64,000 bases of DNA, from positions 1-64,000 of the IMG/VR virus record IMGVR_UViG_3300023184_000025. The stretch is one strand, 5' to 3'. The notes beneath the pieces were generated by a model. That model saw only the letters and a list, made by a program, of their open reading frames with translations, was not told the DNA's origin and did not search any database. How positions within the stretch are numbered: position 1 is the first letter of the stretch; each line of letters begins with the position of its first letter. The translations under genes were made by a program, and so were the position numbers. Shown here piece by piece: positions 1 to 64,000 of this stretch.

Positions 1-706
1 CATTGAATGGTAATTTATGTAGATACACATATTCACCTTTTCTAATCTTGCCACTGAACAAAACCATTTGTGGATCATTGGGGAACATACCTGTATCTGA
101 CCCAGCAGTAGTTAGACCCATTGCTATGGCAACTTTAGGATCAGAGGTAGCATAGATAGCATTTTGATTACTACCAGCCGCACCACCTGTATCTACCGAT
201 TGTCTTGGCTCTAGCATAGGAATCTTTTGTCTTGACCCATGCCAAAGATAGGTATTAATAACTTTGCCTTCCGCCACACCTTGCTGTATGGTGCTTAGTC
301 TAGCAAGTTCTTGTTCACCTTCGGGAGTCAGTAACCAATAGCCGTCGGCATCTACAATCCAACCAGCGTCATATAAACTGTCATACACTCTACTTTGGGC
401 ACGGCTTAGACTCTGACTATCTTCTTGAAATCCCAAACCATGATCATTTGCAACTTCAATGGCTTTAAGTAACAAGGCTTTGCCATAACCTTTGCCGCGT
501 ACATCGTCAGTTACTTCTGCCTGATTGTGTACGTCTTCAGTCTCAGGATCCCTATAGAATGAAAAATGTCCAACATTTTTTCCATCAGCGATTGCAGTAA
601 CAGTAAAACTACTTTGATAGTTGTCTGTGGATGCTGTGCGGAATTGTACTGCCGATGCGTCTGCTTCGCCAAGGAAGCCTTCAGTGATAAACTCTTGTGC
701 TCTCAT
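1..706 (-). CDS. Partial polyprotein (runs off the window edge): capsid-targeting-like leader + GNAT acetyltransferase domain + ADP-ribosyltransferase-like domain
   Basis: Not in the ORF track; translated by hand from the ATG at 706. MRAQEFITE|G...; GNAT acetyl-CoA motif VRGKGYGKALL; linker QQGVAE|G; then YLWHGS...LEPR...AIYATSDPKVAIAMG (H-G-S and Y-x-T/S pattern of Arr/ART-like folds). No stop codon down to base 2. Confidence 0.75.
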   Translation of the reverse strand, partial: MRAQEFITEGFLGEADASAVQFRTASTDNYQSSFTVTAIADGKNVGHFSFYRDPETEDVHNQAEVTDDVRGKGYGKALLLKAIEVANDHGLGFQEDSQSLSRAQSRVYDSLYDAGWIVDADGYWLLTPEGEQELARLSTIQQGVAEGKVINTYLWHGSRQKIPMLEPRQSVDTGGAAGSNQNAIYATSDPKVAIAMGLTTAGSDTGMFPNDPQMVLFSGKIRKGEYVYLHKLPFN

Positions 707-1375
707 TTAATACACCAAACTATCTATACGTTTATATTTTATATTAAACGCATTCATTAATAATTCTACTTCACGCAGGCATTCGTCTCTGCCGCCACCA
801 ACCAAGTATGCACCATTAAAACGCTTTAGTTGACCAACACTGGCCCAGCCCACAGTCATTGGATCATCTTCCATTTCTTCTATGGCACCTTGAATCAAAC
901 TTTGTGTAGTAGTACGACGATTAAAGGCAGGGAACTCTAGGTCTCTAGTGTCAGAAACTTGTTGTGCGTACATTTCACGTATGGTTGCAATGATGGTACT
1001 TGGTTCTATTCCGTGATCCATCCAGCTACGGAGGTAGCCATAACCTTTGTCTACTATTTGAAAGCGACGCCAATCTACGGGACTTTTGGGCTCGTTGTAA
1101 TAGTCATCACCATTCTCGTCTTCGCCTTCTTCGCCTTCGGTTCCTAGTGTTTCGTCCCAGAATTGTTGTATCTGTTGAACGGAATCCCCACTCAGGCCTT
1201 GATCTTCAGCATTGACAAAGAACAGCACAGGACCAGTTTGCTTTTGTACAAAATTCATTATTTGAATAAACTTTGGATTGGCAGGTGGCCAGGGTCCGCC
1301 ATTGTATTCAGGTTGAACATCAACACAAATAACTGGCTGACTTAGGCCTTCAACAATAAAATCCTGTGCTCTCAT
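707..1375 (-). CDS. Cysteine hydrolase (isochorismatase/nicotinamidase-like) with capsid-targeting-like leader
   Basis: VICVDVQ (catalytic Asp), IVDKG (Lys) and LVGGGRDECL (Cys) match the D-K-C triad layout; N-terminus is MRAQDFIVE|G. Confidence 0.6.
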   Translation of the reverse strand: MRAQDFIVEGLSQPVICVDVQPEYNGGPWPPANPKFIQIMNFVQKQTGPVLFFVNAEDQGLSGDSVQQIQQFWDETLGTEGEEGEDENGDDYYNEPKSPVDWRRFQIVDKGYGYLRSWMDHGIEPSTIIATIREMYAQQVSDTRDLEFPAFNRRTTTQSLIQGAIEEMEDDPMTVGWASVGQLKRFNGAYLVGGGRDECLREVELLMNAFNIKYKRIDSLVY

Positions 1376-3462
1376 TACATTTTACCTGATGTCTTTAATG
1401 TAGGTGGTGTGCCAGCGGCAGTGGTATGCCAGCCCATTTTTTTGGCTTGGCGTTGTACTTCTCCGGGCTTGATGTCCACAGTTAAGGCCATACTGTAACG
1501 TGGATCACGAGCTTCCTGGTCATTAATGGGGATGTAGCCTGATGCTTCTGCTATTGGTTTTATTCTACTTAATTCGTACATGACTTTGTTGCCGGTGTCA
1601 GCACGGAAAGCACGGAAGCCCAAAGCCTTTGCATAACGCTGAACCAAACTGTCATACAGTCTTGCCCTGGTCATTGCTTTTCTTTGATCCTCATCTGGGT
1701 TAACTTCTTTTGAAGCCGAAAAGTATATTTTGTTGGGCTTGTATCTTCCCTTGGCGCCAGGCACCCTGTCAGAAACAAATGTTTGAACAGCACTTAACAC
1801 AGTGGCAAACACACGCTGTTGATCACCCTCGCCTGTTTTTTCTTGACTGTTGTTTCTATAAAACTCAACACTCCATGCTTCCTCTTTTGTATCTTGACTA
1901 AATCCCTTGGTAAACATGACACTTAGAAAGGTATTGTCATCTAATCGTGCTATTGCGTCTACATCACCATGGTCACCCTTTTCCCATCGAAGTATTTTAT
2001 AGGGTTGGTCTAATGATTCATTAACATCTTCGGGTACTACTTGCCCTTGGCGACGACGCAGATCATCTTTCATGCGCTGTAATAATTCTTCGCGAGCACC
2101 GGCAACGCCCATGTGCTTGATGGTCTGCGACGCACGCCCTATGGTTTGTATATCCTTGACTGTTTGTCCAACACCATTGGTGGTGGCGCAACCAGGTGTG
2201 CCGGCTATGCATGCTGCCGCAGCCACGGCTGCTAGTCGGTCTTTGACAGATTCCTCTAGTGGCATATCTTTAAAGAATTCTGGATACTGATCAACCCAGT
2301 GACGCATAATGCGGCCTGCCATGGCATTGGCTTCGTCTTCGTAAGGGGATCCTGTTTCACCTGCGTCCACAGGCATGTCAGCTAGTTCGTCTTGGCGAGC
2401 GTGTGTGAGCTCATGTGCTAGAGTACGCAAAATATCTAGCACATGACGGCCACTTACTGCCAGTGTAACTGAACGTGTTTCATGATCAAATTGACCGAAT
2501 GTGCCGTTTCTACGTGTCCATTCCGGGTCACGTTTTAATATGATTTTTGGGGCTTGTTCAATTCCGAGATACTCAACACAACTATCAATGAATGGTTGTA
2601 GTACTTGCTTAATGTCTTGATTAATGTCTGGAGATTCTGTGTTTTCTTGTACACTTTCGCCGCCACCATCGCCACCCTCGCTGTTGCCAAACGAGAATCC
2701 AGGCATCCAGTACCCACCATATCCGTAGCGTACTTTCTTTTTCTTGCGTTCTTGTAAACTTAGTTCATGATCTTTTGCGGCAAGCCTAGCTTCACGCAGT
2801 CGGTCAATCAAGCCGCTGGCCCTCAACAGTTTAAATGCTAGATTTTCTGGACCAAATTCTCCAGTATTGGCCAGGCCGGTTGTGCGCATTTCACGTATCT
2901 TTTTAGCCAGCAATTCCATGCGCTGTCTATCACCATCGGCAATGGCTGACTCAATTCTGCGTCCTAGATCTTCGTACTTGCTACGTGTGCTCATGTCATC
3001 AACCACAGCTTGTTGACGTTTTGGAACTTGTAGCCAGTCATTGTTCAACACTGAATACTCTCCTTGGCTTACTGGAGGTTGGTTGGCATTCTGTACATAT
3101 AACTCAACATCGTAGCCGCCAATTTTAAAATTGTGCTGATCGTTATACTGATATTTTTTAGCATCAAACAGTTCACGATAAACTTCGCTGGCATCAGCCT
3201 TGGGTAAATCTACTACCAAGTGTAGATCAATGTCTGAGTGTGGTGTATATGTGTAGGCGGCGTTTGAACCAGATATTGTGACGTCTTTTAGTTCAATGTC
3301 TGTTAGGCCAAGGAATTCACGGAAGTCATCCGCAATTGCCAATAGATGTTCACGAACATCAGGGAGAAGATTTTCGTCCTCTCCCCAAATGCGTGGGTTT
3401 AACTTGTCGTTAAACTTGATTGCGTTGCTTAAACGATAGGAATCTAGTTCATGAATGTTCAT
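1375..3462 (-). CDS. Multi-module polyprotein: Pol-beta-type nucleotidyltransferase + HExxH zinc metallopeptidase + further unknown modules
   Basis: ISGSNAAYTYTPHSDIDLH...VELY (GS, DxD, third acidic residue); LAHELTH...EDEANAMAG (zincin); modules separated by VQE|N, LEE|S, VNE|S and IAE|A. Confidence 0.75.
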   Translation of the reverse strand: MNIHELDSYRLSNAIKFNDKLNPRIWGEDENLLPDVREHLLAIADDFREFLGLTDIELKDVTISGSNAAYTYTPHSDIDLHLVVDLPKADASEVYRELFDAKKYQYNDQHNFKIGGYDVELYVQNANQPPVSQGEYSVLNNDWLQVPKRQQAVVDDMSTRSKYEDLGRRIESAIADGDRQRMELLAKKIREMRTTGLANTGEFGPENLAFKLLRASGLIDRLREARLAAKDHELSLQERKKKKVRYGYGGYWMPGFSFGNSEGGDGGGESVQENTESPDINQDIKQVLQPFIDSCVEYLGIEQAPKIILKRDPEWTRRNGTFGQFDHETRSVTLAVSGRHVLDILRTLAHELTHARQDELADMPVDAGETGSPYEDEANAMAGRIMRHWVDQYPEFFKDMPLEESVKDRLAAVAAAACIAGTPGCATTNGVGQTVKDIQTIGRASQTIKHMGVAGAREELLQRMKDDLRRRQGQVVPEDVNESLDQPYKILRWEKGDHGDVDAIARLDDNTFLSVMFTKGFSQDTKEEAWSVEFYRNNSQEKTGEGDQQRVFATVLSAVQTFVSDRVPGAKGRYKPNKIYFSASKEVNPDEDQRKAMTRARLYDSLVQRYAKALGFRAFRADTGNKVMYELSRIKPIAEASGYIPINDQEARDPRYSMALTVDIKPGEVQRQAKKMGWHTTAAGTPPTLKTSGKM

Positions 3463-3483
3463 AAACTATATTTACCGCTTTGA

Positions 3484-4428
3484 TTACTTAGATGCTTTTG
3501 TTTTCTTTTTAGCTAGAGCAGGCGTTTCTATTGCCTTGACTGATTTAGCCACTGCTTTAACTGGCTTGGCTTCTGTCTTGCCTTGTTTGGCTGTTTCTGT
3601 AACAGGTGATTCATTACTGGCAATAACTCGAGAAGTTGCAGACACCTCTTGTTGAGCTAACTGTGCATCTGCTAGTTTCTTAGCTTCAACATTTGCCTTG
3701 GCAATAACACTAAGGTCTTCGTACAATTTGTCCTGTGTGTTAAAATCAAACACATAGGTGCCGGTGTGCTTGAGCAATACCCGCTTGTCAATCCAGACTT
3801 TACCACCAATATCGCGCCAGTTTTCGCAGAATGTCCAGTCTTCTGAATAGTAGCGACCTTCGCGTACTGCTGTGTCGTAATATGTCTTCATGTATGGATC
3901 TAATTCTACTGGTAATCCAATGTCGTTTTTAAAGGGTTTGACTGCTTGATGTACATTGAGTTTATCAAATACATTGCGTTTTACCAACATAAAACCTGTG
4001 CCTGTTTTGCTAACTTCTTGAAGGTTGCCGTCTTCGCTGACTTCTGCATTTTCAAAACCATTAACTACCCACTTGATTGGCAAAGTTTTCATTGGATATA
4101 ATCCGCCAACAACATCTTTTTGTGAATCAAGAAGTACTAGTAAATGCCAAGGTTCCCAACCAATGTCTGCATCAATGAACATCAGGTGTGTTGAGTCTGG
4201 GTTGTTTAAGAATTTAGCAACCAGTGTATTTCTAGCACGGCTAATTAATGATTCATTGGTCATGGTTTCCATGGTCCACTCAATGCCAAGTTGTCGGCAA
4301 GTGTTGGCCCATTTGATATAACTCATGAATGTGCTTTCAGTTAACATGCCACCGTAGCAGGGCATACAGATATGCACTCTAGTGGTGCGCAGGTAGTCAA
4401 CGTTGACTTGGATTTGTTGTTCAGCCAT
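3484..4428 (-). CDS. GT-A fold glycosyltransferase-like protein with Lys/Ala-rich C-terminal tail
   Basis: SLISRARN, LMFIDADIGW (DxD), GTGFMLVKR and SEDWTFC motifs. Confidence 0.75.
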   Translation of the reverse strand: MAEQQIQVNVDYLRTTRVHICMPCYGGMLTESTFMSYIKWANTCRQLGIEWTMETMTNESLISRARNTLVAKFLNNPDSTHLMFIDADIGWEPWHLLVLLDSQKDVVGGLYPMKTLPIKWVVNGFENAEVSEDGNLQEVSKTGTGFMLVKRNVFDKLNVHQAVKPFKNDIGLPVELDPYMKTYYDTAVREGRYYSEDWTFCENWRDIGGKVWIDKRVLLKHTGTYVFDFNTQDKLYEDLSVIAKANVEAKKLADAQLAQQEVSATSRVIASNESPVTETAKQGKTEAKPVKAVAKSVKAIETPALAKKKTKASK

Positions 4429-4629
4429 ATGTTCCTCGTAAAAATATGTACTTCTATTTAACTACGTACAAAACCCTGGCTATTTTTTTACTGGCGAAGT
4501 TATGATGCTATTTTTAATCCAACGCCTAAAACCATTACCTTACTGCAATTTCTTAGTGGAGTCATCAATACATTAGGAGATCCATGCTGTACTGTCTTGA
4601 CAGGTAACTTTGGCGGATGAACGCGACGT

Positions 4630-5622
4630 TTACTTGTTTGTTTCATCAATATAGTCATTGTTTTCGCCAATGTCAATTTCTCGACCACGTGCAATTGGAC
4701 GTCTGCCTTGCTTGTCTGAGAAATCCTCCAACCTTGCCAACGCTTGAACTTTACTTTGCATGGCACCGGCTTTGTACATTAAATGTTCAACTCCTCGATA
4801 GTTACCAACTTTGAGCATTTCTGCTAACTCAACTAATTGTTTTACTAAACTGTTTTTAAGACTGCCTTCGTTCCAGGTTCCAAGTCCACCAGTGGGACGA
4901 ATTTGAACTCCGTCATCAGGATCATTGACCAGGGTAGCTTCGTCAACTTCTTTATCAGGACCGTTTGGCATTGGCATTCCTGCATTCAATCCTCCGGCTC
5001 CTACACCAAAGGCTGGGCCTTGTAGTGCTTCTTTTACATCATTGCCCATGCCTGCATCAATTAGTTTAGTTGTTACATTGGTTAACTTTTCGTTACCTTG
5101 GGTCTGTGGATACAGTGAATTAACCAATGAGGCTTTTTGTTCTGACGACATTGCAGGCCATTTAGCACGAATTTCTGTGGCACTGGTCATGCCTGAGCCA
5201 AACTGTACCACAGGCAAATATGCTATGTAAGCATGCTGAGTCATTGGCTGTAGACCTGTGCGCTTGTATGGTTGTAAGTAGCCAGCACTACCATCCTTTT
5301 TTACATCGCCTGGCACGGGCTGTTCGTTACGATCCTTTTCACTGCGTACAAAAATTAATTGTGTGCTACCAGGATCATAATGCTGTGTAATTTCATTGGC
5401 ACGGAAAGGACTTTTAACCTGAATAAATCTGTGTGCAGGAATGCCGGCTAATTTTGCTAGTTTTTGTTTGACTGCAAAAGGAAAAGGTCTTGTTGAAGTA
5501 TCTGCTGTGGCGGCAATATAAACGTCGGCACTAGGGAAAGCCGCTTGGGCCGAATCGTATAGAGCTTTATGGCCTGCGTGAAAGGGGTGGAAACCACCGG
5601 GCATAATGACTAGTTTTTTCAT
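4630..5622 (-). CDS. HxGH (cytidylyl/adenylyltransferase-like, NadD/CoaD superfamily) protein with C-terminal extension
   Basis: PGGFHPFHAGH and TSATEIR motifs; the C-terminal part is set off by VKE|A and VDE|A. Confidence 0.7.
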   Translation of the reverse strand: MKKLVIMPGGFHPFHAGHKALYDSAQAAFPSADVYIAATADTSTRPFPFAVKQKLAKLAGIPAHRFIQVKSPFRANEITQHYDPGSTQLIFVRSEKDRNEQPVPGDVKKDGSAGYLQPYKRTGLQPMTQHAYIAYLPVVQFGSGMTSATEIRAKWPAMSSEQKASLVNSLYPQTQGNEKLTNVTTKLIDAGMGNDVKEALQGPAFGVGAGGLNAGMPMPNGPDKEVDEATLVNDPDDGVQIRPTGGLGTWNEGSLKNSLVKQLVELAEMLKVGNYRGVEHLMYKAGAMQSKVQALARLEDFSDKQGRRPIARGREIDIGENNDYIDETNK

Positions 5623-5636
5623 ACCTTATATTTAGC

Positions 5637-6065
5637 CTACATGTTCTCTAAGAGCCAAAGGTATGATGGTGCTTGAAATTTAAAAATTACTTGACCGTTA
5701 CAACCAATTGCACCATAGAAAGAGTCAACAATGTTGTCTTGAGTCCCATTAAAATTATGGTGATATGCGGCTTGTTGGAATACTATCTTGCTAACGTCAA
5801 TGTCTTCAAGTTTAAAATCAGTAACAGTAACCAATACATCTTTTATAATATTTCCAAATTCATCTACTTTGGTATGATCAATGGTTTTGCCAGACATTTT
5901 AATAGTCAATGTGTATTCCTGATCAGTGTCATCAAATTCGTGGTTAATAGTTATAGGATCAACGCTGGGTTTTCCTTGAAAAATATTAACATTGTTTAAA
6001 TGAATTGACACGTCAAGCTCGGGTTCTGTAGCAGAAACCCGCAGGCTTAATGTTGAATTGTCCAT
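5637..6065 (-). CDS. Hypothetical protein (beta-rich)
   Basis: 142-aa ORF translationally coupled to the upstream gene. Confidence 0.6.
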   Translation of the reverse strand: MDNSTLSLRVSATEPELDVSIHLNNVNIFQGKPSVDPITINHEFDDTDQEYTLTIKMSGKTIDHTKVDEFGNIIKDVLVTVTDFKLEDIDVSKIVFQQAAYHHNFNGTQDNIVDSFYGAIGCNGQVIFKFQAPSYLWLLENM

Positions 6066-6433
6066 TAATAACTTAACATTAACTTAGTGATTGTTCCAGC
6101 GGAAAATCCCTCTACATTGGCTCTGATCCATGTAAAGTTTCCGGTGACGTTAACACTAAAATTGTTGGTGGTTGTGGTAGTTAAAGAATCAAATTCGTAT
6201 ACTTTGAACCAGTCGGCGTCCGTTGCTGGTACTGAATCAACGGTGGCTTCAATTTTAATCAATCCTTCAAATCCATTCAGATAAAAAGCCAGCGTCTGCA
6301 GGGAACCAAAGCCACCGTAATAATTAGACGCTTGTTGATTTTCTCCAGACCAGTCTAAACTGCTACCATCGTAGTTACCCGAGGGTGTGCCATATGAGGT
6401 AGTTGGCAATAGCTGGAGAGTTGTAGTTTTCAT
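6065..6433 (-). CDS. Hypothetical protein, possibly virion-associated beta-sandwich
   Basis: Thr/Ser/Gly-rich with a GNFTWIRA motif; lies in a late operon. Confidence 0.55.
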   Translation of the reverse strand: MKTTTLQLLPTTSYGTPSGNYDGSSLDWSGENQQASNYYGGFGSLQTLAFYLNGFEGLIKIEATVDSVPATDADWFKVYEFDSLTTTTTNNFSVNVTGNFTWIRANVEGFSAGTITKLMLSY

Positions 6434-6609
6434 TGCTCTTGACCAACTCGTTCAATTTCTACAACAACACCGTTTCCGCCAAGTTCTTCAGCCACAGCCG
6501 CTAAACTTTCTACCAGTTCTACTGTAGCGATTGTACCTTGATTTGGTGCATCATCCTTGATCAATTTTGAAAGTTTGATCACAACTATTTCTTCGTGTAT
6601 TTTTGCCAT
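6430..6609 (-). CDS. Small hypothetical protein (59 aa)
   Basis: Hand-translated MAKIHEEIVVIKLSKLIKD...GVVVEIERVGQEQ*; fills the gap, overlaps the next gene by ATGA, and is preceded by TAAATA. Confidence 0.65.
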   Translation of the reverse strand: MAKIHEEIVVIKLSKLIKDDAPNQGTIATVELVESLAAVAEELGGNGVVVEIERVGQEQ

Positions 6610-6619
6610 GGTAATCTAT

Positions 6620-7354
6620 TTATGCTTTTATTAAGGTTACAGTTTTTCTGACTGTGCTTGGACTCACAAGACTAAGCATACTTACAAAAGATTCGTGATC
6701 GTATTCTACAAAAAAGTTTCCATACAAATAACAGTACTCGTCTTTTTTTACCCAATGTGTAAGTGCAGGCCCTAATCTTATTTGCCCTTCGTAGTTTTTT
6801 AAGAAATTAACCAAATAACTTTTTTGTTGTTTGGTTATTTTTCTATCTTTAAAATATAAACGATAAGAATGCTTTGGATTTTTTAATCTAATGGTACCTT
6901 TTGCAAACGCTACATTAATCTGATATACGTGTACATTTTTTATAAACGGTAATTTGGATAATTCTTCTATATATTTTTTATTGTTGGTGTATAGATATCC
7001 ATAGCCGCCTGACTGTATTATTAGTCTTTTGGTATCCGATTCTAACGTATAAAAATTATAGAACGACAATAAATTTTCTTCTACTTCATCACCAATGGGC
7101 AATCCCTCTGATCGGCTGTGCCAGTTTCCTCCCCAATTAACGTGTCTTAGGTGATCTTTGAATTTTTTTCGTTGAGACAAGTTCCAAGAAATCATCTTAC
7201 GATCTTTATCAGGATCATTTTTTAAATTTCTTAGACAAGGTAATTCTTGAAGATAGAAAACAGCCCTATACTCAAATTGATCAAAGTATAGCTGGCTTGA
7301 ATTAACTACTTCAAACTCTGGGTTTGAATTGATCAAGGATAATGTATCCATCAC
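6620..7354 (-). CDS. Hypothetical protein
   Basis: 244-aa ORF downstream of clpA. Confidence 0.6.
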   Translation of the reverse strand: MMDTLSLINSNPEFEVVNSSQLYFDQFEYRAVFYLQELPCLRNLKNDPDKDRKMISWNLSQRKKFKDHLRHVNWGGNWHSRSEGLPIGDEVEENLLSFYNFYTLESDTKRLIIQSGGYGYLYTNNKKYIEELSKLPFIKNVHVYQINVAFAKGTIRLKNPKHSYRLYFKDRKITKQQKSYLVNFLKNYEGQIRLGPALTHWVKKDEYCYLYGNFFVEYDHESFVSMLSLVSPSTVRKTVTLIKA

Positions 7355-9602
7355 TATTAACTGTAGGTTGAGTTGTTTCTTGCACAGGCACGTTTATGTT
7401 TGTTTCAAAGTAAATTTCTCCATCCTTTACAACAACATTTATATTGCAATCAGCAAGACGGTCAAATAAAATTTTTCTACTTAACGGAACACGAATCAGC
7501 TCGTCAATTTTTCTACCCAATGGTCGAGCTCCCATTAATGGATCATATCCACGGTCAGCCAATAGTTCAACTGCTGGCTCTGTTAAAGTTAGTTTAATAT
7601 TTTTATTAACCAAACTAGTTTTTAGTTCATCGACAAATTTGATAACAATTTTCTTAATTGCTAGTTTATCAAGCTTGCCAAATTTACAGACTGCATCCAA
7701 GCGATTTCGTAATTCAGGTTTAAAAAACTCTTTAAAGGCACGATCATCTTCGCCAGTTTTTGCCATGTCTCCAAAGCCAATGTTATTACGTTCACTGTCA
7801 GCACTACCAAGATTACTGGTCATAATAACAATGGTATTTTTACAATCAACTGTTTTTCCGTTGCTACCTGTAATTTTTCCTTCATCAAGCAATTGTAGAA
7901 AGATGTTACTTACATCAGGGTGCGCTTTTTCTACTTCGTCAAATAATAATATCGAAAATGGGTGCTTGCTCAAGTCGCTAATTAATTTGCCACCACCAAG
8001 ATTGCCATCCTCAAACCCAACATAGCCTGGCGGTGCACCAATCAAACTTGATACAGTATGCTTTTCCTGATACTCACTCATGTCGTACTTGAGTAATGTC
8101 ATATCAAGGTATTCAGCCAACATACGTGCCAATTCAGTTTTACCTGTACCAGTTGGCCCCAAGAACAAGAAACTAGACATTGGTTTTCTTGTTGTATTAA
8201 TGCCAGCAAAACTTACATAGATACGATCTAGTACTGTGTCAATGACCTGGTCTTGACCGTATACTCGTTGTTTGATATTACTTTCAAGATCAATAATACG
8301 TGTGCTCTGTTGATTGGCCAAGTGATCCATTGGTACACCGGCAACACGACTGACCTGTTGCATAATTAACTCTTTTGTGACTGTTAATGTACCTGCATCC
8401 TTGACCCTTTCACGAGCACAGGCAGCATCAATTAAATCAATGCTTTTGTCGGGATTCTTTTTGTCATGAATGTAACGACCACTTAGTTCAACTGCTGATA
8501 TAATAGCATCTGTGTCAATCATCACATTGTGAAACTTTTCCAGTCGCGGACTGAGTCCAATAAGAATTTTTTCTGTAGTTTCTTTGTTTGGTTCGTCGAT
8601 ACTGAGTCGATAGAATCTACGCATCAACGCACGATCTTTTTCAAAGCTTTCGTAGTACTCTTCCCAGGTTGTGCTGGCCACAACTTTAAGTACACCTTTG
8701 GTAATTGCTGGCTTGATCATATTAGCAAAATCAAGCTGGCTTTGTCCTGAACTGCCTGCTCCACGCATGGTGTGTGCTTCGTCAATAAACAGCACACAAT
8801 TCTTTTTACTTTCTAATGCATCAATTACCTGTTTGAGTTTTTCTTCAAACTCGCCGCGATACTTTGATCCAGCTAGTAAACTTCCGATTTCCAAACTCCA
8901 CACTTCATGATCTCTAAGGAAACTAGGAACATCATTGTTGACAATTCGCTGTGCCAGGCCTTCAATGATGGCAGTTTTGCCCACACCCGGATCTCCTACC
9001 ATTAGCACGTTGGCTTTAAATCTACGTGCTAACACAGTGACCATTTCTTCAATGTCTTTTTCTCTGCCAATCACTGGTTCAAGTTGATCTTTTTTTGCCT
9101 GATCGGTAATGTTGGTACAATGTTCTTCAAGTATCTCTGTGGCCTGTTGATTGGTGATTTTAACATCGCCGTGTTTGTAATTCTGTTCCCAAAATTTTAC
9201 AAACTCTGCTTTTGTTACACCATATTTGAGCAAGAAGTAATGTGCATGACTATTGTTTTCACTCATAAGAGCAAGATAAAGATCAATGGTGGTAATTACT
9301 CGTCGACCGGTGAACAATACTTGTGTCAGCGCACGATTAAAAATACGTTCTAGTGCATTTGTTTTTCGAGGTTGTATATCTTCTTTACTACTGCGTAAGT
9401 TTGTCAAACTTTCTAGATACGCATTAAGTTCTGACTCAAGCATGTCTATTTCTAAACCAAAATTAATTAATACAGTTCTAAATGGATTGTATTGTAGCAA
9501 CGACAGTAGCAAATGCTCAGTTAACACATACTCGTGTTTTTTGTCTCGAGCAATTCTAACTGCCGCATCAATAATTTGTTCAATTTCGGGATTATTTTGC
9601 AT
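7311..9602 (-). CDS. clpA: ClpA-like Hsp100 AAA+ unfoldase
   Basis: Clp N-domain (EHLLL), two Walker A motifs (GDPGVGKT, GPTGTGKT), LFIDEAH, DMSEYQEKH, LIGAPPGYVG and a ClpP-docking IGF loop; no ClpB coiled-coil M-domain. Confidence 0.92.
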   Translation of the reverse strand: MQNNPEIEQIIDAAVRIARDKKHEYVLTEHLLLSLLQYNPFRTVLINFGLEIDMLESELNAYLESLTNLRSSKEDIQPRKTNALERIFNRALTQVLFTGRRVITTIDLYLALMSENNSHAHYFLLKYGVTKAEFVKFWEQNYKHGDVKITNQQATEILEEHCTNITDQAKKDQLEPVIGREKDIEEMVTVLARRFKANVLMVGDPGVGKTAIIEGLAQRIVNNDVPSFLRDHEVWSLEIGSLLAGSKYRGEFEEKLKQVIDALESKKNCVLFIDEAHTMRGAGSSGQSQLDFANMIKPAITKGVLKVVASTTWEEYYESFEKDRALMRRFYRLSIDEPNKETTEKILIGLSPRLEKFHNVMIDTDAIISAVELSGRYIHDKKNPDKSIDLIDAACARERVKDAGTLTVTKELIMQQVSRVAGVPMDHLANQQSTRIIDLESNIKQRVYGQDQVIDTVLDRIYVSFAGINTTRKPMSSFLFLGPTGTGKTELARMLAEYLDMTLLKYDMSEYQEKHTVSSLIGAPPGYVGFEDGNLGGGKLISDLSKHPFSILLFDEVEKAHPDVSNIFLQLLDEGKITGSNGKTVDCKNTIVIMTSNLGSADSERNNIGFGDMAKTGEDDRAFKEFFKPELRNRLDAVCKFGKLDKLAIKKIVIKFVDELKTSLVNKNIKLTLTEPAVELLADRGYDPLMGARPLGRKIDELIRVPLSRKILFDRLADCNINVVVKDGEIYFETNINVPVQETTQPTVNSDGYIILDQFKPRV

Positions 9603-9678
9603 AGGTTTCCTATTAGGTACTGCGATAATTCTTTAATTATAAACTCAATATGTTAAAAACACAAGCAGTACGGTTAAA

Positions 9679-10470
9679 TTATTTATTTGACTGATCTTTA
9701 AGGATATCTATTATTTCATCTGGAATATGGTCGGGCATGACTGCATTTAATTTAATCATGATATCTCCTGTTGTTCCATTGTTTGAACGCAGACCTAGTC
9801 CTCGTAATCTCAATGTGGTGTTTGGATTAGTCATCGGAGGAACAGTCACTGACATTTCTCTACCTCTAAGGTCTTGTACTACTGCGTCAGTACCGATAAT
9901 TAATTCCCAAAAAGATGCATTGTGTTTGGCATAAAGATCATTGCCTTGTCTTGACCAAATTGGGTGTGGATGGATTCTAAACTGCACAACAAGATCGGAG
10001 TTACCCGGTCCGATACCCGGATAACGTATGTTAGATCCGTCTTCAACGCCTTCGGGTATGTGTATTTCAATTGCTGACGTGCCTAAATTTGATGTCACTG
10101 CTACAGTTCTTGCGCCACCAGTGACTACGTCGTCGAGCTTGATCCATAATGTCATACGTTGAAACGACTGTCTCGGTTGATTAACATTCATCCTAGCGCC
10201 AAACATATTAAAAATAGCATCCATATCAAATGGGTCCTGGCCGGCACCCGGACCACTAGATCTAAAATTAAAATTAGTCTGTGGAGTATCGTATTGTGCT
10301 CGTTTTTCTGGATCACTTAGTGTTCTGTATGCTTCTTCTACTTCTTGAAACTTTTTTGTATCACCACCCTTATCTGGATGGTGCTGGCTGGCCAGCTTAC
10401 GATAAGCTTTTTTAATTTCATCAGCGGCAGCAGTTTTGGGCACACCTAATGTGGCATAGTGATCTGTCAT
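9679..10470 (-). CDS. DnaJ class B (CbpA-like) co-chaperone
   Basis: J-domain with HPD motif, G/F-rich region and DnaJ C-terminal domain; no zinc finger. Confidence 0.9.
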   Translation of the reverse strand: MTDHYATLGVPKTAAADEIKKAYRKLASQHHPDKGGDTKKFQEVEEAYRTLSDPEKRAQYDTPQTNFNFRSSGPGAGQDPFDMDAIFNMFGARMNVNQPRQSFQRMTLWIKLDDVVTGGARTVAVTSNLGTSAIEIHIPEGVEDGSNIRYPGIGPGNSDLVVQFRIHPHPIWSRQGNDLYAKHNASFWELIIGTDAVVQDLRGREMSVTVPPMTNPNTTLRLRGLGLRSNNGTTGDIMIKLNAVMPDHIPDEIIDILKDQSNK

Positions 10471-10518
10471 AAAAAATCCTGTACAGTTAATTATACAGGA
10501 TTGTTAGCCAAGTGTTAA
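10471..10518 (-). promoter_or_regulatory. Terminator-like hairpin overlapping a sigma70-type promoter upstream of the dnaJ-like gene
   Basis: AATCCTGTA-N10-TACAGGATT followed by a T-run on the minus strand; TTAACA (10518-10513)-N17-TATAAT (10495-10490). Confidence 0.55.
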
Positions 10519-10521
10519 TAA

Positions 10522-10731
10522 TTATTTCTTGCCATCTGGGACTTTTTCACCTTCAAATTTCTTGTGTACTTTGATTTTTTTACAAGTTTGTTTTGGTGTT
10601 CCGTCGGCCTTTTTGATCACATTGCCCTTGGCGTCCTTGACGTCTGTGCAAACTTGTTTTTCTTCTCCACCAGCTACTGATGGGCCGGATAATACCAAAC
10701 ATAGACCTGCTACAAATATAACATTTTTCAT
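10522..10731 (-). CDS. Small secreted basic protein (2 Cys)
   Basis: Likely start MKNVIFVAGLCLVLS (signal peptide) at 10731 rather than 10839. Confidence 0.6.
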   Translation of the reverse strand: MKNVIFVAGLCLVLSGPSVAGGEEKQVCTDVKDAKGNVIKKADGTPKQTCKKIKVHKKFEGEKVPDGKK

Positions 10732-10733
10732 TT

Positions 10734-10856
10734 TTATGTTTCTTTCTTGGCCAACATAGCTTGAATTTTTTCCTGAATGATCTTTGCCCAAAACGGTTGT
10801 GGGAAATTCCATCCTACAAATGCTCCTAGTGCTATCCAAAATAATGTATCTAACAT
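10734..10856 (-). CDS. Small membrane protein (40 aa)
   Basis: Hand-translated MLDTLFWIALGAFVGWNFPQPFWAKIIQEKIQAMLAKKET*; AGGA Shine-Dalgarno upstream. Confidence 0.6.
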   Translation of the reverse strand: MLDTLFWIALGAFVGWNFPQPFWAKIIQEKIQAMLAKKET

Positions 10857-10868
10857 AACTTATTCCTA

Positions 10869-11459
10869 TTAAATTTCTGGGTTAACCTGAGGCGGCGGTG
10901 CTTTCTTTCCACCAAACCCAATGGTAATTGGCGCTGGATTACTGGCAGTCACTGCTGGTGAGCCAAAGTCGCTGCCAAATCCTGCTGGCGCTGGGGGTAC
11001 TGCTCCAAATCCAGGTGCTGAACTTCCGAACCCACCACCAATGGGTGCGGTGCCCCAGGACTGTGTGACTGTTGTTGCTGTTGGTGCACCAAATGCACCG
11101 GGTCCGGACTGTTGTACTGCGCCCGGCGTTTGATATGTTGTTCCGACATTTGGTGGTAAGTTGATTCCGCCATTATTTGCTCCTGCTAATTTTTCTTGTG
11201 TACGACCGTATGCAGCCAGACCAAGTACAGCACCCATACTAATGTGAAATAGTCCTGCGCCTTGTAGCGTCAACGGTTGCCATTGGACATTTACTCCGCC
11301 ATGAAATAATGCTTGTGTCAGACTCCATAATACTGGAGCAATCACAAAGTCAAATATGCACACGCCCATGTACATCCATCCCATCATAGGGCGCCACTTT
11401 GAGTTCATCCAGTCTTCTTTTTTCTTTTCTGACTCGCTTATTTTTTCTGACATTGTCAA
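10869..11459 (-). CDS. Holin-like protein (GTA 3TM holin family) with Gly/Pro-rich tail
   Basis: WRPMMGWMY motif, hydrophobic helices and GLAAYGRTQEK; lies in the lysis cassette. Confidence 0.7.
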   Translation of the reverse strand: MTMSEKISESEKKKEDWMNSKWRPMMGWMYMGVCIFDFVIAPVLWSLTQALFHGGVNVQWQPLTLQGAGLFHISMGAVLGLAAYGRTQEKLAGANNGGINLPPNVGTTYQTPGAVQQSGPGAFGAPTATTVTQSWGTAPIGGGFGSSAPGFGAVPPAPAGFGSDFGSPAVTASNPAPITIGFGGKKAPPPQVNPEI

Positions 11460-11471
11460 CTCCGTTTTATA

Positions 11472-12416
11472 TTAATTTGGATTAGCAAAATAAATGGTAG
11501 CACCCTGTGGCTGTACAGCACGGGCATTGCCATCAGGGAATACTGTTTTAAATTGTGCTACTTGTGCCACTGACAACTGGATGGGTTGTCTAAACAGTAC
11601 CCAAGAAACAATTTGTGGATATGCTTGTTGAGTCAATTGACGCTGTGGATTGCCCCACCATGGACGACTGTTGGCAGGGTTAGTGGTGGCAACACAGGTG
11701 CTATTGGCACCCAGCGTACCAATTGAAATTGGTGCAGTTAATCCGCCACTGTATCTATAACTTGGTGCTGTGTTGAAGTTGGCCATGCCCATCATTGATG
11801 CAATGTTGAAACTGACAGTCTGACCAGAATTTGCACCGCTGGCGTTGGCAGCCGGAATTGCATTAAACACACTGGCCCAGGCAGCATTTGGTGTATTACC
11901 ATTGCCCACCATGCGTTGACCTAATACCAACAAACTGTCAGAGTTACACAATCCATAAGGACCAGTAAAATCTGCCAATTTGAAATAAACAAAGTGTACT
12001 TCTAAATCAGTAACTGAATTATTAATCCAATGCTCTGCTGGTCCATGAAAGTGAAACTCTAGCAAGCAGTATTGAGCACCCCCAAATACAATACCAGGAG
12101 CACATGAACCTGCATTGGGATTGTTGAGTTTGTAGGTACCCCAACGTGTGTTGGCAATAGGATATGCGTTTGCACCAGCAGATGCTGTGGGTAAAGTACA
12201 CACATCACCTGCGCCACTGTTGCAAAATGCGGAATTTAGTGTGTTTTGAGTTGCAAAAGTAAATGTGGCATTTAACCCACTGTAACTGGTAAACTGGGCT
12301 GGGCTACCTTGTGGAGTAGTTGCTGTGATGTTTACTGGTGTTTGGCTCTGAGAATTGACCTGCAATGAAGTTAATCCAAGAATAAAAATTGTAGTTAATA
12401 TTCTAATATATTTCAT
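11472..12416 (-). CDS. Secreted alpha-carbonic anhydrase-like protein
   Basis: Signal peptide; EFHFH..AEH and LEVHFV (three Zn-binding His); YRYSGGLTAP, VSWVLFRQPIQLS and NARAVQP motifs. Confidence 0.82.
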   Translation of the reverse strand: MKYIRILTTIFILGLTSLQVNSQSQTPVNITATTPQGSPAQFTSYSGLNATFTFATQNTLNSAFCNSGAGDVCTLPTASAGANAYPIANTRWGTYKLNNPNAGSCAPGIVFGGAQYCLLEFHFHGPAEHWINNSVTDLEVHFVYFKLADFTGPYGLCNSDSLLVLGQRMVGNGNTPNAAWASVFNAIPAANASGANSGQTVSFNIASMMGMANFNTAPSYRYSGGLTAPISIGTLGANSTCVATTNPANSRPWWGNPQRQLTQQAYPQIVSWVLFRQPIQLSVAQVAQFKTVFPDGNARAVQPQGATIYFANPN

Positions 12417-12417
12417 T

Positions 12418-13029
12418 TTATTTTCCTTTTGTTTTGTATTCTGCTTTGTCTTGCGCCTTAATTGGAAGACTCACAGGATATTTAGCACATGCATCAGGAT
12501 CACCCTGACCGGCTTCGGTCAAAAATGATGTTGCTGGTGGTACTTGACCTGTAGGACATGAACATACTGCTATACCGTCAGCACCTTTGACACAATTCCA
12601 ACTAAAACAGTTGCTTGATTGTGCGCCAAGATTTAAACTAGCATCACACTTTTGTACTGTGGCCTTTTGTTTCCAAGGCAATGGGCTAAAGTTGTTGGCT
12701 TCCTGTGGATAAAAGATTTTAGGTGCAAACAAACTCCAGACATGATTGCTATCTGTTGCGGCACAGCTTCCCTTCATATTACCAGCACTAGTATCAGCAA
12801 TAGAAACACCATTAAGAATAGGACAACGACATTCTACTTCAGGGTAAGGTACGCCATTGTTACCAGTGATCATTTTTGATGTTCCATCTTTGTTCAGGAC
12901 TGGTTTACAAGTACTTGCGGCACATAGTGCATATTCTCCTGTACAAGTCGTAATGCCAGCTGGAGATGGTTGAGCAAATACCGAGGTTGATAGCATTAAG
13001 AATGCCAGGATTGTTAATAGTTTTTTCAT
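12418..13029 (-). CDS. Secreted Cys-rich protein
   Basis: Signal peptide (…SVFA|Q) and about 12 Cys in the mature part. Confidence 0.7.
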   Translation of the reverse strand: MKKLLTILAFLMLSTSVFAQPSPAGITTCTGEYALCAASTCKPVLNKDGTSKMITGNNGVPYPEVECRCPILNGVSIADTSAGNMKGSCAATDSNHVWSLFAPKIFYPQEANNFSPLPWKQKATVQKCDASLNLGAQSSNCFSWNCVKGADGIAVCSCPTGQVPPATSFLTEAGQGDPDACAKYPVSLPIKAQDKAEYKTKGK

Positions 13030-13039
13030 TTGTTTCCTT

Positions 13040-13228
13040 TTATACTAATTTCATTGCTATGTTGCAAGCTTGCACAACATAGCGGAATAATTCTTCGTTG
13101 CCAGCGCATTCTTGAGCGGCACGAATGTCACGTATCTCGGTAAGAAGATAATTGTGTTCATCTTCTGAGATGTTGCCCATCTGGCATTGTTCAACAATGG
13201 CCTGAATTTCTTGTTCTAGTGTGTGCAT
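13040..13228 (-). CDS. Small hypothetical protein
   Basis: 62-aa ORF coupled to the upstream lipoprotein gene. Confidence 0.55.
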   Translation of the reverse strand: MHTLEQEIQAIVEQCQMGNISEDEHNYLLTEIRDIRAAQECAGNEELFRYVVQACNIAMKLV

Positions 13229-13581
13229 TATCTTCCTTGCCAGGCCAGCTTGGCAGCCTGTATACGTTGTGCGGCAGTTTTTTTTCCTAATTCGCAGAAC
13301 ATTTTACTACCGCCTTGACTCATACGCTCTGTATGTGTTTGTAGACCTTTTAAGTTTGGAGCCTGTGGATCTCCACGCCAGTCACTAAAACGTGCTAGAC
13401 GAGTTGCTAGATCAACCGCCTTTGACCAGTCTGGTAACTCACAATTAATACGCTCGACAGCAATATCTGTGTCAACTAATGCACCAAACATTTCAGGATC
13501 GTGTTCTCTGGGCCAGTACTCTTTGATAGTACTGCATCCTGTTAATGTAACAATTGCAACTAGTAATAAAACACGCTTCAT
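13228..13581 (-). CDS. Lipoprotein
   Basis: Start MKRVLLLVAIVTLTG|C (lipobox) at 13581. Confidence 0.7.
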   Translation of the reverse strand: MKRVLLLVAIVTLTGCSTIKEYWPREHDPEMFGALVDTDIAVERINCELPDWSKAVDLATRLARFSDWRGDPQAPNLKGLQTHTERMSQGGSKMFCELGKKTAAQRIQAAKLAWQGR

Positions 13582-13841
13582 TTTATGTCCTCGTATATTT
13601 TCTTCTGCACATGATACCATTCAATCCACATGTCAACCTTTACAGCACATTCGTAATAGGTTCCATAGTTTTCAGCTATAGTTTTAGACACATCACTGAG
13701 CACAGGATCTTCTTTTAACTTTTTTAAATTAGGGCAACGTTCTAGTGTATTTTTGCCCGGTGTGTTGGGAAAACTAGGAACAACAGGCACAGACGTACAA
13801 GCCGACAAGAACATAACTAGTGAGATAATAATATATTTCAT
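13578..13841 (-). CDS. Outer-membrane spanin (Rz1-like lipoprotein)
   Basis: Lipobox LSA|C, Pro-rich, C...Y.EC pattern; follows the i-spanin gene. Confidence 0.72.
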   Translation of the reverse strand: MKYIIISLVMFLSACTSVPVVPSFPNTPGKNTLERCPNLKKLKEDPVLSDVSKTIAENYGTYYECAVKVDMWIEWYHVQKKIYEDIK

Positions 13842-14299
13842 TTCTTGGGTACCTCTGCTGAATCATTATGTGCTCGAATAAATTCTGTTGGTATTTCGCA
13901 CTGGCCTCCTGGCATAAATTTAGTATCGTATTTTATAATCTCTTTGTCTATGTAACGTGTGACATATTCGGTGCGTCCTTTAATATATCTAACTTTGTCT
14001 TCACCTTTTTTGGCCAATGCTTCGTTGGCTTTGTTGGATTCTTGTTCTGCTTTTGCTACCTGTGCCTGCGCTTCATCAACCTTGGCACGCCAGGCCATTT
14101 CAGTGTCATATCCGCCACGTAACCATACGCCCAACAATAGAATAACAACACCAGTTGGTTTTAATATATGTGCATAGCTTCCATAAAATGGAATAAATTT
14201 ACCTAACCAACCTAACACAATGCTGATTACGCCAACTGCAATAATTGTCCAGTACACCCAGTTTAGCATTGCATCAGGTATGAGGTTTAGTATCCACAT
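13838..14299 (-). CDS. Inner-membrane spanin (Rz-like)
   Basis: N-terminal TM helices, coiled coil and C-terminal Cys; directly follows the endolysin. Confidence 0.72.
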   Translation of the reverse strand: MWILNLIPDAMLNWVYWTIIAVGVISIVLGWLGKFIPFYGSYAHILKPTGVVILLLGVWLRGGYDTEMAWRAKVDEAQAQVAKAEQESNKANEALAKKGEDKVRYIKGRTEYVTRYIDKEIIKYDTKFMPGGQCEIPTEFIRAHNDSAEVPKK

Positions 14300-14300
14300 A

Positions 14301-14936
14301 TCAATCTCCTAATATGTGCAGAGCATGATTGTAGTGTTTAATACGATCGTCTAAGCCAATGGTACCACCGTTGATGCGTTTGGTGGCAGTGAGCACATCA
14401 CCTTTGTCGGCCCACTGATTTAGATTGTTGGTTTCCCAAAACCAACAGGCTGATTGTACAGCACCTTCAAAGGTTGCTAGATATTCAGGCACATCCTCTA
14501 CAGCGGTTTCAATGCTCATGGCAAAATTTTCATAGTTGGACTTGCCAGTTAACTGAATTAGTCCCCGGCCACAATAACGATAACCATCTCCGGATTCTTC
14601 TGGACCGTTGCCCATTCTATTAGCATATATTCTATTGGCAATTGCTTCTTGTTTGTTGGGCAAACTGGCATATTGAGTGGCCATTGCATCATTGGGGAAA
14701 TATTTTGGAAATATCTTGCGTAAACTTGCTGCCTTGTAATTTAAATTTTCTTTAATGGCTCGAAAACCTCCAGATTCGTGTGCGCATTGTGCAATAAACA
14801 TTGCCACACGAGATTTAGTATTGATGTCGTAATCGGGTAATATTTCTGCCACTGCTTCGTACCAATGATCAATATAGGGATTACCAGGAACCATTTGATT
14901 TAATTGTTGCTGTGTAAATTCAAAGTCAAAACTCAT
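14301..14936 (-). CDS. Glycoside hydrolase family 19 endolysin
   Basis: FIAQCAHESGGF, ENLNY, YCGRGLIQLTG..NY and TKRINGG motifs. Confidence 0.92.
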   Translation of the reverse strand: MSFDFEFTQQQLNQMVPGNPYIDHWYEAVAEILPDYDINTKSRVAMFIAQCAHESGGFRAIKENLNYKAASLRKIFPKYFPNDAMATQYASLPNKQEAIANRIYANRMGNGPEESGDGYRYCGRGLIQLTGKSNYENFAMSIETAVEDVPEYLATFEGAVQSACWFWETNNLNQWADKGDVLTATKRINGGTIGLDDRIKHYNHALHILGD

Positions 14937-14993
14937 AATATTGTCCTATTTGAAAAGTATTTATGGAATTCAGAATTTTATAAGTATATTATA

Positions 14994-16127
14994 ATGAATG
15001 TTTTGATTCTCACTCCCGACCGTGTTGGCAGTACTCTACTACAACGATTAATCACTGTTTACATGAATGCACACGCATTTGATCAGCCTGTGATTAATTT
15101 ACATGAATTAACCAACGGCATTATGAAGTATTATAGCCCTACATTCAATCAAGAAGTGCTGGGCAAGTTTGAAGACCGACAAAAATGGGGGTATTATCAA
15201 ACTCTTGAAGAAATCACAGAACTTCTTGGCTCAGTTGAACATTATAAAACCACAAGACTAGCACATTATCATATTAAAAAACGACAGGACACTATTGCTA
15301 GTCAAGTTCCTTTTTACGAATACCTAAATCAAAATTTCTACATCATCAGTGCCCAACGAGACAATTTGTTTGAGCATGGACTCAGTTGGTGTATATCAAA
15401 CGAGTCAAAGAAATTAAATGTGTTTAGCCATCAAGAAAAAGTTGATGCATTTTCTAACATTTATAAAAATAAAATCAACGTTGATCCATTGGCGCTGATA
15501 AAATACCTTGACCAGTATGTTGAGTATCTGGCCTGGGTAGACAATCACTTTGACGTTAACTCGTATTTTAAATACGACAAAGATATGTCAAGACTTGAAG
15601 AGTACATACTTGGGCTGTCTATCTTTAGCCAGCAACCAAACAAAAGGTCCTGGAAAGACATCTTTGAACTAGAGTTTGCTGACTGGAACAAGTGTCATTA
15701 CCTAATCAGCGATCTAAGCGGAATCAGCACACAACTACCATCTGTTGACCATCCAAAGTTGACCTATGACGGAAAAGAATCCAACTTTGATAATGTGCAA
15801 CTACAAAGCCTGGCAAGAACAGAGATACCAAAGTCTTTGTCTGTGGTCGATCAACGGTTCTTAATAAAAAATGGCCCAGGGTATCAAAAAGCACACAATG
15901 CTATCAACCAGCTGGTAGAAAACAAAGTACTAGTTACGCCTGTGCCAATAAAACTGCAAACAATGCTGGAAAAGAAGTTATTAATTAATAATTTTTCTCA
16001 GTGTGTTGATGTGTATAACAAATGGTCAGAGTCAACAGGCATGGGTATTCAGTACTCTGATGAAGATATTGAGTTGTCAATAAAAGAAGAAATCAAAACC
16101 TGGCATGCTACTGCTTTGTTAAAGTAA
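14994..16127 (+). CDS. Sulfotransferase-like protein
   Basis: Likely start MNVLIL at 14994; TPDRVGSTLL resembles the 5'-PSB loop; R.NLFE..LSW resembles Stf0-type proteins. Confidence 0.5.
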   Translation: MNVLILTPDRVGSTLLQRLITVYMNAHAFDQPVINLHELTNGIMKYYSPTFNQEVLGKFEDRQKWGYYQTLEEITELLGSVEHYKTTRLAHYHIKKRQDTIASQVPFYEYLNQNFYIISAQRDNLFEHGLSWCISNESKKLNVFSHQEKVDAFSNIYKNKINVDPLALIKYLDQYVEYLAWVDNHFDVNSYFKYDKDMSRLEEYILGLSIFSQQPNKRSWKDIFELEFADWNKCHYLISDLSGISTQLPSVDHPKLTYDGKESNFDNVQLQSLARTEIPKSLSVVDQRFLIKNGPGYQKAHNAINQLVENKVLVTPVPIKLQTMLEKKLLINNFSQCVDVYNKWSESTGMGIQYSDEDIELSIKEEIKTWHATALLK

Positions 16128-16964
16128 CTCTGTAATTTTGTCCACAAAGGCAGAGGCAGTTTTGATATCATAATGATATCCGTCCCGGGCAAGATCTAAT
16201 TTTTCAAATTCAGGAATAAATTGTACATCTGGCAATTGCTCTTGAAACATTGATTTAAAACCAGACGCACAGAAATTTGGAATAACGCTGTGAATTATGT
16301 TGCAGTTGCCTTTGTTTTCTTCTATCTTGTTAATACAATCAATAGTTAATGCTATGTCTGCTTCATCTGTGCTTTTGACAAAATGCAGTTTTAAATCCTC
16401 GTCACTGACGTTTGTCCAAGATTGATCAGAATTTTTTAATTCTTCTTGAATAAAGTTGGGTAGGATATCTATATCAATGACGTTGGGACATGCGGGCCAG
16501 GAAGAATCTTTTACATTGTTATAAAAGTCCTTCCACTTTTTATTTAAGACTGTTTGATATTCATTTTCTCTACGATGCAGATAACTCCAGTGTATGATCA
16601 CCATTTCAGGAACAATTTCTTCAATAACTGTTAATGCTTTTCTTGTAATCCATGAATTACTACCACCGTCCATGCTTACATTTACAATTCTTTGTTTCAA
16701 CTGAGACTGTAGTATATTTGGCCAAGTGTGAGATAACGGGCTTCCAATGCCCACAGTAAAGCTATCACCAATGCACCAAATTGATCTTTTTAAATCTACT
16801 GGCCATTCAGAATCTCTGAAGCCTCGACTGTTGTGTTTGTAATCTACAACAAATTTATATCTAGTAAAATGATTTTTATCTAGTGCCAATTTAATGTTGT
16901 CAATGCCACTGTATTCCCAACGTTGATTTATCCTACTAGGTAAAATAAAATCAGGTAAAATCAC
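16119..16964 (-). CDS. SGNH/GDSL-hydrolase-like protein
   Basis: NSRGFR, CIGDSFTVG, NVSMDGGSN and RDGYH motifs. Confidence 0.65.
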   Translation of the reverse strand: MILPDFILPSRINQRWEYSGIDNIKLALDKNHFTRYKFVVDYKHNSRGFRDSEWPVDLKRSIWCIGDSFTVGIGSPLSHTWPNILQSQLKQRIVNVSMDGGSNSWITRKALTVIEEIVPEMVIIHWSYLHRRENEYQTVLNKKWKDFYNNVKDSSWPACPNVIDIDILPNFIQEELKNSDQSWTNVSDEDLKLHFVKSTDEADIALTIDCINKIEENKGNCNIIHSVIPNFCASGFKSMFQEQLPDVQFIPEFEKLDLARDGYHYDIKTASAFVDKITELL

Positions 16965-17830
16965 TCAAGACCCATGCTCTTACGAATTTTAGTTGCGCTG
17001 ATATCAGTTATTGATGAGTCAAATGACTCTTGTTCAATCTTATAGCCAACATCTCTACCATAGGTAATGTTTACAATGTTAGGTACAACCTGTATTTCAT
17101 ACTGTCCTTGATACAAAGTATCTAAGTCACGCCGTATGAAAGATTTGACTTTTTCAATTTCAAATGGGTTAGAGCCTTGCCACCCTTGACAGTCACGTAT
17201 TTGAATTACCACTTGCCCTGTCTTGGCAATAGCACGTTCAAACAAAGCTCGATGGCCAGCATGCCAGGGCTGCCAACGACCTAACATTTGTACAGTTTCT
17301 TTTTGCCAATCAAACACTGGCCGACGGCGATTTTCTAATATATGCGATCCAATAAACTCAGCCCATTTTTCAGCATTTTGTTCTGTAATTCTAAAGTCAT
17401 ATACTTCAGGCGGAACAAAGGCCTTGTTGGTATCTTCGTAACGGCCTTTATCAATGGTGTCAACCCAGATGGTCCAATCAGCTTTGAAATTGTTGCGCAT
17501 CTCTACCAATGGTGCAACAAAGTCACAGATCACATATTCTCCTGAGCACTCTATGGCAAATTGGAACATACGCAAACTTTGACGAATACGTCCAGCATCA
17601 GAAAAATCCCAATCGTTATACTTTTTACGAATGTCGTCGGCATTGAACCAATCAACACCTACATTCATAAAGTTGGGACCGGGTATTCCTTCATAATTCA
17701 TTACTCGACTGGGATTAATTTTCATTAAATCCCCATTGGTTTCAATATATTGTTTTAGTGCCTGTGCTAGATATGTTTTGCCTGCACCGGGCAAGCCCAT
17801 TATTAAAATACGTTGTGTGCTCATTTCCAT
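16961..17830 (-). CDS. Adenylylsulfate (APS) kinase-like domain fused to an HxGH nucleotidyltransferase domain
   Basis: GLPGAGKT, NADDIR, DFS..GR and DFVAP (CysC-like); C-terminal GRWQPWHAGH and ISATKIR. Confidence 0.78.
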   Translation of the reverse strand: MEMSTQRILIMGLPGAGKTYLAQALKQYIETNGDLMKINPSRVMNYEGIPGPNFMNVGVDWFNADDIRKKYNDWDFSDAGRIRQSLRMFQFAIECSGEYVICDFVAPLVEMRNNFKADWTIWVDTIDKGRYEDTNKAFVPPEVYDFRITEQNAEKWAEFIGSHILENRRRPVFDWQKETVQMLGRWQPWHAGHRALFERAIAKTGQVVIQIRDCQGWQGSNPFEIEKVKSFIRRDLDTLYQGQYEIQVVPNIVNITYGRDVGYKIEQESFDSSITDISATKIRKSMGLE

Positions 17831-18447
17831 TTCCTTGAAGAGTGTTTTGCTAAATCATCTGTGGGATGATAATCCACAGGTTGAAAGTATTTACGATTGG
17901 TATCATCTTGTAAAATTTTATTTAATACTGGGTCTTTAAAATCTATTGGGAATTCCAATTGCTTTGAAATTTGCCGCAAATAATTTTCTTTATAAAGATG
18001 CAGTAACTCATAACTTAGGAATACAGGACTCCATGTTGTTAATTTTTCATATTCTGCCAGTGCTATATCAAATGTGGGTTCGCCGCGCACACGAGTTTCT
18101 TGACAGTTTAATACATTACGATCTCTACCAATGATAGCAATCTTTACCTGTATGCCCAGACCCATTGCAGTGGCAGCAAAACGCACAATATTGGGCACAG
18201 TACGCTCACCGTTCATCATGTACGGTGTACTTACACTGGTCACAAAGTACTTGCATTCACCCCAGACAAACTCTTTTAATAGATCGGGGTTCTCCCAACA
18301 GGCCGCAAAGGGTTCTTGATCATGCCCTATCCAGTATTCGTGTAACAAGGCATGCCATGCATACACATCAGGGTGTAAGGCAAAGATCTTGCTCCATAAA
18401 TGATTTCCCGAACCCTGCGGTCCTGTCAGGATTAACAGAGTTTTCAT
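17821..18447 (-). CDS. Sulfotransferase-like P-loop protein
   Basis: ILTGPQGSGNHLW, IIGRD and LSYELL motifs. Confidence 0.5.
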   Translation of the reverse strand: MKTLLILTGPQGSGNHLWSKIFALHPDVYAWHALLHEYWIGHDQEPFAACWENPDLLKEFVWGECKYFVTSVSTPYMMNGERTVPNIVRFAATAMGLGIQVKIAIIGRDRNVLNCQETRVRGEPTFDIALAEYEKLTTWSPVFLSYELLHLYKENYLRQISKQLEFPIDFKDPVLNKILQDDTNRKYFQPVDYHPTDDLAKHSSRKWK

Positions 18448-19109
18448 CTTGGCAAATGAGCTAGAAATTCTTGTGTGCGATCAGTTATAACGCCTGTTAA
18501 TTGTAGCGTTACTCGGGGATGGTGCCCAGCATTAGCAGTCGAGTGTGGCATGTTGACCCAGTCAAATGTGCTGACATCACCGGAACGCCATTGATTCCAG
18601 TGATGGTTACCATATTCCCAGAACTGTCCAGGTTGCCAGTCTGTGAGCTGAACAAATATACGCATCACACGTGAGGGATCTTCAGGATTCCATTTCTGTA
18701 ATTTATCCATGTGTAGGTTCCAAACTTCCCCAGGCTGTTGCACATGAATACGTTCCATGCAGTCGTCTAGCGCAAACTGGTTGGAAATCTTTTTGAGCGA
18801 CTCGGGCATGTTCCAGTTTAAATGAGTGATAATTATTTTGGGGTCTACACCCACACGCTCTAGATCATATTCTTCTGCCACCAGGTCCTCACGTGGAGGC
18901 AACACACCCTCGCCTTTGTAACCACGTGTTTCCCAGGTGGCCGGCTTGGAATTGGCCACTATGTCAGCAACATCAGCTGACCACGTGGGTTCAATGTGTC
19001 CTAGATGTGCAATTACATCTTCAAAACGATCCAATCTTTTACTATCAAAATGGTATGTGCTGGTGCTTTTGGTGAAATCCCAACTGCTTTTAAATTCGTC
19101 TGTTATCAT
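18444..19109 (-). CDS. 2OG-Fe(II) oxygenase / cupin-fold protein
   Basis: Q.PG...LHMD...PHSTANAG..PR.TLQ (HxD...H, R). Confidence 0.72.
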   Translation of the reverse strand: MITDEFKSSWDFTKSTSTYHFDSKRLDRFEDVIAHLGHIEPTWSADVADIVANSKPATWETRGYKGEGVLPPREDLVAEEYDLERVGVDPKIIITHLNWNMPESLKKISNQFALDDCMERIHVQQPGEVWNLHMDKLQKWNPEDPSRVMRIFVQLTDWQPGQFWEYGNHHWNQWRSGDVSTFDWVNMPHSTANAGHHPRVTLQLTGVITDRTQEFLAHLPR

Positions 19110-19735
19110 ATTACTTTTACCCTTATGTCGTTTACTGCGTACTCTTGTGTGTATTCTGCGGGAGGTGCATCTATGCCCAGGGCCGCAGCCAGTCGTAGAT
19201 TGTTGTCCATTACAGGTTTATCATTGTATTTCCACCATGCGGCCAATATGTCTCGATTCTGGCTGCAAATGATCTGTGCCATGTTCTTTAAGTCTCGAAA
19301 ATACTCATGATAGTCAGGATATGTTATATCAAAATGCCCGCATTTGACCCACCAGCCCAGGCATGCGTCATCATTTCGATGCACAATTACAATGGGTGTT
19401 TCGGGGAATAGGTCGCGCAAATAGTCAATGTGATTTGAGAACACATGACTTTTGATAATACGCACACCCTTGGATTCTTTAAATTGAAATGGCTCAGCAA
19501 ATATTTCTTCTAGTTGCTGTCTGTTTAATGTTGTCAAATCCTCAGGCAGTGGGCTAATCATGCCTGGATCAAAGTACGCACCCAGATGCATGAGTTCCAT
19601 TTTGCCCGATGCATCATGATAGTAAGTCCATTCATCTCTATAGTCCGAACGATCAATGTCAGGACTATAGTAGATGTTTTTGACTACACTACTCCATTTT
19701 GAGCCCGGAGCACCGGCTACAAAGATATATTTCAT
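19106..19735 (-). CDS. Sulfotransferase-like protein
   Basis: FVAGAPGSKWSSV, IIKSH and IVIVHR motifs. Confidence 0.5.
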   Translation of the reverse strand: MKYIFVAGAPGSKWSSVVKNIYYSPDIDRSDYRDEWTYYHDASGKMELMHLGAYFDPGMISPLPEDLTTLNRQQLEEIFAEPFQFKESKGVRIIKSHVFSNHIDYLRDLFPETPIVIVHRNDDACLGWWVKCGHFDITYPDYHEYFRDLKNMAQIICSQNRDILAAWWKYNDKPVMDNNLRLAAALGIDAPPAEYTQEYAVNDIRVKVI

Positions 19736-20715
19736 TCTTTACTTAAATCAATTCGACTCAACACAGGAATAAATGCCGCACGTAATTCGTCCATTTGCTT
19801 TCGAAGCCCTGCAGGAGTCAACTCATCTTCAGCATAGAAAATAACATTGGCTTCTCTGTATTCTGCATATTCTCGGCTACGAACCGCGGCACTAAATTGT
19901 TGTTGATACCAGGCAACAATTTCTCGATCTGTCCCAGGAGGCAATTGTATACTCCAGGCCGCATATACATTGATGCCAGGGGCAATGGTGTTCAACAACG
20001 GGACACCAGGAAACTGTGCCATCTTTTGTGTGCCTGTGAACCCAATAGGCTTTACCTTGCCTGCGTCAACCAGAGATTTGGCCACTGTAATCGGTATAAT
20101 AGCAAATTCAGTACCTGTTTTGCCGTCATAACTTGCGGCACTGGTTACTGCTGGCATAGGGCCGTTGAACCTTACAGGATTAACCATGTCTCTATTGCCT
20201 TTTCCTTTGTCCATCAAGTATTCATATGCTGTGCGATGTGCTCCACCGCCGACTGCAATATTAATTGTTCTGCCTGACTGAATATACTTCACAAACTCCT
20301 GTGGAGTATTAACACCGCTCTTGACACCGGCCACTAATACCAATGGTGATTTGCCCATGGTCAACACATCAATGAATGAGTCGTAATTGTATTTCTTTAT
20401 ATTCTTTTCCCAAATATCATTTGTTACATAACTGCTCATGTGGCTGGGCAAGTTAATAGTATGGCCGTCATTGACTGCTTCCAAAAACCGGTTGTTGGCA
20501 ATAACCGAATCGGCTCCGGGAATGTTTTGCACAACATAAACAAATTTAGGGTTTTGTTTCTGTACAATATCCGCCAGTTTACGAAAGGCCATTTCATTGC
20601 CAGCACCGGGTGTGTTACCAATATACACAGTGACAGGCTTAGTTGGTTCCCATGCGTGAACTAGTGTGCTTGCAGTAACAAGCAATAAAGCAACAAACTT
20701 TTTTAATGTACTCAT
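19732..20715 (-). CDS. Bug/TctC tripartite tricarboxylate transporter substrate-binding protein
   Basis: Signal peptide (AHA-like) then WEPTKPVT...PGAG, V.N.PGA, DGHT and P.VP...PG...W....PPGT. Confidence 0.85.
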   Translation of the reverse strand: MSTLKKFVALLLVTASTLVHAWEPTKPVTVYIGNTPGAGNEMAFRKLADIVQKQNPKFVYVVQNIPGADSVIANNRFLEAVNDGHTINLPSHMSSYVTNDIWEKNIKKYNYDSFIDVLTMGKSPLVLVAGVKSGVNTPQEFVKYIQSGRTINIAVGGGAHRTAYEYLMDKGKGNRDMVNPVRFNGPMPAVTSAASYDGKTGTEFAIIPITVAKSLVDAGKVKPIGFTGTQKMAQFPGVPLLNTIAPGINVYAAWSIQLPPGTDREIVAWYQQQFSAAVRSREYAEYREANVIFYAEDELTPAGLRKQMDELRAAFIPVLSRIDLSKE

Positions 20716-20746
20716 ATTATCTCCTTAAATATACTTAATTAAAAAA

Positions 20747-20777
20747 ACAAGACCAGTAAAATTTTTACAGGTCTTGT
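20747..20777. promoter_or_regulatory. Inverted repeat between the divergent tctC-like and methyltransferase genes
   Basis: ACAAGACC-AGTAAAATTTTTACA-GGTCTTGT. Confidence 0.45.
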
Positions 20778-20808
20778 AAAATTATTTATCTCAAAGGTAA
20801 AATTTTAT

Positions 20809-21534
20809 ATGAATACCAAAATTTTTGACTTATTAACTAAAAATTTGCAGGCCGCCTTTAATTTACCCAAGTATCAGAGAATTCTTGACACCATTGGGCC
20901 GGACACAGAAGTTGACAAACTTCCTTGGACTCCGGCTAGATATCGTAAATTCAAAGACGCTGTGGATGCTGAATTGCAGTTGTCCTGCGATTATGTTGGT
21001 ACATTAAAGAACATAACAGCTGATCTCAGCGAACGTTATATCAATCACTTTTTTGGCGAAATCTGGAAACCCAGAACTGGCGACTATGACTACACAGGCT
21101 GGCAGTTGGCTGAAGAAATTAATCAACTCAATCCACATAGTGTACTAGATGTTGGTTGTGGATATCATCCTTTTAAAGGTCGTATTAACAACGTTGTTGG
21201 TATTGATCCCTATAACAACTGCGCCGATTACATGGTTGACATTCTGGACTATGCTGGTAGTCACGATGTTATTATTGCTTTGGGATCAATTAACTTTAAT
21301 AGTCGTGATGAGATTGAATCACGCTTTGCTAAGTGTGTTGATCTATTAGAATCAGGCGGCAAATTTTATCTACGAGCAAACCCTGGAATCACACACAAAA
21401 CAGGACCATATGTTGACATATTCCCCTGGAGTTTTGAAATAGTCAAAGAGTTTGCTGACAAGTACAAGTTAAAGTTGTTAGAGTTTAAAAAAGACAACAA
21501 CGATAGACTGTACTTTGTGTATTCTAAACCTTGA
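20809..21534 (+). CDS. Class I SAM-dependent methyltransferase with N-terminal ACP-like domain
   Basis: VLDVGCG, VVGIDP and DVIIALGSINF motifs; the N-terminal ~75 aa resemble an acyl carrier protein pattern. Confidence 0.72.
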   Translation: MNTKIFDLLTKNLQAAFNLPKYQRILDTIGPDTEVDKLPWTPARYRKFKDAVDAELQLSCDYVGTLKNITADLSERYINHFFGEIWKPRTGDYDYTGWQLAEEINQLNPHSVLDVGCGYHPFKGRINNVVGIDPYNNCADYMVDILDYAGSHDVIIALGSINFNSRDEIESRFAKCVDLLESGGKFYLRANPGITHKTGPYVDIFPWSFEIVKEFADKYKLKLLEFKKDNNDRLYFVYSKP

Positions 21535-22165
21535 TATCTTTGATTAAATCAAAGGCAGCCAAATGAGCTTGTTCTAAAGGGTGTAGTGTGTTGCTAATAG
21601 GATATCCTTTGACCTGGCTCCACTCTAAGAAATTCTTATCTTCAAACTTGGTCATGTAAGGACGTACATAGTTTTGTAGGTCCATAATTCCTGGCGGTGC
21701 ATGATATTTACTGTCAAAGGTTAAGTCGTCCATGTAGGTCATTATAAATGGACAGTTCTTTTCTTTAAGTGTGTCTATGGCCAAGCGCATACACATTAGA
21801 GTATTGAGTTTATCTCTGTACTCAGAGTGTAGGTTTTTAAAATAAAAAGTAGAATTGGTATCTTTTTCAATAGGGCGTAGTGTTAGCCAATCATCTTTGT
21901 GATCAGTGTGATCAAATCGATCAATCCAGGTCCATCCGATCACAAACAAGCTGTGTTCATTGCAGCCTGCTTGATTTAGCACACGGTCAAGTATGCTGAG
22001 ATTGCCAATGCCTGGGCGGGCATAACAAATATATTGGTAATCTAAATGATTAGCAAGATGTGCGGGCCAGGTTAGTTTACTGGGTGTGGCCCAAAGAGCA
22101 CCATTTCCGTCGTCAGATAAATCTGTTCCAAAAATGAAACTGCACCCAAAGCTTTTGAGTTTCAT
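21524..22165 (-). CDS. SGNH-hydrolase-like protein
   Basis: FGCSFIFG, TWPAHLA, PGIGN and HPLEQAH motifs. Confidence 0.65.
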   Translation of the reverse strand: MKLKSFGCSFIFGTDLSDDGNGALWATPSKLTWPAHLANHLDYQYICYARPGIGNLSILDRVLNQAGCNEHSLFVIGWTWIDRFDHTDHKDDWLTLRPIEKDTNSTFYFKNLHSEYRDKLNTLMCMRLAIDTLKEKNCPFIMTYMDDLTFDSKYHAPPGIMDLQNYVRPYMTKFEDKNFLEWSQVKGYPISNTLHPLEQAHLAAFDLIKDIKV

Positions 22166-22173
22166 AGGTATAG

Positions 22174-22728
22174 TTATATACCAGCGGCGGCCTGTAGACT
22201 GCGAATATCTTTTTCGCGTTCAAAAATTTGTTTTGGTTGAATACCTGCGGCTATGCGCATTTCGTTTAGTCCTGACTCTTTTTCTTTACGATACAGTTTA
22301 GGACTTAGCGGAACTAAGCTATCAAATATTTCTTCAGTAAAAGGGTGCTCTTTTCCTTCGTAGCGCATGGTCCAGTCGTCAGGGCCAAACTCGGTGAGTG
22401 TACTTAAATCGTCAACTAACTCTGCTGTGTGCTTGCCAGAAGTACTACGTCTACGCATTTCTACGTAGACCAGATATCTACCGGCTTTGATTTCTCCTGG
22501 ACTGGTGTCTGAATCCAACACAAAGTCATAGCCTTTTTCAAACCAATTCACAAGATCCTTTGCGGCTTGTTTACTGCGAACAAAAAAGCTTAGTACAATA
22601 ATTTCGTCGTCGTCGCCCATTTTACTAGCAAATTCGTCCACGTGAATTGTGGGCTTCATCATGCCCTCTAGGTCCTTGTACTCAAGGCCTTCAAACAGCG
22701 GCTGGTTGTTGTGCATCTTGTCCTCCAA
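22174..22728 (-). CDS. Hypothetical phage late protein
   Basis: Acidic ORF coupled to the upstream gene; LFE|G near the N-terminus. Confidence 0.6.
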   Translation of the reverse strand: MEDKMHNNQPLFEGLEYKDLEGMMKPTIHVDEFASKMGDDDEIIVLSFFVRSKQAAKDLVNWFEKGYDFVLDSDTSPGEIKAGRYLVYVEMRRRSTSGKHTAELVDDLSTLTEFGPDDWTMRYEGKEHPFTEEIFDSLVPLSPKLYRKEKESGLNEMRIAAGIQPKQIFEREKDIRSLQAAAGI

Positions 22729-23281
22729 TTGCTGGTTGTTGTACGTCGTCTTGCCGGAATTCTTCTTGGTCTAGATCTTCTTCGTAGGCGCTGTCTAGAT
22801 CTTCTAGGTCAATTTGTTCGCCTTCCATCTCAATGGAGCCTGTGCGAATATCAGACATCAATGTCTTGGGCATGACTATTTCAACCAGCCATACTTTTTT
22901 ATCGATTAATCGTGCTTTGTGTGTACCAGGAATGAAATCATCGGGATCCTCAATTTTAATTGGAATCTTTATGTTTTTCTTCATGTATTTTACTTCGCAG
23001 TCAAAGGGAAGTAAACGACGAGCCCCACGTGGGTCGGGCATGAGTTTTTCAGGCCACATAAAAATACAGCCAACTTTGTATTTTCCGATAGTTGGACCTT
23101 GTACTAGTTCACCCAAAATCCAATTTTTAAATGCATAGATATCTAGCTCATCCAGCACACGTTCAAAGTCCAACAGGCTCAACAGACTACCTTCAGACAT
23201 GTAGATGTTTTTAATATTGTCGGCTACCAGCCAGTAATCACTGTGGTCTTTGAAGATATCTTTATCAAGTTTATTGCTCAT
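22691..23281 (-). CDS. Hypothetical phage late protein
   Basis: 196 aa with an MPDPRG motif and acidic tail; TAAATA 5 nt before the ATG. Confidence 0.65.
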   Translation of the reverse strand: MSNKLDKDIFKDHSDYWLVADNIKNIYMSEGSLLSLLDFERVLDELDIYAFKNWILGELVQGPTIGKYKVGCIFMWPEKLMPDPRGARRLLPFDCEVKYMKKNIKIPIKIEDPDDFIPGTHKARLIDKKVWLVEIVMPKTLMSDIRTGSIEMEGEQIDLEDLDSAYEEDLDQEEFRQDDVQQPAIGGQDAQQPAAV

Positions 23282-23436
23282 ACTATTATTTATTGTTCTT
23301 TAGAAACTAGTTGGTTTTTGCTTTATTGTCAGGATCCGGACAGCCTAATACTTATGACATAATTTACCGAAATACAGATACACTAAACTTATTTTTATAA
23401 TGCCTAAATACCTGTGCCCAGGAAAGGGAGTTAACT

Positions 23437-24189
23437 ATGTTCAAAGGAGAACCGAACTTGAGTAGAAACCGAGGCGCCAAGGCGCAAAAACGCATCCAAA
23501 CAGTTACTGAAAATACCATTCAATTTAACTTACAACCCAACTTAAAACAACGAGCAATAGAACTTATACCCAAAACTAAAAACCAAGAAAACCTTATATT
23601 AAATCTACTCGACGTAGATCAGCACATCATAGTAACAGCAGGGCCAGCAGGAACTGGTAAAACTTATCTAGCCATGCTGGCAGCGGTCAAAGCATTTAGA
23701 AGTGGAGAAGCCAAGCGTATCGTTCTAACTCGTCCCGCCATTGGCGTGGAGGATGAACAACATGGCTTTTTACCCGGCAATCTAGTGGCCAAAATGGAAC
23801 CCTGGACAAGACCCCTGCTTGATGTACTGCGTGAATACTACCGACCCACTGAGATCACTGCAATGATTGAAGATGGTACTATTGAAATTTCACCCTTAGC
23901 CTACATGCGTGGACGCACGTTCAAGCATTCCTGGATTATTGCAGATGAAATGCAAAACGCTACTCCTGCACAGATGAAAATGCTATTAAGCCGTATAGGC
24001 ACAGGCAGTCGTATTGTGGTCACCGGAGATGTGGAACAAGCAGATCGACAACAGGATAACAATGGGTTGTTGGATCTATGCTTAAAATTAGAAGCAAGAC
24101 CCATCAACGGAATGGCTGTGTGCAGAATGACCGGCCGAGATATACAAAGACACCCAATAATTGGAGAGGTACTACAATTATATCAATAA
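23437..24189 (+). CDS. phoH: PhoH-family ATPase
   Basis: GPAGTGKT, LTRPA, GFLPG, YMRGRTF, DEMQN and VTGD..Q.D motifs; alternative TTG start at 23458. Confidence 0.93.
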   Translation: MFKGEPNLSRNRGAKAQKRIQTVTENTIQFNLQPNLKQRAIELIPKTKNQENLILNLLDVDQHIIVTAGPAGTGKTYLAMLAAVKAFRSGEAKRIVLTRPAIGVEDEQHGFLPGNLVAKMEPWTRPLLDVLREYYRPTEITAMIEDGTIEISPLAYMRGRTFKHSWIIADEMQNATPAQMKMLLSRIGTGSRIVVTGDVEQADRQQDNNGLLDLCLKLEARPINGMAVCRMTGRDIQRHPIIGEVLQLYQ

Positions 24190-24225
24190 ACATTTAACAA
24201 CAAAGGGCAGACTATAAATATTTGA

Positions 24226-25212
24226 ATGATTAAAATAGACCAAATCCGTGCATTACACATTGAACTTAGTTCTCGTTGCAATGCACGATGTCCCATGTGT
24301 ATGCGTAACTACCGGGGCGTGGATTTTAATGGAGGGTATCCGTTGACTGAGTTGTCACTCAGTGATATTCAACACATATTCCCTTCACACTTTTTAAAAC
24401 AAATTAACCGTATTAACTTTAACGGAAATCTTGGAGATTTTAGTCTGGCCAGCGATGCGTTGGAAATAGTTGACTACTTTTTATCTAATAGTACTGCTCA
24501 AATACAGATTGAAACAAATGGTAGTACACGTTCTACTGCCTGGTGGCAGAAATTAAACAACCATCGAATTAAAGTATTATTTGCATTAGACGGACTCAAA
24601 GACACACACAATCTGTACCGTCAGAACACTGATTGGGAAAAAATAATAGATAATGCTGTGGCGTTAATCCAATCAGGCGGAAATGCTGTTTGGAAATTTA
24701 TTCCGTTTAAACATAACCAACATCAATTTAATAGTTGTCAGACACTGAGCCGTCAGTTGGGATTTTCAGATTTTACAGTACGAGATCAGGGACGTAATCA
24801 AGGACCGGTATTTACAAGAAACGGCGAGTTTAGTCATTGGCTTGGCGATGCACAATCTGACATACCCGATTCTAATGCTTTAATTGAAGATCATTTGACC
24901 TGGTTTGATTATAAAAAGAAAATTCCCTGGGTTAATGATAATGCACAAATAGATTGTGGCCATATAAAACAAAAAGAGATTTATATAGCTGCCGACGGAT
25001 CTGTGTATCCTTGTTGTTATCTGGGATATTTTCCAAAGACAATGCATCAACCAGGAAACAGTCAATTTAAAGATCTTGTCAAAGAAAACAATGCATTAGA
25101 ATACAGTCTAGAGCATTGCATTGATTGGTTTGACCAGGTAGAAAAAACCTGGACTTTACCCAGTGTGGCACAGGGTAAGTTGTATACGTGTGTTAGTGCC
25201 TGCGGACACTAA
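24226..25212 (+). CDS. Radical SAM protein with SPASM/twitch-like C-terminus
   Basis: CNARCPMC, ETNG, FALDG and ADGSVYPCC...C..ACG motifs. Confidence 0.88.
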   Translation: MIKIDQIRALHIELSSRCNARCPMCMRNYRGVDFNGGYPLTELSLSDIQHIFPSHFLKQINRINFNGNLGDFSLASDALEIVDYFLSNSTAQIQIETNGSTRSTAWWQKLNNHRIKVLFALDGLKDTHNLYRQNTDWEKIIDNAVALIQSGGNAVWKFIPFKHNQHQFNSCQTLSRQLGFSDFTVRDQGRNQGPVFTRNGEFSHWLGDAQSDIPDSNALIEDHLTWFDYKKKIPWVNDNAQIDCGHIKQKEIYIAADGSVYPCCYLGYFPKTMHQPGNSQFKDLVKENNALEYSLEHCIDWFDQVEKTWTLPSVAQGKLYTCVSACGH

Positions 25213-25219
25213 CACTTTT

Positions 25220-25843
25220 CTATTCACCAATGATAATATTGTAGAGTTCTTTCCAATTTTTTACTATTGGAATTGATTCATGGTAATGGTTCATGTTATG
25301 CCCGTGTTCAATGAGAATTGATTTGAGTCCAATATCAAACCCAACTTTGGCATTTTCGGGTTTGTCTTCTACCCACCAGCACCCTGAGTTTCTATAAGGC
25401 TCAAGTGCTTCGTGTTTGTCAGCACCTGTAGGCAAACAAACAATCTCTTCAAATACTGTATCGCCAAACAATTTGTCAAGATTCATTCTGCGTAATTTTT
25501 GTGCGTTGGGATCTGTACTAAGGCTAGTAATACAATGAAACACATAGCCATGTTCTTCATGAAGACGTTTTACATAGTACATGGCATCACGCAGGGGTGG
25601 CAAGAATCCAATTGCGGCGCTTTCATTGAACATCTTGATCAGTTTGCGACCTTGTTCGTAAGAGATATTGTAACGTTCCCCAATATCGTAGTTTAACTCG
25701 CCGCCGGGTACCTTTGTAAATCCATGTTCGTCCATCCAGATAGCAAAGGCGTACTCCCAATTAAGCAGTACTCCGTCACAGTCAACTAGGATTACCTGAC
25801 TGTTCACCTGGCTGAGAGATCGGTTCTTGTTTAGTAATTTCAT
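25220..25843 (-). CDS. HAD-superfamily phosphatase (5'-nucleotidase-like)
   Basis: LVDCDGVL, ITS, K and WVEDK motifs. Confidence 0.82.
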   Translation of the reverse strand: MKLLNKNRSLSQVNSQVILVDCDGVLLNWEYAFAIWMDEHGFTKVPGGELNYDIGERYNISYEQGRKLIKMFNESAAIGFLPPLRDAMYYVKRLHEEHGYVFHCITSLSTDPNAQKLRRMNLDKLFGDTVFEEIVCLPTGADKHEALEPYRNSGCWWVEDKPENAKVGFDIGLKSILIEHGHNMNHYHESIPIVKNWKELYNIIIGE

Positions 25844-26843
25844 ATCCGTTTTCTTTAAATAATCGTGTAATGGTCAATATAATATTAAGTCAATGTAAAC
25901 GAGCAGTGATTGTATTGTATAGATAATCAGCCCAAATCTCATGACCAAGTTCAGTTGGATGTTTTGTGGCTTTTTGGTAATTTAACTTGCTTTTTTCTAA
26001 CCATGAGATTGCCAATTCACTGCTGGCATATAGACTCATAAATTGGAATTTATATTTTTTATACAGGTCAATATCTTTGAGTAGCTTGTGCAATGGTACC
26101 AGCGCAATGCCAGAAAGAAATCTAACATCTGTAGGATAATCTTGATTACTCTGATACTCAGCCAAACAATCGACCCAGATTTTTTTAGTTAGATAATCTT
26201 CAAGCACTGAAATATTACTATCAAAACTGTAGGTAAAGTTTCTAGAAATTACAAATTGAACCAAACTATGTTGCTTGCATGTTTGAGCAAGATTCTCAAA
26301 CATATTTTTTTCGTATTCACACAAATATTCTTCAAGACTGGGTTGTTCTTCAGGAACCCAAACTCTGTCCCAATATGATTCTCGGCAGTTTTCAGTTAGA
26401 GTAATTGTCACAATAATCTTTTTATATTTTGTCTCAACTATAGGTAAAAGACTTTTTACCCAATCACAAAACTCTATATTGGCACCACCACACTTGGCAA
26501 GATTGATAAAATCAGCATCTAGTTTTTTTGCCAGCAATGCACCATATATTTTGTTGACTCTGTTGGGATGGTCATGCTTACCAGCTTCAGCATCAATATC
26601 AAGAAGACTATCTCCCCAGGTCCAGCTGTCCCCAGCTGTGATCAACAAAGTATCTTTGTTGTGTAGTGATTCATGATACCACGATCTTGCTGGAGATGAA
26701 AGATTGTTGTGTATTTCAGCTAATAAATTAAAATAACCCATTGATCTAAGTTGTTAGGGCAACAGCGTTGCCGATTGTTTGTTCATTGGCTTTTCTTCTT
26801 TTTTAATTTCGTACCCGTTTTCTTTAAGTAATCGTGTAATGGT
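25835..26843. repeat. 40-bp imperfect direct repeat (25835-25874 / 26804-26843) bracketing an SGNH gene
   Basis: taatttcatatccgttttctttaaataatcgtgtaatggt vs taatttcgtacccgttttctttaagtaatcgtgtaatggt (37/40 identical). Confidence 0.85.
25890..26741 (-). CDS. SGNH-hydrolase-like protein
   Basis: AGDSWTWG, NLAKCGGAN and HPTELGH motifs. Confidence 0.68.
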   Translation of the reverse strand: MGYFNLLAEIHNNLSSPARSWYHESLHNKDTLLITAGDSWTWGDSLLDIDAEAGKHDHPNRVNKIYGALLAKKLDADFINLAKCGGANIEFCDWVKSLLPIVETKYKKIIVTITLTENCRESYWDRVWVPEEQPSLEEYLCEYEKNMFENLAQTCKQHSLVQFVISRNFTYSFDSNISVLEDYLTKKIWVDCLAEYQSNQDYPTDVRFLSGIALVPLHKLLKDIDLYKKYKFQFMSLYASSELAISWLEKSKLNYQKATKHPTELGHEIWADYLYNTITARLH

Positions 26844-27059
26844 TGACTCGTAGTACTGATAAAAATAAGTGATAATTTTGTCCCAGTCCTTGGGTAAATT
26901 TTGACCTTCCAGGGTGCATTTTACCACCTCAAGTTTTTTAAAGTCTAAGATAACACTACAGGTCTGGATGTCTTTGGTTTTGACATTTTTAGATACAGTC
27001 ATGACTTCGTCAATTTTGCCATCAGCTTTTCTAAAGTATGTAATAAGCATGTATCTCAT
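26754..27059 (-). CDS. Hypothetical protein
   Basis: 101 aa, coupled to the clamp loader gene. Confidence 0.6.
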   Translation of the reverse strand: MRYMLITYFRKADGKIDEVMTVSKNVKTKDIQTCSVILDFKKLEVVKCTLEGQNLPKDWDKIITYFYQYYESTITRLLKENGYEIKKEEKPMNKQSATLLP

Positions 27060-27976
27060 AGCTGACTTAACTCTACTAGTGTCGCTGACAAATTAATTTC
27101 TTGGTCTGCCATCATTGGAATGTTTACAATTCCTTGTCTAATGATAACAATGGCCTGATCTTGCTTTGCAGGATTATCACTCCATAAATCAAGATTATCA
27201 TACATCCAACGATACACTTCTTCCATTTCTTCTGGACGCACACTTGAACATAGCAAAATACGTGCTTCTTTAACTCGACCAGCTTTGAATAAATTGACTA
27301 CATCCAATTTCCAGTCTTTGATTGCACCGCCTTCGTCGCCCCTAGGAGAAGTAAGTTGTCCACTAGTGGAATTCATCTGACACATGTTAAGACATTTACG
27401 CAGATCAGGATACGTTGCTTTTACATAAGTATCCAAGGTATCCAAGTCAAACTCCATGCCTTCTGTGACCAACACAGTGGCAACACGAGCAGTAAACTCA
27501 GTGACGTCCACACGTTCAATGTGAAAACCCTGGCACCTAGAATGTAGCGCAGGAATAATACGGTTAGGGTAGTTACAAGTAAGAATGAAACGAGCACTGG
27601 CATGATATGTTTCCATGACACCGCGCAATGCAGCCTGCCCATTTGGAGTGATATAGTCTGCTTCGTCTAACAGTACAACTTTAAATTCACCAAACGGCAT
27701 TGTTTGCACAAAGCCAGTGATCTTATCTCTGATTGTTTCTACAGAGTTTTCTCTCGATGCGTTAATTTCTAACACATCATATTCGTCAATGCCCAATTGA
27801 TGTATCAGGATTTTGGCCAAGGTAGTTTTGCCCACACCCGGAGCTCCACTAAACAACAAGTGAGGTATTGAAGCCGACTTGACCCATCCTGCTACCTGTT
27901 CCTTTTGTGCATTGTCTCTAAATACATAACCATCCAAATCTATAGGGCGGTATTTTTCTGTCCAAAGTTCTTTCAT
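27056..27976 (-). CDS. Clamp loader ATPase subunit (RFC small subunit / T4 gp44-like)
   Basis: WTEKYRP, PHLLFSGAPGVGKTT, EINAS, LDEAD, AALR and SRC motifs. Confidence 0.92.
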   Translation of the reverse strand: MKELWTEKYRPIDLDGYVFRDNAQKEQVAGWVKSASIPHLLFSGAPGVGKTTLAKILIHQLGIDEYDVLEINASRENSVETIRDKITGFVQTMPFGEFKVVLLDEADYITPNGQAALRGVMETYHASARFILTCNYPNRIIPALHSRCQGFHIERVDVTEFTARVATVLVTEGMEFDLDTLDTYVKATYPDLRKCLNMCQMNSTSGQLTSPRGDEGGAIKDWKLDVVNLFKAGRVKEARILLCSSVRPEEMEEVYRWMYDNLDLWSDNPAKQDQAIVIIRQGIVNIPMMADQEINLSATLVELSQL

Positions 27977-27977
27977 G

Positions 27978-28160
27978 TTACCAACTCTCCACGTCTGTTA
28001 TATCTAATTTAATTGTTGACTTAGGATCAAACTCAATGCTAACATTGGGTCCAATGCCGCTGGTAGATTCTTCAGACCACGTTACTGTATCAATATCATA
28101 CATTTCAAAAACTTCTTTGAGTTTTTGAAATTGCGTTTTAGTAATTACGATTGTTTTCAT
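27978..28160 (-). CDS. Small hypothetical protein
   Basis: 60 aa with an SGIG motif, ending DITDVESW; in operon. Confidence 0.6.
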   Translation of the reverse strand: MKTIVITKTQFQKLKEVFEMYDIDTVTWSEESTSGIGPNVSIEFDPKSTIKLDITDVESW

Positions 28161-28383
28161 TTCTTTTTAATACCTCAATCATTCTGTCTTGTTCCCACCG
28201 ATCTTCATCAGTGAATTTGGGCAAGTCTGCATACAAATCTTCTATAAAACATTTTACACGATATAAGTCTTGTTTGCAACAGGAAGAGGTAAAACCGTCA
28301 TTGTACGGAGAACGAACTTGGCTGGCAATAGAACGCAGTTGCTGAAAGATATCAGCAATGTCCCAGTTTTGTTTAAAACCCAT
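28138..28383 (-). CDS. Hypothetical protein
   Basis: SPYNDGFT motif; in operon. Confidence 0.6.
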   Translation of the reverse strand: MGFKQNWDIADIFQQLRSIASQVRSPYNDGFTSSCCKQDLYRVKCFIEDLYADLPKFTDEDRWEQDRMIEVLKRNENNRNY

Positions 28384-28757
28384 TAACGGCGTGAGGATGC
28401 TTGAATAGCGTCTGACAGAGTGTCATCGGACGGCTGTGTTTTAGATATCAATAAAATGTCTTTTGGGTCAACTTTTCGGATTGTTTTTGCTCCAACGTCA
28501 TCTTCAATTTCAACACCACGTGTCCAACGACCATGTGCCACGCAAATCCATTGTCCAACAGTGACATCTTTTTGTTCTGGACCAACGGCATAAACTTCAC
28601 CCCAGCGTGGTCTTATTCCGGCTGTGGTACCATTGTCGTTTAGTAGTAAAATACCGCTTTGTAGTTTGCGGCCTGAAAACTCCATTTCGGCAACAATCAC
28701 TGTGTCACCTAGTGGTCTTAGTTTGGAAATTCTATGCGGTGCAAAAGCTAATTTCAT
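28383..28757 (-). CDS. GroES-like co-chaperonin (phage gp31-type role likely)
   Basis: LRPLGDTVIV, SGILL and GEVYAVGP...V.VG motifs. Confidence 0.85.
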   Translation of the reverse strand: MKLAFAPHRISKLRPLGDTVIVAEMEFSGRKLQSGILLLNDNGTTAGIRPRWGEVYAVGPEQKDVTVGQWICVAHGRWTRGVEIEDDVGAKTIRKVDPKDILLISKTQPSDDTLSDAIQASSRR

Positions 28758-28758
28758 C

Positions 28759-29184
28759 TTAAATTTTCCTGTTTTCTTCCTGTGCCATCTGACGTGCTGT
28801 TTTTAATGGTTCTTGTTTGACCTGTCTTGCTCTGGCAATGGCCGCGGCTAAACCAACAACTTCCTGAGCCTCGGGCACATCAATTGGTTTAACAAAATCA
28901 TCGTTGAAGTCTTCCGGTGCATCAGGTATGTCAACCACAGGAGTTGATGCTTCTGCTGATTTGGCACTAGAATAAATCTTTGTATCTTGTACATTTGTTT
29001 GACGTCCATATTGTTTGTTTACTCGATTGTTTCGAGAATCAATAGGACGATTCATACTGTCAATTAAATCACCACGAGCATTTACGCCCATATTACCTAC
29101 AGCACGTACTTCTTCGTTCTGAAGTTGTAGTGCCCCAAGGTCAACGGTTTTTCCGTTGGCAGTTTTATAAATTTTGCGTGTCAT
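28759..29184 (-). CDS. Hypothetical phage protein
   Basis: 141 aa with AVGNMGVNARGD motif. Confidence 0.65.
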   Translation of the reverse strand: MTRKIYKTANGKTVDLGALQLQNEEVRAVGNMGVNARGDLIDSMNRPIDSRNNRVNKQYGRQTNVQDTKIYSSAKSAEASTPVVDIPDAPEDFNDDFVKPIDVPEAQEVVGLAAAIARARQVKQEPLKTARQMAQEENRKI

Positions 29185-29207
29185 TGTCTATCCTCTTAAA
29201 ATTTTAT

Positions 29208-29732
29208 TTAACGTAAAAACTCGGTAGGGTCTAAATCATAGTGTAGACTGTCTACTTGATGTACTTCTAACAAGTACAACACATAACTGGCCACGCTAGA
29301 TCCTCGACCCACTCCCCAAATTACACGATTTTCCTTCATTACATCTACTAAGTATTTCAGATAACGCAGTAGTCCAAATAAATTACGTGCTTGAAATAAT
29401 AATAATTCTTGCCCTACTCTTTGTAGTTCTGTATCAGTTTTACAAAGAGTTAACACATGTTCAGCAATATCTAAATTTTTATAAGCATCGGGCATATACC
29501 AAGTGTCTTGTTTAAATCTGTCCCAATCTGGAATAGAAACATCACTGTTATCCGGAAATGTCCAGGTGGTCAACGACTCCGGCGCTTCCTCTAAGATTGA
29601 TACCAATTGTTCAATGTTTACAGATTCGTCAACTATGATTCCAGGCATTGAACAAACATTATACCCTTGCATGGTAAGGTCACATAGATCATGGTCGGAG
29701 AATATTAATTCTCCAAATTTATTTTTTTTCAT
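29208..29732 (-). CDS. Stand-alone fragment of DNA polymerase III alpha (DnaE) catalytic region
   Basis: R...EL......L..L..LVD......V.WGVGRGSSVASYVLYLL....D...Y.L...F; ends before the PDID motif. Confidence 0.8.
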   Translation of the reverse strand: MKKNKFGELIFSDHDLCDLTMQGYNVCSMPGIIVDESVNIEQLVSILEEAPESLTTWTFPDNSDVSIPDWDRFKQDTWYMPDAYKNLDIAEHVLTLCKTDTELQRVGQELLLFQARNLFGLLRYLKYLVDVMKENRVIWGVGRGSSVASYVLYLLEVHQVDSLHYDLDPTEFLR

Positions 29733-30330
29733 CTTTTAAAAAATCTGCAAATAACACAGTACTATGATCTTTGTCGTTTGTCAACTCGGTATTTCCCCAG
29801 TCTAGATCTAACTCTTTCCATTCAGGCATTCTATCCAATGTAATGACTTTGCTAGTTCCACGTTTCTTTTTGGAGTTATTTGCCCAACAAGGTTTAGAGT
29901 CGTTCCACCAACCTGTGTATTCAAATCCATTGATAGATTCATTTTCGTTGTGTGCATAAATCATACTGTCGCCGTGTCCACTGGATATTTCTAGGTCTGT
30001 AATAATCAGTCTAGACTCTGTGATTGCATTAAATTTTGAAAATAACACAAATCCAATCACTTGGTCAACAGGTTCACTTGGTAGGGCAATTAATCGTTGT
30101 CCAGTTTCCCTATAAGCTGTGATTATTTCGCTGTCATCAGCAATCAATACACCGTCATTCAATACTGAATCAATCCAGTAACGTATTCTTTCGTAGGCAA
30201 TATTTTGCTCATCGGGGTCACTGGTTGCTGTAATCATTTTTAATTCTATGGAATACAAGTTAATTAAAAACTTTTTTTGATAGACCATGCCTGCGGCAAA
30301 GTCAAATGTTTTTCTTAATTTAACATTCAT
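29719..30330 (-). CDS. Hypothetical protein
   Basis: 203 aa, in operon. Confidence 0.6.
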   Translation of the reverse strand: MNVKLRKTFDFAAGMVYQKKFLINLYSIELKMITATSDPDEQNIAYERIRYWIDSVLNDGVLIADDSEIITAYRETGQRLIALPSEPVDQVIGFVLFSKFNAITESRLIITDLEISSGHGDSMIYAHNENESINGFEYTGWWNDSKPCWANNSKKKRGTSKVITLDRMPEWKELDLDWGNTELTNDKDHSTVLFADFLKDEKK

Positions 30331-30566
30331 GATATATCTATTTTATCTGAAAAATCAGGACCTGATTTTTTATTTGCATCATACATTTTTTGTGTTTTTT
30401 CTCGATATTTGTTGGTGTATGTTTCTATGGCCATTCTTATTTGACCAGACAAAAATGCATTTCCTGTACGATGTGCAAAACTTAATTTTTTGTTCAAGTC
30501 GGATATCTTAGATTGTAATTCTTCTAAGCTCAGTCCGTCAATGTTGTTTATTAGTGGATGTTCCAT
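30327..30566 (-). CDS. Hypothetical coiled-coil protein
   Basis: Likely start MEHPLI at 30566, downstream of the promoter/hairpin. Confidence 0.6.
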   Translation of the reverse strand: MEHPLINNIDGLSLEELQSKISDLNKKLSFAHRTGNAFLSGQIRMAIETYTNKYREKTQKMYDANKKSGPDFSDKIDIS

Positions 30567-30570
30567 GAAT

Positions 30571-30617
30571 AAAAAAGCCCTTGATGCTATTATAGCAATA
30601 AGGGCCTGTGAGGTCAA
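30571..30617 (-). terminator. Rho-independent terminator of the structural operon, overlapping a sigma70 promoter
   Basis: GCCCTT..TGCTA-N3-TAGCA..AAGGGC followed by T6 on the minus strand; TTGACC (30617-30612)-N17-TATAAT (30594-30589). Confidence 0.7.
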
Positions 30618-30626
30618 GTGTTTTGG

Positions 30627-31508
30627 TTAAGCAAATGTCACACCGTTTGCACCAATTGCAAACCATTTTGAGTTAATATACATCAGTGTACATGCATCGC
30701 CAATGTCGTTGAATGTAATTGTGCCTGTGCCTGATGACTTCCATCCTGCATTGGTTACAGTGATAACCATATCCCCGGCGTCAGCGTACATGGCAAATAC
30801 CTTGACCTGACCAGTGTAACCGGCTGCCAGGGTAGCAGTTTCGGCAGCTGACGTGCTGAAATATGATGTAGTCAACAATATGTTTGCGGCGCCACCAGAT
30901 GCCAAGTCTTCTGAACTTGGCAAGTAAATTGGATCTAAGTTTCTGTTTTGGTCAATGATGGTAATTGTACTTCCACCATCACCAGTTTCAAATTCAAATT
31001 CATAGGTACCTGTTTTGTTAAATGTAATAATATTGCTGGCAAGGCCTTGAATGTTACTAATGCCCAGGCTAACGGCAGCAGGCAACGTCAGCGTGTGGCC
31101 GGTACTGGCCACTGTTATTTGCAAACGTAAACGTGCCACTGATCCTGCGGCTGGAAAATTAGTAAAAGAAAGAGTAATAGCGCCAGATGTTGTCAGTGTA
31201 TAGTATGGTCCGGCGGCATAGTTAATTGTTTGTGATCCAGTAACTGTTCCTAGTGCAACACGAGTTTCACTCATGTCTTGTAACTGGGCATTTTGCAATA
31301 TGCTGCCTCCCATGTTATTATCCAAGGTTGATCCGGTTAGCGCCGCTTTTAAAATTACCTTGCTCTGTAGGTCGCTGATTTCAGCCGACGCATAAGCAAA
31401 ATTGGTTTTTGTGTTGGTAAAGTTGTCACGAAAACCTTGACTGTCGTTGTCCTGACCAGCAACTGGGTAGGTGCCGTCGATGTTGTTTGGGTTGATATTA
31501 CTTGCCAT
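30627..31508 (-). CDS. Virion structural protein (baseplate/tail-fibre associated)
   Basis: YPVAGQDNDSQGFRDNF N-terminus, Thr/Gly-rich; follows the wedge gene. Confidence 0.7.
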   Translation of the reverse strand: MASNINPNNIDGTYPVAGQDNDSQGFRDNFTNTKTNFAYASAEISDLQSKVILKAALTGSTLDNNMGGSILQNAQLQDMSETRVALGTVTGSQTINYAAGPYYTLTTSGAITLSFTNFPAAGSVARLRLQITVASTGHTLTLPAAVSLGISNIQGLASNIITFNKTGTYEFEFETGDGGSTITIIDQNRNLDPIYLPSSEDLASGGAANILLTTSYFSTSAAETATLAAGYTGQVKVFAMYADAGDMVITVTNAGWKSSGTGTITFNDIGDACTLMYINSKWFAIGANGVTFA

Positions 31509-31511
31509 ATT

Positions 31512-34500
31512 TTATCCTAAAATTGTCCTCTTTGGAAATACCAGATATTTATCGTACACATCGGTGTTTGTTAATATATTAACTGGTGATATAAATCTAG
31601 TACTATTACCATCAAAGATGGTAGGAGTTGTTGGTCTTTCTGGAATATAAGTCCAGGCTCGGTAGGTTAATCCGGGTGGCGCCGCGTAAGGAACATACAG
31701 CTCTTGTCCCCTGTAGGTATTTCCATGTACAATTTTAACATAGTCATCGGCCATTACAGGCAATACTTCAGTTAAAAATACCACATTTTCAGCAGTGATA
31801 GAGATTCTATAAACACTCAAACGTTCAAGTGGAGGTATTATCACTGACTCATCATAGGTGTCATCATCGTAGGGAACTATAGCCGGTTGTGTGGGATCGT
31901 ACCCCCCTAGATAATTGCTAAAGGCTTCATCTATAGTCATTCCACCAAAGTTTTCTTGCTTCTTTAAGATAAGAGTTTCGCCGTTCAAATAACGTCCTGA
32001 TGCTCCATCTATACCACCTAGAGTTCTAATGTAATCTAACGTTTGATTATTAATTTGTGAGTACGCTAGTGTAGTAGCATACCCAACTTGTCCAATGTAT
32101 CTTAATCCCAGCGGGCGTTCTACAGTATCAAATGTGGTGGCCGCTGGTGGATACGGAATCCACTTGCCACCAAATACACTATCTTCATAAGGGAACCAGT
32201 TATAAGTCAGCGAGCGGTCTAGTTCATATCTATCAACTTCAAAGTCAATGATATTAAGCTCTTGACCAAACAGTTCTTTGATGTTATAGGCAATTCTGCC
32301 AGAACTGCCTGGGTTAACATACGCAATTACCCAGGCGGTTGTAAATCCTAAAATTTTCCCATTTGATTGTTTTGATGTCATCCACAATGGTAATACTGGA
32401 CTAATTTGTCCAACAACGTCAATCACTTGATCTCGCATGTCAACTAAACTATTTGGATACACTACTGATATCTCAGTTGAATCACCAGCATTAACAGGGT
32501 AAGCAAGGGTTACAGACTTGCCAACGCTTTGTCCTTCGTTGTTGACCAAATTGTCAATGACTTCACTGTAGACAACTTCATAGATAACCTTGCCATTGTT
32601 GTCAAGTGCTTGTGCAGTTTTAATGTCGCCAAGTGTTAGATTTTTCCAATAGTGGTTGATGTCTAAGCTAGAAATATATTTTTCTAAACTTGATGCAGTT
32701 AATCCATATGCGTGATCATATACCACATTCTGTGATATTCCAAAATTAGCATCATCCGAGCGATATATCAACTCTGCAGGAATAATATCCTGATTTTGTA
32801 CCAATTGTCCAATGATTGCACGGTCATTAAGCGGTGGCATGGCCTTGATATATAATCTTTCGTAAGGCTCGTTGTATGCACGATTCACTGTGATAGAAAA
32901 TCTACGGAACACAGACACGAGATTTATATTTGCTGTATCTTCAACTTGTACTGTGGCTGTTGCTCCAACGCCGCCACCGCCAGTGATGGTAACAGTTGGC
33001 GGAGTTACGTATCCAAATCCGCCGTTGCCCAGAGCAATACTAGTAATAACTCCGCCAACTATGGTCACTACGCCAGCACTTGCACGTTCTGACTTTGAAG
33101 TGCTTGGGGGAGCGGAAATAGTCACAGTTGGGGCGGATACATATCCTGATCCGCCGTTGGTAATCTGAATTGCCGAAACTCTATAACCCGAAACTGCTGT
33201 CTGGGGACTATATGCATTGACAGTAAAATCAAACTTTAAGTCAAATGTGGTTGGATCAGCAACAACTCGGGTACTAGGATCTGTATCAAACGTGGTTGTT
33301 CCGCTGTCCAAGGCAAATGTATTAAAACTGACTTTACCTACTATATTCCCCGAAGGCAATAATCTAAGACCCTGCGGAAGTTTGCTGTCGGAACCTGACA
33401 CCAGTTGATATTCCAAAGGACGACCCCCGGTGTTGTATGCTTCCACAGAGTAGAGACTAATAGCACCATTATCTATAATGCCTAAATCTGGGTCAGTCAA
33501 CCAAATAACATCTGTTTCCACATTGCCAATGATGGTCATTGTGTAATAGTAAAACTCAGAAATGATTGTGGGGTCGTTGGCTTTTAATACACGGATTGCA
33601 AACTTGTAGGTATTTTCTGTTGCTCCAATTGCTGGAATATACCCATAGAACCAACCAGTTGTGGGATTTAGTGAAAGACCAGGTGGGAGACTAAATGTTC
33701 CACGGTCAAAACCAACACCGTCTTCGTCGTATACTGTTCCGCTGGCGTCAAATCCAATGCCGGCGCCCACAGTTAAACTGTATTCAATTGGATCCCCGTC
33801 AAAGTCTATGGCGTCAAATTTAAATGCAAAGAAATTGTCAGCTCTGATCCTGCCTAGGTCGCCAGGAGGGGTAATCATCACTGGAGTACGTATAGGAACA
33901 ACGTCGGCAGTGATAAATGTGTTGTCTGCTGTGAAATCTGTGGTGTCGGCACTCATTGAATCTTTGCTGTATACAAATATTTCAAAAGTGCGTATGTTAC
34001 TGTCTTTGCCATCACTGAGTTCTAGGCTAAATTGATAATTTTTACTGGTACTACGTGTTGAAAAATCAAAAGGATATTGTTCATACTGAGACATATCGTA
34101 GCCGGGTTCGGCTGTGCCTGGCACCCCAGTCAATGGTTTAATAATTCCAGTTATTAATCCTGAAGAAGTAACAATTAATCCAGGAGGAAGTGTGCCCGAC
34201 AAGTAACTGACTTTTACAGTATCACCAGGATCAGTGTCTATGTACTGAATCTGGATGTGTACTTCTGTACCGTCATAGAATGTGCCAATGTTGCCTGGTG
34301 GAGTAATAAAGTCAGGAGCATCTTGCCCTGTAACTGTTAGCTCAAAGGTGCGGTCAGTCAGGCGGTCTACAACTTCTTTTCCGTTGACTAATTTTTCAGT
34401 GTATGCTCGGACTGCAAATCTATAGGTAACATCTCTAGAAACCTCTGCAGGAACACCTTGTAGACTGGCAATTGCTTTTGGGACGCCTTCAATAATACCA

Positions 34501-34661
34501 GTTTTACGACATTGGATTCCATCGGGCAGTTGTCCGGCAATCATTCGGTAATAAACGTCTTCGCCGTATGTTTCAGCCAAAATTGGAACTTGGTAAAATA
34601 TACCCTCGGGTATAGTACCTAAGTTGCCAGCCGCGGTGATCCAAGTTGGTTGGATTGACAT
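31512..34661 (-). CDS. Large baseplate wedge-like structural protein with Ig-like repeats
   Basis: Repeated W.T..G.LG...LP.GL.....G.I.G units; I.I.NGG.GY...PTVTI repeats. Confidence 0.72.
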   Translation of the reverse strand: MSIQPTWITAAGNLGTIPEGIFYQVPILAETYGEDVYYRMIAGQLPDGIQCRKTGIIEGVPKAIASLQGVPAEVSRDVTYRFAVRAYTEKLVNGKEVVDRLTDRTFELTVTGQDAPDFITPPGNIGTFYDGTEVHIQIQYIDTDPGDTVKVSYLSGTLPPGLIVTSSGLITGIIKPLTGVPGTAEPGYDMSQYEQYPFDFSTRSTSKNYQFSLELSDGKDSNIRTFEIFVYSKDSMSADTTDFTADNTFITADVVPIRTPVMITPPGDLGRIRADNFFAFKFDAIDFDGDPIEYSLTVGAGIGFDASGTVYDEDGVGFDRGTFSLPPGLSLNPTTGWFYGYIPAIGATENTYKFAIRVLKANDPTIISEFYYYTMTIIGNVETDVIWLTDPDLGIIDNGAISLYSVEAYNTGGRPLEYQLVSGSDSKLPQGLRLLPSGNIVGKVSFNTFALDSGTTTFDTDPSTRVVADPTTFDLKFDFTVNAYSPQTAVSGYRVSAIQITNGGSGYVSAPTVTISAPPSTSKSERASAGVVTIVGGVITSIALGNGGFGYVTPPTVTITGGGGVGATATVQVEDTANINLVSVFRRFSITVNRAYNEPYERLYIKAMPPLNDRAIIGQLVQNQDIIPAELIYRSDDANFGISQNVVYDHAYGLTASSLEKYISSLDINHYWKNLTLGDIKTAQALDNNGKVIYEVVYSEVIDNLVNNEGQSVGKSVTLAYPVNAGDSTEISVVYPNSLVDMRDQVIDVVGQISPVLPLWMTSKQSNGKILGFTTAWVIAYVNPGSSGRIAYNIKELFGQELNIIDFEVDRYELDRSLTYNWFPYEDSVFGGKWIPYPPAATTFDTVERPLGLRYIGQVGYATTLAYSQINNQTLDYIRTLGGIDGASGRYLNGETLILKKQENFGGMTIDEAFSNYLGGYDPTQPAIVPYDDDTYDESVIIPPLERLSVYRISITAENVVFLTEVLPVMADDYVKIVHGNTYRGQELYVPYAAPPGLTYRAWTYIPERPTTPTIFDGNSTRFISPVNILTNTDVYDKYLVFPKRTILG

Positions 34662-34662
34662 A

Positions 34663-34923
34663 TTAGAAAGTTGATCCGGCTACTCTTTTCCAAACATTAC
34701 TGCTGCCGTCGTAGTCTTGATAGCAGTAATAAAAATATTGATCATCGTAGGCAATCATTCCAGCTAGATCGCCAGTGGTGCCCACGGACGTTCCTGGAGG
34801 AATATCTTGTACACGACTATATAATTCGCCAAAATTATTGTTACATTTTGTGTATGCTGTGCGTAGAGGATCGCCAGTGCCATCGTTTGGCGAGGTTCCT
34901 ACGTTGATAATTTCTCTTGACAT
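34663..34923 (-). CDS. Short structural protein with T4 gp9/gp10-like N-terminus
   Basis: INVGTSPNDGTGDPLRTAYTKCNNNF; likely start MSREII at 34923. Confidence 0.7.
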   Translation of the reverse strand: MSREIINVGTSPNDGTGDPLRTAYTKCNNNFGELYSRVQDIPPGTSVGTTGDLAGMIAYDDQYFYYCYQDYDGSSNVWKRVAGSTF

Positions 34924-34954
34924 GCTAATCCTTGTTCTCAATATTTATGGCGTT

Positions 34955-35686
34955 TTACAATCCGTAGTCCAGTGCTAGAGCATTGTAGTTTTGTTTTATT
35001 TGGTCAGCATTTAAGGCTCGTCCATAAATGGCACATACACCCATGTCACCACGCCAGTAGTTGTCTGACCGAGCCACTGCTTCTATTCCACTGTTTATAA
35101 ATTGAGTAAATGTTATGCCGGTTGCTGGTGTGCCTATCTGTTGTCCGTTGACGTAATAAGTCACTACTCCACCGGTGGTTTGTGTAACAGCTACCACTAT
35201 CCACTGGTTATCTGTCACTGTGAAAGATGAAGATATTGGGCCTGCCCATGGACTATTGGGACCGGTGCTAAACTGCATTTGCCAAGTGCTTCCCGACACG
35301 TGATACATGTAGGTATTGAAGTTACGAGCGTTACCGCTGCCACCAAACAAGTTACGATAAATGGCATTGCCGGTGTTGGCACTAACAGTTCTAATTGCAA
35401 ACATTGTGGTTTTACCTGTATAGACCACATTCATTTTAGATGTTGTCACAGGAGCATACTGACTAGTACCATTGAAACTGAAGTAACTGGCTGTGCCAGC
35501 ATTGGTAAAGGTTGGACTGCCAGTCAGGGTAGCATTGTTTTGATAAATGCTAAGGTCTGTCCAGGTAGTTCCTGAACCTGAATAACTGGCGCTGTTACCA
35601 GCGTCTAGGTATAGCAGGGCACCGTTGCTGTTAAACGATGCATCGTACGCTGATATTCCTGTTAATGTTACACCTTGTATGATCAT
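34955..35686 (-). CDS. Concanavalin A/LamG-like domain virion protein
   Basis: LYLDAG...SYSGSGTTW.DLS, YVNG and IYGRAL..QI.QNY motifs. Confidence 0.8.
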   Translation of the reverse strand: MIIQGVTLTGISAYDASFNSNGALLYLDAGNSASYSGSGTTWTDLSIYQNNATLTGSPTFTNAGTASYFSFNGTSQYAPVTTSKMNVVYTGKTTMFAIRTVSANTGNAIYRNLFGGSGNARNFNTYMYHVSGSTWQMQFSTGPNSPWAGPISSSFTVTDNQWIVVAVTQTTGGVVTYYVNGQQIGTPATGITFTQFINSGIEAVARSDNYWRGDMGVCAIYGRALNADQIKQNYNALALDYGL

Positions 35687-36403
35687 TTAGACTCCGTACC
35701 TTGTTCGTATTGTTGTGTAGTTGTCTTGTATTTCAGTTGATGTCAAGGCACGGTTGTATATCAATGCCTGCCCAATTTTACCATTTAAATATTCAGCACC
35801 AGATGTTTTTGCTATTTGTATTGCACTAGATGTTACATTGTGCCCACTTGTAGTTTGTGTACCAATTTGTACTCCGTTGACCCAAATACTTCTATTAGTT
35901 CCATCATACTGTGCCACAGCATTAAACCACTGAGTAGCAGGTGATAGTGTTGCAGTTGCAGAAAAATCATTGGCCCACCAATAATTTAACAAAACATTAG
36001 TACCGCTAGCTCTAAAAGCATTTGATTGATTGCTAGAACCAAATGGTCCAACGCTTATCATGCCACTACTGCCCCAACTTGAGCCTAGTTGTATCCACAC
36101 GCTTAGTGTATAGTTACTGTTGCCAGTCGGAAGATTTGTTCCGGTAGCATTGGTAAACCAACCGCTGGATCCAGTAGTAAAGTATGCTCCGTTCGACCTG
36201 GTAAATGAGATACTGCCCGAGTTTTGCATCGCAACATCGTTGCTGTTGCCGCTTAAATCATACCAGGTAGTACCCGAACCGGAATAACTTGAGGAACTGG
36301 CCGCATCTAGATACAGTTGTAATCCCGATGTCACTGGCACAGGATCAAATGGAACAGTGACCGCAACATTATTATTGATCAGGGCCATCATTGCTCCACT
36401 CAT
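35687..36403 (-). CDS. Concanavalin A/LamG-like domain virion protein (paralog of the adjacent gene)
   Basis: GLQLYLDA...SYSGSGTTWYDLSGN and IYNRALT..EI..NY motifs. Confidence 0.8.
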   Translation of the reverse strand: MSGAMMALINNNVAVTVPFDPVPVTSGLQLYLDAASSSSYSGSGTTWYDLSGNSNDVAMQNSGSISFTRSNGAYFTTGSSGWFTNATGTNLPTGNSNYTLSVWIQLGSSWGSSGMISVGPFGSSNQSNAFRASGTNVLLNYWWANDFSATATLSPATQWFNAVAQYDGTNRSIWVNGVQIGTQTTSGHNVTSSAIQIAKTSGAEYLNGKIGQALIYNRALTSTEIQDNYTTIRTRYGV

Positions 36404-37035
36404 TATGCCACTCCAGTGCCGTTAATGAACCAAGTATTGGTGGCAACTTTTATCAGAGTGGCCATGCCAAATGTGGATACGGTTCTGTTGCCAGCAGTGG
36501 CATTGCCAGCTAGATATAGTGTAACGCCGGACCCTTGTGCCACTGTGATATTACCGGTACCTTGATTGATAACAGTCACTGCCGATCCAGTCTGAAATGC
36601 TTGACTGGCATTGTTGGCAATGGTCAGTATGTAGTTGATGCTCTGTGTAGAATAGAAATGCTTGCCAGCGTCAGCAGTAGCTACAGTGGCATTGCCTGTG
36701 AATGCCACCTGCGGTATGTCTCGATAACCCAGAGAAAAGCCGCTGACATTGCCAGTCACGTTGCCACCAGTAACCAAGTTGTCACCTGTGACATTTCCTG
36801 ACGCTAAAATTTCACCAGTGACTGCTAACCCATCTTCTATGTTCACATAAGATGAATCATCACTAACAATATTGTTAATTACAAGATTAACTGCTGATAA
36901 ATTTCCACCAGTGATATTGCCTGTGGCTGTCAGCGTGTTTGTTTTGATATCGTCAAGTGCTACATCACCAATAGAGCCCTCTAATGGATTGCGTATTGTT
37001 CTTGCTATGCCATCTGTGCCTTTTAAAAATCCCAT
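36403..37035 (-). CDS. Tail-fibre-related protein
   Basis: GNITGGN repeats, GYRDIPQ, and C-terminal G.ATLIKVATNTW.I.G. Confidence 0.7.
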   Translation of the reverse strand: MGFLKGTDGIARTIRNPLEGSIGDVALDDIKTNTLTATGNITGGNLSAVNLVINNIVSDDSSYVNIEDGLAVTGEILASGNVTGDNLVTGGNVTGNVSGFSLGYRDIPQVAFTGNATVATADAGKHFYSTQSINYILTIANNASQAFQTGSAVTVINQGTGNITVAQGSGVTLYLAGNATAGNRTVSTFGMATLIKVATNTWFINGTGVA

Positions 37036-37106
37036 AACTGTTCCTTTGTTTTTTGTGTTATTTTGATATAATCATTAGATCAATCTTTCAATCATTGATC
37101 GATACA

Positions 37107-40100
37107 TTAACTGATTGCGATCCAACCGTAACGCACAGTTTGAGCACTACCGCTGGTGTTATTGATACCAAAGTCAAATCTATTGGTTGTTGCACTTGGC
37201 GCGGTATTACTGCGAACTATGGCATTTGCTGTACCTACAAACTGATTGGGTATGCTGGTAAAGTCAATGGGTGTGCCGCCGCCGTTGTAGACCCAGGCAT
37301 ACTGATAACCCACAACAGGCACATTGGTATTAGTAACAGTAGCCGTGGCGTTCCAAACCAAGATACCATTGGGAATATTGCAATCAACCCACATTTGATA
37401 GGTCTCGTTGATACCCACAGTGAAACTTTGAGTGCTGTTGCCTGTAGGCACAGTCCAAGTGCTTGAAAACCTTGTGACCGCATCCACTGGTGTGTTGTTG
37501 GCATAGTTTACGGCAAATGTGTTGCCGGGCAAAGTCAAGTTGCCGGTGTTGTTAAATGTCCAATTGTATGAACCGGCTACTAGGGTCACATTGGCGCTGG
37601 TTCCTTGAACATTGCCTGTGATACTAATATTACCAATCAAGTTGCCGGCTGTGATGTTGCCTGTAGTACTAATAGTATTGCTACCATATGCAGCCAAGAA
37701 TGTGGCCACATTGGCATTGCCGTAACTTGCGGCTATACCAGTTAGTTGTGATCCGTTACCAATAAAAAAGTTACCAGAAACATTGGCGGTTGTTGTAATA
37801 TTACCAGTTGAGCTGATTGGATTTGAGCCAAGTGCAGCCAAGTTGGCTACCACATTAGCATTGCCATATGTGGCTGGTAATCCAGTAAGTTGACTGCCGT
37901 TACCAATAAAGTAGTTGCCAGTGACGTTGCCTGTGGCCGAGATCAAACCATTTGTTAATATGTTACCACCAGTGATGTTGCCAGAGGAGGGCTCAACAGT
38001 GGCATAGTTTACATACTTTATGACGCCATCATAGGTCATTATACTCATGGCACCGTTGGAGGTGATATCTTGTGTGACTACAGGAGCCGGCAAGTTAGTC
38101 AATTCACTGCCGTTGCCTTTAATGTAAGCACCGGTGACATTGCCTGTAGCACTGATGTTGCCAGGCGCTGCCAAGTTACCACTAGCACCAAACACCCAAG
38201 TGTTGCCACCGGTTTCAATATTGACATGGCCTTCGTTGGCTTGACCATTGCCTGAAGCACCGCCCCAGATATTGACATTGCCACCGGTTGCGGTACCATA
38301 CCCACCGTATATTTTTACATCGCCACCTATGGTGTTACCTTGACCGCCGGTTACATTAACATATCCACCCACAGTATTACTGTAACCGCCGGTGATATCA
38401 ATATAACCTGGGTTGCCACCGGTAGTGGCTGCATCGCCTGCTTCCATACGAATGTATCCGCCTGAACCACCTGCACCACCTACTGTGTTTGCACCACCTT
38501 GACCACCACGAATTTTAATGTCTCCGCCTGAACCACTAGCATTGCCACCACGTCCGGCCCATAAGTAGATGTCACCACCTTCACCACCTTGATAACCTTC
38601 GCCTGGATTAATTACTAGTCGCTGACTACTATCACCATTAATACCGAGTACACCATCCGGTGTTGAAATGATTGCTTCTTGTGTGGCATTGCCAAACAAT
38701 AATGTTTGGCCGCTAATTGTGCCACTTGGATTGTCACCGCGCTGTGTAGTTAATGTTGGGAATATGGTTTCACCAGCCGCACCAAATGTCCAGTTGGACT
38801 CTACAAAGTTGTTGTTGCCTTGATTGCCCAGTACATTATATTGGGTCAGTCTAAATGTTGCCGCACCATTGCCAGCAGTCATGGTGATCACATCACCGTC
38901 CTGATAGTTTCCATCACCTGGATTGATAACTGAAGCATTGACCACCTGACCACTTAGGCCATAACCATACGCCACTGTGAGTCCTGTACCCGAACCGCCA
39001 GTGGTGGCTGAAAAACTGCCACCACCACCATAACCACTGCCACCGGTCAGTATGGTGCAGATGTTGAATTGTCCACCGGCTGTTAAGGTCAATCCTTCTA
39101 GGTTGACTACCCTGCCAGTGGTGTCAAATGTCCACTGCGCTGAGTTGCCCACATTATCATTGCTGTTGATCACAACATTGCCGGTGTTGGCCAGCTTGAC
39201 ATACAAGTTATCGTTGCCCAGGAACAGTTCAGTGTTGTACAAGTTACCCGAGGTCAAGTGCAAGTGATTGGCATCAGCGGTAGGATCAGCCGTTGGATAA
39301 ATCAACAACTGTTGATCAGTACTGGTTCCGCCCTGTGGTGTTAAGGCAATGGTATTGCCAGACAATACACCTCCAGGAATATTGGTTTCATAAACTATGC
39401 CACCCCGTGGTAGAGTTAAATTACCGTCGTATTCAAACGTCCAAGTATAAGGGGTTCCCGCATCAGATTGTATAGAAACCTTGCCATCAACATTGACAGC
39501 GACATTGGCACCTGTATCACGGCCAATGATGACATTTTCACCGTTGCCGGCAATATGAATGTCTGGGCCTGCACCACCCGTTAAGAAGATATCTAAATAA
39601 GCACTGGCATTAGCAGGATCTGGCTGTAAACGCAAGTTACCATCACCAATGATGTTGACGTCATCAAAGGTCACATTGCCGGTGTCGGCAGTTGAGATGC
39701 CAGTGAGTTGACTACCGTTGCCAAGGAAATAATCCGCAGTGACGTTGCCTCGAGTCTCTATGTCCCCGATCACATTGAGTCCGTCTTGGATGGTCACAAA
39801 CGAACTGTCATCACTGCTGATGTTATTGGTAATGATAGTGGATGCAGTAACGGTACCATCTGTGCTGATTACCAAAGGAATAGTACTTGCTGTTCTGTTC
39901 CGGACACTGAAGTCGTTGCTGCCATTGCCTAGGATACCAAAGTCCCATTGTTGGGTTGCATTTGCTTGGTCCTGAACTGACATGTAAGCACTACGGGGTG
40001 TGTTGTAGTTGTCATCATAGCCAACCACTGTTATACCCGGTCCGGCAACGATATCAAAATCTGTACTTTCCACTCTTGGTGTGTTGACTGTCACATAAGA

Positions 40101-40766
40101 CGTGTAGTCAACTCTTGGTTGATAAGCTGTGGTGCCGTTGACGTTCAATAAACCATCACTGTCAAATTGCATAGTGCTATAGGTATCGCCCGGTGTGCCG
40201 CCTTGGTTACTAAACCCCTCCAGCCAGTTTATCTGTACTGCTCCGTTGTTTCCAGTAGGAACTCCATACGGACTACCATTGGCATAGAAATAGTCATCTG
40301 TATAAATTGCCCCGGCTCGTAGTACATTGTCAATGGCATCAACCATTATGGTGCTGTCATCTGCAAACACACTACCTTTTAAATCCCCAACAAAAACGTT
40401 GCTGGTGTAACTGATATTTCCTGCTGACAAGTTTCCTGTAATTGTCACGTTGCCGTCAATGTTTAGGCCGGTAAAATAACCTGTACGATATCGTAGATTT
40501 GCGCTGCCAATGTCATACACCTGTGACACACCAGGGCGAACATGATTTCTAGTAGAAATTACACCTGTGCCGTTGGTGGCCAACTCTAAATTACCGTTGG
40601 TATTGGTAACTTGTATGGTGTTGTTGAGTATGGTAATGTTTGAGCCAACAGGACCGGTGGCCCAGATTTGGTCAAAATTATTGTCGGTTTTTATGAATGC
40701 TACACGTAACGGATCACCTGTGCCGTCGTTGGGTGCGGCTCCGTAATTGATAATTTCTTGGGACAT
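37107..40766 (-). CDS. Long tail fibre / adhesin
   Basis: gp9/10-like N-terminus (PNDGTGDPLR.AF.K..NNF); repeats GNGSQLTG, YGNANV, WTF..G and Gly-rich GG.v.I.GG. Confidence 0.82.
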   Translation of the reverse strand: MSQEIINYGAAPNDGTGDPLRVAFIKTDNNFDQIWATGPVGSNITILNNTIQVTNTNGNLELATNGTGVISTRNHVRPGVSQVYDIGSANLRYRTGYFTGLNIDGNVTITGNLSAGNISYTSNVFVGDLKGSVFADDSTIMVDAIDNVLRAGAIYTDDYFYANGSPYGVPTGNNGAVQINWLEGFSNQGGTPGDTYSTMQFDSDGLLNVNGTTAYQPRVDYTSYVTVNTPRVESTDFDIVAGPGITVVGYDDNYNTPRSAYMSVQDQANATQQWDFGILGNGSNDFSVRNRTASTIPLVISTDGTVTASTIITNNISSDDSSFVTIQDGLNVIGDIETRGNVTADYFLGNGSQLTGISTADTGNVTFDDVNIIGDGNLRLQPDPANASAYLDIFLTGGAGPDIHIAGNGENVIIGRDTGANVAVNVDGKVSIQSDAGTPYTWTFEYDGNLTLPRGGIVYETNIPGGVLSGNTIALTPQGGTSTDQQLLIYPTADPTADANHLHLTSGNLYNTELFLGNDNLYVKLANTGNVVINSNDNVGNSAQWTFDTTGRVVNLEGLTLTAGGQFNICTILTGGSGYGGGGSFSATTGGSGTGLTVAYGYGLSGQVVNASVINPGDGNYQDGDVITMTAGNGAATFRLTQYNVLGNQGNNNFVESNWTFGAAGETIFPTLTTQRGDNPSGTISGQTLLFGNATQEAIISTPDGVLGINGDSSQRLVINPGEGYQGGEGGDIYLWAGRGGNASGSGGDIKIRGGQGGANTVGGAGGSGGYIRMEAGDAATTGGNPGYIDITGGYSNTVGGYVNVTGGQGNTIGGDVKIYGGYGTATGGNVNIWGGASGNGQANEGHVNIETGGNTWVFGASGNLAAPGNISATGNVTGAYIKGNGSELTNLPAPVVTQDITSNGAMSIMTYDGVIKYVNYATVEPSSGNITGGNILTNGLISATGNVTGNYFIGNGSQLTGLPATYGNANVVANLAALGSNPISSTGNITTTANVSGNFFIGNGSQLTGIAASYGNANVATFLAAYGSNTISTTGNITAGNLIGNISITGNVQGTSANVTLVAGSYNWTFNNTGNLTLPGNTFAVNYANNTPVDAVTRFSSTWTVPTGNSTQSFTVGINETYQMWVDCNIPNGILVWNATATVTNTNVPVVGYQYAWVYNGGGTPIDFTSIPNQFVGTANAIVRSNTAPSATTNRFDFGINNTSGSAQTVRYGWIAIS

Positions 40767-40826
40767 GCGCCTAGATCCTTTTGGTTTGAAGTATTTACCG
40801 CAAACCTGCGCATGTTAGAGTTACAG

Positions 40827-41147
40827 TTAAACGCTAAAACTTGACCCGCATCCACAGGTTGTAGCGGCCTGTGGGTTATTGATCACAAAACTACTGCCCC
40901 ATTCGTTTTCATCAAAGCGAATTTCGCATTCTTGCATGTAGGTCATTGACATAGAGTCAACCACAATAGTTAAATCGTCAAACTTGAAATCAAAATCGTC
41001 TTCATTTTGTTCTTCATCAAAGGTAAATCCGTATTGAAAACCCGAGCATCCTCCACCTTGCACAAACACACGGAATTTGAGGTTGGGATTGTTTTCTTCT
41101 AGTTTTAACTCTTTGAGCCGAGTAACTGCTGATTCTGATATGTTCAT
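40827..41147 (-). CDS. erpA: A-type Fe-S cluster carrier (ErpA/IscA)
   Basis: GGGCSGFQYGF and NP.A.TTCGCGSSF motifs. Confidence 0.9.
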   Translation of the reverse strand: MNISESAVTRLKELKLEENNPNLKFRVFVQGGGCSGFQYGFTFDEEQNEDDFDFKFDDLTIVVDSMSMTYMQECEIRFDENEWGSSFVINNPQAATTCGCGSSFSV

Positions 41148-41159
41148 AATGTATGTATA

Positions 41160-41708
41160 TTATAGGCGTTGGTTGCAAACGTCCCAGTCAATGATCTTCC
41201 AGATATTGTCTAGGTACTTTTCTTTATCACTTTGATAGTCCAGAGCCCAAACATGCTCCCACCAATCCACCAACACACAGATGTCTGTGCGTACTGCATG
41301 ATTGGCAATGGTCTTGATATCTCCCCCAGTGCTCAAGTAGACCCAACCAGATCCTTGAATCTTCATTGCAGTTTCCTTAAAAGCTTCTCGAAAATCTTCA
41401 TAGGTTTTAAACTTTTCTTCTATCAGCGCAAGCACAGCGCCACGAGGGCGGTTGGCACCTTTTGGAGCTCGAAGCTGAGGGAAAAACTTGTTGTGTAAAA
41501 AACTGCCAGCACGATTAAAATCCGCATTACCTTCTCCTGCGTTGTAACGCTTGGCGTAGCCTCGGGCCAGGTGTCCATAATGGTATTCTAAGCTTTCTTT
41601 ACTCAGCACTGGCTCAAGGTCTTTTTCGCCGTAAGGTAAAGGAGTAGTTTCCAGCTTGGCCGGACGGGTGCTGGCTTCCACAAGATTGATGTGATCACGT
41701 AATTCCAT
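41160..41708 (-). CDS. Fe/Mn superoxide dismutase (compact) with extra N-terminal leader
   Basis: LPY..LEP, EYH, LHN, QGSGW and DWWEH (all four metal ligands present). Confidence 0.88.
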   Translation of the reverse strand: MELRDHINLVEASTRPAKLETTPLPYGEKDLEPVLSKESLEYHYGHLARGYAKRYNAGEGNADFNRAGSFLHNKFFPQLRAPKGANRPRGAVLALIEEKFKTYEDFREAFKETAMKIQGSGWVYLSTGGDIKTIANHAVRTDICVLVDWWEHVWALDYQSDKEKYLDNIWKIIDWDVCNQRL

Positions 41709-41716
41709 ATATGTAT

Positions 41717-41965
41717 TTACCGGCGTCGAGTGATACGCCCACGTGTGAGATCATATGGACTAAACTCTACTTCTACTGTGTCGCCTAGTAGAATTTTAAT
41801 GTTATGTTGTCGCATTTTTCCTGAAATTACGCCTGTTACAGGCTGTTCCATGTGTGCAAGTTTTACTCTAAACATTGCATTGGGCAACACGTCGATCACT
41901 TGCCCATCTATTTTAAAACCTTCTTCTTTAGCCACTTTTTGAAATATTTCCTTTTTAGTAAACAA
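41717..41965 (-). CDS. infA: Translation initiation factor IF-1
   Basis: KEE....G.V...LPNAMFRV.L...[24 protein letters not shown]. Confidence 0.93.
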
Positions 41966-41973
41966 TTACTTAT

Positions 41974-42807
41974 TCAAATTTCCACCAGCATTGGTTTCCA
42001 ATGCTCAGCTCTATCTTCGTAGTCAATATATCCACGTGGGTTACACACAACTCTAGTAGACCCAATCATGTAGTCAAAATCTTCATGAGTATGCCCATGT
42101 GTCCACAGTTTAATCTGCGGATGATCCAGGATAAACTCATCTAGACTACTGCTATAGGCTCCATTCATGAGAGTCTGATCAGCGTATTTTTCATGTGTGC
42201 TCATGCGACTGGGTGCCATGTGTCCCACAACTACAAATTTTGTGTCATGTTTTTCTGCCACAACTGATCTAATGTAGCCCACACTTTTTTTGTGTGCCTG
42301 TGCCACGTGTGCAGGGCGCAAGGTAGTAAATCCAAGATCACTGTTGCGAATGATCTTAAAATCGTTCATCATGTCAGCTACAGCATGCAAGGTAAGAGGA
42401 TCTCCGTTGTTCATGTCAGTCCACAATGTGGCACCAATAAAGGTAACATCGTTGATGGTTTTGCAGTCGTTTTCCATAAAGTACACATTGGGAAACTTGG
42501 CACATTCTTCTCGTAGGTATTGTAGACCAATGGGCCACTTGCCATGATAGAATTCGTGGTTACCTGCAATGTAGACCACATGCGGAAACTGAAAACTGCA
42601 ACGCTTTAAGAAGTCACGAAACCGTTGTGCGGCCACTTGCCTGCTTCCCAGTGACACTAGTGGATTGATACTATCTTCGGGATGATCATGTAGATCCTGC
42701 GCTAACATGATGTCGCCACCGAGGATCAGAACTTCAGCATTGTGCTCATTCTTGATCATACAATCACCAAACTCAAGATGAATATCGCTGGTTACATAAA
42801 TTTTCAT
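41974..42807 (-). CDS. Calcineurin-like metallophosphoesterase
   Basis: SDIHLE, GGDI, AGNHE, H..P, HGHTH and NPRGY motifs. Confidence 0.9.
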   Translation of the reverse strand: MKIYVTSDIHLEFGDCMIKNEHNAEVLILGGDIMLAQDLHDHPEDSINPLVSLGSRQVAAQRFRDFLKRCSFQFPHVVYIAGNHEFYHGKWPIGLQYLREECAKFPNVYFMENDCKTINDVTFIGATLWTDMNNGDPLTLHAVADMMNDFKIIRNSDLGFTTLRPAHVAQAHKKSVGYIRSVVAEKHDTKFVVVGHMAPSRMSTHEKYADQTLMNGAYSSSLDEFILDHPQIKLWTHGHTHEDFDYMIGSTRVVCNPRGYIDYEDRAEHWKPMLVEI

Positions 42808-43043
42808 TTGAATGCCTTTAATTCAGCTGGCTTAACAATTATAATATTATGCACAGTATCTTTATATTTGATTGGTAAGTCCAAGTGTACGCTCACCCTG
42901 GGACCTTCAACCAGGTTAATCACAGTATCATTGCCAACTGTGCCAACAAAGGGAATTCGGTTCCATTTGCCCGTTACACGATCGCCAATAAACCAAGTTG
43001 GCTTATAAGCATTACGCTCAAAATAGTCAGTGAGATTGCCCAT
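42804..43043 (-). CDS. Hypothetical protein (SH3-like)
   Basis: IGDRV.G.W..IPFVGTV pattern. Confidence 0.55.
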   Translation of the reverse strand: MGNLTDYFERNAYKPTWFIGDRVTGKWNRIPFVGTVGNDTVINLVEGPRVSVHLDLPIKYKDTVHNIIIVKPAELKAFK

Positions 43044-43176
43044 CGCCCCGCCATTGTTTTTTGGCTAGTTTAAATTCTTCAATTATTTTTAGAATTAACT
43101 TATAAAATAATGGACCAAATAATCCAAGAATAAATCCTGCCAAGAACAAATTTATTGCGTTAACTAATTCTGTCAT
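43027..43176 (-). CDS. Small membrane protein (49 aa)
   Basis: Hand-translated MTELVNAINLFLAGFILGLFGPLFYKLIL...; fills the gap between genes. Confidence 0.45.
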   Translation of the reverse strand: MTELVNAINLFLAGFILGLFGPLFYKLILKIIEEFKLAKKQWRGDGQSH

Positions 43177-43432
43177 AATCAAAGTCCTTGCTGTGATGTT
43201 TTTTTAGTTCAAAATCCATGTGTAATTTGTCAATTGATTTTTCCAAAGTACATTTTACAATGCTCAGGTCATAGGTAGTATATGCACAATGTGTTGGAGT
43301 TTGATTAATAGATTCGATACATTCTCTAACTGTGAGTTCGATTAGTTTTTCTACATCCATAGTGCTCATCCAACGTCCACTGACATCTGTTCCTACTTTT
43401 TTAATTAATTTTTCTACAATTTCTTTGTTCAT
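43160..43432 (-). CDS. Hypothetical protein
   Basis: ELTVRECI motif, shared with 51165..51344. Confidence 0.55.
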   Translation of the reverse strand: MNKEIVEKLIKKVGTDVSGRWMSTMDVEKLIELTVRECIESINQTPTHCAYTTYDLSIVKCTLEKSIDKLHMDFELKKHHSKDFDYDRIS

Positions 43433-43825
43433 TTATCGTCTCATTGTTGAAATTGCAATGGCCTCCTCATCACTGAAGATGGGGACAGCATTGCTTTTAT
43501 GCATGGTACCAATGCCTTTGACTTTGGTACCAGTATATTGTGGCGACGCCTTGTACGTTGCAACACCAACTTCTCCTGTATTAAGAGAAGGAATATTAGA
43601 AGTAGACCTACCTGGGGGTGGGTCTAATTTATAAACCAAAGTCTCAGCTGACATAGCACGACGACGACGTCGTTCTTCCTGCTCAATACCTTGAGACTTC
43701 AACAGCTCTCGCCAGGACTCTTCAAGTTCGCGGGCACGTTGTGCTTCAGCGGCATTACGGAATTTGACCTTGCCACGCTTCTTGCCGTTGAGGCTCAAGC
43801 TAGGGTGATGTAAGTGCATGCTCAT
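43433..43825 (-). CDS. Hypothetical phage protein
   Basis: Likely start MSMHLH; C-terminal YTGT...GIGTMHKSNAVPIF motif typical of T4-like phages. Confidence 0.65.
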   Translation of the reverse strand: MSMHLHHPSLSLNGKKRGKVKFRNAAEAQRARELEESWRELLKSQGIEQEERRRRRAMSAETLVYKLDPPPGRSTSNIPSLNTGEVGVATYKASPQYTGTKVKGIGTMHKSNAVPIFSDEEAIAISTMRR

Positions 43826-44085
43826 TTTTTTATTCCTAATACAAATGCAGTGGCAATACCGCCTGACAAAAAACGAAAGCCTTGTTTGCAGGGCCAGTAG
43901 TGTCGCCCTGCTTGGTAACCATGTTGTGCTAGCCACCGGATCCAACGTTCTCGACGGGCGGACAGTTCGTTGCGAGCTTCAAGGAAGTCGCCTATTTTGT
44001 GCCGGCCTTCAAGTATGTCCATGAGATCCTGTACCCATGGACCAGTGTCCACAACAACATTACAGTGAGAATGTACAAGTTTCAT
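43822..44085 (-). CDS. Small hypothetical protein (probably leaderless mRNA)
   Basis: ATG lies 7 nt downstream of a consensus -10 box. Confidence 0.55.
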   Translation of the reverse strand: MKLVHSHCNVVVDTGPWVQDLMDILEGRHKIGDFLEARNELSARRERWIRWLAQHGYQAGRHYWPCKQGFRFLSGGIATAFVLGIKK

Positions 44086-44109
44086 GCTAGTATTATAGCA
44101 CGAGTAAAA

Positions 44110-44943
44110 TTACTGGTCAACTGGTATTTTACAAACCGGAATTGGTTCCATTTTGTGCAAATTTCGGGCACGTATAGCACGGTATGCTTTGAGCTTTTTC
44201 TTTTCTTGTGTATTATCAACACCTGAATTGGTTTCTGCCTGTGTCATAGCCAACTCTAATTCCGGATAAGTCATGCCCAATTGATCTTCATCTGTGCGGC
44301 CATCTGTCCATAATCCGTCTGTGGGTGCCGCATCAATAATTTCCTGAGGCAAACCAAATTCACGACCCATGTCCCACACCGCAGTTTTCATGCAGTCACC
44401 AATTGGGCTGATATCCACTCCACCATCGCCGTATTTGGTAAAGAATCCCACACCAAAGTCTTCTACACGATTACCTGTGCCCACTACAATACCACCATGG
44501 CTTTGTGCAATTTGGTACAAGGTCATCATGCGCAGTCTAGCACGTGAGTTGGCAAATGCAAGATTAACCCTTTGTTCATCTACATTTTCTCTACAGTAGG
44601 GTATGAGATTTTTTTCAAATGAATCAAAAACTTTGGTCAAGTCCATGCTCATGTGTGTGACTGTTTCCTTGTGGCGTTCCAGCAACCAATCTGCCTGCAT
44701 TGAGCTACAATTATCTAGTTTCTTGTTTTGCCTAATTGGCATTTGTACCACAATGGTTCGGAGTCCGGTGTTGGCACAAAGTGCGCTGACAACTGAGCTG
44801 TCAATGCCTCCTGAAATACCAACAACTAAAGTATCAACTTTGGCACTACGAGCGTAGTCTTTGATCCACTTGGTAATGTGTTTAATGCGTTGCTTGGGTG
44901 TCATTCGATCTCCGGTGGTGGCATGCTCTTGAGTGTATCCCAC
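44110..44943 (-). CDS. nadE: NH3-dependent NAD+ synthetase
   Basis: VGISGGIDS, N.RARLRM, VVGTGN, GFFTKYGDGGVD, PTDGLW and DEDQLG motifs. Confidence 0.92.
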   Translation of the reverse strand: MGYTQEHATTGDRMTPKQRIKHITKWIKDYARSAKVDTLVVGISGGIDSSVVSALCANTGLRTIVVQMPIRQNKKLDNCSSMQADWLLERHKETVTHMSMDLTKVFDSFEKNLIPYCRENVDEQRVNLAFANSRARLRMMTLYQIAQSHGGIVVGTGNRVEDFGVGFFTKYGDGGVDISPIGDCMKTAVWDMGREFGLPQEIIDAAPTDGLWTDGRTDEDQLGMTYPELELAMTQAETNSGVDNTQEKKKLKAYRAIRARNLHKMEPIPVCKIPVDQ

Positions 44944-45482
44944 ATTTTGGTTTTTTCTTTAAACTCAGCTTCAAGTTTTCTATACTGGTCGCCTACTTCA
45001 CGTAGTTGGTCCCATTCAGCTTCTAATTCAGGATTGGGTTGAAGTAAATTAAGACGGTCTTGAATTACTTTTAGTGTGTCACAGAGACTGACTCCGTTGA
45101 TTTTGATATCAGCGTTTTCACCCTTGACATCAATAACACCACTGCCTTGATTGGAGTTAATATTCACAGCAGATGGCTGTTGAGTGGTATTGATATTACT
45201 CCAGTTAAATCCTGGTCCAGAGCCGCTGGTTGTTATTGGCCCAATTGTATATACTGGACTTCCACCTGTTATTGTCATTGATCCGTATCCTGACCCCAGT
45301 GTGATTGTATCCACAGTAGCAGAGGACGCCATGGTATTTTGATCAAGCCACGAATTGTCAACTGTTGAATCTGTCAGATCTAAACTTAGTGTATCATGTA
45401 TAGAGGACATACTATTAAACAAATCTAATTGTTCTGTATAATCTTTTTTAATTCCCATGATCCATCCTTTAAGTCTGTCCAA
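44901..45482 (-). CDS. Hypothetical protein (start uncertain)
   Basis: Low-complexity N-terminal half and coiled-coil C-terminus. Confidence 0.55.
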   Translation of the reverse strand: MDRLKGWIMGIKKDYTEQLDLFNSMSSIHDTLSLDLTDSTVDNSWLDQNTMASSATVDTITLGSGYGSMTITGGSPVYTIGPITTSGSGPGFNWSNINTTQQPSAVNINSNQGSGVIDVKGENADIKINGVSLCDTLKVIQDRLNLLQPNPELEAEWDQLREVGDQYRKLEAEFKEKTKMWDTLKSMPPPEIE

Positions 45483-45598
45483 TTAAGTACATCACCTTCT
45501 TGCCAACCGGCAGCTTCTAACAATTCCTCAGGGAACTTAAGAATAGCATCACCGGTTTCTGGGTCTTCTTCAACTGTGAGAGTCCAGGACTGAGTCAT
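45425..45598 (-). CDS. AbrB/MazE-like small DNA-binding protein (57 aa)
   Basis: Hand-translated MTQSWTLTVEEDPETGDAILKFPEELLEAAGWQEGDVLNW... Confidence 0.65.
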   Translation of the reverse strand: MTQSWTLTVEEDPETGDAILKFPEELLEAAGWQEGDVLNWTDLKDGSWELKKIIQNN

Positions 45599-45599
45599 T

Positions 45600-45785
45600 T
45601 TATTTTGTTGCCAAAGCTTCTTTTTCTGCTGTGATTTCTTTACGGCGCTCTTTGATGCCTTTGCTCATTTCTTGCAAGGCCTTGCGAGCACGGGCGGCGG
45701 CTGCCTTAACACCCTTTTGGGTAAACTTCTCATTTTCTGCCAGGTAGCTTTCGTAAGCGGCTACGATTTGTTCATGTTGTGTCAT
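45600..45785 (-). CDS. Histone H1-like (Hc1-type) basic protein
   Basis: KF..KGVKAAAARARKALQE......RRKEI; strong Shine-Dalgarno (AAGGAG) and own promoter. Confidence 0.7.
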   Translation of the reverse strand: MTQHEQIVAAYESYLAENEKFTQKGVKAAAARARKALQEMSKGIKERRKEITAEKEALATK

Positions 45786-45855
45786 TGTAATCTCCTTAAG
45801 TTGACTTTAGTATTTTATGATTAAATGCCACCAATGTCAATAGTTTTTGGCACTC

Positions 45856-46092
45856 TTAGTCTATATGTCTTTTGTTCCAGCAATCCCAGATTGTGACATT
45901 GTCCCAATCATGAGACCAATTAAGATGGAATACAGATAATCCTCTTTGCTCAAATATTTTCATACGATTGTTTTCTATGGAGACCTGAACATTTGAATCT
46001 TTGGCCCATTGTTTGAGCAGTTGCTCTGCATTCTTATCTCGCAGAATAACTATGTACAGAGCTTCTTGAGCTCTGAAATTACTTATACTCAT
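45856..46092 (-). CDS. Hypothetical protein
   Basis: 78-aa ORF. Confidence 0.5.
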   Translation of the reverse strand: MSISNFRAQEALYIVILRDKNAEQLLKQWAKDSNVQVSIENNRMKIFEQRGLSVFHLNWSHDWDNVTIWDCWNKRHID

Positions 46093-46093
46093 T

Positions 46094-46348
46094 TTAATGT
46101 ATGGTTGTACCGATTGGTATTGTTATATCGTTCAACAGAGATTGATCAGTTTCGTGAATCAACTCTTCAAACGCATGGTTAAGTTCTATGTAGTCTTCAT
46201 CATATTTACTAGCAGACTTAGAATCCATTCCTAAAAGACGCATTATGTTTCCCATGCGTATTTTTTTATAACCATATGAGTGCATTACTTTGCATAAATC
46301 AAGAAGTAATAATTTTATTGTGTCCTCAGAGACTTTGTCATCTAGCAT
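46094..46348 (-). CDS. Hypothetical protein
   Basis: 84-aa ORF. Confidence 0.5.
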   Translation of the reverse strand: MLDDKVSEDTIKLLLLDLCKVMHSYGYKKIRMGNIMRLLGMDSKSASKYDEDYIELNHAFEELIHETDQSLLNDITIPIGTTIH

Positions 46349-46425
46349 ATTTTTAATTATGATTGAAACAAAGATATGGCGTTTTTGGCACTCTAATAAT
46401 TTATGGTTTAAGATTAAGAGGCCAT

Positions 46426-46450
46426 AAAAAAGCGGCCTCTAGGGCCGCTT
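46426..46450 (-). terminator. Rho-independent terminator
   Basis: AAGCGGCC-N5-GGCCGCTT followed by a T-run on the minus strand, downstream of 46470..46829. Confidence 0.8.
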
Positions 46451-46469
46451 GTTAATACAAGCATTGCGC

Positions 46470-46829
46470 TTATACTTGGGCTTCAGGAGCCTTTGCTTCT
46501 GTTTTTGCAACAGGAGCCTTGGTTGCCACAGTCTTTGCAGACTTTGCAGTTACCTTGATCTCGCCTTTCTTGGCAAGCTTGGTCTTCTCAGACAGCTTGT
46601 TAGCTACAGCATAGCTGGCATCACCAGTATAGCCTTGCGTGTCTTGCAAGAACTGCAGAGCTTGCAGTTTTGTCATGGGCAAGGGCAGTTCCATCAAATT
46701 GATGTTAGTGCATCCTGCCTTGTTGAGGATCTTGATGCGAGCGACCAAGTCGTTAGCAAAGCGAGCCTTTGTGGTACCGTCTGCGTTAGTTGCGGTACCT
46801 GCTACTGTAAAAAGTTTAGATTCTGACAT
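46470..46829 (-). CDS. Hypothetical basic protein, possibly DNA-binding
   Basis: K.RFAND..R.K.L.K.G...I.L.ELP..MTK with Lys/Ala-rich tail; own promoter and terminator. Confidence 0.7.
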   Translation of the reverse strand: MSESKLFTVAGTATNADGTTKARFANDLVARIKILNKAGCTNINLMELPLPMTKLQALQFLQDTQGYTGDASYAVANKLSEKTKLAKKGEIKVTAKSAKTVATKAPVAKTEAKAPEAQV

Positions 46830-46936
46830 TGTGTTGCCTTTCGGAGTTGCCTGTTAAGTTAAAGTTTGTATGCTGTTTTATCAGCATATCATTAGTATAG
46901 CAAAAAAGGGTTTTTGTGTCAACCTTTTCTGCTACA

Positions 46937-46986
46937 TTTGAGCAAGTAAATGTGTTGTTTTTTTGCAACACATTTACCCGCTCAAA
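46937..46986. repeat. Long inverted repeat containing a TGTTG-N8-CAACA box
   Basis: TTTGAGC-AA-GTAAATGTGTTG-N8-CAACACATTTAC-CC-GCTCAAA. Confidence 0.8.
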
Positions 46987-47047
46987 ACTGGTTAATTTTT
47001 TGTCCATGTATGTATTATAGCACGAATCAATTAATTGGTCAACCATT

Positions 47048-47467
47048 TTATTGGTAGTCTTTGTCCAATTTGACATTGGTTAAACCTGCAATGGTTTGGA
47101 AACGATCCCAGGCATCCTGGGCCGCAGGGTTACGGGTTAGTTCACTGCTGGGAAGTACTGCTTCTAACCAAATCTCTGGGCGACGGCTTGGATGCGCACC
47201 AAACTTGCGAGGTTGGTGTAACTTGCCTTGTTCCCAAAGTTCAATGCTAACACTACGAAATTTAGCTTCATCTTCGTCTGAATAGTGCGCCCATTCAGGA
47301 TTGCTCCACCCACTTCTCAAATGGTATCCTGACCAAATACCTGTCCATTGTTCATCATCATGAGGATCAAAATCCGTGCGACTGATGATAATCAAAACGT
47401 CGTTGATGTCTACTCGACCGTCTACAATATCTCGAACACAACGACTATAACTAAGTCCAATTTTCAT
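47048..47467 (-). CDS. Hypothetical phage protein
   Basis: IGLSYSRCVRDI and GKLHQPR motifs. Confidence 0.65.
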   Translation of the reverse strand: MKIGLSYSRCVRDIVDGRVDINDVLIIISRTDFDPHDDEQWTGIWSGYHLRSGWSNPEWAHYSDEDEAKFRSVSIELWEQGKLHQPRKFGAHPSRRPEIWLEAVLPSSELTRNPAAQDAWDRFQTIAGLTNVKLDKDYQ

Positions 47468-47473
47468 AATATG

Positions 47474-47896
47474 TTACCAACTAGAATTATAAAATACTTT
47501 GAGTCCCATGAACAACTCAGCTCGAGCGTTCCGTATAAATTCAAGATCAAGATCTTGATAGTGGTCATCTGCGTCGTTGCCAAAAAAGAATCCTGATGTA
47601 CCCGGTAATGTACCTGCAATGACATCAAGCTCAAGTCGTTCTAAATCATCATAAGTTAACTCAAGTTCAATACCATTAAAGGTGTTGCCATCCTGATTGC
47701 CACCGTTGCGTTGATTCCATAACTGTTCCATCCAACCATGCAGGTTAGGGTGCTTGCGCCAGTAGGCAAGTTCACGTGGTTTAGATACCACCTTGTTGAC
47801 AAAATCCCTAGAATCTTGGTCAAATTCGGCACCCTCGTAAAACTCACTTTGTTGGCCAGCCCTTGCGGCCACGTATGCGTACATATCAAGTCCCAT
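47474..47896 (-). CDS. Hypothetical phage protein (MGLD...YWRK family)
   Basis: MGLDMY, YWRKH..LHGW, GFFFG and Y.SSW motifs. Confidence 0.7.
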   Translation of the reverse strand: MGLDMYAYVAARAGQQSEFYEGAEFDQDSRDFVNKVVSKPRELAYWRKHPNLHGWMEQLWNQRNGGNQDGNTFNGIELELTYDDLERLELDVIAGTLPGTSGFFFGNDADDHYQDLDLEFIRNARAELFMGLKVFYNSSW

Positions 47897-47907
47897 GCTG
47901 GTGCTCC

Positions 47908-48249
47908 TTATCTAATTGCAATTGCATTTTCGTCACGTCGATTGCTGTAATAACGATGACCGATTCTGCGAATGGTATCTGCGGCCATCTGCGGATCAGC
48001 ATCAAACATATCCTGAACGTCATCTTTGGTAATGCCTTCTTGAGCATTAAAAATATAAATTTCGTAGTGTCGTTGACTATTATAACGTGCTCTGAGTTCA
48101 AGGTGCATTAGATTGGGAATCCTTACAGTATCGGGTTCACCTTTTAGTGCGGCCCAAACTTTAGCGCCTTGTGTTTCCGTAATGTCAATCAAAGTTTCAA
48201 GACCATAACAGTCCCACATGGCTAGAAATTGATGATCTTTGGGATTCAT
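47908..48249 (-). CDS. Hypothetical phage protein
   Basis: WDCYGLE and LRARYNSQRHYEIY motifs. Confidence 0.65.
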   Translation of the reverse strand: MNPKDHQFLAMWDCYGLETLIDITETQGAKVWAALKGEPDTVRIPNLMHLELRARYNSQRHYEIYIFNAQEGITKDDVQDMFDADPQMAADTIRRIGHRYYSNRRDENAIAIR

Positions 48250-48494
48250 AGATGAAACTTTTTCAAATAGTTTTTGGCCAAGGTCAAATCTTCTTTGTTA
48301 ATGGTATTGATGGTTTCATCAACTAGTTCTAGTAGAATTAGGCGCATGAGTGTTTCGCTCATTTCTCGTTCTTCAAGATCCAAAGTTGCCTGCCAAGCTT
48401 CTATGTCCTCATAGTGTTCAAGGCTCCACATTATGTCCAGCATTTCAACCTGACGACCAGTGAGATTACTAATATTAATATCTTTATCAAACAT
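48246..48494 (-). CDS. Hypothetical protein
   Basis: 82 aa, coupled to neighbouring genes. Confidence 0.6.
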   Translation of the reverse strand: MFDKDINISNLTGRQVEMLDIMWSLEHYEDIEAWQATLDLEEREMSETLMRLILLELVDETINTINKEDLTLAKNYLKKFHL

Positions 48495-49225
48495 TATAAC
48501 ACCTTGACACGATTGAGTTGGGTTTTGTTGTCACGGTGAGCTTTTACAGTACCAACCAATTTGATTTGGATGCCCGAATTCAGCTGAGATTTGTAGCTGA
48601 AAAACAAGGCTCGATTATCTTGAGTAATTGCAGTAACCCAAAAAATGTTGTATGTGTTGCTCCAATTGGCACTTACAACTTCTGCGTCCAATGCTACTTT
48701 GTCGCTGACATTGCCAACATAGCCGCCGCTGGCATTGCGTACACGATCCTGGATTGATTGGCGCACCAATGCACGTTGGTGGCTCTGTGGCAAACATGCA
48801 ACCACAGCCAGTTCCAGGCGATGTTGTACTGAGTCAAATTCTTCTTCAACAGCTACAACTTTACTGACGCTTGCATCAAATGCACTTAGCTGACCTTTGA
48901 GCGCACGGAAGGTAAGGTCATTTTGCAAGAACCTACGGCACTCCTGCCCAATCACACGATCCTCGTCGGTGATGGAGCCGGGTACAGCCAGGAAGTCCAT
49001 CATAATGTCACGATTGCGCTTCTTGATAGTTTCATGAGTACCATCTTCAGTGATATTAATTTTATCTTCTTTGAGATATTCTCCGTTGACACGTTGTGCC
49101 GCTACAGCCGCACCCCAAACATCATCAACAGAATACTTAAATGAATTCACTGTGGCTTTGGTGCGACGAACACCATAACGAGGATTGTAACCATTTGCTG
49201 GGGTAAAATAAGTCTTGGGATTCAC
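48494..49225 (-). CDS. Hypothetical protein with C-terminal OB-fold-like domain
   Basis: C-terminal VG.V..K...GTVKAH...TQLNRVK pattern. Confidence 0.55.
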   Translation of the reverse strand: MNPKTYFTPANGYNPRYGVRRTKATVNSFKYSVDDVWGAAVAAQRVNGEYLKEDKINITEDGTHETIKKRNRDIMMDFLAVPGSITDEDRVIGQECRRFLQNDLTFRALKGQLSAFDASVSKVVAVEEEFDSVQHRLELAVVACLPQSHQRALVRQSIQDRVRNASGGYVGNVSDKVALDAEVVSANWSNTYNIFWVTAITQDNRALFFSYKSQLNSGIQIKLVGTVKAHRDNKTQLNRVKVL

Positions 49226-49237
49226 GGTGTCTCCTGT

Positions 49238-49645
49238 TTACTTAACTAATACGTAGGGCTTGCTCCACTCACCAATATTCAAGTGAATGTAAAAAGCGGT
49301 GTCAAAATAATCTGTCATTGCATCACTGCGGTCGTACCACTGACGCTCGGGTGAAGTTTTAATGATACGCAAGAACTGATCGATTGCGTCCTTGGCTTCG
49401 CCAGTAAAATGATCTTGGAACCAGTAGGGGTTAATCTGCATGTAACCTTCTGCAAGACGACTGTCAACATGACGGTGATCTATGGTCTGATTGTGATTTT
49501 CAAAGAAATCAATAGGACCAGATTTAACAGTGACTTCAACGCTGAGCGAACCACTGCCTTTACGGGCACTGAATTTAAACTTGGGGAATTGTGCTTTGAG
49601 TGCTTCGCGAATTGACTTGACTTCTTGTGCTCCGATGTATGCCAT
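49238..49645 (-). CDS. Hypothetical early protein (LPD29-like)
   Basis: IR.ALK..FP..KFS.R and DRSDAMTDYFD motifs. Confidence 0.6.
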   Translation of the reverse strand: MAYIGAQEVKSIREALKAQFPKFKFSARKGSGSLSVEVTVKSGPIDFFENHNQTIDHRHVDSRLAEGYMQINPYWFQDHFTGEAKDAIDQFLRIIKTSPERQWYDRSDAMTDYFDTAFYIHLNIGEWSKPYVLVK

Positions 49646-49712
49646 TTTCTGCTCCTGTTTTGTTAGTGTATGTGTATATTATAGCAAATTGGGAATTATT
49701 GGTCAACCAAAA

Positions 49713-49964
49713 TCAATTGGCCATCAAATTGATTTGGACCTGGTGACCTTCGTGTGTAATCACGGTGCCCACTGGCCGGCCTTCGCCCAGAACTGGACTA
49801 CGACGACGAATTTCCGCCAGATACTCCACAGCATATCGCAGAGCCGCACCATGTGATACTGTGGCTGTTTTTGTAAAAACATCGTTGATGGTTGCGTACA
49901 TACCAAATCCGTCAATGATAAAACGAATTCGGGTGCTGTTGCTAAAACCAGATACATGACGCAT
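49713..49964 (-). CDS. Hypothetical protein
   Basis: 83 aa with Shine-Dalgarno (GAAAGGA). Confidence 0.55.
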   Translation of the reverse strand: MRHVSGFSNSTRIRFIIDGFGMYATINDVFTKTATVSHGAALRYAVEYLAEIRRRSPVLGEGRPVGTVITHEGHQVQINLMAN

Positions 49965-49976
49965 TTTGCTTTCCTT

Positions 49977-50240
49977 TCAGCGGCTGAGATTCATAACACG
50001 GGCATCAAATTCCATGAAGCTGACTTCAAATGGAACCGATACTTCTTTGCCAACACGGCCAGCATCTTCGGCATCGCTCCAGCTGTCTTTGGTTACTACA
50101 ATCACAAAACAATCGTAGCCACGGTTGTCAATTTTTTGAACAACACCTTCAACAAAACAATCTTCGCGGCCTACCATGGGTTTGAAGTCATATGCACGGA
50201 TTGTGTCGCCAACTCGGGCAATTTTTGCAAATTTTAACAT
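49977..50240 (-). CDS. Hypothetical protein
   Basis: Likely start MLKF after AGGAG; VGD.IRAYDF motif. Confidence 0.6.
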   Translation of the reverse strand: MLKFAKIARVGDTIRAYDFKPMVGREDCFVEGVVQKIDNRGYDCFVIVVTKDSWSDAEDAGRVGKEVSVPFEVSFMEFDARVMNLSR

Positions 50241-50302
50241 ACCAGCTCCTTTTTGTTTACTATACAAGTATTATAGCAAAATGGGCAATTCTGGTCAACC
50301 AG

Positions 50303-50551
50303 CTATTTCTGCGACTTTTTTAAGCAGAAAAACGTGGCATCTACTGTGTTGCGAAAATACAACAGAACTTTTAACTCTGATTTTCTGCCTTTTCTGCGCC
50401 ATTCTTCGTTGAGAAATTGCACACGATAAAACCAACGTCGACCTGCTTGGGTACCCGGGAGGCCAAACATCTCGGTGGCTGTTGCCACAGCACCAACCTT
50501 CCAATCATCGGTCCAACTAATTTTACCGCCATCAACTCGTGTGGTTTTCAT
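50303..50551 (-). CDS. Small hypothetical protein
   Basis: W..A.E.FGLPG...RW...F....DA..F pattern. Confidence 0.5.
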   Translation of the reverse strand: MKTTRVDGGKISWTDDWKVGAVATATEMFGLPGTQAGRRWFYRVQFLNEEWRRKGRKSELKVLLYFRNTVDATFFCLKKSQK

Positions 50552-50847
50552 TAGTCACCTGAATCAATTTGATAACGATCGCCACAGTGGACACAATCAT
50601 AATTGGTCAAACATCGCCCGGCATTACTGCTTTGATAATGGTGGGTGCATGGATCACCTTGTGAGTTCAATCGGACTTTGCCACGTGGAGTGCCAAACAT
50701 GTACTGACCGCCACAATTAGAACAGCCCAGGGTGTCTGTGTCTTTGTCGTATCCAGAGTATACGTGTTTGTATTTTTGTTGCTCGAGACTCGGTGTCACA
50801 CGACCGGAGCCGTTGCACACAGGACAAGTTCTGTATTCTACTGTCAT
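50551..50847 (-). CDS. Zinc-finger-like protein
   Basis: CPVCNGSG, CSNCGG, C.H and CVHC motifs. Confidence 0.65.
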   Translation of the reverse strand: MTVEYRTCPVCNGSGRVTPSLEQQKYKHVYSGYDKDTDTLGCSNCGGQYMFGTPRGKVRLNSQGDPCTHHYQSSNAGRCLTNYDCVHCGDRYQIDSGD

Positions 50848-50856
50848 TTTATTTCC

Positions 50857-51165
50857 TTACGCAACCAACCACAACAGTTCTTCTTTGACTTCAATGCTTT
50901 CGCTACCGTCGTACTCGTGTATTCTAAATTCAGCACCTACGTCAAGCCAGGCAATTTCTAGATCTCTCATGCCACCATCATAGATGTCAGGATATTTGAG
51001 GCTAACATAAACTGCTAATTCATCCCATTGTTCTTTTTCTACAAAATCTACAATCACAGGATTAAACAACAGCTCGGGCAACTCTTGATTCCAAGTTGAC
51101 CAACCAGCACCAAAGCCGGGTGAGTATAATACTGCTACTTTACCGTCTCTGATTATTTTTTTCAT
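50857..51165 (-). CDS. Hypothetical phage protein
   Basis: VAVLYSPGFGAGWSTW and EYDGSE motifs. Confidence 0.7.
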   Translation of the reverse strand: MKKIIRDGKVAVLYSPGFGAGWSTWNQELPELLFNPVIVDFVEKEQWDELAVYVSLKYPDIYDGGMRDLEIAWLDVGAEFRIHEYDGSESIEVKEELLWLVA

Positions 51166-51344
51166 TATTTGACTCCAAAATGTTCTTTGATCTGCATCAT
51201 AGCATCGTCATAGCCATTTAGATACAAGTTAGACATGCATTCTCTCACAATCAACTCGGCAAACTGTTCATAATCAAAATATAGTACAGTACCTTTATCA
51301 CAAACCTTGCATTGACTGTGCAATTGTCGAATTCGGTCGTTCAT
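51165..51344 (-). CDS. Small hypothetical protein (59 aa)
   Basis: Hand-translated MNDRIRQL...FAELIVREC...IKEHFGVK*. Confidence 0.6.
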   Translation of the reverse strand: MNDRIRQLHSQCKVCDKGTVLYFDYEQFAELIVRECMSNLYLNGYDDAMMQIKEHFGVK

Positions 51345-51574
51345 TCTACAATTCCTACACTTTTCTTAATCTCATAACGAGCAATCTTCTCGTCAAAGTA
51401 CATGCGAGTACCTTCATTGAAAGGGCTCGCTACCACAATCTCGCCTAGCTCTGTGGCTAATAATTGTGCAAAGCGAGCAAGAATACTCTGAGTGTCTTCC
51501 ATCTGGTCCATGGGGTCTCGGTCCAGAATCACTTGGTAATCATTAATGAGTTTTTGTACGTTCTGATGAATCAT
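51341..51574 (-). CDS. Hypothetical protein
   Basis: Likely start MIHQNVQKL with GGAG upstream. Confidence 0.5.
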   Translation of the reverse strand: MIHQNVQKLINDYQVILDRDPMDQMEDTQSILARFAQLLATELGEIVVASPFNEGTRMYFDEKIARYEIKKSVGIVE

Positions 51575-51715
51575 TTTAGACTCCGGTATGCAAAGGGTTA
51601 CGTCGACGCAGGTGGGCCAGTGCCCCTTCCTTGGTTTCAAAACGTCCTGAGATGGGCGTTTGATGTGCGCCACGCACAATGTACCAACCACCTAGCAAAG
51701 CATTATATACGACTT

Positions 51716-51976
51716 TCATACTGCCTCCGCTGTTTTAGGAAAACGATCATAAGCCTCACTGGCTCCGTCACATGAGAATTTGCTAGAGCCAAACTGATTG
51801 ATCACATGCACAAGGATGTCATCATAAGCGGCCCACTCAATGCACTCTTTGCGAGCTGTTTGATAGTTATTTGTTGTCAACAAAATTTGACGCCCGAATA
51901 CATCTATGACAGCATCTTCCTTGGATGATACTTTAGTTACTACTCGATATTTGTAAGGCATGTTACCGTATCGCAT
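51716..51976 (-). CDS. Hypothetical protein
   Basis: Likely start MRYGNM after GGAG. Confidence 0.5.
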   Translation of the reverse strand: MRYGNMPYKYRVVTKVSSKEDAVIDVFGRQILLTTNNYQTARKECIEWAAYDDILVHVINQFGSSKFSCDGASEAYDRFPKTAEAV

Positions 51977-51977
51977 A

Positions 51978-52256
51978 TCAATTGCTCCAAAATGCTTCGC
52001 TGTCAACTCGGCAAGCCCAAGGTGTATCAGCGTCGATTTCCACAGGAACACCTGTCATTAAATTACGAACAGTGATCTTGGGTGCGGTGTAAGTGTCACG
52101 GCTCACAATGTTCAATTGGCTTTCGTTCCAACCTGCTTTGTTGCAAAGACGGGTGCGAGTTGCTTTGGCGGCACCAAAAGTTTTGTATGCACGGGTTCGG
52201 TTGGGACCGTCAGTAACAATTAAACCAGTACCTTTTGAGACGATTACGTATGACAT
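51978..52256 (-). CDS. Hypothetical early protein
   Basis: Own promoter and AGGAG; V.NLMTG...I..DTP..C motif. Confidence 0.65.
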   Translation of the reverse strand: MSYVIVSKGTGLIVTDGPNRTRAYKTFGAAKATRTRLCNKAGWNESQLNIVSRDTYTAPKITVRNLMTGVPVEIDADTPWACRVDSEAFWSN

Positions 52257-52311
52257 ATCTAACTCCTTTTTAATTACTATACAAGTATTATAACAGATCG
52301 GAATTTATTGG

Positions 52312-52665
52312 TCAATCTAACCGTGAACCTGCGTAAACACGATCCAGACCCAGCTTGTTCTTCAGTACTTCGGCATAGGCTTCTGCACCCGCTTCCAAGA
52401 TGCTGATGCTTTGGGTAGGATAACCGCTGGGATTCCACATGCACAAGGAGCCGGTGTAGTCTTTACGGAAGCCGTGAGCCTGAAGTGCTTTGCCAATCTT
52501 GCTGTTAGAACGAACACCCCAAACGTTGACCCAGGCAAACCCACAGGCATCACGATCACCGTGTTTTGCATAAAACGCCTTGGCGGCTGTACGGGCGGCC
52601 ATTGCGGCTTCGTTGCAAGCGTCCTGGACTGCTTCTACATTTACTACTGTTGCGATTGCCTTCAT
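52312..52665 (-). CDS. Hypothetical early protein
   Basis: CGFAWV, QS....EAGA.AYA..L and SRLD motifs; own promoter. Confidence 0.7.
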   Translation of the reverse strand: MKAIATVVNVEAVQDACNEAAMAARTAAKAFYAKHGDRDACGFAWVNVWGVRSNSKIGKALQAHGFRKDYTGSLCMWNPSGYPTQSISILEAGAEAYAEVLKNKLGLDRVYAGSRLD

Positions 52666-52801
52666 TTCAAACTCCTTTTTAATTACTATGCTGTTATTAT
52701 AACAAATTGGGTATTTTTGGTCAACCGTTTTGTGTGTTGTGAAAAAACAACACTTTCTGTCTATTTTTTAAGCAGATTTAGTGTTGTTTTTACGCAACAG
52801 T

Positions 52802-53203
52802 TTAAAGCTCAATGGCTCTGCGGAACAGGATTTCTTGCTTGGAAAATGCTTGGATTTCCCAAGGCTGTTCCAGATACGGAACCCGGCGTCCGTAGTACTT
52901 GCCTTTCCACAGTTTGCCACGTGGAGTTAACTGTAGTGTGCCTTTGGCAAATTGTGCAACATGGGTGAGCTCGTGTGCTAGAGTGGCGCCCATGGCCTGC
53001 AGATCTTTAACAGGCTTGAGCACAACCAAATAGGTGTCCAGACCTTTGAGAGGAACTGTGGTACCCAGGTCTTCAAGATCAGGGTCTAATATGATGTGCA
53101 GGAGTTTTTTATGTTTTGTGAGCTTCAACTGCTCTATCATAGAAGGTAGAAGTGATTCTACGTATTTTCTAGATTTAGTGGTGCCTTCAACATAAAATTC
53201 CAT
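52802..53203 (-). CDS. HExxH zinc metallopeptidase-like protein
   Basis: TLAHELTHVAQ...Y.EQPWE.QA. Confidence 0.75.
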   Translation of the reverse strand: MEFYVEGTTKSRKYVESLLPSMIEQLKLTKHKKLLHIILDPDLEDLGTTVPLKGLDTYLVVLKPVKDLQAMGATLAHELTHVAQFAKGTLQLTPRGKLWKGKYYGRRVPYLEQPWEIQAFSKQEILFRRAIEL

Positions 53204-53304
53204 GCATTACTCCTTGTTGCTATAACTTCTATTATAACAAACCAGGGAATTCCAGTCAACCAGCTATTTCTGCTTAATTTTTAAGCAGTTTTTGGGTGTT
53301 GTTT

Positions 53305-54006
53305 TTACGCAACAAAATCTATGTAACCAGATTCAGCAGTCCAGTCCATAGTTGACAATTTCTTTGCAATAGCAGTCAGTGTTTCTTCTTTAGAAAACTC
53401 TGAATTCTTTTTAATCCAACGTTGGTGGTTCTTTGCCAACACATCAATGTTGTTTGTCCAACCTTGTTGCTGTAGGTTGTTGACAAAATTTTCTTTAAAC
53501 AACAAATTAAAATTAATGTTTTTACCGTAGGTATTTGCAACACGATCGTACATGGTCTGCATCCATAATCTTTTTGATTGTTCAAACCAATACGAAGCGG
53601 CTTTTTCAAACTTTCCATTGAGGCAAAGAGTTTTAGCTATCTCAAACCAAGATTCGCCAGGTGCCACTTTAATTGCAAGTTTTTGTAGTTTCATTTGTCT
53701 TAGAACAACTTGTTCTTGCACTTGTGGATCAGTGACTATAATATTAATTAATGACCAGTTGCTGTTGATAATTGGCTCAAATAAATGTGTGCTAACAAAT
53801 CCATTTGGGGGTGTTGGCAATTGTTGAACAGCATCTTCCACAGACATTTCGTTGTCTTGTATTTTTCTTTCAAACTTTTTTAAAGAATAGTCAGAGGGAA
53901 CACTGATACCAGACATGCGAGTTAACAAAATACCATTGCAACTGGTCACAAATAAATCACCGGCGGTGCCTCCGTTGTAGGAAACAAAAGTATAATCAGT
54001 ATTCAT
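53305..54006 (-). CDS. Hypothetical protein, weakly sulfotransferase-like
   Basis: Likely start MNTDY; FVSYNGGTAGDLF...STH. Confidence 0.4.
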   Translation of the reverse strand: MNTDYTFVSYNGGTAGDLFVTSCNGILLTRMSGISVPSDYSLKKFERKIQDNEMSVEDAVQQLPTPPNGFVSTHLFEPIINSNWSLINIIVTDPQVQEQVVLRQMKLQKLAIKVAPGESWFEIAKTLCLNGKFEKAASYWFEQSKRLWMQTMYDRVANTYGKNINFNLLFKENFVNNLQQQGWTNNIDVLAKNHQRWIKKNSEFSKEETLTAIAKKLSTMDWTAESGYIDFVA

Positions 54007-55027
54007 TTTTATGTTTGCAGATATGAGAAAGCCAACTGGGATTCCAGCGATCAATTAAATCCTTCTGTAACTGTCCTGTGGCCAGTTGTTTAATCAAATC
54101 CTCTGTGTCTAGACTGATCACCGTCAAAAACAATTCAGGGTCTCTGTAAGGATCTAGTATTTGAAAATCACCAAACCATTGCTGGAACGTTGGTCTCGAA
54201 TGCAATTTAACAATTGCTGATCTCAATAAATTAACATTGTCAAATGTATGCTCAGGGCCATATGTTGCAGTATCGTAACAGTCAAATTTTTGATCAACTA
54301 ATTTTGAAGATTGTGCGTACAGTTCACCGTGATGCAAGAGTGCCAGATCGCCGTAGTATCCTGTGACCAAGTTGTTAATATTGTAAAATGCCGGCTTGAC
54401 ATTGTCTATCTGACTATACGGATAATCTATTGTTTCTTGAGTGTCACTGTAGACCACGTCAAATGGAAGTTTGTTAAAATAAGACCTTGTGTGATTGGCC
54501 ACAACTCCAGTAAACTCAACCTGATGATGCAATGCCAAAAACGCAAGAGTACTGGAGTCAAGTCCGCCCGAGAATGCAATCTGTGTTTTATCACTGATGT
54601 TTGCGCAAGTTTGTAAATTAGACAACAACCTTAGCTCAATGTCAACAAGTACCTGTTCCCAAGTTTTAATTTCAGGAACAATAGCAGATTTGATTTTTTT
54701 ATACTGTAACCAATTGATTCCCAGCTCGTCGTGACAATTAAATTTAACCGTCAACGGAGATATTGCTGTGTCTATGTACTTGTTAATATTGGTAAGAATA
54801 ATGCCTTTGCCAAACCCAAGATTAAAATCTTTATAAAAACTAAACTCAACTGTGACTTCTTCGTCACCAAACTCAAACTCAACAAAGTTTCCACCGTGCT
54901 CGCCTAAACGATAACCAAAAAATTTATCTTGATTAATATTATAGTAGGCATTAACCCAAAGATGAGGGGCTAGTTGATGACGATATGGGAACTCTGTGAG
55001 CTCTTGTTCAGCGATGCAAAAGTACAT
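53996..55027 (-). CDS. Asparagine-synthetase-like (PP-loop) protein
   Basis: IAFSGGLDSS, VTGYYGD and PYRD motifs. Confidence 0.65.
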   Translation of the reverse strand: MYFCIAEQELTEFPYRHQLAPHLWVNAYYNINQDKFFGYRLGEHGGNFVEFEFGDEEVTVEFSFYKDFNLGFGKGIILTNINKYIDTAISPLTVKFNCHDELGINWLQYKKIKSAIVPEIKTWEQVLVDIELRLLSNLQTCANISDKTQIAFSGGLDSSTLAFLALHHQVEFTGVVANHTRSYFNKLPFDVVYSDTQETIDYPYSQIDNVKPAFYNINNLVTGYYGDLALLHHGELYAQSSKLVDQKFDCYDTATYGPEHTFDNVNLLRSAIVKLHSRPTFQQWFGDFQILDPYRDPELFLTVISLDTEDLIKQLATGQLQKDLIDRWNPSWLSHICKHKNEY

Positions 55028-55590
55028 TAAGGTTGTTGAATAAGATAGTTATAATACTCGTAGTGCTTGTCTAACGTCCAGGCGGCTAGATCAACGTCGG
55101 TGCCATCGTGAGTTCGAAATCTTGCATTAAAAATATCAGTATAACGTTGCCACGGATTCCAAACACTTGGAGTATGACTGCCCCAACCCGATTCCTTAAG
55201 CAAATGATGTTTTTCTCTGCTGAGTTTTACAGTGGGACAATTAAGGGCTTGATCAATAGTAATTAGTCCTACAATCATTAAGTCCCGAATTCTCGCGGCA
55301 GGAATCAAGTGTTCAAAGTCTGTTTCAACGTCGGCGCCAATTTCGTGATAATGAGCACCCATGCCGTCACGTTGTTTAATGCAGTACTCATGACACCTTC
55401 TTAGCAAATTGTCCATGTCATCTCTGACCTGGCTCAGAGTCTGTTGGTCATTGGTACTGTTGCGATATATGTCTAGCACAGAAACTAAACGATCATGACA
55501 GTAGCGATAAGTGGCTCGGTATGCTTCTTGGTTACGGGGCGTCTTTGAATACACTGGCGCAACAAAGTTTTCAAGTAGTTGTTGATTCAT
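55027..55590 (-). CDS. Hypothetical protein, possible HNH-like nuclease
   Basis: DFEHLIP...LS.E.H..L...RY pattern. Confidence 0.4.
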   Translation of the reverse strand: MNQQLLENFVAPVYSKTPRNQEAYRATYRYCHDRLVSVLDIYRNSTNDQQTLSQVRDDMDNLLRRCHEYCIKQRDGMGAHYHEIGADVETDFEHLIPAARIRDLMIVGLITIDQALNCPTVKLSREKHHLLKESGWGSHTPSVWNPWQRYTDIFNARFRTHDGTDVDLAAWTLDKHYEYYNYLIQQP

Positions 55591-56158
55591 CTATTAATCC
55601 TATCAAGCGTTTGGCCCATTGTGCATGACAGTTGGCGCTGTGATGCATTCCATCACTGCCTTTGCTATCTACTATCCAAGATAGTCCTGGTAGTTTTTCA
55701 TCAACATGCAAAATAATATTTTGATTGTTTAATACTGTATGGTATTGTTGATTGATGTTTTCAATCATGATGTTAACAATTGGAACCTTGGCAAGATTAC
55801 ACAATAAATTACAAGTGATGATTGTTTGTAGCCAAGGATTATAAAAGTTTTCTTCACCTGATGTCAATAGCTGTTTAAAAACAGCGCCATTACTTTGAAT
55901 GTTTTCGTTTGCGGCATAGCCATTGATCCAGGTGGTACGTCTAAAAACATTAGGCCACTGGCATATTACAAAATCAGGTAAATTTATTTTTAGTTCATGA
56001 ACTAAATGTTTTTCTACATGAAAACAATTACCGCCGGGTGTTCCTAAATTTTTTACAGAAAGTTGATAATGTTTGCTTAGTAAGCTTACATAGCATTCGT
56101 CAGGATTTACACCCACACCTGCGGTATGGCTACACCCTAGTGCAAGTGCGTGGTTCAT
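55571..56158 (-). CDS. SGNH-hydrolase-like protein
   Basis: LGCSHTAG, NLG.PGG and DGMH....H motifs. Confidence 0.65.
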   Translation of the reverse strand: MNHALALGCSHTAGVGVNPDECYVSLLSKHYQLSVKNLGTPGGNCFHVEKHLVHELKINLPDFVICQWPNVFRRTTWINGYAANENIQSNGAVFKQLLTSGEENFYNPWLQTIITCNLLCNLAKVPIVNIMIENINQQYHTVLNNQNIILHVDEKLPGLSWIVDSKGSDGMHHSANCHAQWAKRLIGLIDESTTT

Positions 56159-57195
56159 TGCATTAGTCCCGGAGCAACAACACCTTCTTCAACGCCCATC
56201 TTGGAACCGTCACCGTGGAATGGTAGTTCCAGTTTGCCGCCACCAATGATGTGTACTTCTCGCAGGAAGTTGCTCATTGCAGTTGGCGCAGTCCAAGTGG
56301 CGCCATCACCTTTGTAAAAGGCCCATTGTTGGCGTCCTTTGGCATGCACTACACCGGAGTCATTCCATACATCTGAAATGCTGACACACAATTTACGCAT
56401 CCAGCCATCGGGCATGGTCAATCCTGCACTACCAGCCAGGCGGAATAGCTCGTACAAGCCAATAAAGCAACCTTGATCAATTTCTTCTTGATCAGGCCAT
56501 GTGTGTTGAATTGCATCAAGTACATTAAACAACACTCGACCCGTTGGGTCTGCGTCAATTACTTTTTGTGCATACTTAAAGTGACTGAAGAAGTAGTCAC
56601 TGTCGCCACGCAAGGCCACGCTCTTACGAGTGTTTTTATCTTCAAGGTCAATACCCAGTGCATCAAATTGATCTTGCATTTTACGGGCACGAACAGTTTT
56701 GGTTTCTCTACTGCCATTTTTGTAACGCACCAACGCATTGCGATGAAGGTCGCCAGGGTTAAGGCGTTTGACTCCGGTGTCGTTGAGCATTTCAAATGCA
56801 TAGCTGGGGAAGTTAGGGTCGTCTGTTTCTACCACAGCACAAGGTACTTCCGTGTAGCCCAGAATGGCCGCGGCCAGGGTACGGTGCTGTCCATCGTATG
56901 TTTCCACCCTGTCACGACCCAACACACGACATGCGCTCACCGGGGAGCAGATGCGAGGATCCCATTTTTTCATGATGCTAAGAATGTGCTTGTGAATTAC
57001 ATCACGCTGGACTTCATAGTCAATCCATAAAATATCAATTTTTTCTTGGTTGCTGGTTGGAAAATGCACAGCCAAAGCCTGGACTCGATTGCGCATTGCA
57101 TCAATCTGTCCTTTGGTGATATTTAATTCTTTGATGATTGTAGCTTCAACTTCTGATGCTACTTCGGTGAGTTTACGTGTGAGGCGTTTAGACAT
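56155..57195 (-). CDS. ParB/Srx-like domain protein (DGQHR)
   Basis: IDYEVQR...YDGQHR..AA..G...VPC; own promoter. Confidence 0.7.
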   Translation of the reverse strand: MSKRLTRKLTEVASEVEATIIKELNITKGQIDAMRNRVQALAVHFPTSNQEKIDILWIDYEVQRDVIHKHILSIMKKWDPRICSPVSACRVLGRDRVETYDGQHRTLAAAILGYTEVPCAVVETDDPNFPSYAFEMLNDTGVKRLNPGDLHRNALVRYKNGSRETKTVRARKMQDQFDALGIDLEDKNTRKSVALRGDSDYFFSHFKYAQKVIDADPTGRVLFNVLDAIQHTWPDQEEIDQGCFIGLYELFRLAGSAGLTMPDGWMRKLCVSISDVWNDSGVVHAKGRQQWAFYKGDGATWTAPTAMSNFLREVHIIGGGKLELPFHGDGSKMGVEEGVVAPGLMQ

Positions 57196-57314
57196 AGTAT
57201 CTTTCTTTCGGTGTTAATGAAAGTATCATCGTTACAAGCACCATGCTCGATCTGTTTGATACCGTTCAAGTGTTAGTATAACAAAGTGTCAATTATTTGT
57301 CAACCTAGTACTTT

Positions 57315-57620
57315 TTACTTAAAAAAGATCAAGACCATTAGACTACTTTGAATAATAAACCCAAGTGCAATGGTAACAATGTTGAGGAAGTTGCGTTGTA
57401 CCACTGCTTGTGCAAACATAGCAGTTAGTCCTGACCAAGTCAACAACACCATGTCTACACTGGGCATCCGATCACTGAGTCCAGTTAACACAGCAATCAG
57501 TGTTGGCAATGTAGCAGAGTGTAATAGTACAACTGCCAACCAACTTAGCGTGGCTGCCGAGATTGGAGCAACCCATTCTTGTAGCCAGGCCACAGTTTTT
57601 TCAATATCAAAGTTTTTCAT
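57315..57620 (-). CDS. Membrane protein
   Basis: Three hydrophobic helices. Confidence 0.65.
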   Translation of the reverse strand: MKNFDIEKTVAWLQEWVAPISAATLSWLAVVLLHSATLPTLIAVLTGLSDRMPSVDMVLLTWSGLTAMFAQAVVQRNFLNIVTIALGFIIQSSLMVLIFFK

Positions 57621-58187
57621 TTAAATGTCCTTGTAAAAGATATGACGTCCAATTTTTGTTACACGTTTTTTGTTCCACTGCGGGTTTACATAGTCTGCAT
57701 GATAGTAAAGTGCATCTTTAAGTTCAGGCAGTCGGAATCCATCAATCATGACCATCTTGGCGGCTTCAGCACTCTCATCCCATAGCTTTTTATGAACAGG
57801 CTTGGTTTTGAAATTCTGCTCACAGTACCATGAGAATTGGCAAAGCACTCGTTCATAAATTACGTTCTTTTGGTGAACTACCTGACACGGATCACTAGGA
57901 AATTTTCCGCTTTCTACACGATTCATAACCACCTGTGCTACTGCCAGCTTTCCTTCTGCTGGTTCGCTGGCAGCTTCCCAGTAGACATTCTGTGTCATAC
58001 ATTGTAGTTTGCGTTCTTTTTCTTTAAGAGCTGTTTTAAAAGCCCCAATTGAGCCTACTTCTCCAAAATTAACATTGGTCAGGCTATCGAGTTTGTTTTG
58101 GACCACTGTAGTAACTAGTCCTATGCCAAATAAGGCAATTATCAAAAATATTGACAAATTAACTGTCATTTTGATATATTTTGTCAT
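57621..58187 (-). CDS. Cell wall hydrolase (SleB / Hydrolase_2 family), membrane-anchored
   Basis: C...NVYWEA..E...G..AVAQVVMNRV, CQFSW, YYHADYVNP.W and IGRHIFY motifs. Confidence 0.9.
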   Translation of the reverse strand: MTKYIKMTVNLSIFLIIALFGIGLVTTVVQNKLDSLTNVNFGEVGSIGAFKTALKEKERKLQCMTQNVYWEAASEPAEGKLAVAQVVMNRVESGKFPSDPCQVVHQKNVIYERVLCQFSWYCEQNFKTKPVHKKLWDESAEAAKMVMIDGFRLPELKDALYYHADYVNPQWNKKRVTKIGRHIFYKDI

Positions 58188-58351
58188 TGGTTTCTCCTTT
58201 GGTTATAGTGCGCAGTTGCCTGTGCACCAAGAGCCTGAAAATATACAAAAGCTCTTGATTTTCCATACTCTAAATTTCCGAGGACGTAAGTTTATATATG
58301 GGATATGTATATTATATAAACTATACTTTATTGTGTCAACTAATTTGATAA

Positions 58352-58609
58352 CTATGCCCATTTTAACAGAAACGCACAGCAATCTCGGTCAGAATCAAAA
58401 TAAAATCGATAACGTCCCGGGCGCTGATCCGAGCTTACCTCTACCAATTGCCAGCGCCACTCATTGATTAATTCAGATTTGGACCAAGAAATTATATCAT
58501 CAATTGCGCCGTGTGGTTTGGAAATCTCCTTGACATAAGGAAAGGTGTCCCCGGCTCTGCTGACATAGGATTCGTATTCCGGAACAGGGGTAAGTTGTAT
58601 TGTGCCCAT
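58352..58609 (-). CDS. Small hypothetical protein (…F.F….D…F.LKW family)
   Basis: YRFYFDSDRDCCAFLLKW. Confidence 0.6.
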   Translation of the reverse strand: MGTIQLTPVPEYESYVSRAGDTFPYVKEISKPHGAIDDIISWSKSELINEWRWQLVEVSSDQRPGRYRFYFDSDRDCCAFLLKWA

Positions 58610-58857
58610 TAGACCTTTATATAGTTCTTGTGAATATACTGGTCTGCACTTTCTGCGGAGGGTTTGTAAAACAATACATGATCTGTTATGTTAAAATAAT
58701 TGCAGAACGACTGCCCCAATCTTGTTCCATATTTCAAAGACTCAAATGTATATTCTTTTTTAAATTGCTCGTATTGCTGTGATTCTAGAAACGTTTCTCG
58801 AACAACTGGATTAATGTCTTTGATTAGTGGTTGAAACCACGGTTGTTTAATAGTCAA
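58609..58857 (-). CDS. Hypothetical protein
   Basis: RLGQSFCNYF motif. Confidence 0.55.
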   Translation of the reverse strand: MTIKQPWFQPLIKDINPVVRETFLESQQYEQFKKEYTFESLKYGTRLGQSFCNYFNITDHVLFYKPSAESADQYIHKNYIKV

Positions 58858-59597
58858 AAGATTACCTCGGCATTACCAAGTTGGTAGTAGGCACGTGCTC
58901 GATGGTATCCACGATGTTGTTTGGGAAACAAATAAGATCGTAGACGTATATTATCTTGCGCCAATACACCAGTAAGCATGTACAACAATGGATTCTGATG
59001 ATCTACTGATATCAAGCAAGGAGATCTACAGAGGTCTGACATGAGCCAAAAATCCATTGACTCCTTGGATCGACGACTCTTAAAGACACGCTCAATCAAT
59101 CGATAGGTTCCATCTATTTGGCCTAGATTTATTCCAATAATTTTATTCTTAGTTACATCATCAGAAGTTTGTTCTATTACACGATCCATGGCACAATCCT
59201 CGGCATAAAAATAAGGAAGTCGGTAAATCATGCCAAGCTCATTTTTAGTAATATTTAAATCACCGCAGACTAATTTTCCAAGTGTGGCACGAAAGTCACT
59301 TAGAGTCCCGCCATACTTGAGTTGGTCCCAAGTGATACGACCTCTGTAGTATTCTCTAATTTTACTGGCTGTGTTCCGGTCCTCAACGGTGGCAGTTACA
59401 GCATCAAGGTCAAGCCAGCGTGTACCAGGATGACTCAACCAATGTCGATAGCTTGCACATGATAGTGCAATTGGGTCGTCTTTAAAAGATATACAGGGCA
59501 GAGTTGGATTGAGCAGAGATTCAAGTGCGGTTAACGCATTATTTTCAGAAAGATTCATAGTATTTTCCAATATCAAATCAGTCATAGTTGCAGTCAT
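58854..59597 (-). CDS. Hypothetical protein (distant paralog of 48494..49225)
   Basis: EDR..A..IR.YY...L....LS.F...L...LP pattern. Confidence 0.6.
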   Translation of the reverse strand: MTATMTDLILENTMNLSENNALTALESLLNPTLPCISFKDDPIALSCASYRHWLSHPGTRWLDLDAVTATVEDRNTASKIREYYRGRITWDQLKYGGTLSDFRATLGKLVCGDLNITKNELGMIYRLPYFYAEDCAMDRVIEQTSDDVTKNKIIGINLGQIDGTYRLIERVFKSRRSKESMDFWLMSDLCRSPCLISVDHQNPLLYMLTGVLAQDNIRLRSYLFPKQHRGYHRARAYYQLGNAEVIF

Positions 59598-59617
59598 TCA
59601 TTATAGCACAAGTTGTA

Positions 59618-60097
59618 TTATTTGTCAATTTCCATCCAGGTATGGTCGCCCATGTATTTTACTTGAGTAATATACTCATAATCAACTGGTGCACCGGTAT
59701 TCCAATCATTGGGTCCGTGATGTGTTAGTAACATCTTTTTTTTTCGTTTGTCCCATGCTAGCCAATAACATTGTCCCATTACAACTTGAAATTGATATTC
59801 AGCCGCATGTACAGCATCTGTAACATCTAGCCTACGTTTGATATCCTGTGCTTGTTTTTCTAATACTGCAACCAGTTCCATGATTCTATCATATTCTTGC
59901 TGGGCATATATCCTAGCATGATTGATCATTATATCTTTTTGTTTGGTAACAGGTACTAGATCAAATTTAGGTCCACCAGATTCAGTTGCGTAAGGAGTTA
60001 CGTTCCTATTAAAGAAATGAATCAGTGTGTTGCCTGTGGCAACGTCAAAACTGGTTCGGCCTTTGGCAGAGTTTGGCTGGTCTTCCATTAATCCCAT
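59618..60097 (-). CDS. DUF2452-like hypothetical protein
   Basis: PY....G.PKF, coiled coil, F..V.G..Y.L and D.TW patterns. Confidence 0.55.
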   Translation of the reverse strand: MGLMEDQPNSAKGRTSFDVATGNTLIHFFNRNVTPYATESGGPKFDLVPVTKQKDIMINHARIYAQQEYDRIMELVAVLEKQAQDIKRRLDVTDAVHAAEYQFQVVMGQCYWLAWDKRKKKMLLTHHGPNDWNTGAPVDYEYITQVKYMGDHTWMEIDK

Positions 60098-60813
60098 AGA
60101 CCCTGGTAGTACTTGCCAAATAAGCTGAAGCCGTTTTGAATACGTGCTTCTACTACCTTCATGCCTTCATAATCACATTTATATGTATTTTTAGGACCGT
60201 CCTTCATTTGAAAGAACTTGTGCTCACCCTTGGGTACTTCGTTACCATCCTTGTCCACAGGAACACTAATCCAATCAATATCACCTGAACGATAAGCATC
60301 CTGCCAGGAGTCATCCATCTTGCACTCAAACGCAAAGATCATTTCGTCCATGACCCAATCCCAGCGTTTGAAGTGATTGTCATCAATGTCCCACTCGTTT
60401 TCTTTGGGTGGTGCGGCTGTGCTACGTAGGTGTTCAGGCACATCCTCATCTTCCACTAGCGGGCTACCATGTTTGGTTGCTTTGAGCTGTCGCAACATGG
60501 GCAACACAATATGAGCCAAGGTATGATCCATGCTCCAAGTATCGTAGCGATCAATTTTAACATATTCAATCTTTGGATGCACTCGATCCAACACCCACAT
60601 GATACCTTTGCTAATAGGCTCAAGACGATCACTCCACTTTTCACACCACTCGGGCCGCTCTACGTATGTGGACTTTTCTTGGCGTTCGTCTTCTAGTGTT
60701 TGCAGAAGTTTCCAACGAGCACATTTTGACCAGTCAGTCCAGAAGAACATGTAGTCCAGCATGGTATAAGGTGAGATCCAATGATCTCGATATCCGCTGA
60801 TATAAACTTTCAT
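60088..60813 (-). CDS. Hypothetical phage protein
   Basis: Likely start MKVYI; DTWSMD.TLA.I..PML.QL, W..V.DEMI.AF and G..LFGKYY..LWD motifs. Confidence 0.7.
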   Translation of the reverse strand: MKVYISGYRDHWISPYTMLDYMFFWTDWSKCARWKLLQTLEDERQEKSTYVERPEWCEKWSDRLEPISKGIMWVLDRVHPKIEYVKIDRYDTWSMDHTLAHIVLPMLRQLKATKHGSPLVEDEDVPEHLRSTAAPPKENEWDIDDNHFKRWDWVMDEMIFAFECKMDDSWQDAYRSGDIDWISVPVDKDGNEVPKGEHKFFQMKDGPKNTYKCDYEGMKVVEARIQNGFSLFGKYYQGLWD

Positions 60814-60991
60814 TTTATTTCTTTCCACTTTAACATTGCTACCAGTTCCTTTTTTGTGTCTTTAAATTCAATAGCCCAGGAATCGTTGTACCAAGCCCAA
60901 CAATAATCTTGACCTGTTTCAAACCCAATACTAGATAACCAATTGGAAATTTCTAGTAGTCTCCAGGAATCAAATACCATCATTTGTCTGA

Positions 60992-61315
60992 TTAACCAGT
61001 AGACTTAAATCGCTGAATAACAGCGTCATCACCGTCGGTGATCTTGATTTGTAATTGCTTACTCGACAGTTTGTCCTGAATCTCTTTAACTGACCGTCCT
61101 TGTACTACAAATTCATTGGTAGCGGTGTTCCAAACGTAAAACATTCCGCCAACTTCTTCTATTCGTGCTCCGATAATTAATTCTGATATACGAAGAGTTT
61201 CTTGACTGTTTGCATCAATTAGCATGTCTGCAAGTCTCCCTAGCACAATATATGCTAGCCATATACAAACAATAATTCCAACCAACAATCCTAATAAAAA
61301 ATCAGCTAATTCCAT
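60992..61315 (-). CDS. Membrane-anchored hypothetical protein
   Basis: Likely start MELADFLLG after AAGGA. Confidence 0.55.
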   Translation of the reverse strand: MELADFLLGLLVGIIVCIWLAYIVLGRLADMLIDANSQETLRISELIIGARIEEVGGMFYVWNTATNEFVVQGRSVKEIQDKLSSKQLQIKITDGDDAVIQRFKSTG

Positions 61316-61316
61316 T

Positions 61317-62045
61317 TTATTCCTTGCGCTTTCTACAATTCCAATACAACTCATGAATCTCTGCGGCAGACTCGTAGTGTTTTTTAAATTCAAAGTACTC
61401 AACACATTTTGTATATAGCCCTTTATTTAAATCAATATTGTGTAAGGACTCTGCGTCGACAACACAATATTCTTCAGGTACAGGACGAACATGTTTTATT
61501 AAATTATGAACTTCTACTGCTTCTGCAATTACTGTTGTGGGTGCTGTTTCATAAAATTCTTTAGCAGAATCATACCAGGTCCAGTTTTCTTCTTTGATTC
61601 CTTGATAGAATTCTCTCCAGTCGTTGCCTTGAACGCTGGACTTAAAGGCATTGAAATCATCTATGTATTGTTGTACCGGTCTACCACCCAGTGTTGGATG
61701 AACATTTAAGTAATGTGCTAAACAACTTTTTTCATCGTCAAAATTCAATATCAATAGTTTATCATAATCGTAGGCTGGCCAATCATGTGTGTGTAATATC
61801 TGCATAAAAGAATCTAATTTTTCTCTATGTAAAAATTCACTTTTCAACCAATTTTTTTGACTACGGTTTGAGCTATAAACTTCTCTGCGAATAAATTCAA
61901 GTTTGGCATCAACAGTATTATCAATGTCAATATCAAAAATATCAGCATAGTTACATTTGTCATCAAGAGACAGCAACCATCTCAAATGATTGCCACAGCC
62001 GCCCCTGGGGAAAATTATACCTCTACGCAAGTTTTTATTTGGCAC
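61317..62045 (-). CDS. Hypothetical protein, weakly sulfotransferase-like
   Basis: IIFPRGGCGNHLRWLL...HTH. Confidence 0.45.
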   Translation of the reverse strand: MPNKNLRRGIIFPRGGCGNHLRWLLSLDDKCNYADIFDIDIDNTVDAKLEFIRREVYSSNRSQKNWLKSEFLHREKLDSFMQILHTHDWPAYDYDKLLILNFDDEKSCLAHYLNVHPTLGGRPVQQYIDDFNAFKSSVQGNDWREFYQGIKEENWTWYDSAKEFYETAPTTVIAEAVEVHNLIKHVRPVPEEYCVVDAESLHNIDLNKGLYTKCVEYFEFKKHYESAAEIHELYWNCRKRKE

Positions 62046-62484
62046 GATTGTTAAGATATTGTTCGTGTTGTATCCATTTATTTTTTACCAAGAATCCCCA
62101 TTCACGTTTCTGTGTACCGGGCATGAACATGGTCCAACATTCTACACTAGGGTCTAGTTCAATGCGATGAAAACTATTAGCACTACAAGTGCGAAAATGA
62201 CCAGGCTTCCGCCAATGTGCAATTTCTCCAACTTTCTCTCCTTGGTTATTAAACTGTGGAATCCATTCCCAGTAGCCACCTTTTAAAATGAGAGTGGCAT
62301 AAGGCCAAGGATGGTCATGCACATCATCAGGATCTGATTTGAGAAACTTGTGTATAAAGATGTTAAATGGAAACCATTTCCTATCTTTGAGAAAAACATA
62401 GTATCGTTCCAGATATGGTTCGTTGCTTTGTCGATCCAGAATCAATCGATACCGTCCTAGTCGATGCATGAGTGTTTTAATCAT
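62035..62484 (-). CDS. Cupin-fold protein
   Basis: HDHPW...LKGGY.E...HRIEL...WGF; start MIKT at 62484. Confidence 0.75.
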   Translation of the reverse strand: MIKTLMHRLGRYRLILDRQSNEPYLERYYVFLKDRKWFPFNIFIHKFLKSDPDDVHDHPWPYATLILKGGYWEWIPQFNNQGEKVGEIAHWRKPGHFRTCSANSFHRIELDPSVECWTMFMPGTQKREWGFLVKNKWIQHEQYLNNRAK

Positions 62485-62546
62485 ATATGTATTATACACT
62501 AAAATAATTTATTAGTCAAGTTTAATGTAGAGTTAAATATTGCACT

Positions 62547-63206
62547 ATGGAATTCTCCGCTACTAATTGGTTGACTTGGCAACGTGCTTCTAATGCTGTT
62601 AATTTTTTGGATCCACCATTTAGATTAGGCAACTATTATCCAGATTGGTTCAAAAATCTTAAAGCTGACGTTAGACATTACTTGCCCCAAGGTCATATGC
62701 AAAATAACACAGCCCGGGTATGTTTAGGCTTACGTGGTATCAATAGTGTGGGATGGACCATCATTGATCCAAAGTACCCATACATTGGCGGCGCCGTGGT
62801 ATTCCATCCTGAGCAGTTACATGGTACCAAGTGGTGCGAAAAAGATTCTTCTGGTGAATATGTTTGGAAAATAGTCCTTAATGCATTACCCTGGAGAGCA
62901 AAAATGGCTCCAGGATGGAGATTGATTGTTGGAGATTATCCATTGGCATTCAGTGAGGATTGGCATACATTTTCAGGTTGTGTGGATGCAAACTACAAGA
63001 TCAATGATGATGGCCAATTGGGATCCTTTTACAAATATGATGAGCCCATTGACCCCAACTTTAACTATTACAATATTGAATCAGTGATGGCTGTTAAACA
63101 GCACATGGTTGCTACTCCATCAGGAGCTGTGACTTTTTCAATCATTCCATATTATGATCCTGATTATCAGGCACCGATGTTCAAAGGCTATCCAAGTCTT
63201 GATTAA
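62547..63206 (+). CDS. Hypothetical protein
   Basis: 219 aa; PDWFK...C.G pattern; TAAATA 7 nt before the ATG. Confidence 0.6.
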   Translation: MEFSATNWLTWQRASNAVNFLDPPFRLGNYYPDWFKNLKADVRHYLPQGHMQNNTARVCLGLRGINSVGWTIIDPKYPYIGGAVVFHPEQLHGTKWCEKDSSGEYVWKIVLNALPWRAKMAPGWRLIVGDYPLAFSEDWHTFSGCVDANYKINDDGQLGSFYKYDEPIDPNFNYYNIESVMAVKQHMVATPSGAVTFSIIPYYDPDYQAPMFKGYPSLD

Positions 63207-63215
63207 TCAGTCAAG

Positions 63216-63242
63216 CAAAAGCCCTACTTGGTAGGGCTTTTG
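63216..63242. terminator. Bidirectional rho-independent terminator
   Basis: CAAAAGCCCTAC-TTG-GTAGGGCTTTTG between convergent genes. Confidence 0.85.
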
Positions 63243-63287
63243 GCAAATGTGTCCAGTTTGGGCTGGACAGCGAATCTAGATTCTAGA

Positions 63288-63557
63288 TTAGACTAAACCA
63301 AGGGCCAGAGCCTTGTAACCAGCGGCAACAATCTTGCGGCTTGGCTTGCCGAGTGCGTACTCGGTAACACGAATGCCATTACCGGCTGTGCGGCTGTTGG
63401 CATAAACAGCAAAGCCGTTTTGGCGGATGCGGCTTACTTCAGCACCCAAGTTACCAACGCCAAAGCGTTTCTTGGCCTCAGCTGGGCTGAGTGTTTCACC
63501 GCTTTGCAAGGCGCGGAAGACCTTGTAAGTTTTAGTAGTTTCGTTAAAATGTTTCAT
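63288..63557 (-). CDS. Winged helix-turn-helix DNA-binding protein
   Basis: L..G..LS...A..RFGV.N..A.VS.IR..G..VY pattern. Confidence 0.72.
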   Translation of the reverse strand: MKHFNETTKTYKVFRALQSGETLSPAEAKKRFGVGNLGAEVSRIRQNGFAVYANSRTAGNGIRVTEYALGKPSRKIVAAGYKALALGLV

Positions 63558-63697
63558 AGTTTTTACCTTTCAGATTTAAAATAATGATGTTTTGTTTTTG
63601 CATCATGTGCTTATTATAATATGTTTAGCGTAGATATGCAATAGCGTTTGGCAAACTAAGTTAAAACAGTTTGCCGATTACATGGACAATGTTTATT

Positions 63698-63931
63698 TTA
63701 TGTCCACTTCAACAACGATATAGTGTAATCTTTTGGATCTGACCATGTAACCCATTCTATTTCGGCATCAACATTGAATCCGTTGATCTGCAAAAACTTG
63801 AGAGCTTCTTCTCGGGCCTGTAGTCGTTTGGTCTGATCAAAGTTGGCTAATCTTGCGCCAAATCTCTGATCCAACTCGGTGCGAAGTCTAGCAAAATTGT
63901 TAAGTTGGTGAAATCTAATGCGTTTGGTCAT
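63698..63931 (-). CDS. Small hypothetical protein (…LKW family)
   Basis: Ends ...D..DYT...LKWT. Confidence 0.55.
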   Translation of the reverse strand: MTKRIRFHQLNNFARLRTELDQRFGARLANFDQTKRLQAREEALKFLQINGFNVDAEIEWVTWSDPKDYTISLLKWT

Positions 63932-64000
63932 ACTGTGATTTTAACGTGTTTACAGTCGCCGCGAAATCTAAAACCACTACAAGTACAAGAATAGGTTCCG

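What the first reader, a model, noticed from the sequence alone, without database searches (positions are those of the whole stretch)
25835..26843. Footprint of a gene-cassette insertion that duplicated a gene's 3' end
The SGNH gene is bracketed by a 37/40-nt direct repeat. The upstream copy encodes TITRLLKENGYEI in ORF 26754..27059. The downstream copy reads TITRLFKENGYEITKQEPISQPGEQSGNPS*, an orphaned alternative C-terminus that also overlaps the HAD gene's ATG. The ~1 kb cassette appears to have entered by recombination within the gene end, and could be excised by recombination between the repeats.
Basis: seen in the sequence. Interest (0 to 1): 0.6.

Follow-up and report, generated by a model that had tools for sequence, protein, structure and literature searches.

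The report
Esterase gene cassette insertion scar in phage
A roughly 1-kb esterase gene was spliced between two overlapping genes of a large freshwater phage, duplicating 51 bases of one gene's end, and copies in related phages show how phages swap single genes using only general recombination.

Summary
They bracket an intact GDSL/SGNH-fold esterase gene.

The reading as an insertion footprint is supported. Close relatives lacking the esterase gene carry one copy. There gene X runs into exactly the 'orphan' tail and overlaps the HAD-like gene by about 60 nt.

New findings:
- X's present tail came in with the cassette. The left join is a homologous crossover inside the repeat. The right join is non-homologous, 15 nt past the esterase stop.
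- The duplication restores the HAD gene's start codon and first 20 codons, which lie inside X's 3' end.
- The cassette moves between phages: 91% nt identity where backbone genes are 64-70% identical. I found five junction types.
- In one phage it sits at an unrelated locus, circularly permuted and bounded by an 8-bp repeat. That implies a circular or tandem intermediate.
- The window's junction is exact in all 13 fetched loci that span it (7 window-type, 6 of a second lineage).

No excised variant was seen, and the read test could not be run. The closest known system is PeSL mini-circle shuffling in T4-type phages. I rate this a new variant of a known kind, of moderate interest.

The parts
27056..27976 (-). 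Clamp-loader (RFC/gp44-like AAA+) gene, a backbone marker. Its stop overlaps the start of X (ATGA).
   Evidence: Pfam AAA and DNA_pol3_delta2. PHROG 168 clamp loader, E 8e-74. Nearest isolates are the PA5oct-like Pseudomonas jumbo phages, 54% aa.
26754..27059 (-). Gene X, 101 aa, function unknown, conserved next to the clamp loader. It has a folded core (about residues 1-80) and a variable disordered tail.
   Evidence: ORF list. 17-sequence family alignment A9. AlphaFold core pLDDT about 90, residues 87-96 below 50. No Pfam, PHROG, PDB or fold match.
26793..26843 (-). Repeat copy R1 (upstream in gene sense), encoding TITRLLKENGYEIKKEE of X. It is a hybrid: the left part is resident-type and the right part is cassette-type.
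   Evidence: R1 matches L002 up to AAAACGG, then follows the L048/L025-type sequence.
26815..26827 (-). Left crossover interval, 13 nt (TTAAAGAAAACGG in gene sense). It is bounded by the C/T site at 26828 and the G/A site at 26814.
   Evidence: Alignments A1 and A5. Coordinates converted from L024 by window = 30742 - L024 position.
26742..26814 (-). Imported part of X (codons for ...YEIKKEEKPMNKQSATLLP*) plus the 12-nt spacer before the esterase ATG. The tail is homologous to the tails of L025 and L048 but frameshifted by a 1-nt deletion.
   Evidence: Alignment A5. Tails listed. R1+tail is 77-81% identical to L025/L048, where X codons 1-72 are 64% identical to L025.
25890..26741 (-). Cargo gene: GDSL/SGNH-fold esterase, 283 aa. 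GDSWTWG and HP..GH are invariant across homologues.
   Evidence: dN/dS is 0.05-0.12 in all pairs of contexts and GC is 35.2% against 41.2% for the window.
25875..25889 (-). Cassette 3' flank (CTTAATATTATATTG in gene sense). The first 11 nt are shared by every cassette copy. The non-homologous right joint lies between 25875 and 25874.
   Evidence: Alignments A3 and A6 and the flank listing.
25824..25874 (-). Repeat copy R2 (downstream), resident-type. It re-supplies the HAD gene's upstream region, its ATG (25841-25843) and its first codons.
   Evidence: R2+tail is 95.7% identical to L002 and 96.8% to L135-type.
25782..25874 (-). Orphaned ancestral 3' end of X (TITRLFKENGYEITKQEPISQPGEQSGNPS*). 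For X it is now non-coding; it overlaps the HAD N-terminus in another frame.
   Evidence: The same tail is the live C-terminus of X in L002-L006.
25220..25843 (-). HAD-superfamily phosphatase-like gene (DCDG motif), resident-type.
   Evidence: Weak Pfam Hydrolase/NT5C hits. PHROG 420. 95% nt identical to L002 against 81-84% to L025/L048.

Best explanation
The window comes from a freshwater jumbo myovirus distantly related to PA5oct. In the ancestral layout, gene X (next to the clamp loader) overlaps the following HAD-like gene by about 60 nt. The HAD start codon sits inside X's conserved GYEI codons.

A 969-bp segment carrying a GDSL/SGNH esterase gene was acquired from another co-circulating phage that already had this gene downstream of its own X. 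The left join is a homologous crossover in the most conserved stretch of X's 3' end, so X now ends in the donor's tail. The right join is an illegitimate joint 15 nt past the esterase stop. It lands on codon 73 of the resident X, upstream of the left crossover point, so 51 nt of X are present twice.

The second copy is kept because it carries the HAD gene's initiation region, start codon and first 20 codons. X tolerates the swap because its tail is disordered and variable.

The cassette then spreads and is reshuffled by ordinary homologous recombination, including crossovers inside the esterase gene. Occasionally sequences flanking the gene recombine to give a circular or tandem form that can enter an unrelated site at a few bases of homology. 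No dedicated recombinase gene lies within the 969-bp cassette.

Shown: the repeat, the ancestral single-copy state, the imported tail, horizontal sharing, the mosaic junction types, and the permuted copy. Inferred: the order of events, the circular intermediate, and the reason the second copy is retained.
For: - Repeat: 45/51 against at most 33/51 in shuffles.
- Esterase-free relatives L002-L006 have a single copy with the orphan tail as X's live C-terminus. Outgroups L007 and L014-L018 share the X/HAD overlap.
- Hybrid pattern of the copies, and a tail homologous to those of L025/L048.
- Window versus L025 nt identity: RFC 69.8%, X codons 1-72 63.9%, esterase 91.1%. The window's HAD is 95% identical to L002.
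- L048 has the same backbone clade but took the cassette by two homologous crossovers, with a donor-type spacer and HAD N-terminus and no duplicate.
- L135-L140 are 100% identical to L048 up to mid-esterase, then 100% identical to the window through the right joint and into R2.
- L027: its nearest relatives L103/L110 have their two flanking genes abutting. The 954-bp insert is esterase + flank + X 3' end + donor tail + TAA + spacer, bounded by CAATGAGT on both sides. Its downstream part aligns to L048's upstream part with score 53 against at most 32 in 500 shuffles.
- X's tail is disordered and variable.
- The esterase is under purifying selection.
- The junction is exact in all 13 fetched loci that span it.
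Against: - No excised form, circle or tandem was observed directly.
- The direct donor of the window's tail was not found. The tail is only 77-81% identical to sampled ones and is frameshifted.
- The right joint has at most 1-2 nt of microhomology plus one unassigned G, so its mechanism cannot be read from the sequence.
- The T in copy 2, where copy 1 and L002 have C, could be donor-derived, ancestral or a mutation. It is shared with L135-type, so it cannot separate a single-crossover circle integration from a homologous-plus-illegitimate event.
- Whether the L025-type spacer is itself a decayed X relic is not significant.
Confidence: 0.85

Rival explanations
1. The esterase gene with its two flanking repeats is ancestral in this clade. 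The relatives lost it by recombination between the repeats, so the window shows the original state rather than an insertion.
For: Precise excision between R1 and R2 would recreate exactly the L002-type single copy, so any one esterase-free genome could be a revertant. A distant esterase homologue (33% aa) also sits directly after an X homologue in L051.
Against: Deeply diverged outgroups (L007, L014-L018; RFC about 62-66% aa) all have the X/HAD overlap with an NPS*-type tail and no esterase. The esterase is 91% nt identical between phages whose RFC and X are 64-70% identical, which fits recent transfer rather than vertical descent. Esterase-bearing genomes differ in their right junctions.
Confidence: 0.05
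2. The cassette entered the window lineage as a small circle by one homologous crossover within the repeat (Campbell-type). On this reading both copies are donor/resident hybrids and no illegitimate joint was made in this lineage.
For: Copy 1 is resident-left and donor-right. Copy 2 carries T (RLF, the family consensus and the L025 state) where the resident type has C, and is resident-type to the right. The permuted cassette in L027 argues that circular or tandem forms exist. PeSL mini-circles are documented in T4-type phages (PMC2839356).
Against: The hybrid reading of copy 2 rests on one nucleotide. The circle's repeat would have to begin with ACCATTACACGATTA, which is specific to the window's own clade and absent from the L025/L048/L027 flanks. 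The non-homologous joint TATATTG|ACCATT therefore had to be made once in this clade anyway.
Confidence: 0.2
3. A dedicated mobile-element mechanism placed the gene: a transposon with target-site duplication, an integron-like site-specific recombinase, or a homing endonuclease.
For: A direct repeat brackets a single gene, which superficially resembles a target-site duplication or att sites.
Against: The 969-bp segment holds only the esterase ORF. No transposase, integrase or endonuclease ORF lies within it or beside it. The copies differ in a left/right hybrid pattern rather than being identical. 51 nt is far longer than a usual target-site duplication (own knowledge). The junctions differ between genomes: homologous in L048, an 8-bp repeat in L027, 51 nt here. 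The repeat finder reported no inverted repeat at the cassette ends.
Confidence: 0.03
4. The repeat is an assembly or chimeric-contig artefact, or a chance similarity.
For: The contigs are metagenome assemblies, and repeats can mislead assemblers.
Against: The same junction is exact in the 7 window-type loci that span it, drawn from several ENA and Logan samples, and in 6 contigs of a second lineage. Shuffles never exceed 33/51. Both flanking genes and the cargo are intact and under selection.
Confidence: 0.01

Closest known systems
PeSL-flanked cassettes and PeSL mini-circles of T4-type phages (Arbiol et al. 2010, PMC2839356; Comeau et al. 2014, PMC4122927)
   Same: Single accessory genes are gained, lost or exchanged between related large myoviruses through recombination between short flanking repeats, with no integrase identified. 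A circular by-product carries one chimeric repeat and is proposed to re-insert elsewhere. The circularly permuted copy in L027 is what such a circle would leave behind.
   Different: Here the flanking repeat is not an intergenic promoter plus stem-loop module. It is a duplicated coding 3' end of the neighbouring gene, created by the insertion itself because the two resident genes overlap. No promoter- or terminator-like PeSL element flanks the gene in its sense strand. One joint is non-homologous. Circles were not demonstrated here.
Phage mosaicism by illegitimate recombination with selection for viable joints, and 'moron' insertions (own knowledge of the Hendrix/Hatfull model, not read here; the search listed related mycobacteriophage papers such as PMC3029335)
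   Same: One extra gene is inserted between two genes of a conserved block. One novel joint has essentially no homology. The recombinant survives because both neighbours stay intact.
   Different: Classical morons bring their own promoter and terminator and sit in intergenic DNA. This cargo sits inside a gene overlap, borrows translation signals, and the scar (duplicate plus orphan tail) is still readable. The ancestral, donor and recombinant states are all sampled.
Campbell-type integration of circular DNA, and integron cassettes (attC x attI)
   Same: The topology matches: an insert flanked by two hybrid repeats, a possible excised circle with one hybrid repeat, and a promoterless single-gene cargo.
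   Different: There is no site-specific recombinase and no conserved att or attC structure. The homology is a piece of a host-phage gene, and the junctions vary between genomes.

Membership tests
PeSL-mediated modular shuffling (T4-type phages) | The cassette is flanked on both sides by PeSL modules (early sigma-70-like promoter plus stem-loop terminator) in intergenic DNA | tested here: not met
   The flanking repeats are coding sequence of gene X. The consensus scan of 25000-27400 gave only two weak minus-strand hits near the cassette ends, a promoter-like site at 25942-25914 and another at 26947-26918, both inside coding sequence and neither paired with a stem-loop.
PeSL-mediated modular shuffling (T4-type phages) | Presence/absence polymorphism of the cassette between close relatives, with a single chimeric repeat at the empty site | tested here: met
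   L002-L006 have one copy at the empty site; the window and L135-L140 have two.
PeSL-mediated modular shuffling (T4-type phages) | Circular excision product detectable (inverse PCR or reads) | not testable with these tools
The only evidence is indirect: the circularly permuted insert in L027.
Transposon / insertion sequence with target-site duplication | A transposase gene and terminal inverted repeats, with a short identical target-site duplication | tested here: not met
   The only ORF in the insert is the esterase. The repeat finder reported no inverted repeat at the ends. The duplicate is 51 nt and 88% identical, in a hybrid pattern.
Integron-type gene cassette | An attC recombination site on the cassette and an integrase with attI nearby | tested here: not met
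   Among the genes scanned across 24226-27976 (rSAM, HAD, esterase, X, clamp loader), no integrase was found; PhoH was named only in the gene tables of the look-up of encoding contigs. The cassette's 3' flank is 11 conserved nt with no imperfect palindrome reported.
GDSL/SGNH hydrolase superfamily (the cargo protein) | SGNH-type alpha/beta/alpha fold with a block I GDS(x) serine and a block V histidine | tested here: met
   AlphaFold pLDDT 89.1. All top Foldseek PDB hits are GDSL/SGNH or carbohydrate esterases at probability 1.0, with modest TM of 0.35-0.43. G37-D38-S39 and H261 are invariant in 11 homologues. Pfam is sub-threshold only (DUF6071). Catalysis was not tested. The Asp usually found three residues before the block V His is not evident.

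The most novel reading that the evidence does not exclude
The piece of gene X that travels with the esterase gene works as a portable homology arm. Together with the gene's conserved start and 3' flank, it makes a roughly 0.95-kb recombinase-free mini-circle. That circle shuttles one functional gene among co-infecting jumbo phages, re-entering either at X (restoring or creating the duplicate) or at any start codon with a few matching bases. Phage gene overlaps would then be preferred docking points whose scars can be read as a record of gene flow.
Probability: 0.25. Interest if true: 0.7.

Novelty: new variant of a known kind. Interest (0 to 1): 0.5.

Why it matters
Gain of single accessory genes shapes phage genomes, but the joints are usually erased or the parental states are unknown. 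Natural sequences here preserve every stage:
- the ancestral overlap (L002-type);
- a donor-type layout (L025);
- a clean double-homologous replacement (L048);
- a homologous-plus-illegitimate product with a 51-nt duplicate (the window);
- a recombinant between the last two with its crossover inside the cargo gene (L135-type);
- a circularly permuted copy at an unrelated site (L027).

Together these show three things. Overlapping genes force a duplication when a gene is wedged between them. A disordered protein tail offers a tolerant landing zone. The cargo itself becomes the homology that spreads it. This extends the PeSL mini-circle idea beyond T4-like coliphages and beyond promoter-terminator repeats, to uncultivated freshwater jumbo phages. 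It also gives precise primers and sites for a direct test.

Tried and rejected
- blastn of the region against GenBank phages gave no match.
- A scan of viral contigs for the window's exact orphan-tail 29-mer, looking for an excised sibling, returned only the window's own contig.
- Exact look-ups of the window's HAD and X proteins found 13 and 12 contigs. All the places listed keep the esterase gene where the contig reaches it.
- Idea that the esterase C-terminus (YLYNTITARLH) derives from X (YYESTITRLLKEN): rejected. The nucleotide alignment is not significant (757, 166 and 845 of 1000 shuffles reach the score in the window, L025 and L048). The C-terminus is also conserved in distant homologues in unrelated contexts.
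- Idea that the L025/L048 spacer is a decayed second copy of their own repeat: not significant (983 and 986 of 1000 shuffles).
- A relic upstream of HAD in L008: borderline only (21 of 1000 shuffles).
- X relics beside more distant esterase homologues (64% identity and below): mostly none; the lowest count was 11 of 500 shuffles, for L040's downstream flank against L002's repeat, which I treat as not significant after 24 comparisons.
- Function of X: nothing in Pfam, PHROGs, a PDB profile search, Foldseek or VIA-align (best Z 3.8). Its position after the clamp-loader large subunit recalls T4 gp62, but that is recalled from memory and untested.
- A profile search of the esterase family against PDB sequences gave only chance hits.
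Full report
**What is at the coordinates.** All genes named here lie on the minus strand:
- a clamp-loader AAA+ gene at 27056-27976 (Pfam AAA/DNA_pol3_delta2, PHROG 168);
- a 101-codon gene I call X at 26754-27059, whose ATG overlaps the clamp-loader stop;
- a 283-codon ORF at 25890-26741;
- a 207-codon HAD-like ORF at 25220-25843.

The repeat finder reports one two-copy direct repeat here, 25824-25874 and 26793-26843, 45/51 identical and 969 bp apart. In 30 shuffles of the 4-kb region the best 51-nt direct match was 29-33. The window's own 262-kb virus record holds only these two copies. The upstream copy encodes TITRLLKENGYEI within X. The downstream copy, 15 nt after the stop of the 283-codon ORF, reads ...TITRLFKENGYEITKQEPISQPGEQSGNPS* and contains the HAD ATG.

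**The genome and the cargo.** The window matches a 345-kb IMG/VR contig. The nearest cultured relatives by clamp loader are the PA5oct-like Pseudomonas jumbo phages, at 54% aa. The cargo protein has only a sub-threshold Pfam hit (DUF6071). A model built from 11 homologues is confident (pLDDT 89). All top Foldseek PDB hits are GDSL/SGNH lipases, acetyl-xylan esterases, CE2 esterases or TesA, at probability 1.0. GDSWTWG and the HP..GH motif are invariant. The 'SGNH' label therefore stands at fold level. X has a well-predicted core (residues 1-80) and a disordered tail (pLDDT below 50 at 87-96). No informative family or fold match was found for it.

Searching viral contigs with X gave 22 further loci besides the window's own contig. 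In the closest ones, L002-L005 (identical to one another, about 91% nt to the window) and L006, the esterase gene is absent. X is followed directly by the HAD gene. X's C-terminus there is ...GYEITKQEPISQPAEQSSNPG*, the window's orphan tail, ending about 60 nt inside the HAD ORF. More distant relatives (L007, L014-L018; clamp loader 62-66% aa) have the same overlap, and their X tails end in NPS*, NSN* or similar.

**Anatomy of the two joins.** Aligning both window copies with the single copy of L002 gives a hybrid pattern (A1; A5).
- Copy 1 equals L002 up to ...TTAAAGAAAACGG. It then switches to GTACGAAATTAAAAAAGAAGAAAAGCC... and a tail unrelated to L002's.
- That tail is homologous to the X tails of two other esterase-bearing phages, L025 (KMEEKPVEQTTGNAVPTE*) and L048 (RKEEKPAEQTISNVVPTE*).
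- The window's version (KKEEKPMNKQSATLLP*) is the same sequence read after a 1-nt deletion, which fits a tail under little constraint.
- The left join is therefore a homologous crossover within a 13-nt interval (window 26815-26827), and X's present C-terminus was imported with the cargo.
- Downstream, every cassette copy shares the esterase stop plus CTTAATATTAT. After four more bases (ATTG) the window jumps to ACCATTACACG..., which is codon 73 of the resident X (A3, A6).
- There are at most 1-2 nt of microhomology and one unassigned G, so the right join is illegitimate.
- Because it lands 29 nt upstream of the left crossover interval, and the donor and resident sequences stay alike for a further 9 nt past that interval, the repeat reads as 51 nt.
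- Copy 2 plus its tail is 95.7% identical to L002, and the window's HAD is 95% identical to L002. Everything to the right of the joint is resident DNA.

**Why a duplicate (inference).** The HAD ATG lies inside X's GYEI codons, and X's stop lies 62 nt into the HAD ORF. Nothing can be placed between the two genes without either duplicating the overlap or giving one gene a new end.
- The window does both. X receives a new disordered tail, and the HAD gene keeps its own upstream region, start and first 20 codons on copy 2.
- Relatives L008-L013 solved the same problem differently. A radical-SAM/SPASM gene and an SDR-like gene sit at the same spot. The radical-SAM ORF begins MDMKLL..., which is the captured HAD start inside GYEI, and the HAD gene has a new start.

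**The cassette is mobile.** The esterase is 91.1% nt (93% aa) identical between the window and L025. Their clamp loaders are 69.8% identical, and X codons 1-72 are 63.9% identical. dN/dS of the esterase is 0.05-0.12 in every pair. Its GC content is 35.2% against 41.2% for the window. Besides the esterase-free ancestral layout (type A: L002-L006), five junction types were found:
- B: L025, L129 and L133, on a distant backbone, with X'-esterase-spacer-HAD'.
- C: L048, in the window's backbone clade (clamp loader 97% aa). Its spacer is type B and its HAD N-terminus is L025-like (HAD 88% to L025 against 83% to the window). It arose by two homologous crossovers and has no duplicate.
- E: the window.
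- D: L135-L140, six contigs from six sequencing runs. They are 100% identical to C from mid-clamp-loader to mid-esterase. They are then 100% identical to the window from mid-esterase through the right joint and into copy 2. Their HAD is 99.5% identical to L002. D is thus a C x E recombinant with its crossover inside the cargo gene.
- F: L027/L028, described next.

More distant esterase homologues (64% identity and below) sit in unrelated contexts without a clear X relic. One 33% homologue again follows an X homologue (L051).

**A circularly permuted copy.** In L027 the esterase (88% aa) lies between a glycosyltransferase-like gene and an aminotransferase-like gene. The 78.7-kb contig holds no X gene.
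- The nearest relatives, L103 and L110 (85% aa in the upstream gene), have those two genes abutting with a TTGA overlap.
- The L027 insert is 954 bp and is bounded by CAATGAGT on both sides, at 3999-4006 and 4953-4960.
- After the esterase and its conserved flank comes AAACTTAAAGAAAACAGCCACAAGATTAAAAATGAAGAAACCCCAGC...CCAACAAATAAGG-CAATGAGT.
- This aligns to the region upstream of the esterase in L048 (repeat, donor tail, TAA, spacer, esterase start) with score 53, against at most 32 in 500 shuffles. It reads KLKENSHKIKNEETPADQSTT..., close to L025's X tail.
- The unit that entered L027 was therefore esterase-flank-X 3' end-tail-spacer. That is a circular permutation of X 3' end-tail-spacer-esterase-flank.
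- The simplest origin is a circle, or equivalently a tandem duplication, made by recombination between the sequence downstream of the esterase and the repeat upstream of it. The product then recombined with the new site at the 8-bp match around the start codons.

**Stability.** Thirteen contigs carry the window's exact HAD protein and twelve its exact X protein. In all the places listed the esterase gene is present where the contig reaches it. The 60-nt right-junction string is exact in all 13 fetched loci that span it. No excised sibling was found by a 29-mer scan either. Assemblies report majority forms, so rare excision is not excluded.

**Comparison with known systems.** The closest described mechanism is PeSL-mediated shuffling in T4-type phages. 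There, recombination between short repeats flanking single ORFs deletes or inserts them and yields encapsidated mini-circles carrying one chimeric repeat (PMC2839356; PMC4122927).
- Shared features: repeat-flanked single-gene cargo, presence/absence polymorphism with a single repeat at the empty site, no integrase identified, and inferred circles.
- Differences: the repeat here is a duplicated coding end created by the event, not a promoter-terminator module. One joint is illegitimate. The phages are uncultivated jumbo viruses.
- The finding also fits the general model of phage mosaicism by rare illegitimate joints filtered by selection (own knowledge). Transposon, integron and homing explanations fail their defining features (see Membership tests).

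**Verdict.** This is a real and well-preserved insertion scar. I rate it a new variant of a known kind, with moderate interest (0.5). Its value lies in the unusually complete natural series of ancestral, donor and recombinant states, and in the permuted copy that points to a circular or tandem intermediate.

Noticed in passing
window 44083-53288: A family of at least 6 copies of a 39-62-nt motif (TATTATAGCA...TTGGTCAAC). Read on the other strand it is GTTGACCA-N17-TATAAT, a near-consensus sigma-70 promoter, sometimes with further conserved flanks (families D1, D3, D5, D7). These could be this phage's equivalent of repeated early-promoter (PeSL-like) modules in a region of small genes.
   Followed up: no
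L008-L013, locus coordinates 5242-7058 of L008: A different cargo sits at the same X/HAD joint: a radical-SAM/SPASM gene (385 aa) and an SDR-like gene (230 aa). The radical-SAM ORF starts MDMKLL inside X's GYEI codons, so it has taken over the ancestral HAD start. X is truncated to 88 aa and the HAD gene has a new start. The joint is a recurrent insertion hotspot.
   Followed up: partly
window 24226-25212 (+ strand); L006, L007, L014-L018: The radical-SAM/SPASM gene between the HAD gene and PhoH is present in the window and in L002-L005. It is absent in L006 and in more distant relatives, where HAD abuts PhoH. This is a second presence/absence polymorphism one gene away.
   Followed up: no
window 25782-25892 (- strand): The orphan tail is in the same reading frame as the esterase gene, directly after its TGA stop. 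Read-through of that stop would add LNIILTITRLFKENGYEITKQEPISQPGEQSGNPS. In L025 and L027 the same frame closes after 7-8 codons, so this is probably a one-in-three coincidence.
   Followed up: partly
window 26757-26792 (- strand): The window's X tail (PMNKQSATLLP*) is a frameshifted reading of the tail seen in L048/L135/L025 (P[AV]EQT..N.VPTE*), caused by a 1-nt deletion after CCA. All 12 contigs that carry this exact X protein share the frameshifted tail; R1 plus tail was checked letter for letter in L141 and L146-L149.
   Followed up: partly
L051 25-1141: On a 1.65-kb freshwater contig of a more distant clade, an X homologue (92 aa) is followed, with a 20-nt overlap, by a 285-aa esterase homologue (33% aa to the window's) and then a convergent PhoH gene. 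Either the X-esterase association is old, or this site attracts this gene family repeatedly.
   Followed up: no
window 36892-39750: Several families of 35-51-nt imperfect direct repeats (D2, D4, D10) lie within about 3 kb. They look like internal repeats of a large repetitive, possibly fibre-like, gene.
   Followed up: no
L150 3340-3480: Directly downstream of a 64%-identical esterase homologue in an unrelated phage-like contig, the DNA reads like tRNA genes (GGTTCGAGCCC T-arm motif). ARAGORN was not run.
   Followed up: no

Follow-up and report, generated by a model that had tools for sequence, protein, structure and literature searches.

Why would a bacteriophage carry a superoxide dismutase (SOD) with extra residues at its N-terminus, and does this enzyme act in the infected cell or travel in the virus particle? 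The question is raised by a 182-codon open reading frame on the minus strand, at positions 41160-41708 of a 64,000-nucleotide stretch of viral DNA (referred to here as the window). The original prediction for this locus was of a SOD with a possible capsid-targeting leader, packaged in the virion. We find that the frame encodes a compact Fe/Mn SOD. We describe it as a late-expressed enzyme that is plausibly targeted to the phage head, a description to which we give an even chance of being right.

A freshwater jumbo phage with a T4-like head

The window comes from a 262,308-bp IMG/VR record (G000) that is estimated to be 76% complete. This record is 100% identical to a 345,154-bp genome (G001) but lacks positions 124,363-207,256 of the latter; coordinates in the window are also those of G001. 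The head and tail module of G001 lies within the missing 83 kb, which hold the portal, a 72-aa core protein, an acidic core protein, the prohead protease, the scaffold and the major capsid protein. This is why no prohead protease or capsid protein was found in the G000 record itself. In G001 the prohead protease is a Peptidase_S77 enzyme of the T4 gp21 type (E = 6.5e-25 and 3.9e-24), and the major capsid protein is of the T4 gp23 type (Gp23, E = 3e-100). A prohead protease is also present in all eight of the complete or near-complete relatives tested, as well as in PA5oct and in Vibrio phage 2.275.O.

Metagenomes of freshwater and lakes from several studies contain the phage DNA, a habitat that fits an earlier remark about sunlit water. 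The SOD family itself is abundant: 2373 protein clusters belong to it, and it is found on 274 viral contigs. A megablast search with the 10 kb around the SOD gene gave no match among isolated phages. In short, the source is a freshwater jumbo myophage (345 kb) with a T4-like head.

The SOD gene and its neighbours are as follows:

41717..41965, minus strand: infA (translation initiation factor IF-1), the upstream neighbour (PF01176, E = 1.7e-20)
41714..41719, minus strand: TAAATA box, resembling the -10 element of a late promoter; it lies 5 nt ahead of the SOD ATG, and infA uses its TAA as stop codon
41160..41708, minus strand: SOD coding sequence, 182 aa, precursor of 21.0 kDa
40827..41147, minus strand: ErpA/IscA-like Fe-S cluster carrier, the downstream neighbour (PF01521, E = 9.1e-17), without a TAAATA of its own
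40792-40800, minus strand: GGTAAATAC box of the fibre-like gene, 25 nt before its ATG
37107..40766, minus strand: fibre-like structural gene coding for 1219 aa, beyond the Fe-S carrier, with a box of its own and a Shine-Dalgarno site

A compact Fe/Mn superoxide dismutase

The core of the protein is a compact Fe/Mn-type SOD of 163 aa. Pfam detects both domains, Sod_Fe_C (PF02777) with E = 3.7e-21 and 75.5 bits against a gathering cut-off of 20.9, and Sod_Fe_N (PF00081) with 29.6 bits against a gathering cut-off of 27. The best phmmer match in the PDB is Bacteroides fragilis SodFM2 (E = 2e-24), and 150 other SODs score similarly. An AlphaFold2 model, for which 35 homologues served as input, has a mean pLDDT of 92.8. 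Foldseek places this model with cambialistic and archaeal Fe/Mn SODs (TM 0.80-0.84, E about 1e-13), and the two-domain SOD fold is seen in both the model and the Foldseek matches. PHROGs has no family for the SOD.

When the protein is aligned to SODs of the PDB, H43, H72, D148 and H152 fall on canonical H26, H73, D156 and H160 (also numbered His26, His73/81, Asp156/167 and His160/171). These four ligands are invariant in 35 diverse homologues, and the earlier statement that all of them are kept is therefore correct. The residues of the metal site and its surroundings are:

41580..41582, minus strand: His43 codon, metal ligand 1 (canonical H26), from the PDB alignment and homologues
41568..41570, minus strand: Leu47 codon, at the gateway His30 position in the PDB SOD alignment; Leu is invariant in the phage family
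41493..41495, minus strand: His72 codon, metal ligand 2 (canonical H73), from the PDB alignment and homologues
41298..41300, minus strand: His137 codon, at the A-N-Q position of the Mn-type second-sphere Gln; invariant, and placed by motif rather than from coordinates
41265..41267, minus strand: Asp148 codon, metal ligand 3 (canonical D156), from the PDB alignment and homologues
41256-41258, minus strand: Glu151 codon, the invariant dimer-bridging Glu that precedes His152
41253..41255, minus strand: His152 codon, metal ligand 4 (canonical H160), from the PDB alignment and homologues

A conserved N-terminal leader

The SOD starts about 17 residues ahead of the canonical SOD start. Its canonical segment begins at residue 18, where K-L-E-T-T-P-L-P-Y aligns to the usual F-x-L-P-x-L-P-Y start segment. 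The N-terminal addition contains the following features:

41676..41708, minus strand: leader codons 1-11, ending L9-V10-E11, recognised by conservation in homologues, synonymous codons and a predicted helix
41676-41678 and 41673-41675, minus strand: codons of E11 and A12, between which a protease cut is predicted
Product if cut after E11: 171 aa, 19.7 kDa

In the AlphaFold2 model a helix is predicted at residues 2-14 with a pLDDT of about 70. The first 11 residues would form a short amphipathic helix, with hydrophobic residues at P9, P5, P3 and P2 and an arginine at P8.

In order to ask whether these residues matter we turn to the homologues. All 120 of the close homologues (82-95% identity) have an open frame with an ATG 8-15 codons ahead of an invariant Glu. 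Their leaders vary in length and sequence around the pattern hydrophobic-R-x-x-I-[N/D]-L-[V/I/L]-E, followed by A. Among 77 distinct leaders the P1 residue is E in every case, P3 is L or I in 76 and P8 is R in 65, and P1' is A in 116 of the 120 sequences. Of the remaining positions, P9 takes I, L or M, P5 either I or L, P4 one of N, D and E, and P2 one of V, L and I, while P7 is polar; the codons right after the leader ATG are the most variable part. The 55 distinct DNA versions use five codons for the P3 leucine (CTA, CTT, CTG, TTA and TTG), four for the P8 arginine (CGT, CGC, CGA and AGA) and four Ala codons at P1'. The leader residues are kept through synonymous changes, therefore the constraint acts on the protein.

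The motif reaches well beyond the close homologues. We aligned seven close and 20 distant homologues (the latter at 37-57% identity), and [LIV]-x-E lies in the first 10-18 residues of all 26 homologues aligned with the window protein. The extra N-terminus ending in [ILV]-x-E that was noted from the window alone, which is L-V-E at residues 9-11 and then A12, is therefore a conserved feature of the family.

Two other readings of this region were considered and rejected. The first is an alternative start at a GTG at codon 10, a codon that is GTG in just 7 of the 55 DNA versions. The second is a secretion signal; on reading, the leader has no hydrophobic core.

One homologue illustrates that the leader can be absent. 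The SOD of Vibrio phage 2.275.O begins at the canonical point, with stop codons upstream and no leader, which indicates that the leader is a separable module that is not needed for folding of the SOD core. This phage carries a prohead protease yet has a leaderless SOD, an observation that speaks against packaging.

A late-promoter-like element upstream of the SOD gene

The original prediction credited the SOD with its own TAAATA late box. This proves to be one instance of a genome-wide signal. No hexamer is more enriched than TAAATA in the 50 nt upstream of genes in this genome, and 79 of its 224 copies fall in the 3.3% of the sequence that lies just upstream of genes (p = 3e-58). The distance between box and ATG is bimodal. 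In 35 genes the box is 2-9 nt before the ATG without a ribosome-binding site, where about 1.2 would be expected from the hexamer frequency, and in approximately 32 genes it is 15-29 nt before the ATG with a Shine-Dalgarno site in between. The SOD box sits at the modal spacing of 5 nt. The portal gene and a head core gene are among those with the close spacing, and sheath, fibre and core genes among those with the far one.

The box is also conserved. In 78 of 80 related loci TAAATA lies 4-5 nt before the leader ATG of the SOD, whatever the length of the leader, and the same layout is found before the SOD in a distant, PA5oct-like clade. The constant spacing across leader lengths indicates that the start codon is fixed and that the box travels with the gene. 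We considered the possibility that the box is just the infA stop codon followed by an AT-rich spacer; the k-mer enrichment, the spacing and the conservation all reject it, and in just 7 of the 35 close-spaced cases does the box coincide with the stop codon of a preceding gene. Nor is the signal an artefact of ORF calling, since it peaks at distances (4, 5 and 7 nt) that are out of frame.

Which genes carry the box? In G001 it precedes 18 of 37 homologues of PA5oct virion proteins, compared with 56 of 414 other genes (OR 6.1, p = 1.6e-6). In PA5oct itself the corresponding figures are 35 of 90 particle proteins and 34 of 358 others (OR 6.1, p = 3e-10). TAAATA is also found ahead of non-structural genes, and about half of the box-bearing genes in PA5oct encode particle proteins. 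The box of the SOD is thus part of an enriched, conserved signal that is associated with virion genes. From the conservation of the box and its tie to virion genes, we infer that the SOD is expressed late. Searches of RNA sequencing runs did not find the phage.

Late promoters of T4 have the form TATAAATA, and transcription begins about six bases further downstream. With a T4-like spacing, the SOD transcript would start at the A of the ATG. A late-type box in this position may thus give an mRNA that starts at or beside the ATG and is leaderless or nearly so, and a translational role for the box is possible. The ErpA/IscA-like gene has no TAAATA of its own and is therefore probably co-transcribed with the SOD. 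More generally, TAAATA with its two spacings is a working marker for late genes in this phage, and it suggests that many late messages are leaderless.

When is the leader motif informative?

An [LIV]-x-E motif is easily found by chance. It ends at residues 8-25 in 26% of the ORFs of this genome, compared with 20-26% for interior windows. Among 93 PA5oct particle proteins the bare N-terminal motif is not enriched (OR 1.2-1.3, p = 0.3-0.4), nor is a T4-like leader pattern (OR 1.2, p = 0.49), and the five-residue pattern of the SOD family is weakly enriched (OR 3.4, p = 0.08). The bare motif alone has no predictive power. In one single sequence the leader motif is not significant, but its conservation is.

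We therefore compared orthologues in five genomes of the phage group. Of 205 families, just 24 have the N-terminal [LIV]-x-E in every member. Such conserved motifs occur in 4 of 6 head-module proteins compared with 19 of 198 others (OR 19, p = 0.0016). For proteins homologous to a virion or prohead protein of PA5oct the count is 9 of 28, compared with 14 of 176 for the others (OR 5.5, p = 0.001). The capsid protein, scaffold, protease and acidic core protein have [LIV]-x-E sites where T4 biology predicts them. Unlike the bare motif, an [LIV]-x-E that is conserved across relatives enriches for head proteins, and may be a useful aid for annotation.

Some other proteins of the phage closely match the leader of T4 IPIII, with an M-K-T-F start, an aromatic P4, L or I at P3 and E at P1. 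One protein with such a T4-like leader is a homologue of a PA5oct virion protein, and a T4-like-leader protein at 22174-22716 of the window matches a PHROG whose annotation is virion structural protein. The leader of the SOD departs from the T4 targeting spacing, in which P7 and P4 are hydrophobic or aromatic: its P4 is N or D and its P7 is polar. It resembles the leaders of PA5oct gp380 and gp381, both of which are particle proteins. The spacing of the SOD leader, unlike that of IPIII and of the clearer T4-like leaders of this phage with their aromatic P4, is an observation against packaging.

The proposal of a capsid-targeting leader therefore survives in part. The leader is translated, is under selection at the protein level and has a conserved L/I-x-E followed by A, and an S77 protease is encoded in the genome; the spacing known from T4 is not there.

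A homologue detected in PA5oct particles

PA5oct is a phage whose host is a Pseudomonas. Its homologue is EST35_0261 (QCG76142.1), which is annotated as a hypothetical protein and bears the GenBank note 'ESI-MS/MS'. This note marks proteins detected in purified PA5oct particles (PMC7318152). The PA5oct particle list also has RNR, ThyA, ClpP, FtsH, ligase and MazG. These are cytoplasmic enzymes, so the detection of the SOD is weak evidence, and an abundant late enzyme could be a contaminant. The SOD protein is not named in either preprint version of the PA5oct paper, and there is no mention of it in the MIJ3 and Callisto papers.

The two proteins are alike in many respects. EST35_0261 is likewise a compact SOD of 182 aa, with 37% identity to the window protein, identical ligands and the same replacements by Leu and His. 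It has a 13-residue leader ending I-A-E before an A (residues 11-14), and its own promoter region contains TAAATA. The differences are in the layout of the locus. In PA5oct about 25 nt separate the box from the ATG, and the order is terminator, TATAATAAATAA stretch, ribosome-binding site and ATG. The neighbours are ClpS and FtsH, not infA and erpA.

Packaging or a cytoplasmic role

We infer the following course of events. A SOD made late, from a message with little or no 5' leader, would be directed by its leader into the scaffolding core of the prohead, in the manner of a T4 capsid-targeting propeptide. The gp21-type serine protease (S77) of the phage would cut it after Glu11. The mature SOD, starting at Ala12, would stay in the DNA-filled head and enter the host with the DNA, as an active enzyme. 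More speculatively, it might protect the DNA in the particle or at injection; a late role in the cytoplasm alongside the neighbouring Fe-S carrier is just as plausible.

Much of this route has a precedent in T4. The cleavage specificity of gp21 is L/I-X-E (PMC9026906), a 10-residue leader is sufficient for targeting, and foreign enzymes can be packaged and delivered by this route (PMC9026906, PMC3012670). When the Glu of the T4 leader is changed to Asp, processing is blocked but targeting is not (PMC9026906). For the SOD, packaging is supported by the pattern of the leader, the tie of TAAATA to virion genes, the S77 protease and the mass spectrometry note in PA5oct. On the boldest reading, a widespread family of jumbo phages of freshwater and of Pseudomonas would load a working SOD by means of a short cleavable propeptide and inject it with the genome; we rate its chances as slightly below even. 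A complex prediction for the protease and SOD residues 1-40 gave a score of 0.00, run without controls, and speaks neither for nor against binding. A further observation against packaging is that a dimeric metalloenzyme would need to be unfolded in order to pass the tail.

The genomic neighbourhood suggests another role for the SOD. The genes around it are infA, the Fe-S carrier, a metallophosphoesterase and NadE, not structural genes; Pfam confirms both infA and erpA, the neighbours named at the outset. In PA5oct and in a third clade the SOD gene lies among ClpX, S21, HSP20, ClpS, FtsH and ligase. A setting of translation and proteostasis genes instead of structural ones is an observation against packaging. 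The SOD could be a late auxiliary enzyme of the cytoplasm, unpackaged, that together with the ErpA/IscA-like carrier protects or rebuilds Fe-S enzymes in the infected cell. Its N-terminal helix would stay on and serve in oligomer contact, partner binding or stability, and the detection in PA5oct particles would be carry-over. We consider this main rival possible, though on the doubtful side. The pairing with an Fe-S carrier in both position and probable transcript suits it, as do the proteostasis genes of the other clades, and the phage encodes radical-SAM and other Fe-S enzymes. It also accommodates the many cytoplasmic enzymes on the PA5oct particle list, the lack of predictive power of the bare motif, the presence of TAAATA before non-structural genes and the leaderless homologue in the Vibrio phage. 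What it leaves unexplained is that the sole invariant residues of the leader are those read by a gp21-type protease (P3 L/I, P1 E and P1' A), and that these are fixed while the length of the leader varies from 8 to 15. Nor does it account for the enrichment of conserved N-terminal [LIV]-x-E motifs in prohead and virion proteins.

Packaging, if confirmed, would have several implications. The virion would deliver an antioxidant enzyme ahead of any phage gene expression. The capsid-targeting propeptides of large T4-like phages would carry metabolic enzymes, and not just anti-restriction proteins. It would also suggest that oxidative stress at infection matters enough in lakes for a phage-borne defence. 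As the family has a cultured member, PA5oct, these ideas can be tested at the bench.

Is the enzyme a working dismutase?

Packaged or not, the protein may differ in chemistry from typical SODs. The outer-sphere residues of canonical enzymes are the gateway pair His30 and Tyr34, Gln69 or Gln146, and the bridging Glu. The phage protein retains Tyr34 (Y51) and the bridging Glu (E151), and has Leu at His30 (L47) and His137 where the Mn-type has Gln. Canonical Tyr163, the cross-dimer partner of His30, is replaced by Ala, Met, Ile, Leu or other non-Tyr residues in the SOD family. Compared with 192-aa SODs, about 20 residues are missing from the helical hairpin and about 9 from the sheet region.

These changes could mean that the SOD fold has been turned to weak or altered chemistry, as a poor dismutase, in metal binding or delivery, or in some other redox reaction, in the particle or outside it. 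The invariance of L47 and H137, the loss of the partner Tyr and the 20-residue deletion that shortens the helical hairpin all fit this explanation. The first rate constant of human MnSOD is 1.5, compared with about 0.005 for its H30V mutant, in which most activity is lost (PMC9208312). Against it, the Gln-to-His mutant of C. elegans MnSOD retains about half of its activity and is active with either metal (PMC9208312). The ligands, Y51, E151, the conserved Trp residues and the G-S-G-W motif are also invariant over the 35 diverse members, which argues for a working metal site. We regard altered chemistry as unlikely. Given the published mutants at His30 and Gln, catalytic activity is likely but not certain, judged from the aligned residues. 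In either case, the invariant His30-to-Leu and Gln-to-His changes are a natural variant of interest for the mechanism of SODs.

Finally, the conserved gene start might serve the mRNA and not the protein, for example as 5' codons for leaderless translation, as the little or no 5' untranslated region implied by TAAATA-N4-5-ATG would allow, but this is very improbable and already disfavoured by conserved positions that switch codon freely while keeping the amino acid and by first codons past the ATG that are the most variable.

Comparison with known systems

SOD genes in phages and capsid-targeting leaders in T-even phages are both already known. In our literature search we came across neither a phage Fe/Mn SOD described as having a propeptide-like leader nor a packaged phage SOD.

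The closest parallel is with the internal proteins and Alt of T4. Like the SOD, these have a short leader (10 residues in IPIII, 8-15 in the SOD) with L/I-x-E and then a small residue. The genomes of T4 and of the phage of the window each encode both a protease of the gp21 family (Peptidase_S77) and a capsid protein of the gp23 type, and in both a late-type element with a TAAATA core lies upstream. The cargo in T4 can be an enzyme, as with Alt, and the SOD would likewise be one. The hydrophobic targeting positions differ: they are P7 and P4 (and P3) in IPIII, and P9 and P5 (and P3 and P2) in the SOD leader. The typical T4 cargo is a small basic anti-restriction protein, whereas the SOD is a conserved metalloenzyme. 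In the SOD the N-terminal part of the leader varies and the cargo is conserved, and in T-even phages the reverse is true. Processing of the T4 leaders is known from experiment; that of the SOD is proposed here on the basis of sequence.

Among cellular enzymes, the cambialistic and archaeal SODs of P. gingivalis (1QNN/1UES), B. fragilis (SodFM2, 8AVL) and A. pernix (3AK2) are like the phage SOD in fold (TM 0.80-0.84) and in having all four metal ligands, Tyr34 and the bridging Glu. Compared with these, the phage protein is shorter by about 20 residues in the hairpin and by about 9 in the sheet region, has Leu at His30 and has gained a 17-residue N-terminus.

A precedent for the packaging of a SOD comes from a virus of eukaryotes. 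The Cu/Zn SOD A245R of chlorovirus PBCV-1 is late and virion-packaged, and lowers superoxide early in infection (PMC7019647). Like the phage SOD as proposed here, A245R is virus-encoded, late and packaged. It differs in being a Cu/Zn enzyme of an unrelated family from a eukaryotic giant virus, and in having no propeptide-and-protease loading route. The Cu/Zn SOD of Megavirus is a similar case. If the packaging model is correct, the SOD described here would be a first for bacteriophages, in parallel with the packaged Cu/Zn SODs of giant algal viruses.

Upstream motifs and transcription

Across the complete 345,154-bp genome G001, whose numbering coincides with that of the window over 1-64000, 35 genes carry a TAAATA box 2-9 nt 5′ of the ATG and have no Shine-Dalgarno site, where about 1.2 would be expected; this close spacing suggests that many late transcripts of the phage are leaderless. 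A second class in G001 has the box 15-29 nt upstream of the gene, together with a Shine-Dalgarno site. Examples of TAAATA-preceded genes in the window are:

1375-3462, TAAATA-preceded gene
4630-5622, TAAATA-preceded gene
22691-23281, TAAATA-preceded gene
24226-25212, TAAATA-preceded gene
62547-63206, TAAATA-preceded gene

An identical 9-mer, GGTAAATAC, lies upstream of both the superoxide dismutase (SOD) gene and a gene for a 1219-aa fibre-like protein:

41714-41722 (-), SOD copy, 5 nt before the ATG
40792-40800 (-), fibre-like gene copy, 25 nt upstream of the start codon and accompanied by a Shine-Dalgarno site

Of the 13 copies of GGTAAATA in the whole genome, 9 are found directly upstream of genes. 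Another motif, TGCTATAAT(A), is also enriched in the upstream regions of G001, with 15/34 copies genome-wide directly 5′ of genes. It resembles a sigma-70 promoter of the extended -10 type, and probably represents the early or middle promoter class.

Genome record and gene content

The window's own record is a rotated copy of G001 that lacks 83 kb (G001 124,363-207,256), including the entire head and tail module; when the two are compared, a 48-nt junction has no alignment. The major capsid gene (L106:13248-14465, G001 193248-194465, minus strand) lies beyond the window, and the window's record does not contain it. In G001 this gene has a single in-frame TAA, at codon 302; its counterparts in two relatives, G002 and G003, have no in-frame TAA. 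Possible explanations for the codon are a sequencing error, a population variant and readthrough.

The window is abundant in host-like genes:

7311-9602 (-), ClpA/B-type ATPase (PHROG 4871, E 1e-238)
24226-25212 (+), radical-SAM enzyme
41717-41965 (-), IF-1
41974-42807 (-), metallophosphoesterase
44110-44943 (-), NAD synthetase

In relatives, the surroundings of the SOD hold ClpX, S21, HSP20, ClpS, FtsH and ligase.

Leader-bearing proteins

Several small proteins of unassigned function have leaders closely resembling the capsid-targeting sequence of T4 IPIII (M-K/R-x-x-x-aromatic-I/L-x-E):

window 707-1375 (-), IPIII-like leader
window 22174-22716 (-), IPIII-like leader
L104:18692-19291 (-), IPIII-like leader
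L104:14382-14771 (-), IPIII-like leader
G001 154768-155142, adjoining ORF, IPIII-like leader

One is a homologue of a virion protein of Pseudomonas phage PA5oct, and one matches PHROG 13138, ‘virion structural protein’. These are candidate internal or ejected proteins.

PA5oct itself has three adjacent small genes, gp380, gp381 and gp382 (record positions 260677-262300), with SOD-like leaders (hydrophobic-N-L-x-E at residues 6-10); two of the three products are particle proteins by mass spectrometry. The SOD homologue of Vibrio phage 2.275.O (L002:4968-5537) has no N-terminal leader. Its C-terminus is instead extended by about 25 residues, which include L-D-E|S. In T4, gp21 and Alt are also processed at their C-termini, but one motif of this kind is expected by chance.

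What the first reader, a model, noticed from the sequence alone, without database searches (positions are those of the whole stretch)
46953..53314. Two recurrent palindromic boxes upstream of early promoters
TGTTG-N8-CAACA occurs five times (46953-46970, 50347-50364, 52735-52752, 52782-52799, 53297-53314). CTG[C/T]-N11-GCAG with a TTTTTAAGCAG half occurs three times (50309-50327, 52757-52775, 53270-53288). All lie just upstream of -35 boxes, and two copies overlap gene ends. Fixed spacing with variable A/T cores indicates sites for dimeric DNA-binding proteins, i.e. a two-factor regulon. Candidate binders are the wHTH (63288), the AbrB-like protein (45425) and 46470..46829.
Basis: partly seen in the sequence, partly recalled or inferred. 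Interest (0 to 1): 0.65.

Follow-up and report, generated by a model that had tools for sequence, protein, structure and literature searches.

The report
Conserved dyad box upstream of phage promoters
An 18-bp palindrome (TGTTG-N8-CAACA) sits about 10 bp upstream of the -35 box of some strong early promoters in an uncultured freshwater jumbo phage and its relatives; it is most likely a docking site for a dimeric DNA-binding protein inside mobile promoter cassettes, but no binder has been shown.

Summary
Both boxes are at the stated coordinates. All genes and promoters here are on the minus strand, and the boxes lie upstream of near-consensus sigma-70 promoters.

**Box A (TGTTG-N8-CAACA) is real.**
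- It occurs 6 times in the window against 0.25 expected, and 12 times in the 262-kb phage record against 1.6.
- Ten of those 12 have an A/T-rich core and lie within 60 nt upstream of a -35 box.
- It recurs in at least 120 IMG/VR contigs but only 6 times in 596 Gb of bacterial genomes.
- Its arms are near-invariant and the N8 spacing is kept, while core and flanks vary. The usual gap to TTGAC is 9-10 nt, which puts the centre near -54.
- No compensatory arm changes occur, and positions 6 and 13 pair no more often than chance. As RNA the hairpin is weak and usually lacks a U-tract.

These features fit a dimeric protein operator over the UP-element position better than a terminator.

**Box B is weaker.** Only the half CTGCTTAAAAA is conserved. 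It occurs three times in this genome and always accompanies box A.

**The setting resembles PeSL cassettes of T4-like phages.** One gene is an indel bounded by cassette repeats.

**No binder is shown.** The wHTH is the best candidate, the AbrB-like protein is unlikely, and the 119-aa protein remains open.

The parts
53297..53314 (-). Box A copy. It lies 37 nt upstream of the -35 of promoter 53259. The stop codon of ORF 53305-54054 sits in its core.
53270..53288 (-). Box B copy, a perfect 8-3-8 palindrome. It lies 10 nt upstream of the -35 of promoter 53259.
53231..53259 (-). Sigma-70-type promoter (TTGACT-17-TATAAT with TGn) driving the 133-aa gene 52802-53203.
52735..52799 (-). Composite A-B-A palindrome: box A 52782-52799, box B 52757-52775, box A 52735-52752. 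The proximal box A lies 10 nt from the -35 of promoter 52724. On the sense strand it folds as one long hairpin of -24.1 kcal/mol (z -4.9).
52696..52724 (-). Sigma-70-type promoter driving the 117-aa gene 52312-52665.
52296..52662 (-). Segment absent at this position in relatives G004 and G001. It holds the 117-aa gene plus one promoter cassette. The indel is bounded by a roughly 43-nt repeat of promoter and 5'UTR sequence.
50347..50364 (-). Box A copy, 49 nt upstream of the -35 of promoter 50298, inside the 3' end of ORF 50303-50551.
50309..50327 (-). Box B copy with only 4 bp of arm pairing, 10 nt upstream of the -35 of promoter 50298.
50270..50298 (-). Sigma-70-type promoter driving the 87-aa gene 49977-50240.
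46937..46986 (-). Long palindrome (21-pair stem, -29.7 kcal/mol, z -6.4) with box A 46953-46970 at its centre. It lies between tandem promoters 47042 and 46922 and has no U-tract after it on either strand.
46894..46922 (-). Promoter (TTGACA-17-TATACT) of the 119-aa gene 46470-46829. Box A lies 31 nt upstream of its -35.
63288..63557 (-). wHTH protein (HTH_39) with a predicted homodimer. It is the best, but unproven, phage-encoded candidate binder. It is the last gene of a gene string headed by box-A-bearing promoters just beyond the window end.

Best explanation
Box A is a dyad-symmetric operator, consensus (G)TGTTGY-(A/T)6-RCAACA(C). A dimeric sequence-specific DNA-binding protein probably recognises it, and no binder has been identified.

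Its preferred slot ends 9-10 bp upstream of the -35 hexamer. Counting the T of TTGACA as -35, that is about -63 to -46, centred near -54. Its A/T-rich core therefore coincides with the distal UP-element position, and the A-rich spacer that follows coincides with the proximal one.

Binding there would modulate a subset of near-consensus sigma-70 early promoters, roughly 10 of at least 43 in this genome. The most likely routes are competing with or assisting the RNA polymerase alpha C-terminal domains, or insulating a promoter from read-through coming from the gene directly upstream.

Box B is an accessory element that occurs only beside box A and can occupy the same -46 slot.

Both boxes are optional modules of repeated promoter cassettes: stop codon, box, A-rich spacer, -35, conserved spacer, extended -10, conserved 5'UTR with Shine-Dalgarno. 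These cassettes recombine and move genes, as PeSLs do in T4-like phages.

Shown: existence, enrichment, conservation pattern, position, and one cassette-bounded indel. Inferred: protein binding, its direction of effect, and the identity of the binder.
For: Enrichment and promoter association:
- Searches give the enrichment.
- All 10 A/T-core copies in the genome lie within 60 nt upstream of a minus-strand consensus promoter.
- In five near-complete relatives, every TGTTGY...RCAACA copy with an A/T-rich core lies 8-55 nt upstream of a consensus promoter, with two exceptions: G005:309579 and a copy inside a conserved coding region (G001:40665).

Sequence rather than pairing is conserved:
- Arm positions carry 1.4-2.0 bits, while the 5' flank carries about 0.1 and the core 0.5-1.3.
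- Among all perfect 5-bp inverted repeats beside the -35, the TGTTG arm dominates, with 26 of 28 at N8, and no compensatory arm variants exist.
- Single-mismatch variants mostly break pairing (TGTGG, AGTTG, TGTAG, CCACA).
- Positions 6 and 13 are Watson-Crick in 116 of 203 sites, against 116.5 expected if independent.
- The core occurs in both orientations, as expected for a symmetric dimer.

Spacing is held despite sequence divergence:
- 85 of 112 sites have a 9-10 nt gap with unrelated spacer sequences.
- In the set not selected by gap, 31 of 57 lie at 6-14 nt with a mode of 10.

The element is specific to phages: at least 120 viral contigs against 6 hits in 596 Gb of bacterial genomes.

The hairpin is weak as RNA and has no U-tract on the sense strand.

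A dimeric wHTH is encoded in every relative. Its homodimer model scores 0.58 against a best control of 0.01. That mark was reached by 21 of 30 known homodimers and 0 of 23 monomers; the runs agree in at least 93% of contacts and pLDDT is at least 87.
Against: - No binding protein is identified, and there are no binding or expression data. No RNA runs hold this phage.
- Nearly half of the sites lie 20-110 nt from the -35 with no helical periodicity.
- These promoters are already near-consensus with an extended -10, so they should not need an activator.
- A site centred at -54 is a poor position for a classical repressor.
- The palindrome extends outward more often than chance: 2 or more extra pairs in 37 sites against 12.7 expected.
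- Two window copies are embedded in long stable palindromes, which hints that nucleic-acid structure matters at least sometimes.
- Cassette spread by recombination could carry arm sequence and spacing along by descent.
- One orthologous site has N6 instead of N8.
Confidence: 0.45

Rival explanations
1. PeSL-type stem-loop. The boxes act as nucleic-acid hairpins at the 3' end of the upstream transcript, as attenuator, processing site or 3'-end stabiliser. Together with the promoter they also act as homology patches for recombination that shuffles small early genes. On this view the sequence conservation of the arms is inherited as cassettes spread.
For: - The boxes sit between the stop codon of one gene and the promoter of the next, often abutting the stop.
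- Published PeSLs have this architecture, and their stem-loop consensus differs between phage groups (PMC2839356, PMC4122927).
- The 117-aa gene is an indel bounded by cassette repeats.
- Metagenome contigs break and join exactly at the cassettes.
- Two window copies form long stable hairpins of -24 and -30 kcal/mol.
- Outward palindrome extension is enriched, and a minority of sites are followed by a T-run.
Against: - A typical box A stem has only 5-7 A/U-rich pairs with an 8- or 6-nt loop.
- Most copies are followed by an A-rich, not U-rich, tract on the sense strand.
- There are no compensatory arm changes and no covariation at positions 6/13.
- Most single-mismatch variants break pairing.
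- The gap to the -35 is held at 9-10 nt even though spacer sequences differ, which a terminator or recombination patch does not require.
- Box B copies 2 and 3 pair over only 3-4 bp.
- Joints in metagenome contigs may be assembly artefacts at repeats (caveat given).
Confidence: 0.25
2. Factor-independent UP element or curved DNA. The A/T-rich core and the A-rich spacer are simply the distal and proximal UP subsites contacted by RNA polymerase alpha subunits. The TG/CA-rich arms only tune DNA bending and have no dedicated binding protein.
For: - With the modal 10-nt gap, the core spans about -58 to -51 and the A-rich spacer about -45 to -38. This matches the positions of the UP subsites; the position calculation uses, and the UP-element positions come from established knowledge of E. 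coli rrnB P1.
- A-rich orientation on the sense strand is preferred 27:11.
- Box B, also with a central A-tract, occupies the same slot.
- Promoters without box A also tend to be A-rich at positions 5-13 upstream of TTGAC.
Against: - UP elements do not need invariant G/C-containing inverted arms, yet the arms are the most conserved part, at about 2 bits.
- Many box A copies lie 20-110 nt upstream, outside the reach of an UP element.
- At orthologous positions the box is swapped for a G/C-rich ACCCTAC element.
Confidence: 0.15
3. Box A is the site of a host transcription factor or nucleoid protein that the phage exploits, rather than of a phage protein.
For: - The motif is conserved across phages whose proteins are only 40-60% identical. 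A conserved host factor would explain this.
- No classical Cro/CI-type HTH or HU/IHF gene is found in five genomes.
Against: - The composite of box plus GGTTGAC is at chance level in 185,579 bacterial species genomes, with 6 hits in unrelated taxa.
- The host is unknown; the TctC-based search returned nothing.
- By my own recall, no known regulator motif matches. CRP is 5-N6-5, LexA is CTGT-N8-ACAG and the TyrR box is TGTAAA-N6-TTTACA.
Confidence: 0.1

Closest known systems
PeSLs (promoter-early stem-loops) of T4-like phages (Arbiol et al. 2010, PMC2839356; Comeau et al. 2014, PMC4122927)
   Same: - Repeated intergenic cassettes made of a strong sigma-70-like early promoter, an A/T-rich tract upstream of the -35, and a palindrome further upstream.
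- They are concentrated among small genes of unknown function.
- They are associated with gene indels between close relatives.
   Different: - PeSL stem-loops are stable (G-run/C-run, or A3-4G3-loop-C3T3-4) and were shown to terminate transcription.
- Box A is a short A/T-rich dyad with invariant arm sequence, fixed N8 spacing, no U-tract and a fixed distance to the -35.
- This phage is not demonstrably T4-like. There is no Gp23 or MotA hit, although the Gp23 search was uninformative.
Operators of dimeric phage regulators placed upstream of promoters, such as phi29 p4 sites, Mu Mor/C sites and Aca operators at anti-CRISPR promoters (from my own knowledge; Aca: PMC12658196, seen)
   Same: An inverted repeat with an A/T-rich centre close to the promoter, recognised by a small dimeric DNA-binding protein that sets the timing of phage genes.
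   Different: - In those systems the binder is known.
- The sites either overlap the core promoter (repression) or serve promoters that lack a good -35 (activation).
- Here the promoters are near-consensus and the site is centred near -54.
UP elements of strong bacterial and phage early promoters (own knowledge)
   Same: A/T-rich sequence between about -40 and -60 of very strong promoters.
   Different: UP elements have no conserved G/C-containing inverted arms, and they do not occur at -70 to -140.
Start-associated sequences of Cluster K mycobacteriophages (PMC3203893, listed; details from my own knowledge)
   Same: Short conserved intergenic repeats of unknown binder that recur next to many genes of one phage clade.
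   Different: Those repeats sit next to translation starts and are not palindromic boxes upstream of sigma-70 promoters.

Membership tests
PeSL cassette (T4-like phages) | Repeated near-consensus sigma-70 early promoter in intergenic regions | tested here: met
   43 strong promoters, all on the minus strand, many sharing the spacer and 5'UTR.
PeSL cassette (T4-like phages) | Stable stem-loop upstream that terminates or attenuates transcription | tested here: not met
   - A typical box A has a 5-bp stem and an 8-nt loop.
- Boxes A and B together give only -11 kcal/mol, with no U-tract on the sense strand.
- Only the composite palindromes 52735-52799 and 46937-46986 are stable.
- Termination itself cannot be tested here.
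PeSL cassette (T4-like phages) | Cassettes flank genes that are inserted, deleted or replaced between close relatives | tested here: met
   - The 117-aa gene plus its promoter is an indel against G004 and G001, bounded by a roughly 43-nt cassette repeat.
- Different genes follow the orthologous cassette in different relatives.
- Contig joints cluster at the cassettes (with an assembly caveat).
PeSL cassette (T4-like phages) | Host genome is a T4-like myovirus | tested here: inconclusive
   - There is no Gp23 (PF07068) hit, but the record is 76% complete and the control rang nowhere.
- There is no MotCF hit in four genomes.
Dyad-symmetric operator of a dimeric DNA-binding protein | Two inverted half-sites conserved in sequence at fixed spacing, with a freely varying centre | tested here: met
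   Arms carry 1.4-2.0 bits, 26 of 28 sites are N8, and the core varies and flips orientation.
Dyad-symmetric operator of a dimeric DNA-binding protein | Conservation of sequence rather than of base pairing | tested here: met
   - No compensatory arm variants exist.
- Pairing at positions 6/13 equals the expectation under independence, 116 against 116.5 of 203.
- Outward extension is, however, mildly enriched.
Dyad-symmetric operator of a dimeric DNA-binding protein | Constrained position relative to the regulated promoter | tested here: inconclusive
   The mode is a 9-10 nt gap (85 of 112; 31 of 57 at 6-14 nt). The other 26 of 57 are scattered at 20-110 nt.
Dyad-symmetric operator of a dimeric DNA-binding protein | A cognate protein binds the site | not testable with these tools
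   There is only a candidate: the wHTH at 63288-63557 with a predicted homodimer (score 0.58 against a best control of 0.01).
Intrinsic (Rho-independent) terminator | G/C-rich stem followed by a U-tract on the transcribed strand | tested here: not met
   - The arms hold 2 G/C pairs.
- The 3' flank on the sense strand is A-rich in most copies.
- The scan lists two boxes only on the non-coding strand.
T4 MotA box (middle promoter) for box B | TGCTT box about 12 nt upstream of a -10 element, plus a MotA activator gene | tested here: not met
   There is no -10-like hexamer at the right distance in any copy. There is no MotCF homologue in four genomes.
LexA/SOS box for box B | CTGT-N8-ACAG, 16 bp (own knowledge) | tested here: not met
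   Box B is CTG-N13-CAG, 19 bp, and its right half is not conserved.

The most novel reading that the evidence does not exclude
Box A is the operator of the phage's own dimeric wHTH protein (63288-63557 and its orthologues). That protein is made from a box-A-headed early operon. It docks over the UP-element position of about ten early promoters and switches them down, or insulates them, once it accumulates.

This would be an autoregulated early-gene circuit conserved across a large clade of uncultured freshwater jumbo phages. It would be built into mobile promoter cassettes, so that any gene captured by a cassette is automatically wired into the circuit.
Probability: 0.15. Interest if true: 0.6.

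Novelty: new variant of a known kind. Interest (0 to 1): 0.45.

Why it matters
Regulation of early genes in jumbo phages that rely on host RNA polymerase is poorly known, and these freshwater phages are uncultured.

A short, sharply defined and strongly conserved dyad at a fixed distance from consensus promoters gives a concrete handle:
- It predicts a specific DNA-protein interaction that can be tested in vitro with synthetic DNA and one or two recombinant proteins.
- It marks early promoters in metagenomic contigs of this clade.
- It shows that PeSL-like mobile promoter cassettes are not restricted to T4-like phages and can carry operator-like modules.

If instead the element works as a hairpin, it would be an unusually weak and sequence-constrained one, which would also be informative.

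Tried and rejected
- **Intrinsic terminator.** Rejected for the typical box: weak stem and no U-tract on the sense strand.
- **MotA box reading of box B's TGCTT.** Rejected: no MotCF homologue and no correctly spaced -10.
- **LexA, CRP and TyrR-type boxes.** Spacing or half-sites do not fit (own knowledge compared).
- **Host regulon.** The composite pattern is at chance level in bacterial genomes. A host search with the TctC-like protein found nothing.
- **Autoregulated downstream gene.** The genes behind box-A promoters are diverse: 140 unique proteins, largest cluster 8.
- **Box A as operator of the 119-aa gene.** The box is not conserved upstream of its orthologues in G001-G003.
- **Fold of the 119-aa protein.** The model has pLDDT 65, there is no PDB match at E <= 0.001, and the Atlas hits are unnamed viral clusters.
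- **PDB sequence searches for the wHTH and the AbrB-like protein.** Nothing useful.
- **Phage collection search by DNA.** No match. By protein, only distant hits to Agrobacterium and Sinorhizobium jumbo phages.
- **Expression data.** No RNA run holds this phage.
- **Co-occurrence of the three candidate binders.** All are present in all five relatives, so this is uninformative.
- **Literature search for the motif.** Nothing relevant.

Full report
**Context**

The window is bases 137,947-201,946 of a 262,308-bp IMG/VR virus record. The record has 40% G+C and CheckV estimates it as 76% complete. Near-complete relatives are 320-353 kb. The sequence occurs in lake and freshwater metagenomes from several studies. 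It has no close match among deposited phages and only distant protein similarity to Agrobacterium and Sinorhizobium jumbo phages.

In the region of the finding all plausible genes are on the minus strand. A strict search for TTGAC.-N16-18-TA[TC]A[AC]T finds 43 promoters in the genome, all on the minus strand. Many share an almost identical spacer, an extended -10 and a 5'UTR with Shine-Dalgarno sequence.

**Check of the observation**

All five TGTTG-N8-CAACA sites and all three CTG[C/T]-N11-GCAG sites are at the stated coordinates.

Box A is strongly enriched:
- 6 in the window against 0.25 expected.
- 12 in the genome against 1.6 in my shuffles, and 2 for the reversed control.
- Ten of the 12 have an A/T-rich core with Y at position 6 and R at position 13, and lie upstream of a consensus promoter on the gene strand.
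- The other two, including window 19901, have G/C-rich cores inside coding sequence and look like chance.

Box B as loosely written is not enriched: 8 against 3.3 expected. Its three copies do share the 11-mer CTGCTTAAAAA, which is found nowhere else in the genome.

The slot that ends 10 nt upstream of TTGAC is filled by box A once (52735) and by box B twice (50309, 53270). The other copies lie 31-57 nt upstream. Two boxes do overlap ORF ends.

**Comparative evidence for box A**

Loci around homologues of two local genes gave 363 non-redundant plus-strand promoters (369 counting both strands). Of the 369, 43 carry an exact box A within 120 nt upstream, and the most common gap is 10 nt.

- Among all perfect 5-bp inverted repeats ending 4-16 nt from the -35, the TGTTG arm is by far the commonest: 28 cases, 26 of them with N8. 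No alternative, compensatory arm pair recurs.
- The logo of 38 proximal sites shows 1.4-2.0 bits at the ten arm positions, Y at position 6, R at position 13, an A/T core, an uninformative 5' flank, and a 3' flank of C/A followed by A-rich sequence and GG before TTGAC.
- The core occurs in both orientations, A-rich on the sense strand 27:11.
It returned only 6 hits, in unrelated taxa, in 596 Gb of bacterial and archaeal genomes.
- All 112 non-redundant viral composites kept by my script also carry a -10-like hexamer (TA.A.T; TATAAT in 90) at 16-18 nt. The -10 was not part of the collection scan, but the script's filter required it. In 85 of them the gap is 9-10 nt, with unrelated spacer sequences.
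- In a set not selected by gap, 31 of 57 sites lie at 6-14 nt. The rest are scattered at 20-110 nt without periodicity.
- In five near-complete relatives, all but two of the copies with a Y/R A/T-rich core are upstream of a consensus promoter; the exceptions are G005:309579 and a copy inside a conserved coding region (G001:40665).

**Operator or hairpin?**

Evidence against a hairpin role:
- As RNA, a typical box A forms only a 5-bp stem with an 8-nt loop. Boxes A and B together reach -11 kcal/mol. No sense-strand copy in the window is followed by a U-tract.
- Positions 6 and 13 are Watson-Crick in 116 of 203 sites, exactly the expectation (116.5) if the two positions vary independently.
- Recurrent one-mismatch variants break pairing.

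Evidence for a hairpin role:
- Outward extension of the palindrome by 2 or more pairs is seen in 37 of 203 sites against 12.7 expected.
- Two window copies are embedded in long stable palindromes. The A-B-A unit 52735-52799 folds at -24.1 kcal/mol (z -4.9). The unit 46937-46986 folds at -29.7 kcal/mol (z -6.4).
- One orthologous site has N6 instead of N8.

On balance, selection acts on arm sequence, spacing and distance to the promoter. This fits a dimeric DNA-binding protein better than a structural hairpin, although a structural contribution at some sites is not excluded.

With a 10-nt gap the box spans about -63 to -46. Its A/T core covers about -58 to -51 and the A-rich spacer about -45 to -38. 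These are the distal and proximal UP-element positions as established for E. coli promoters. A bound dimer would therefore sit where the alpha C-terminal domains dock.

**Box B**

Eleven non-redundant intergenic copies of CTGCT[T/G]AAAA were found in the fetched loci of relatives, including lineages related to G002, G003 and G004.
- All lie within 70 nt of a box A.
- They occur in either orientation and on either side of box A.
- The right half is degenerate, and the perfect palindrome occurs only in some copies.
- The copies at 50309 and 53270 belong to a roughly 45-nt segment that is nearly identical through the -35, so they are related by duplication.

Box B is therefore a real accessory element of box A, not an independent fixed-spacing palindrome.

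**Cassette context**

- Against the closest relative (G004, about 92% nucleotide identity), the 117-aa gene 52312-52665 with one promoter is an indel. Its two edges fall in a roughly 43-nt repeated promoter/5'UTR segment. G001 also lacks the gene here and carries it elsewhere.
- Downstream of the orthologous 133-aa gene, relatives carry one of three things before a promoter that drives different genes: box A, mismatched versions of it, or an ACCCTAC element. In some relatives nothing precedes that promoter.
- Metagenome contigs pile up on the promoter cassettes and break or join exactly there. This may partly reflect assembly at repeats.
- This architecture and behaviour match published PeSLs, except that PeSL stem-loops are stable proven terminators.

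**Candidate binders**

- **wHTH (63288-63557).** It matches HTH_39 above the cut-off, is 68-99% identical across relatives, and is the only HTH_39 gene per genome. HTH_3 and HU/IHF families are absent.
  - Its homodimer model passes the test: score 0.58 against a best control of 0.01. The mark was reached by 21 of 30 solved homodimers and 0 of 23 monomers. The runs agree in at least 93% of contacts and pLDDT is at least 87.
  - It ends a gene string headed by three cassette promoters just beyond the window. The first carries box A and the second a TGTGG variant.
- **AbrB-like protein.** It scores below the Pfam cut-off, has no arginine and carries a net charge of about -9, so DNA binding is unlikely.
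- **119-aa protein.** It has a Lys/Ala-rich tail and strong expression signals: tandem promoters, a 5' hairpin and a strong terminator at 46430-46450. It has no recognisable fold, and its upstream box A is absent in G001-G003.

**Verdict**

Box A is a genuine, clade-wide, phage-specific, promoter-linked dyad and is most likely a protein operator (confidence 0.45). A PeSL-like hairpin role (0.25), a pure UP-element role (0.15) and a host factor (0.10) remain possible. The 'two-factor regulon' idea is only partly supported. The finding is a new variant of known kinds, namely PeSL-like cassettes and phage operators, and is of moderate interest.

Noticed in passing
L009, L022, L070, L077 and others (relatives); one copy in the own genome near G000:C1:76290-76320: A second conserved promoter-linked element, (A)ATAACCCTAC. 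It occurs either as a hairpin ACCCTAC-N4-6-GTAGGGT just upstream of the -35, or as ACCCTAC-GG-TTGAC-AGGGT bracketing the -35. It was seen at 42 of 363 promoters. At orthologous positions it replaces box A.
   Followed up: partly
window 46430-47042: The 119-aa gene (46470-46829) looks built for very high expression. It has tandem consensus promoters (47042, 46922), a 21-pair palindrome between them, a 5'UTR hairpin and a strong terminator (46430-46450). The 5'UTR hairpin shows a compensatory change between relatives (ATGTTG/CAACAT against ATGCTG/CAGCAT). The protein has a conserved N-terminal domain of unknown fold and a Lys/Ala-rich tail.
   Followed up: partly
window 52296-52662: The 117-aa gene (phrog_22149) with its promoter is present here but absent at this position in relatives G004 and G001. 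G001 carries its homologue about 13 kb away.
   Followed up: yes
genome-wide; for example window 49678-49706, 50270-50298, 52287-52315: The 17-nt spacer between the -35 and -10 (AATAATTCCCAATTTGC-like) and the 5'UTR (…GTATAGTAA…AAAGGAG) are nearly identical among many promoters. This is unusual for sigma-70 promoters and suggests homogenisation by recombination or an extra recognition element.
   Followed up: no
G005:C1:309579-309596; L027:3415, L044:4910, L072:6001: Box A copies without a sigma-70 promoter, flanked by G-runs and C-runs and a conserved 'gcatgcaaaa'-like stretch. This is a different, unexplained context, possibly another promoter class or an origin-like region.
   Followed up: no
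window 7311-9602, 44110-44943, 19732-20715, 57621-58187: Auxiliary genes: a full-length ClpB-like AAA+ chaperone (763 aa), an NAD synthase (NadE-like), a TctC-family periplasmic solute receptor, and a cell-wall hydrolase (Hydrolase_2).
   Followed up: no
G000:C1:91696-91740 and 93271-93300 (outside the window): Two box-A-bearing promoters lie next to tRNA-like sequence and have no obvious protein gene downstream. They may drive tRNA or small RNA genes.
   Followed up: no
window 51243-51492: About 250 nt present in the window are replaced by about 40 nt in relative G004. This indel is not bounded by promoter cassettes.
   Followed up: no
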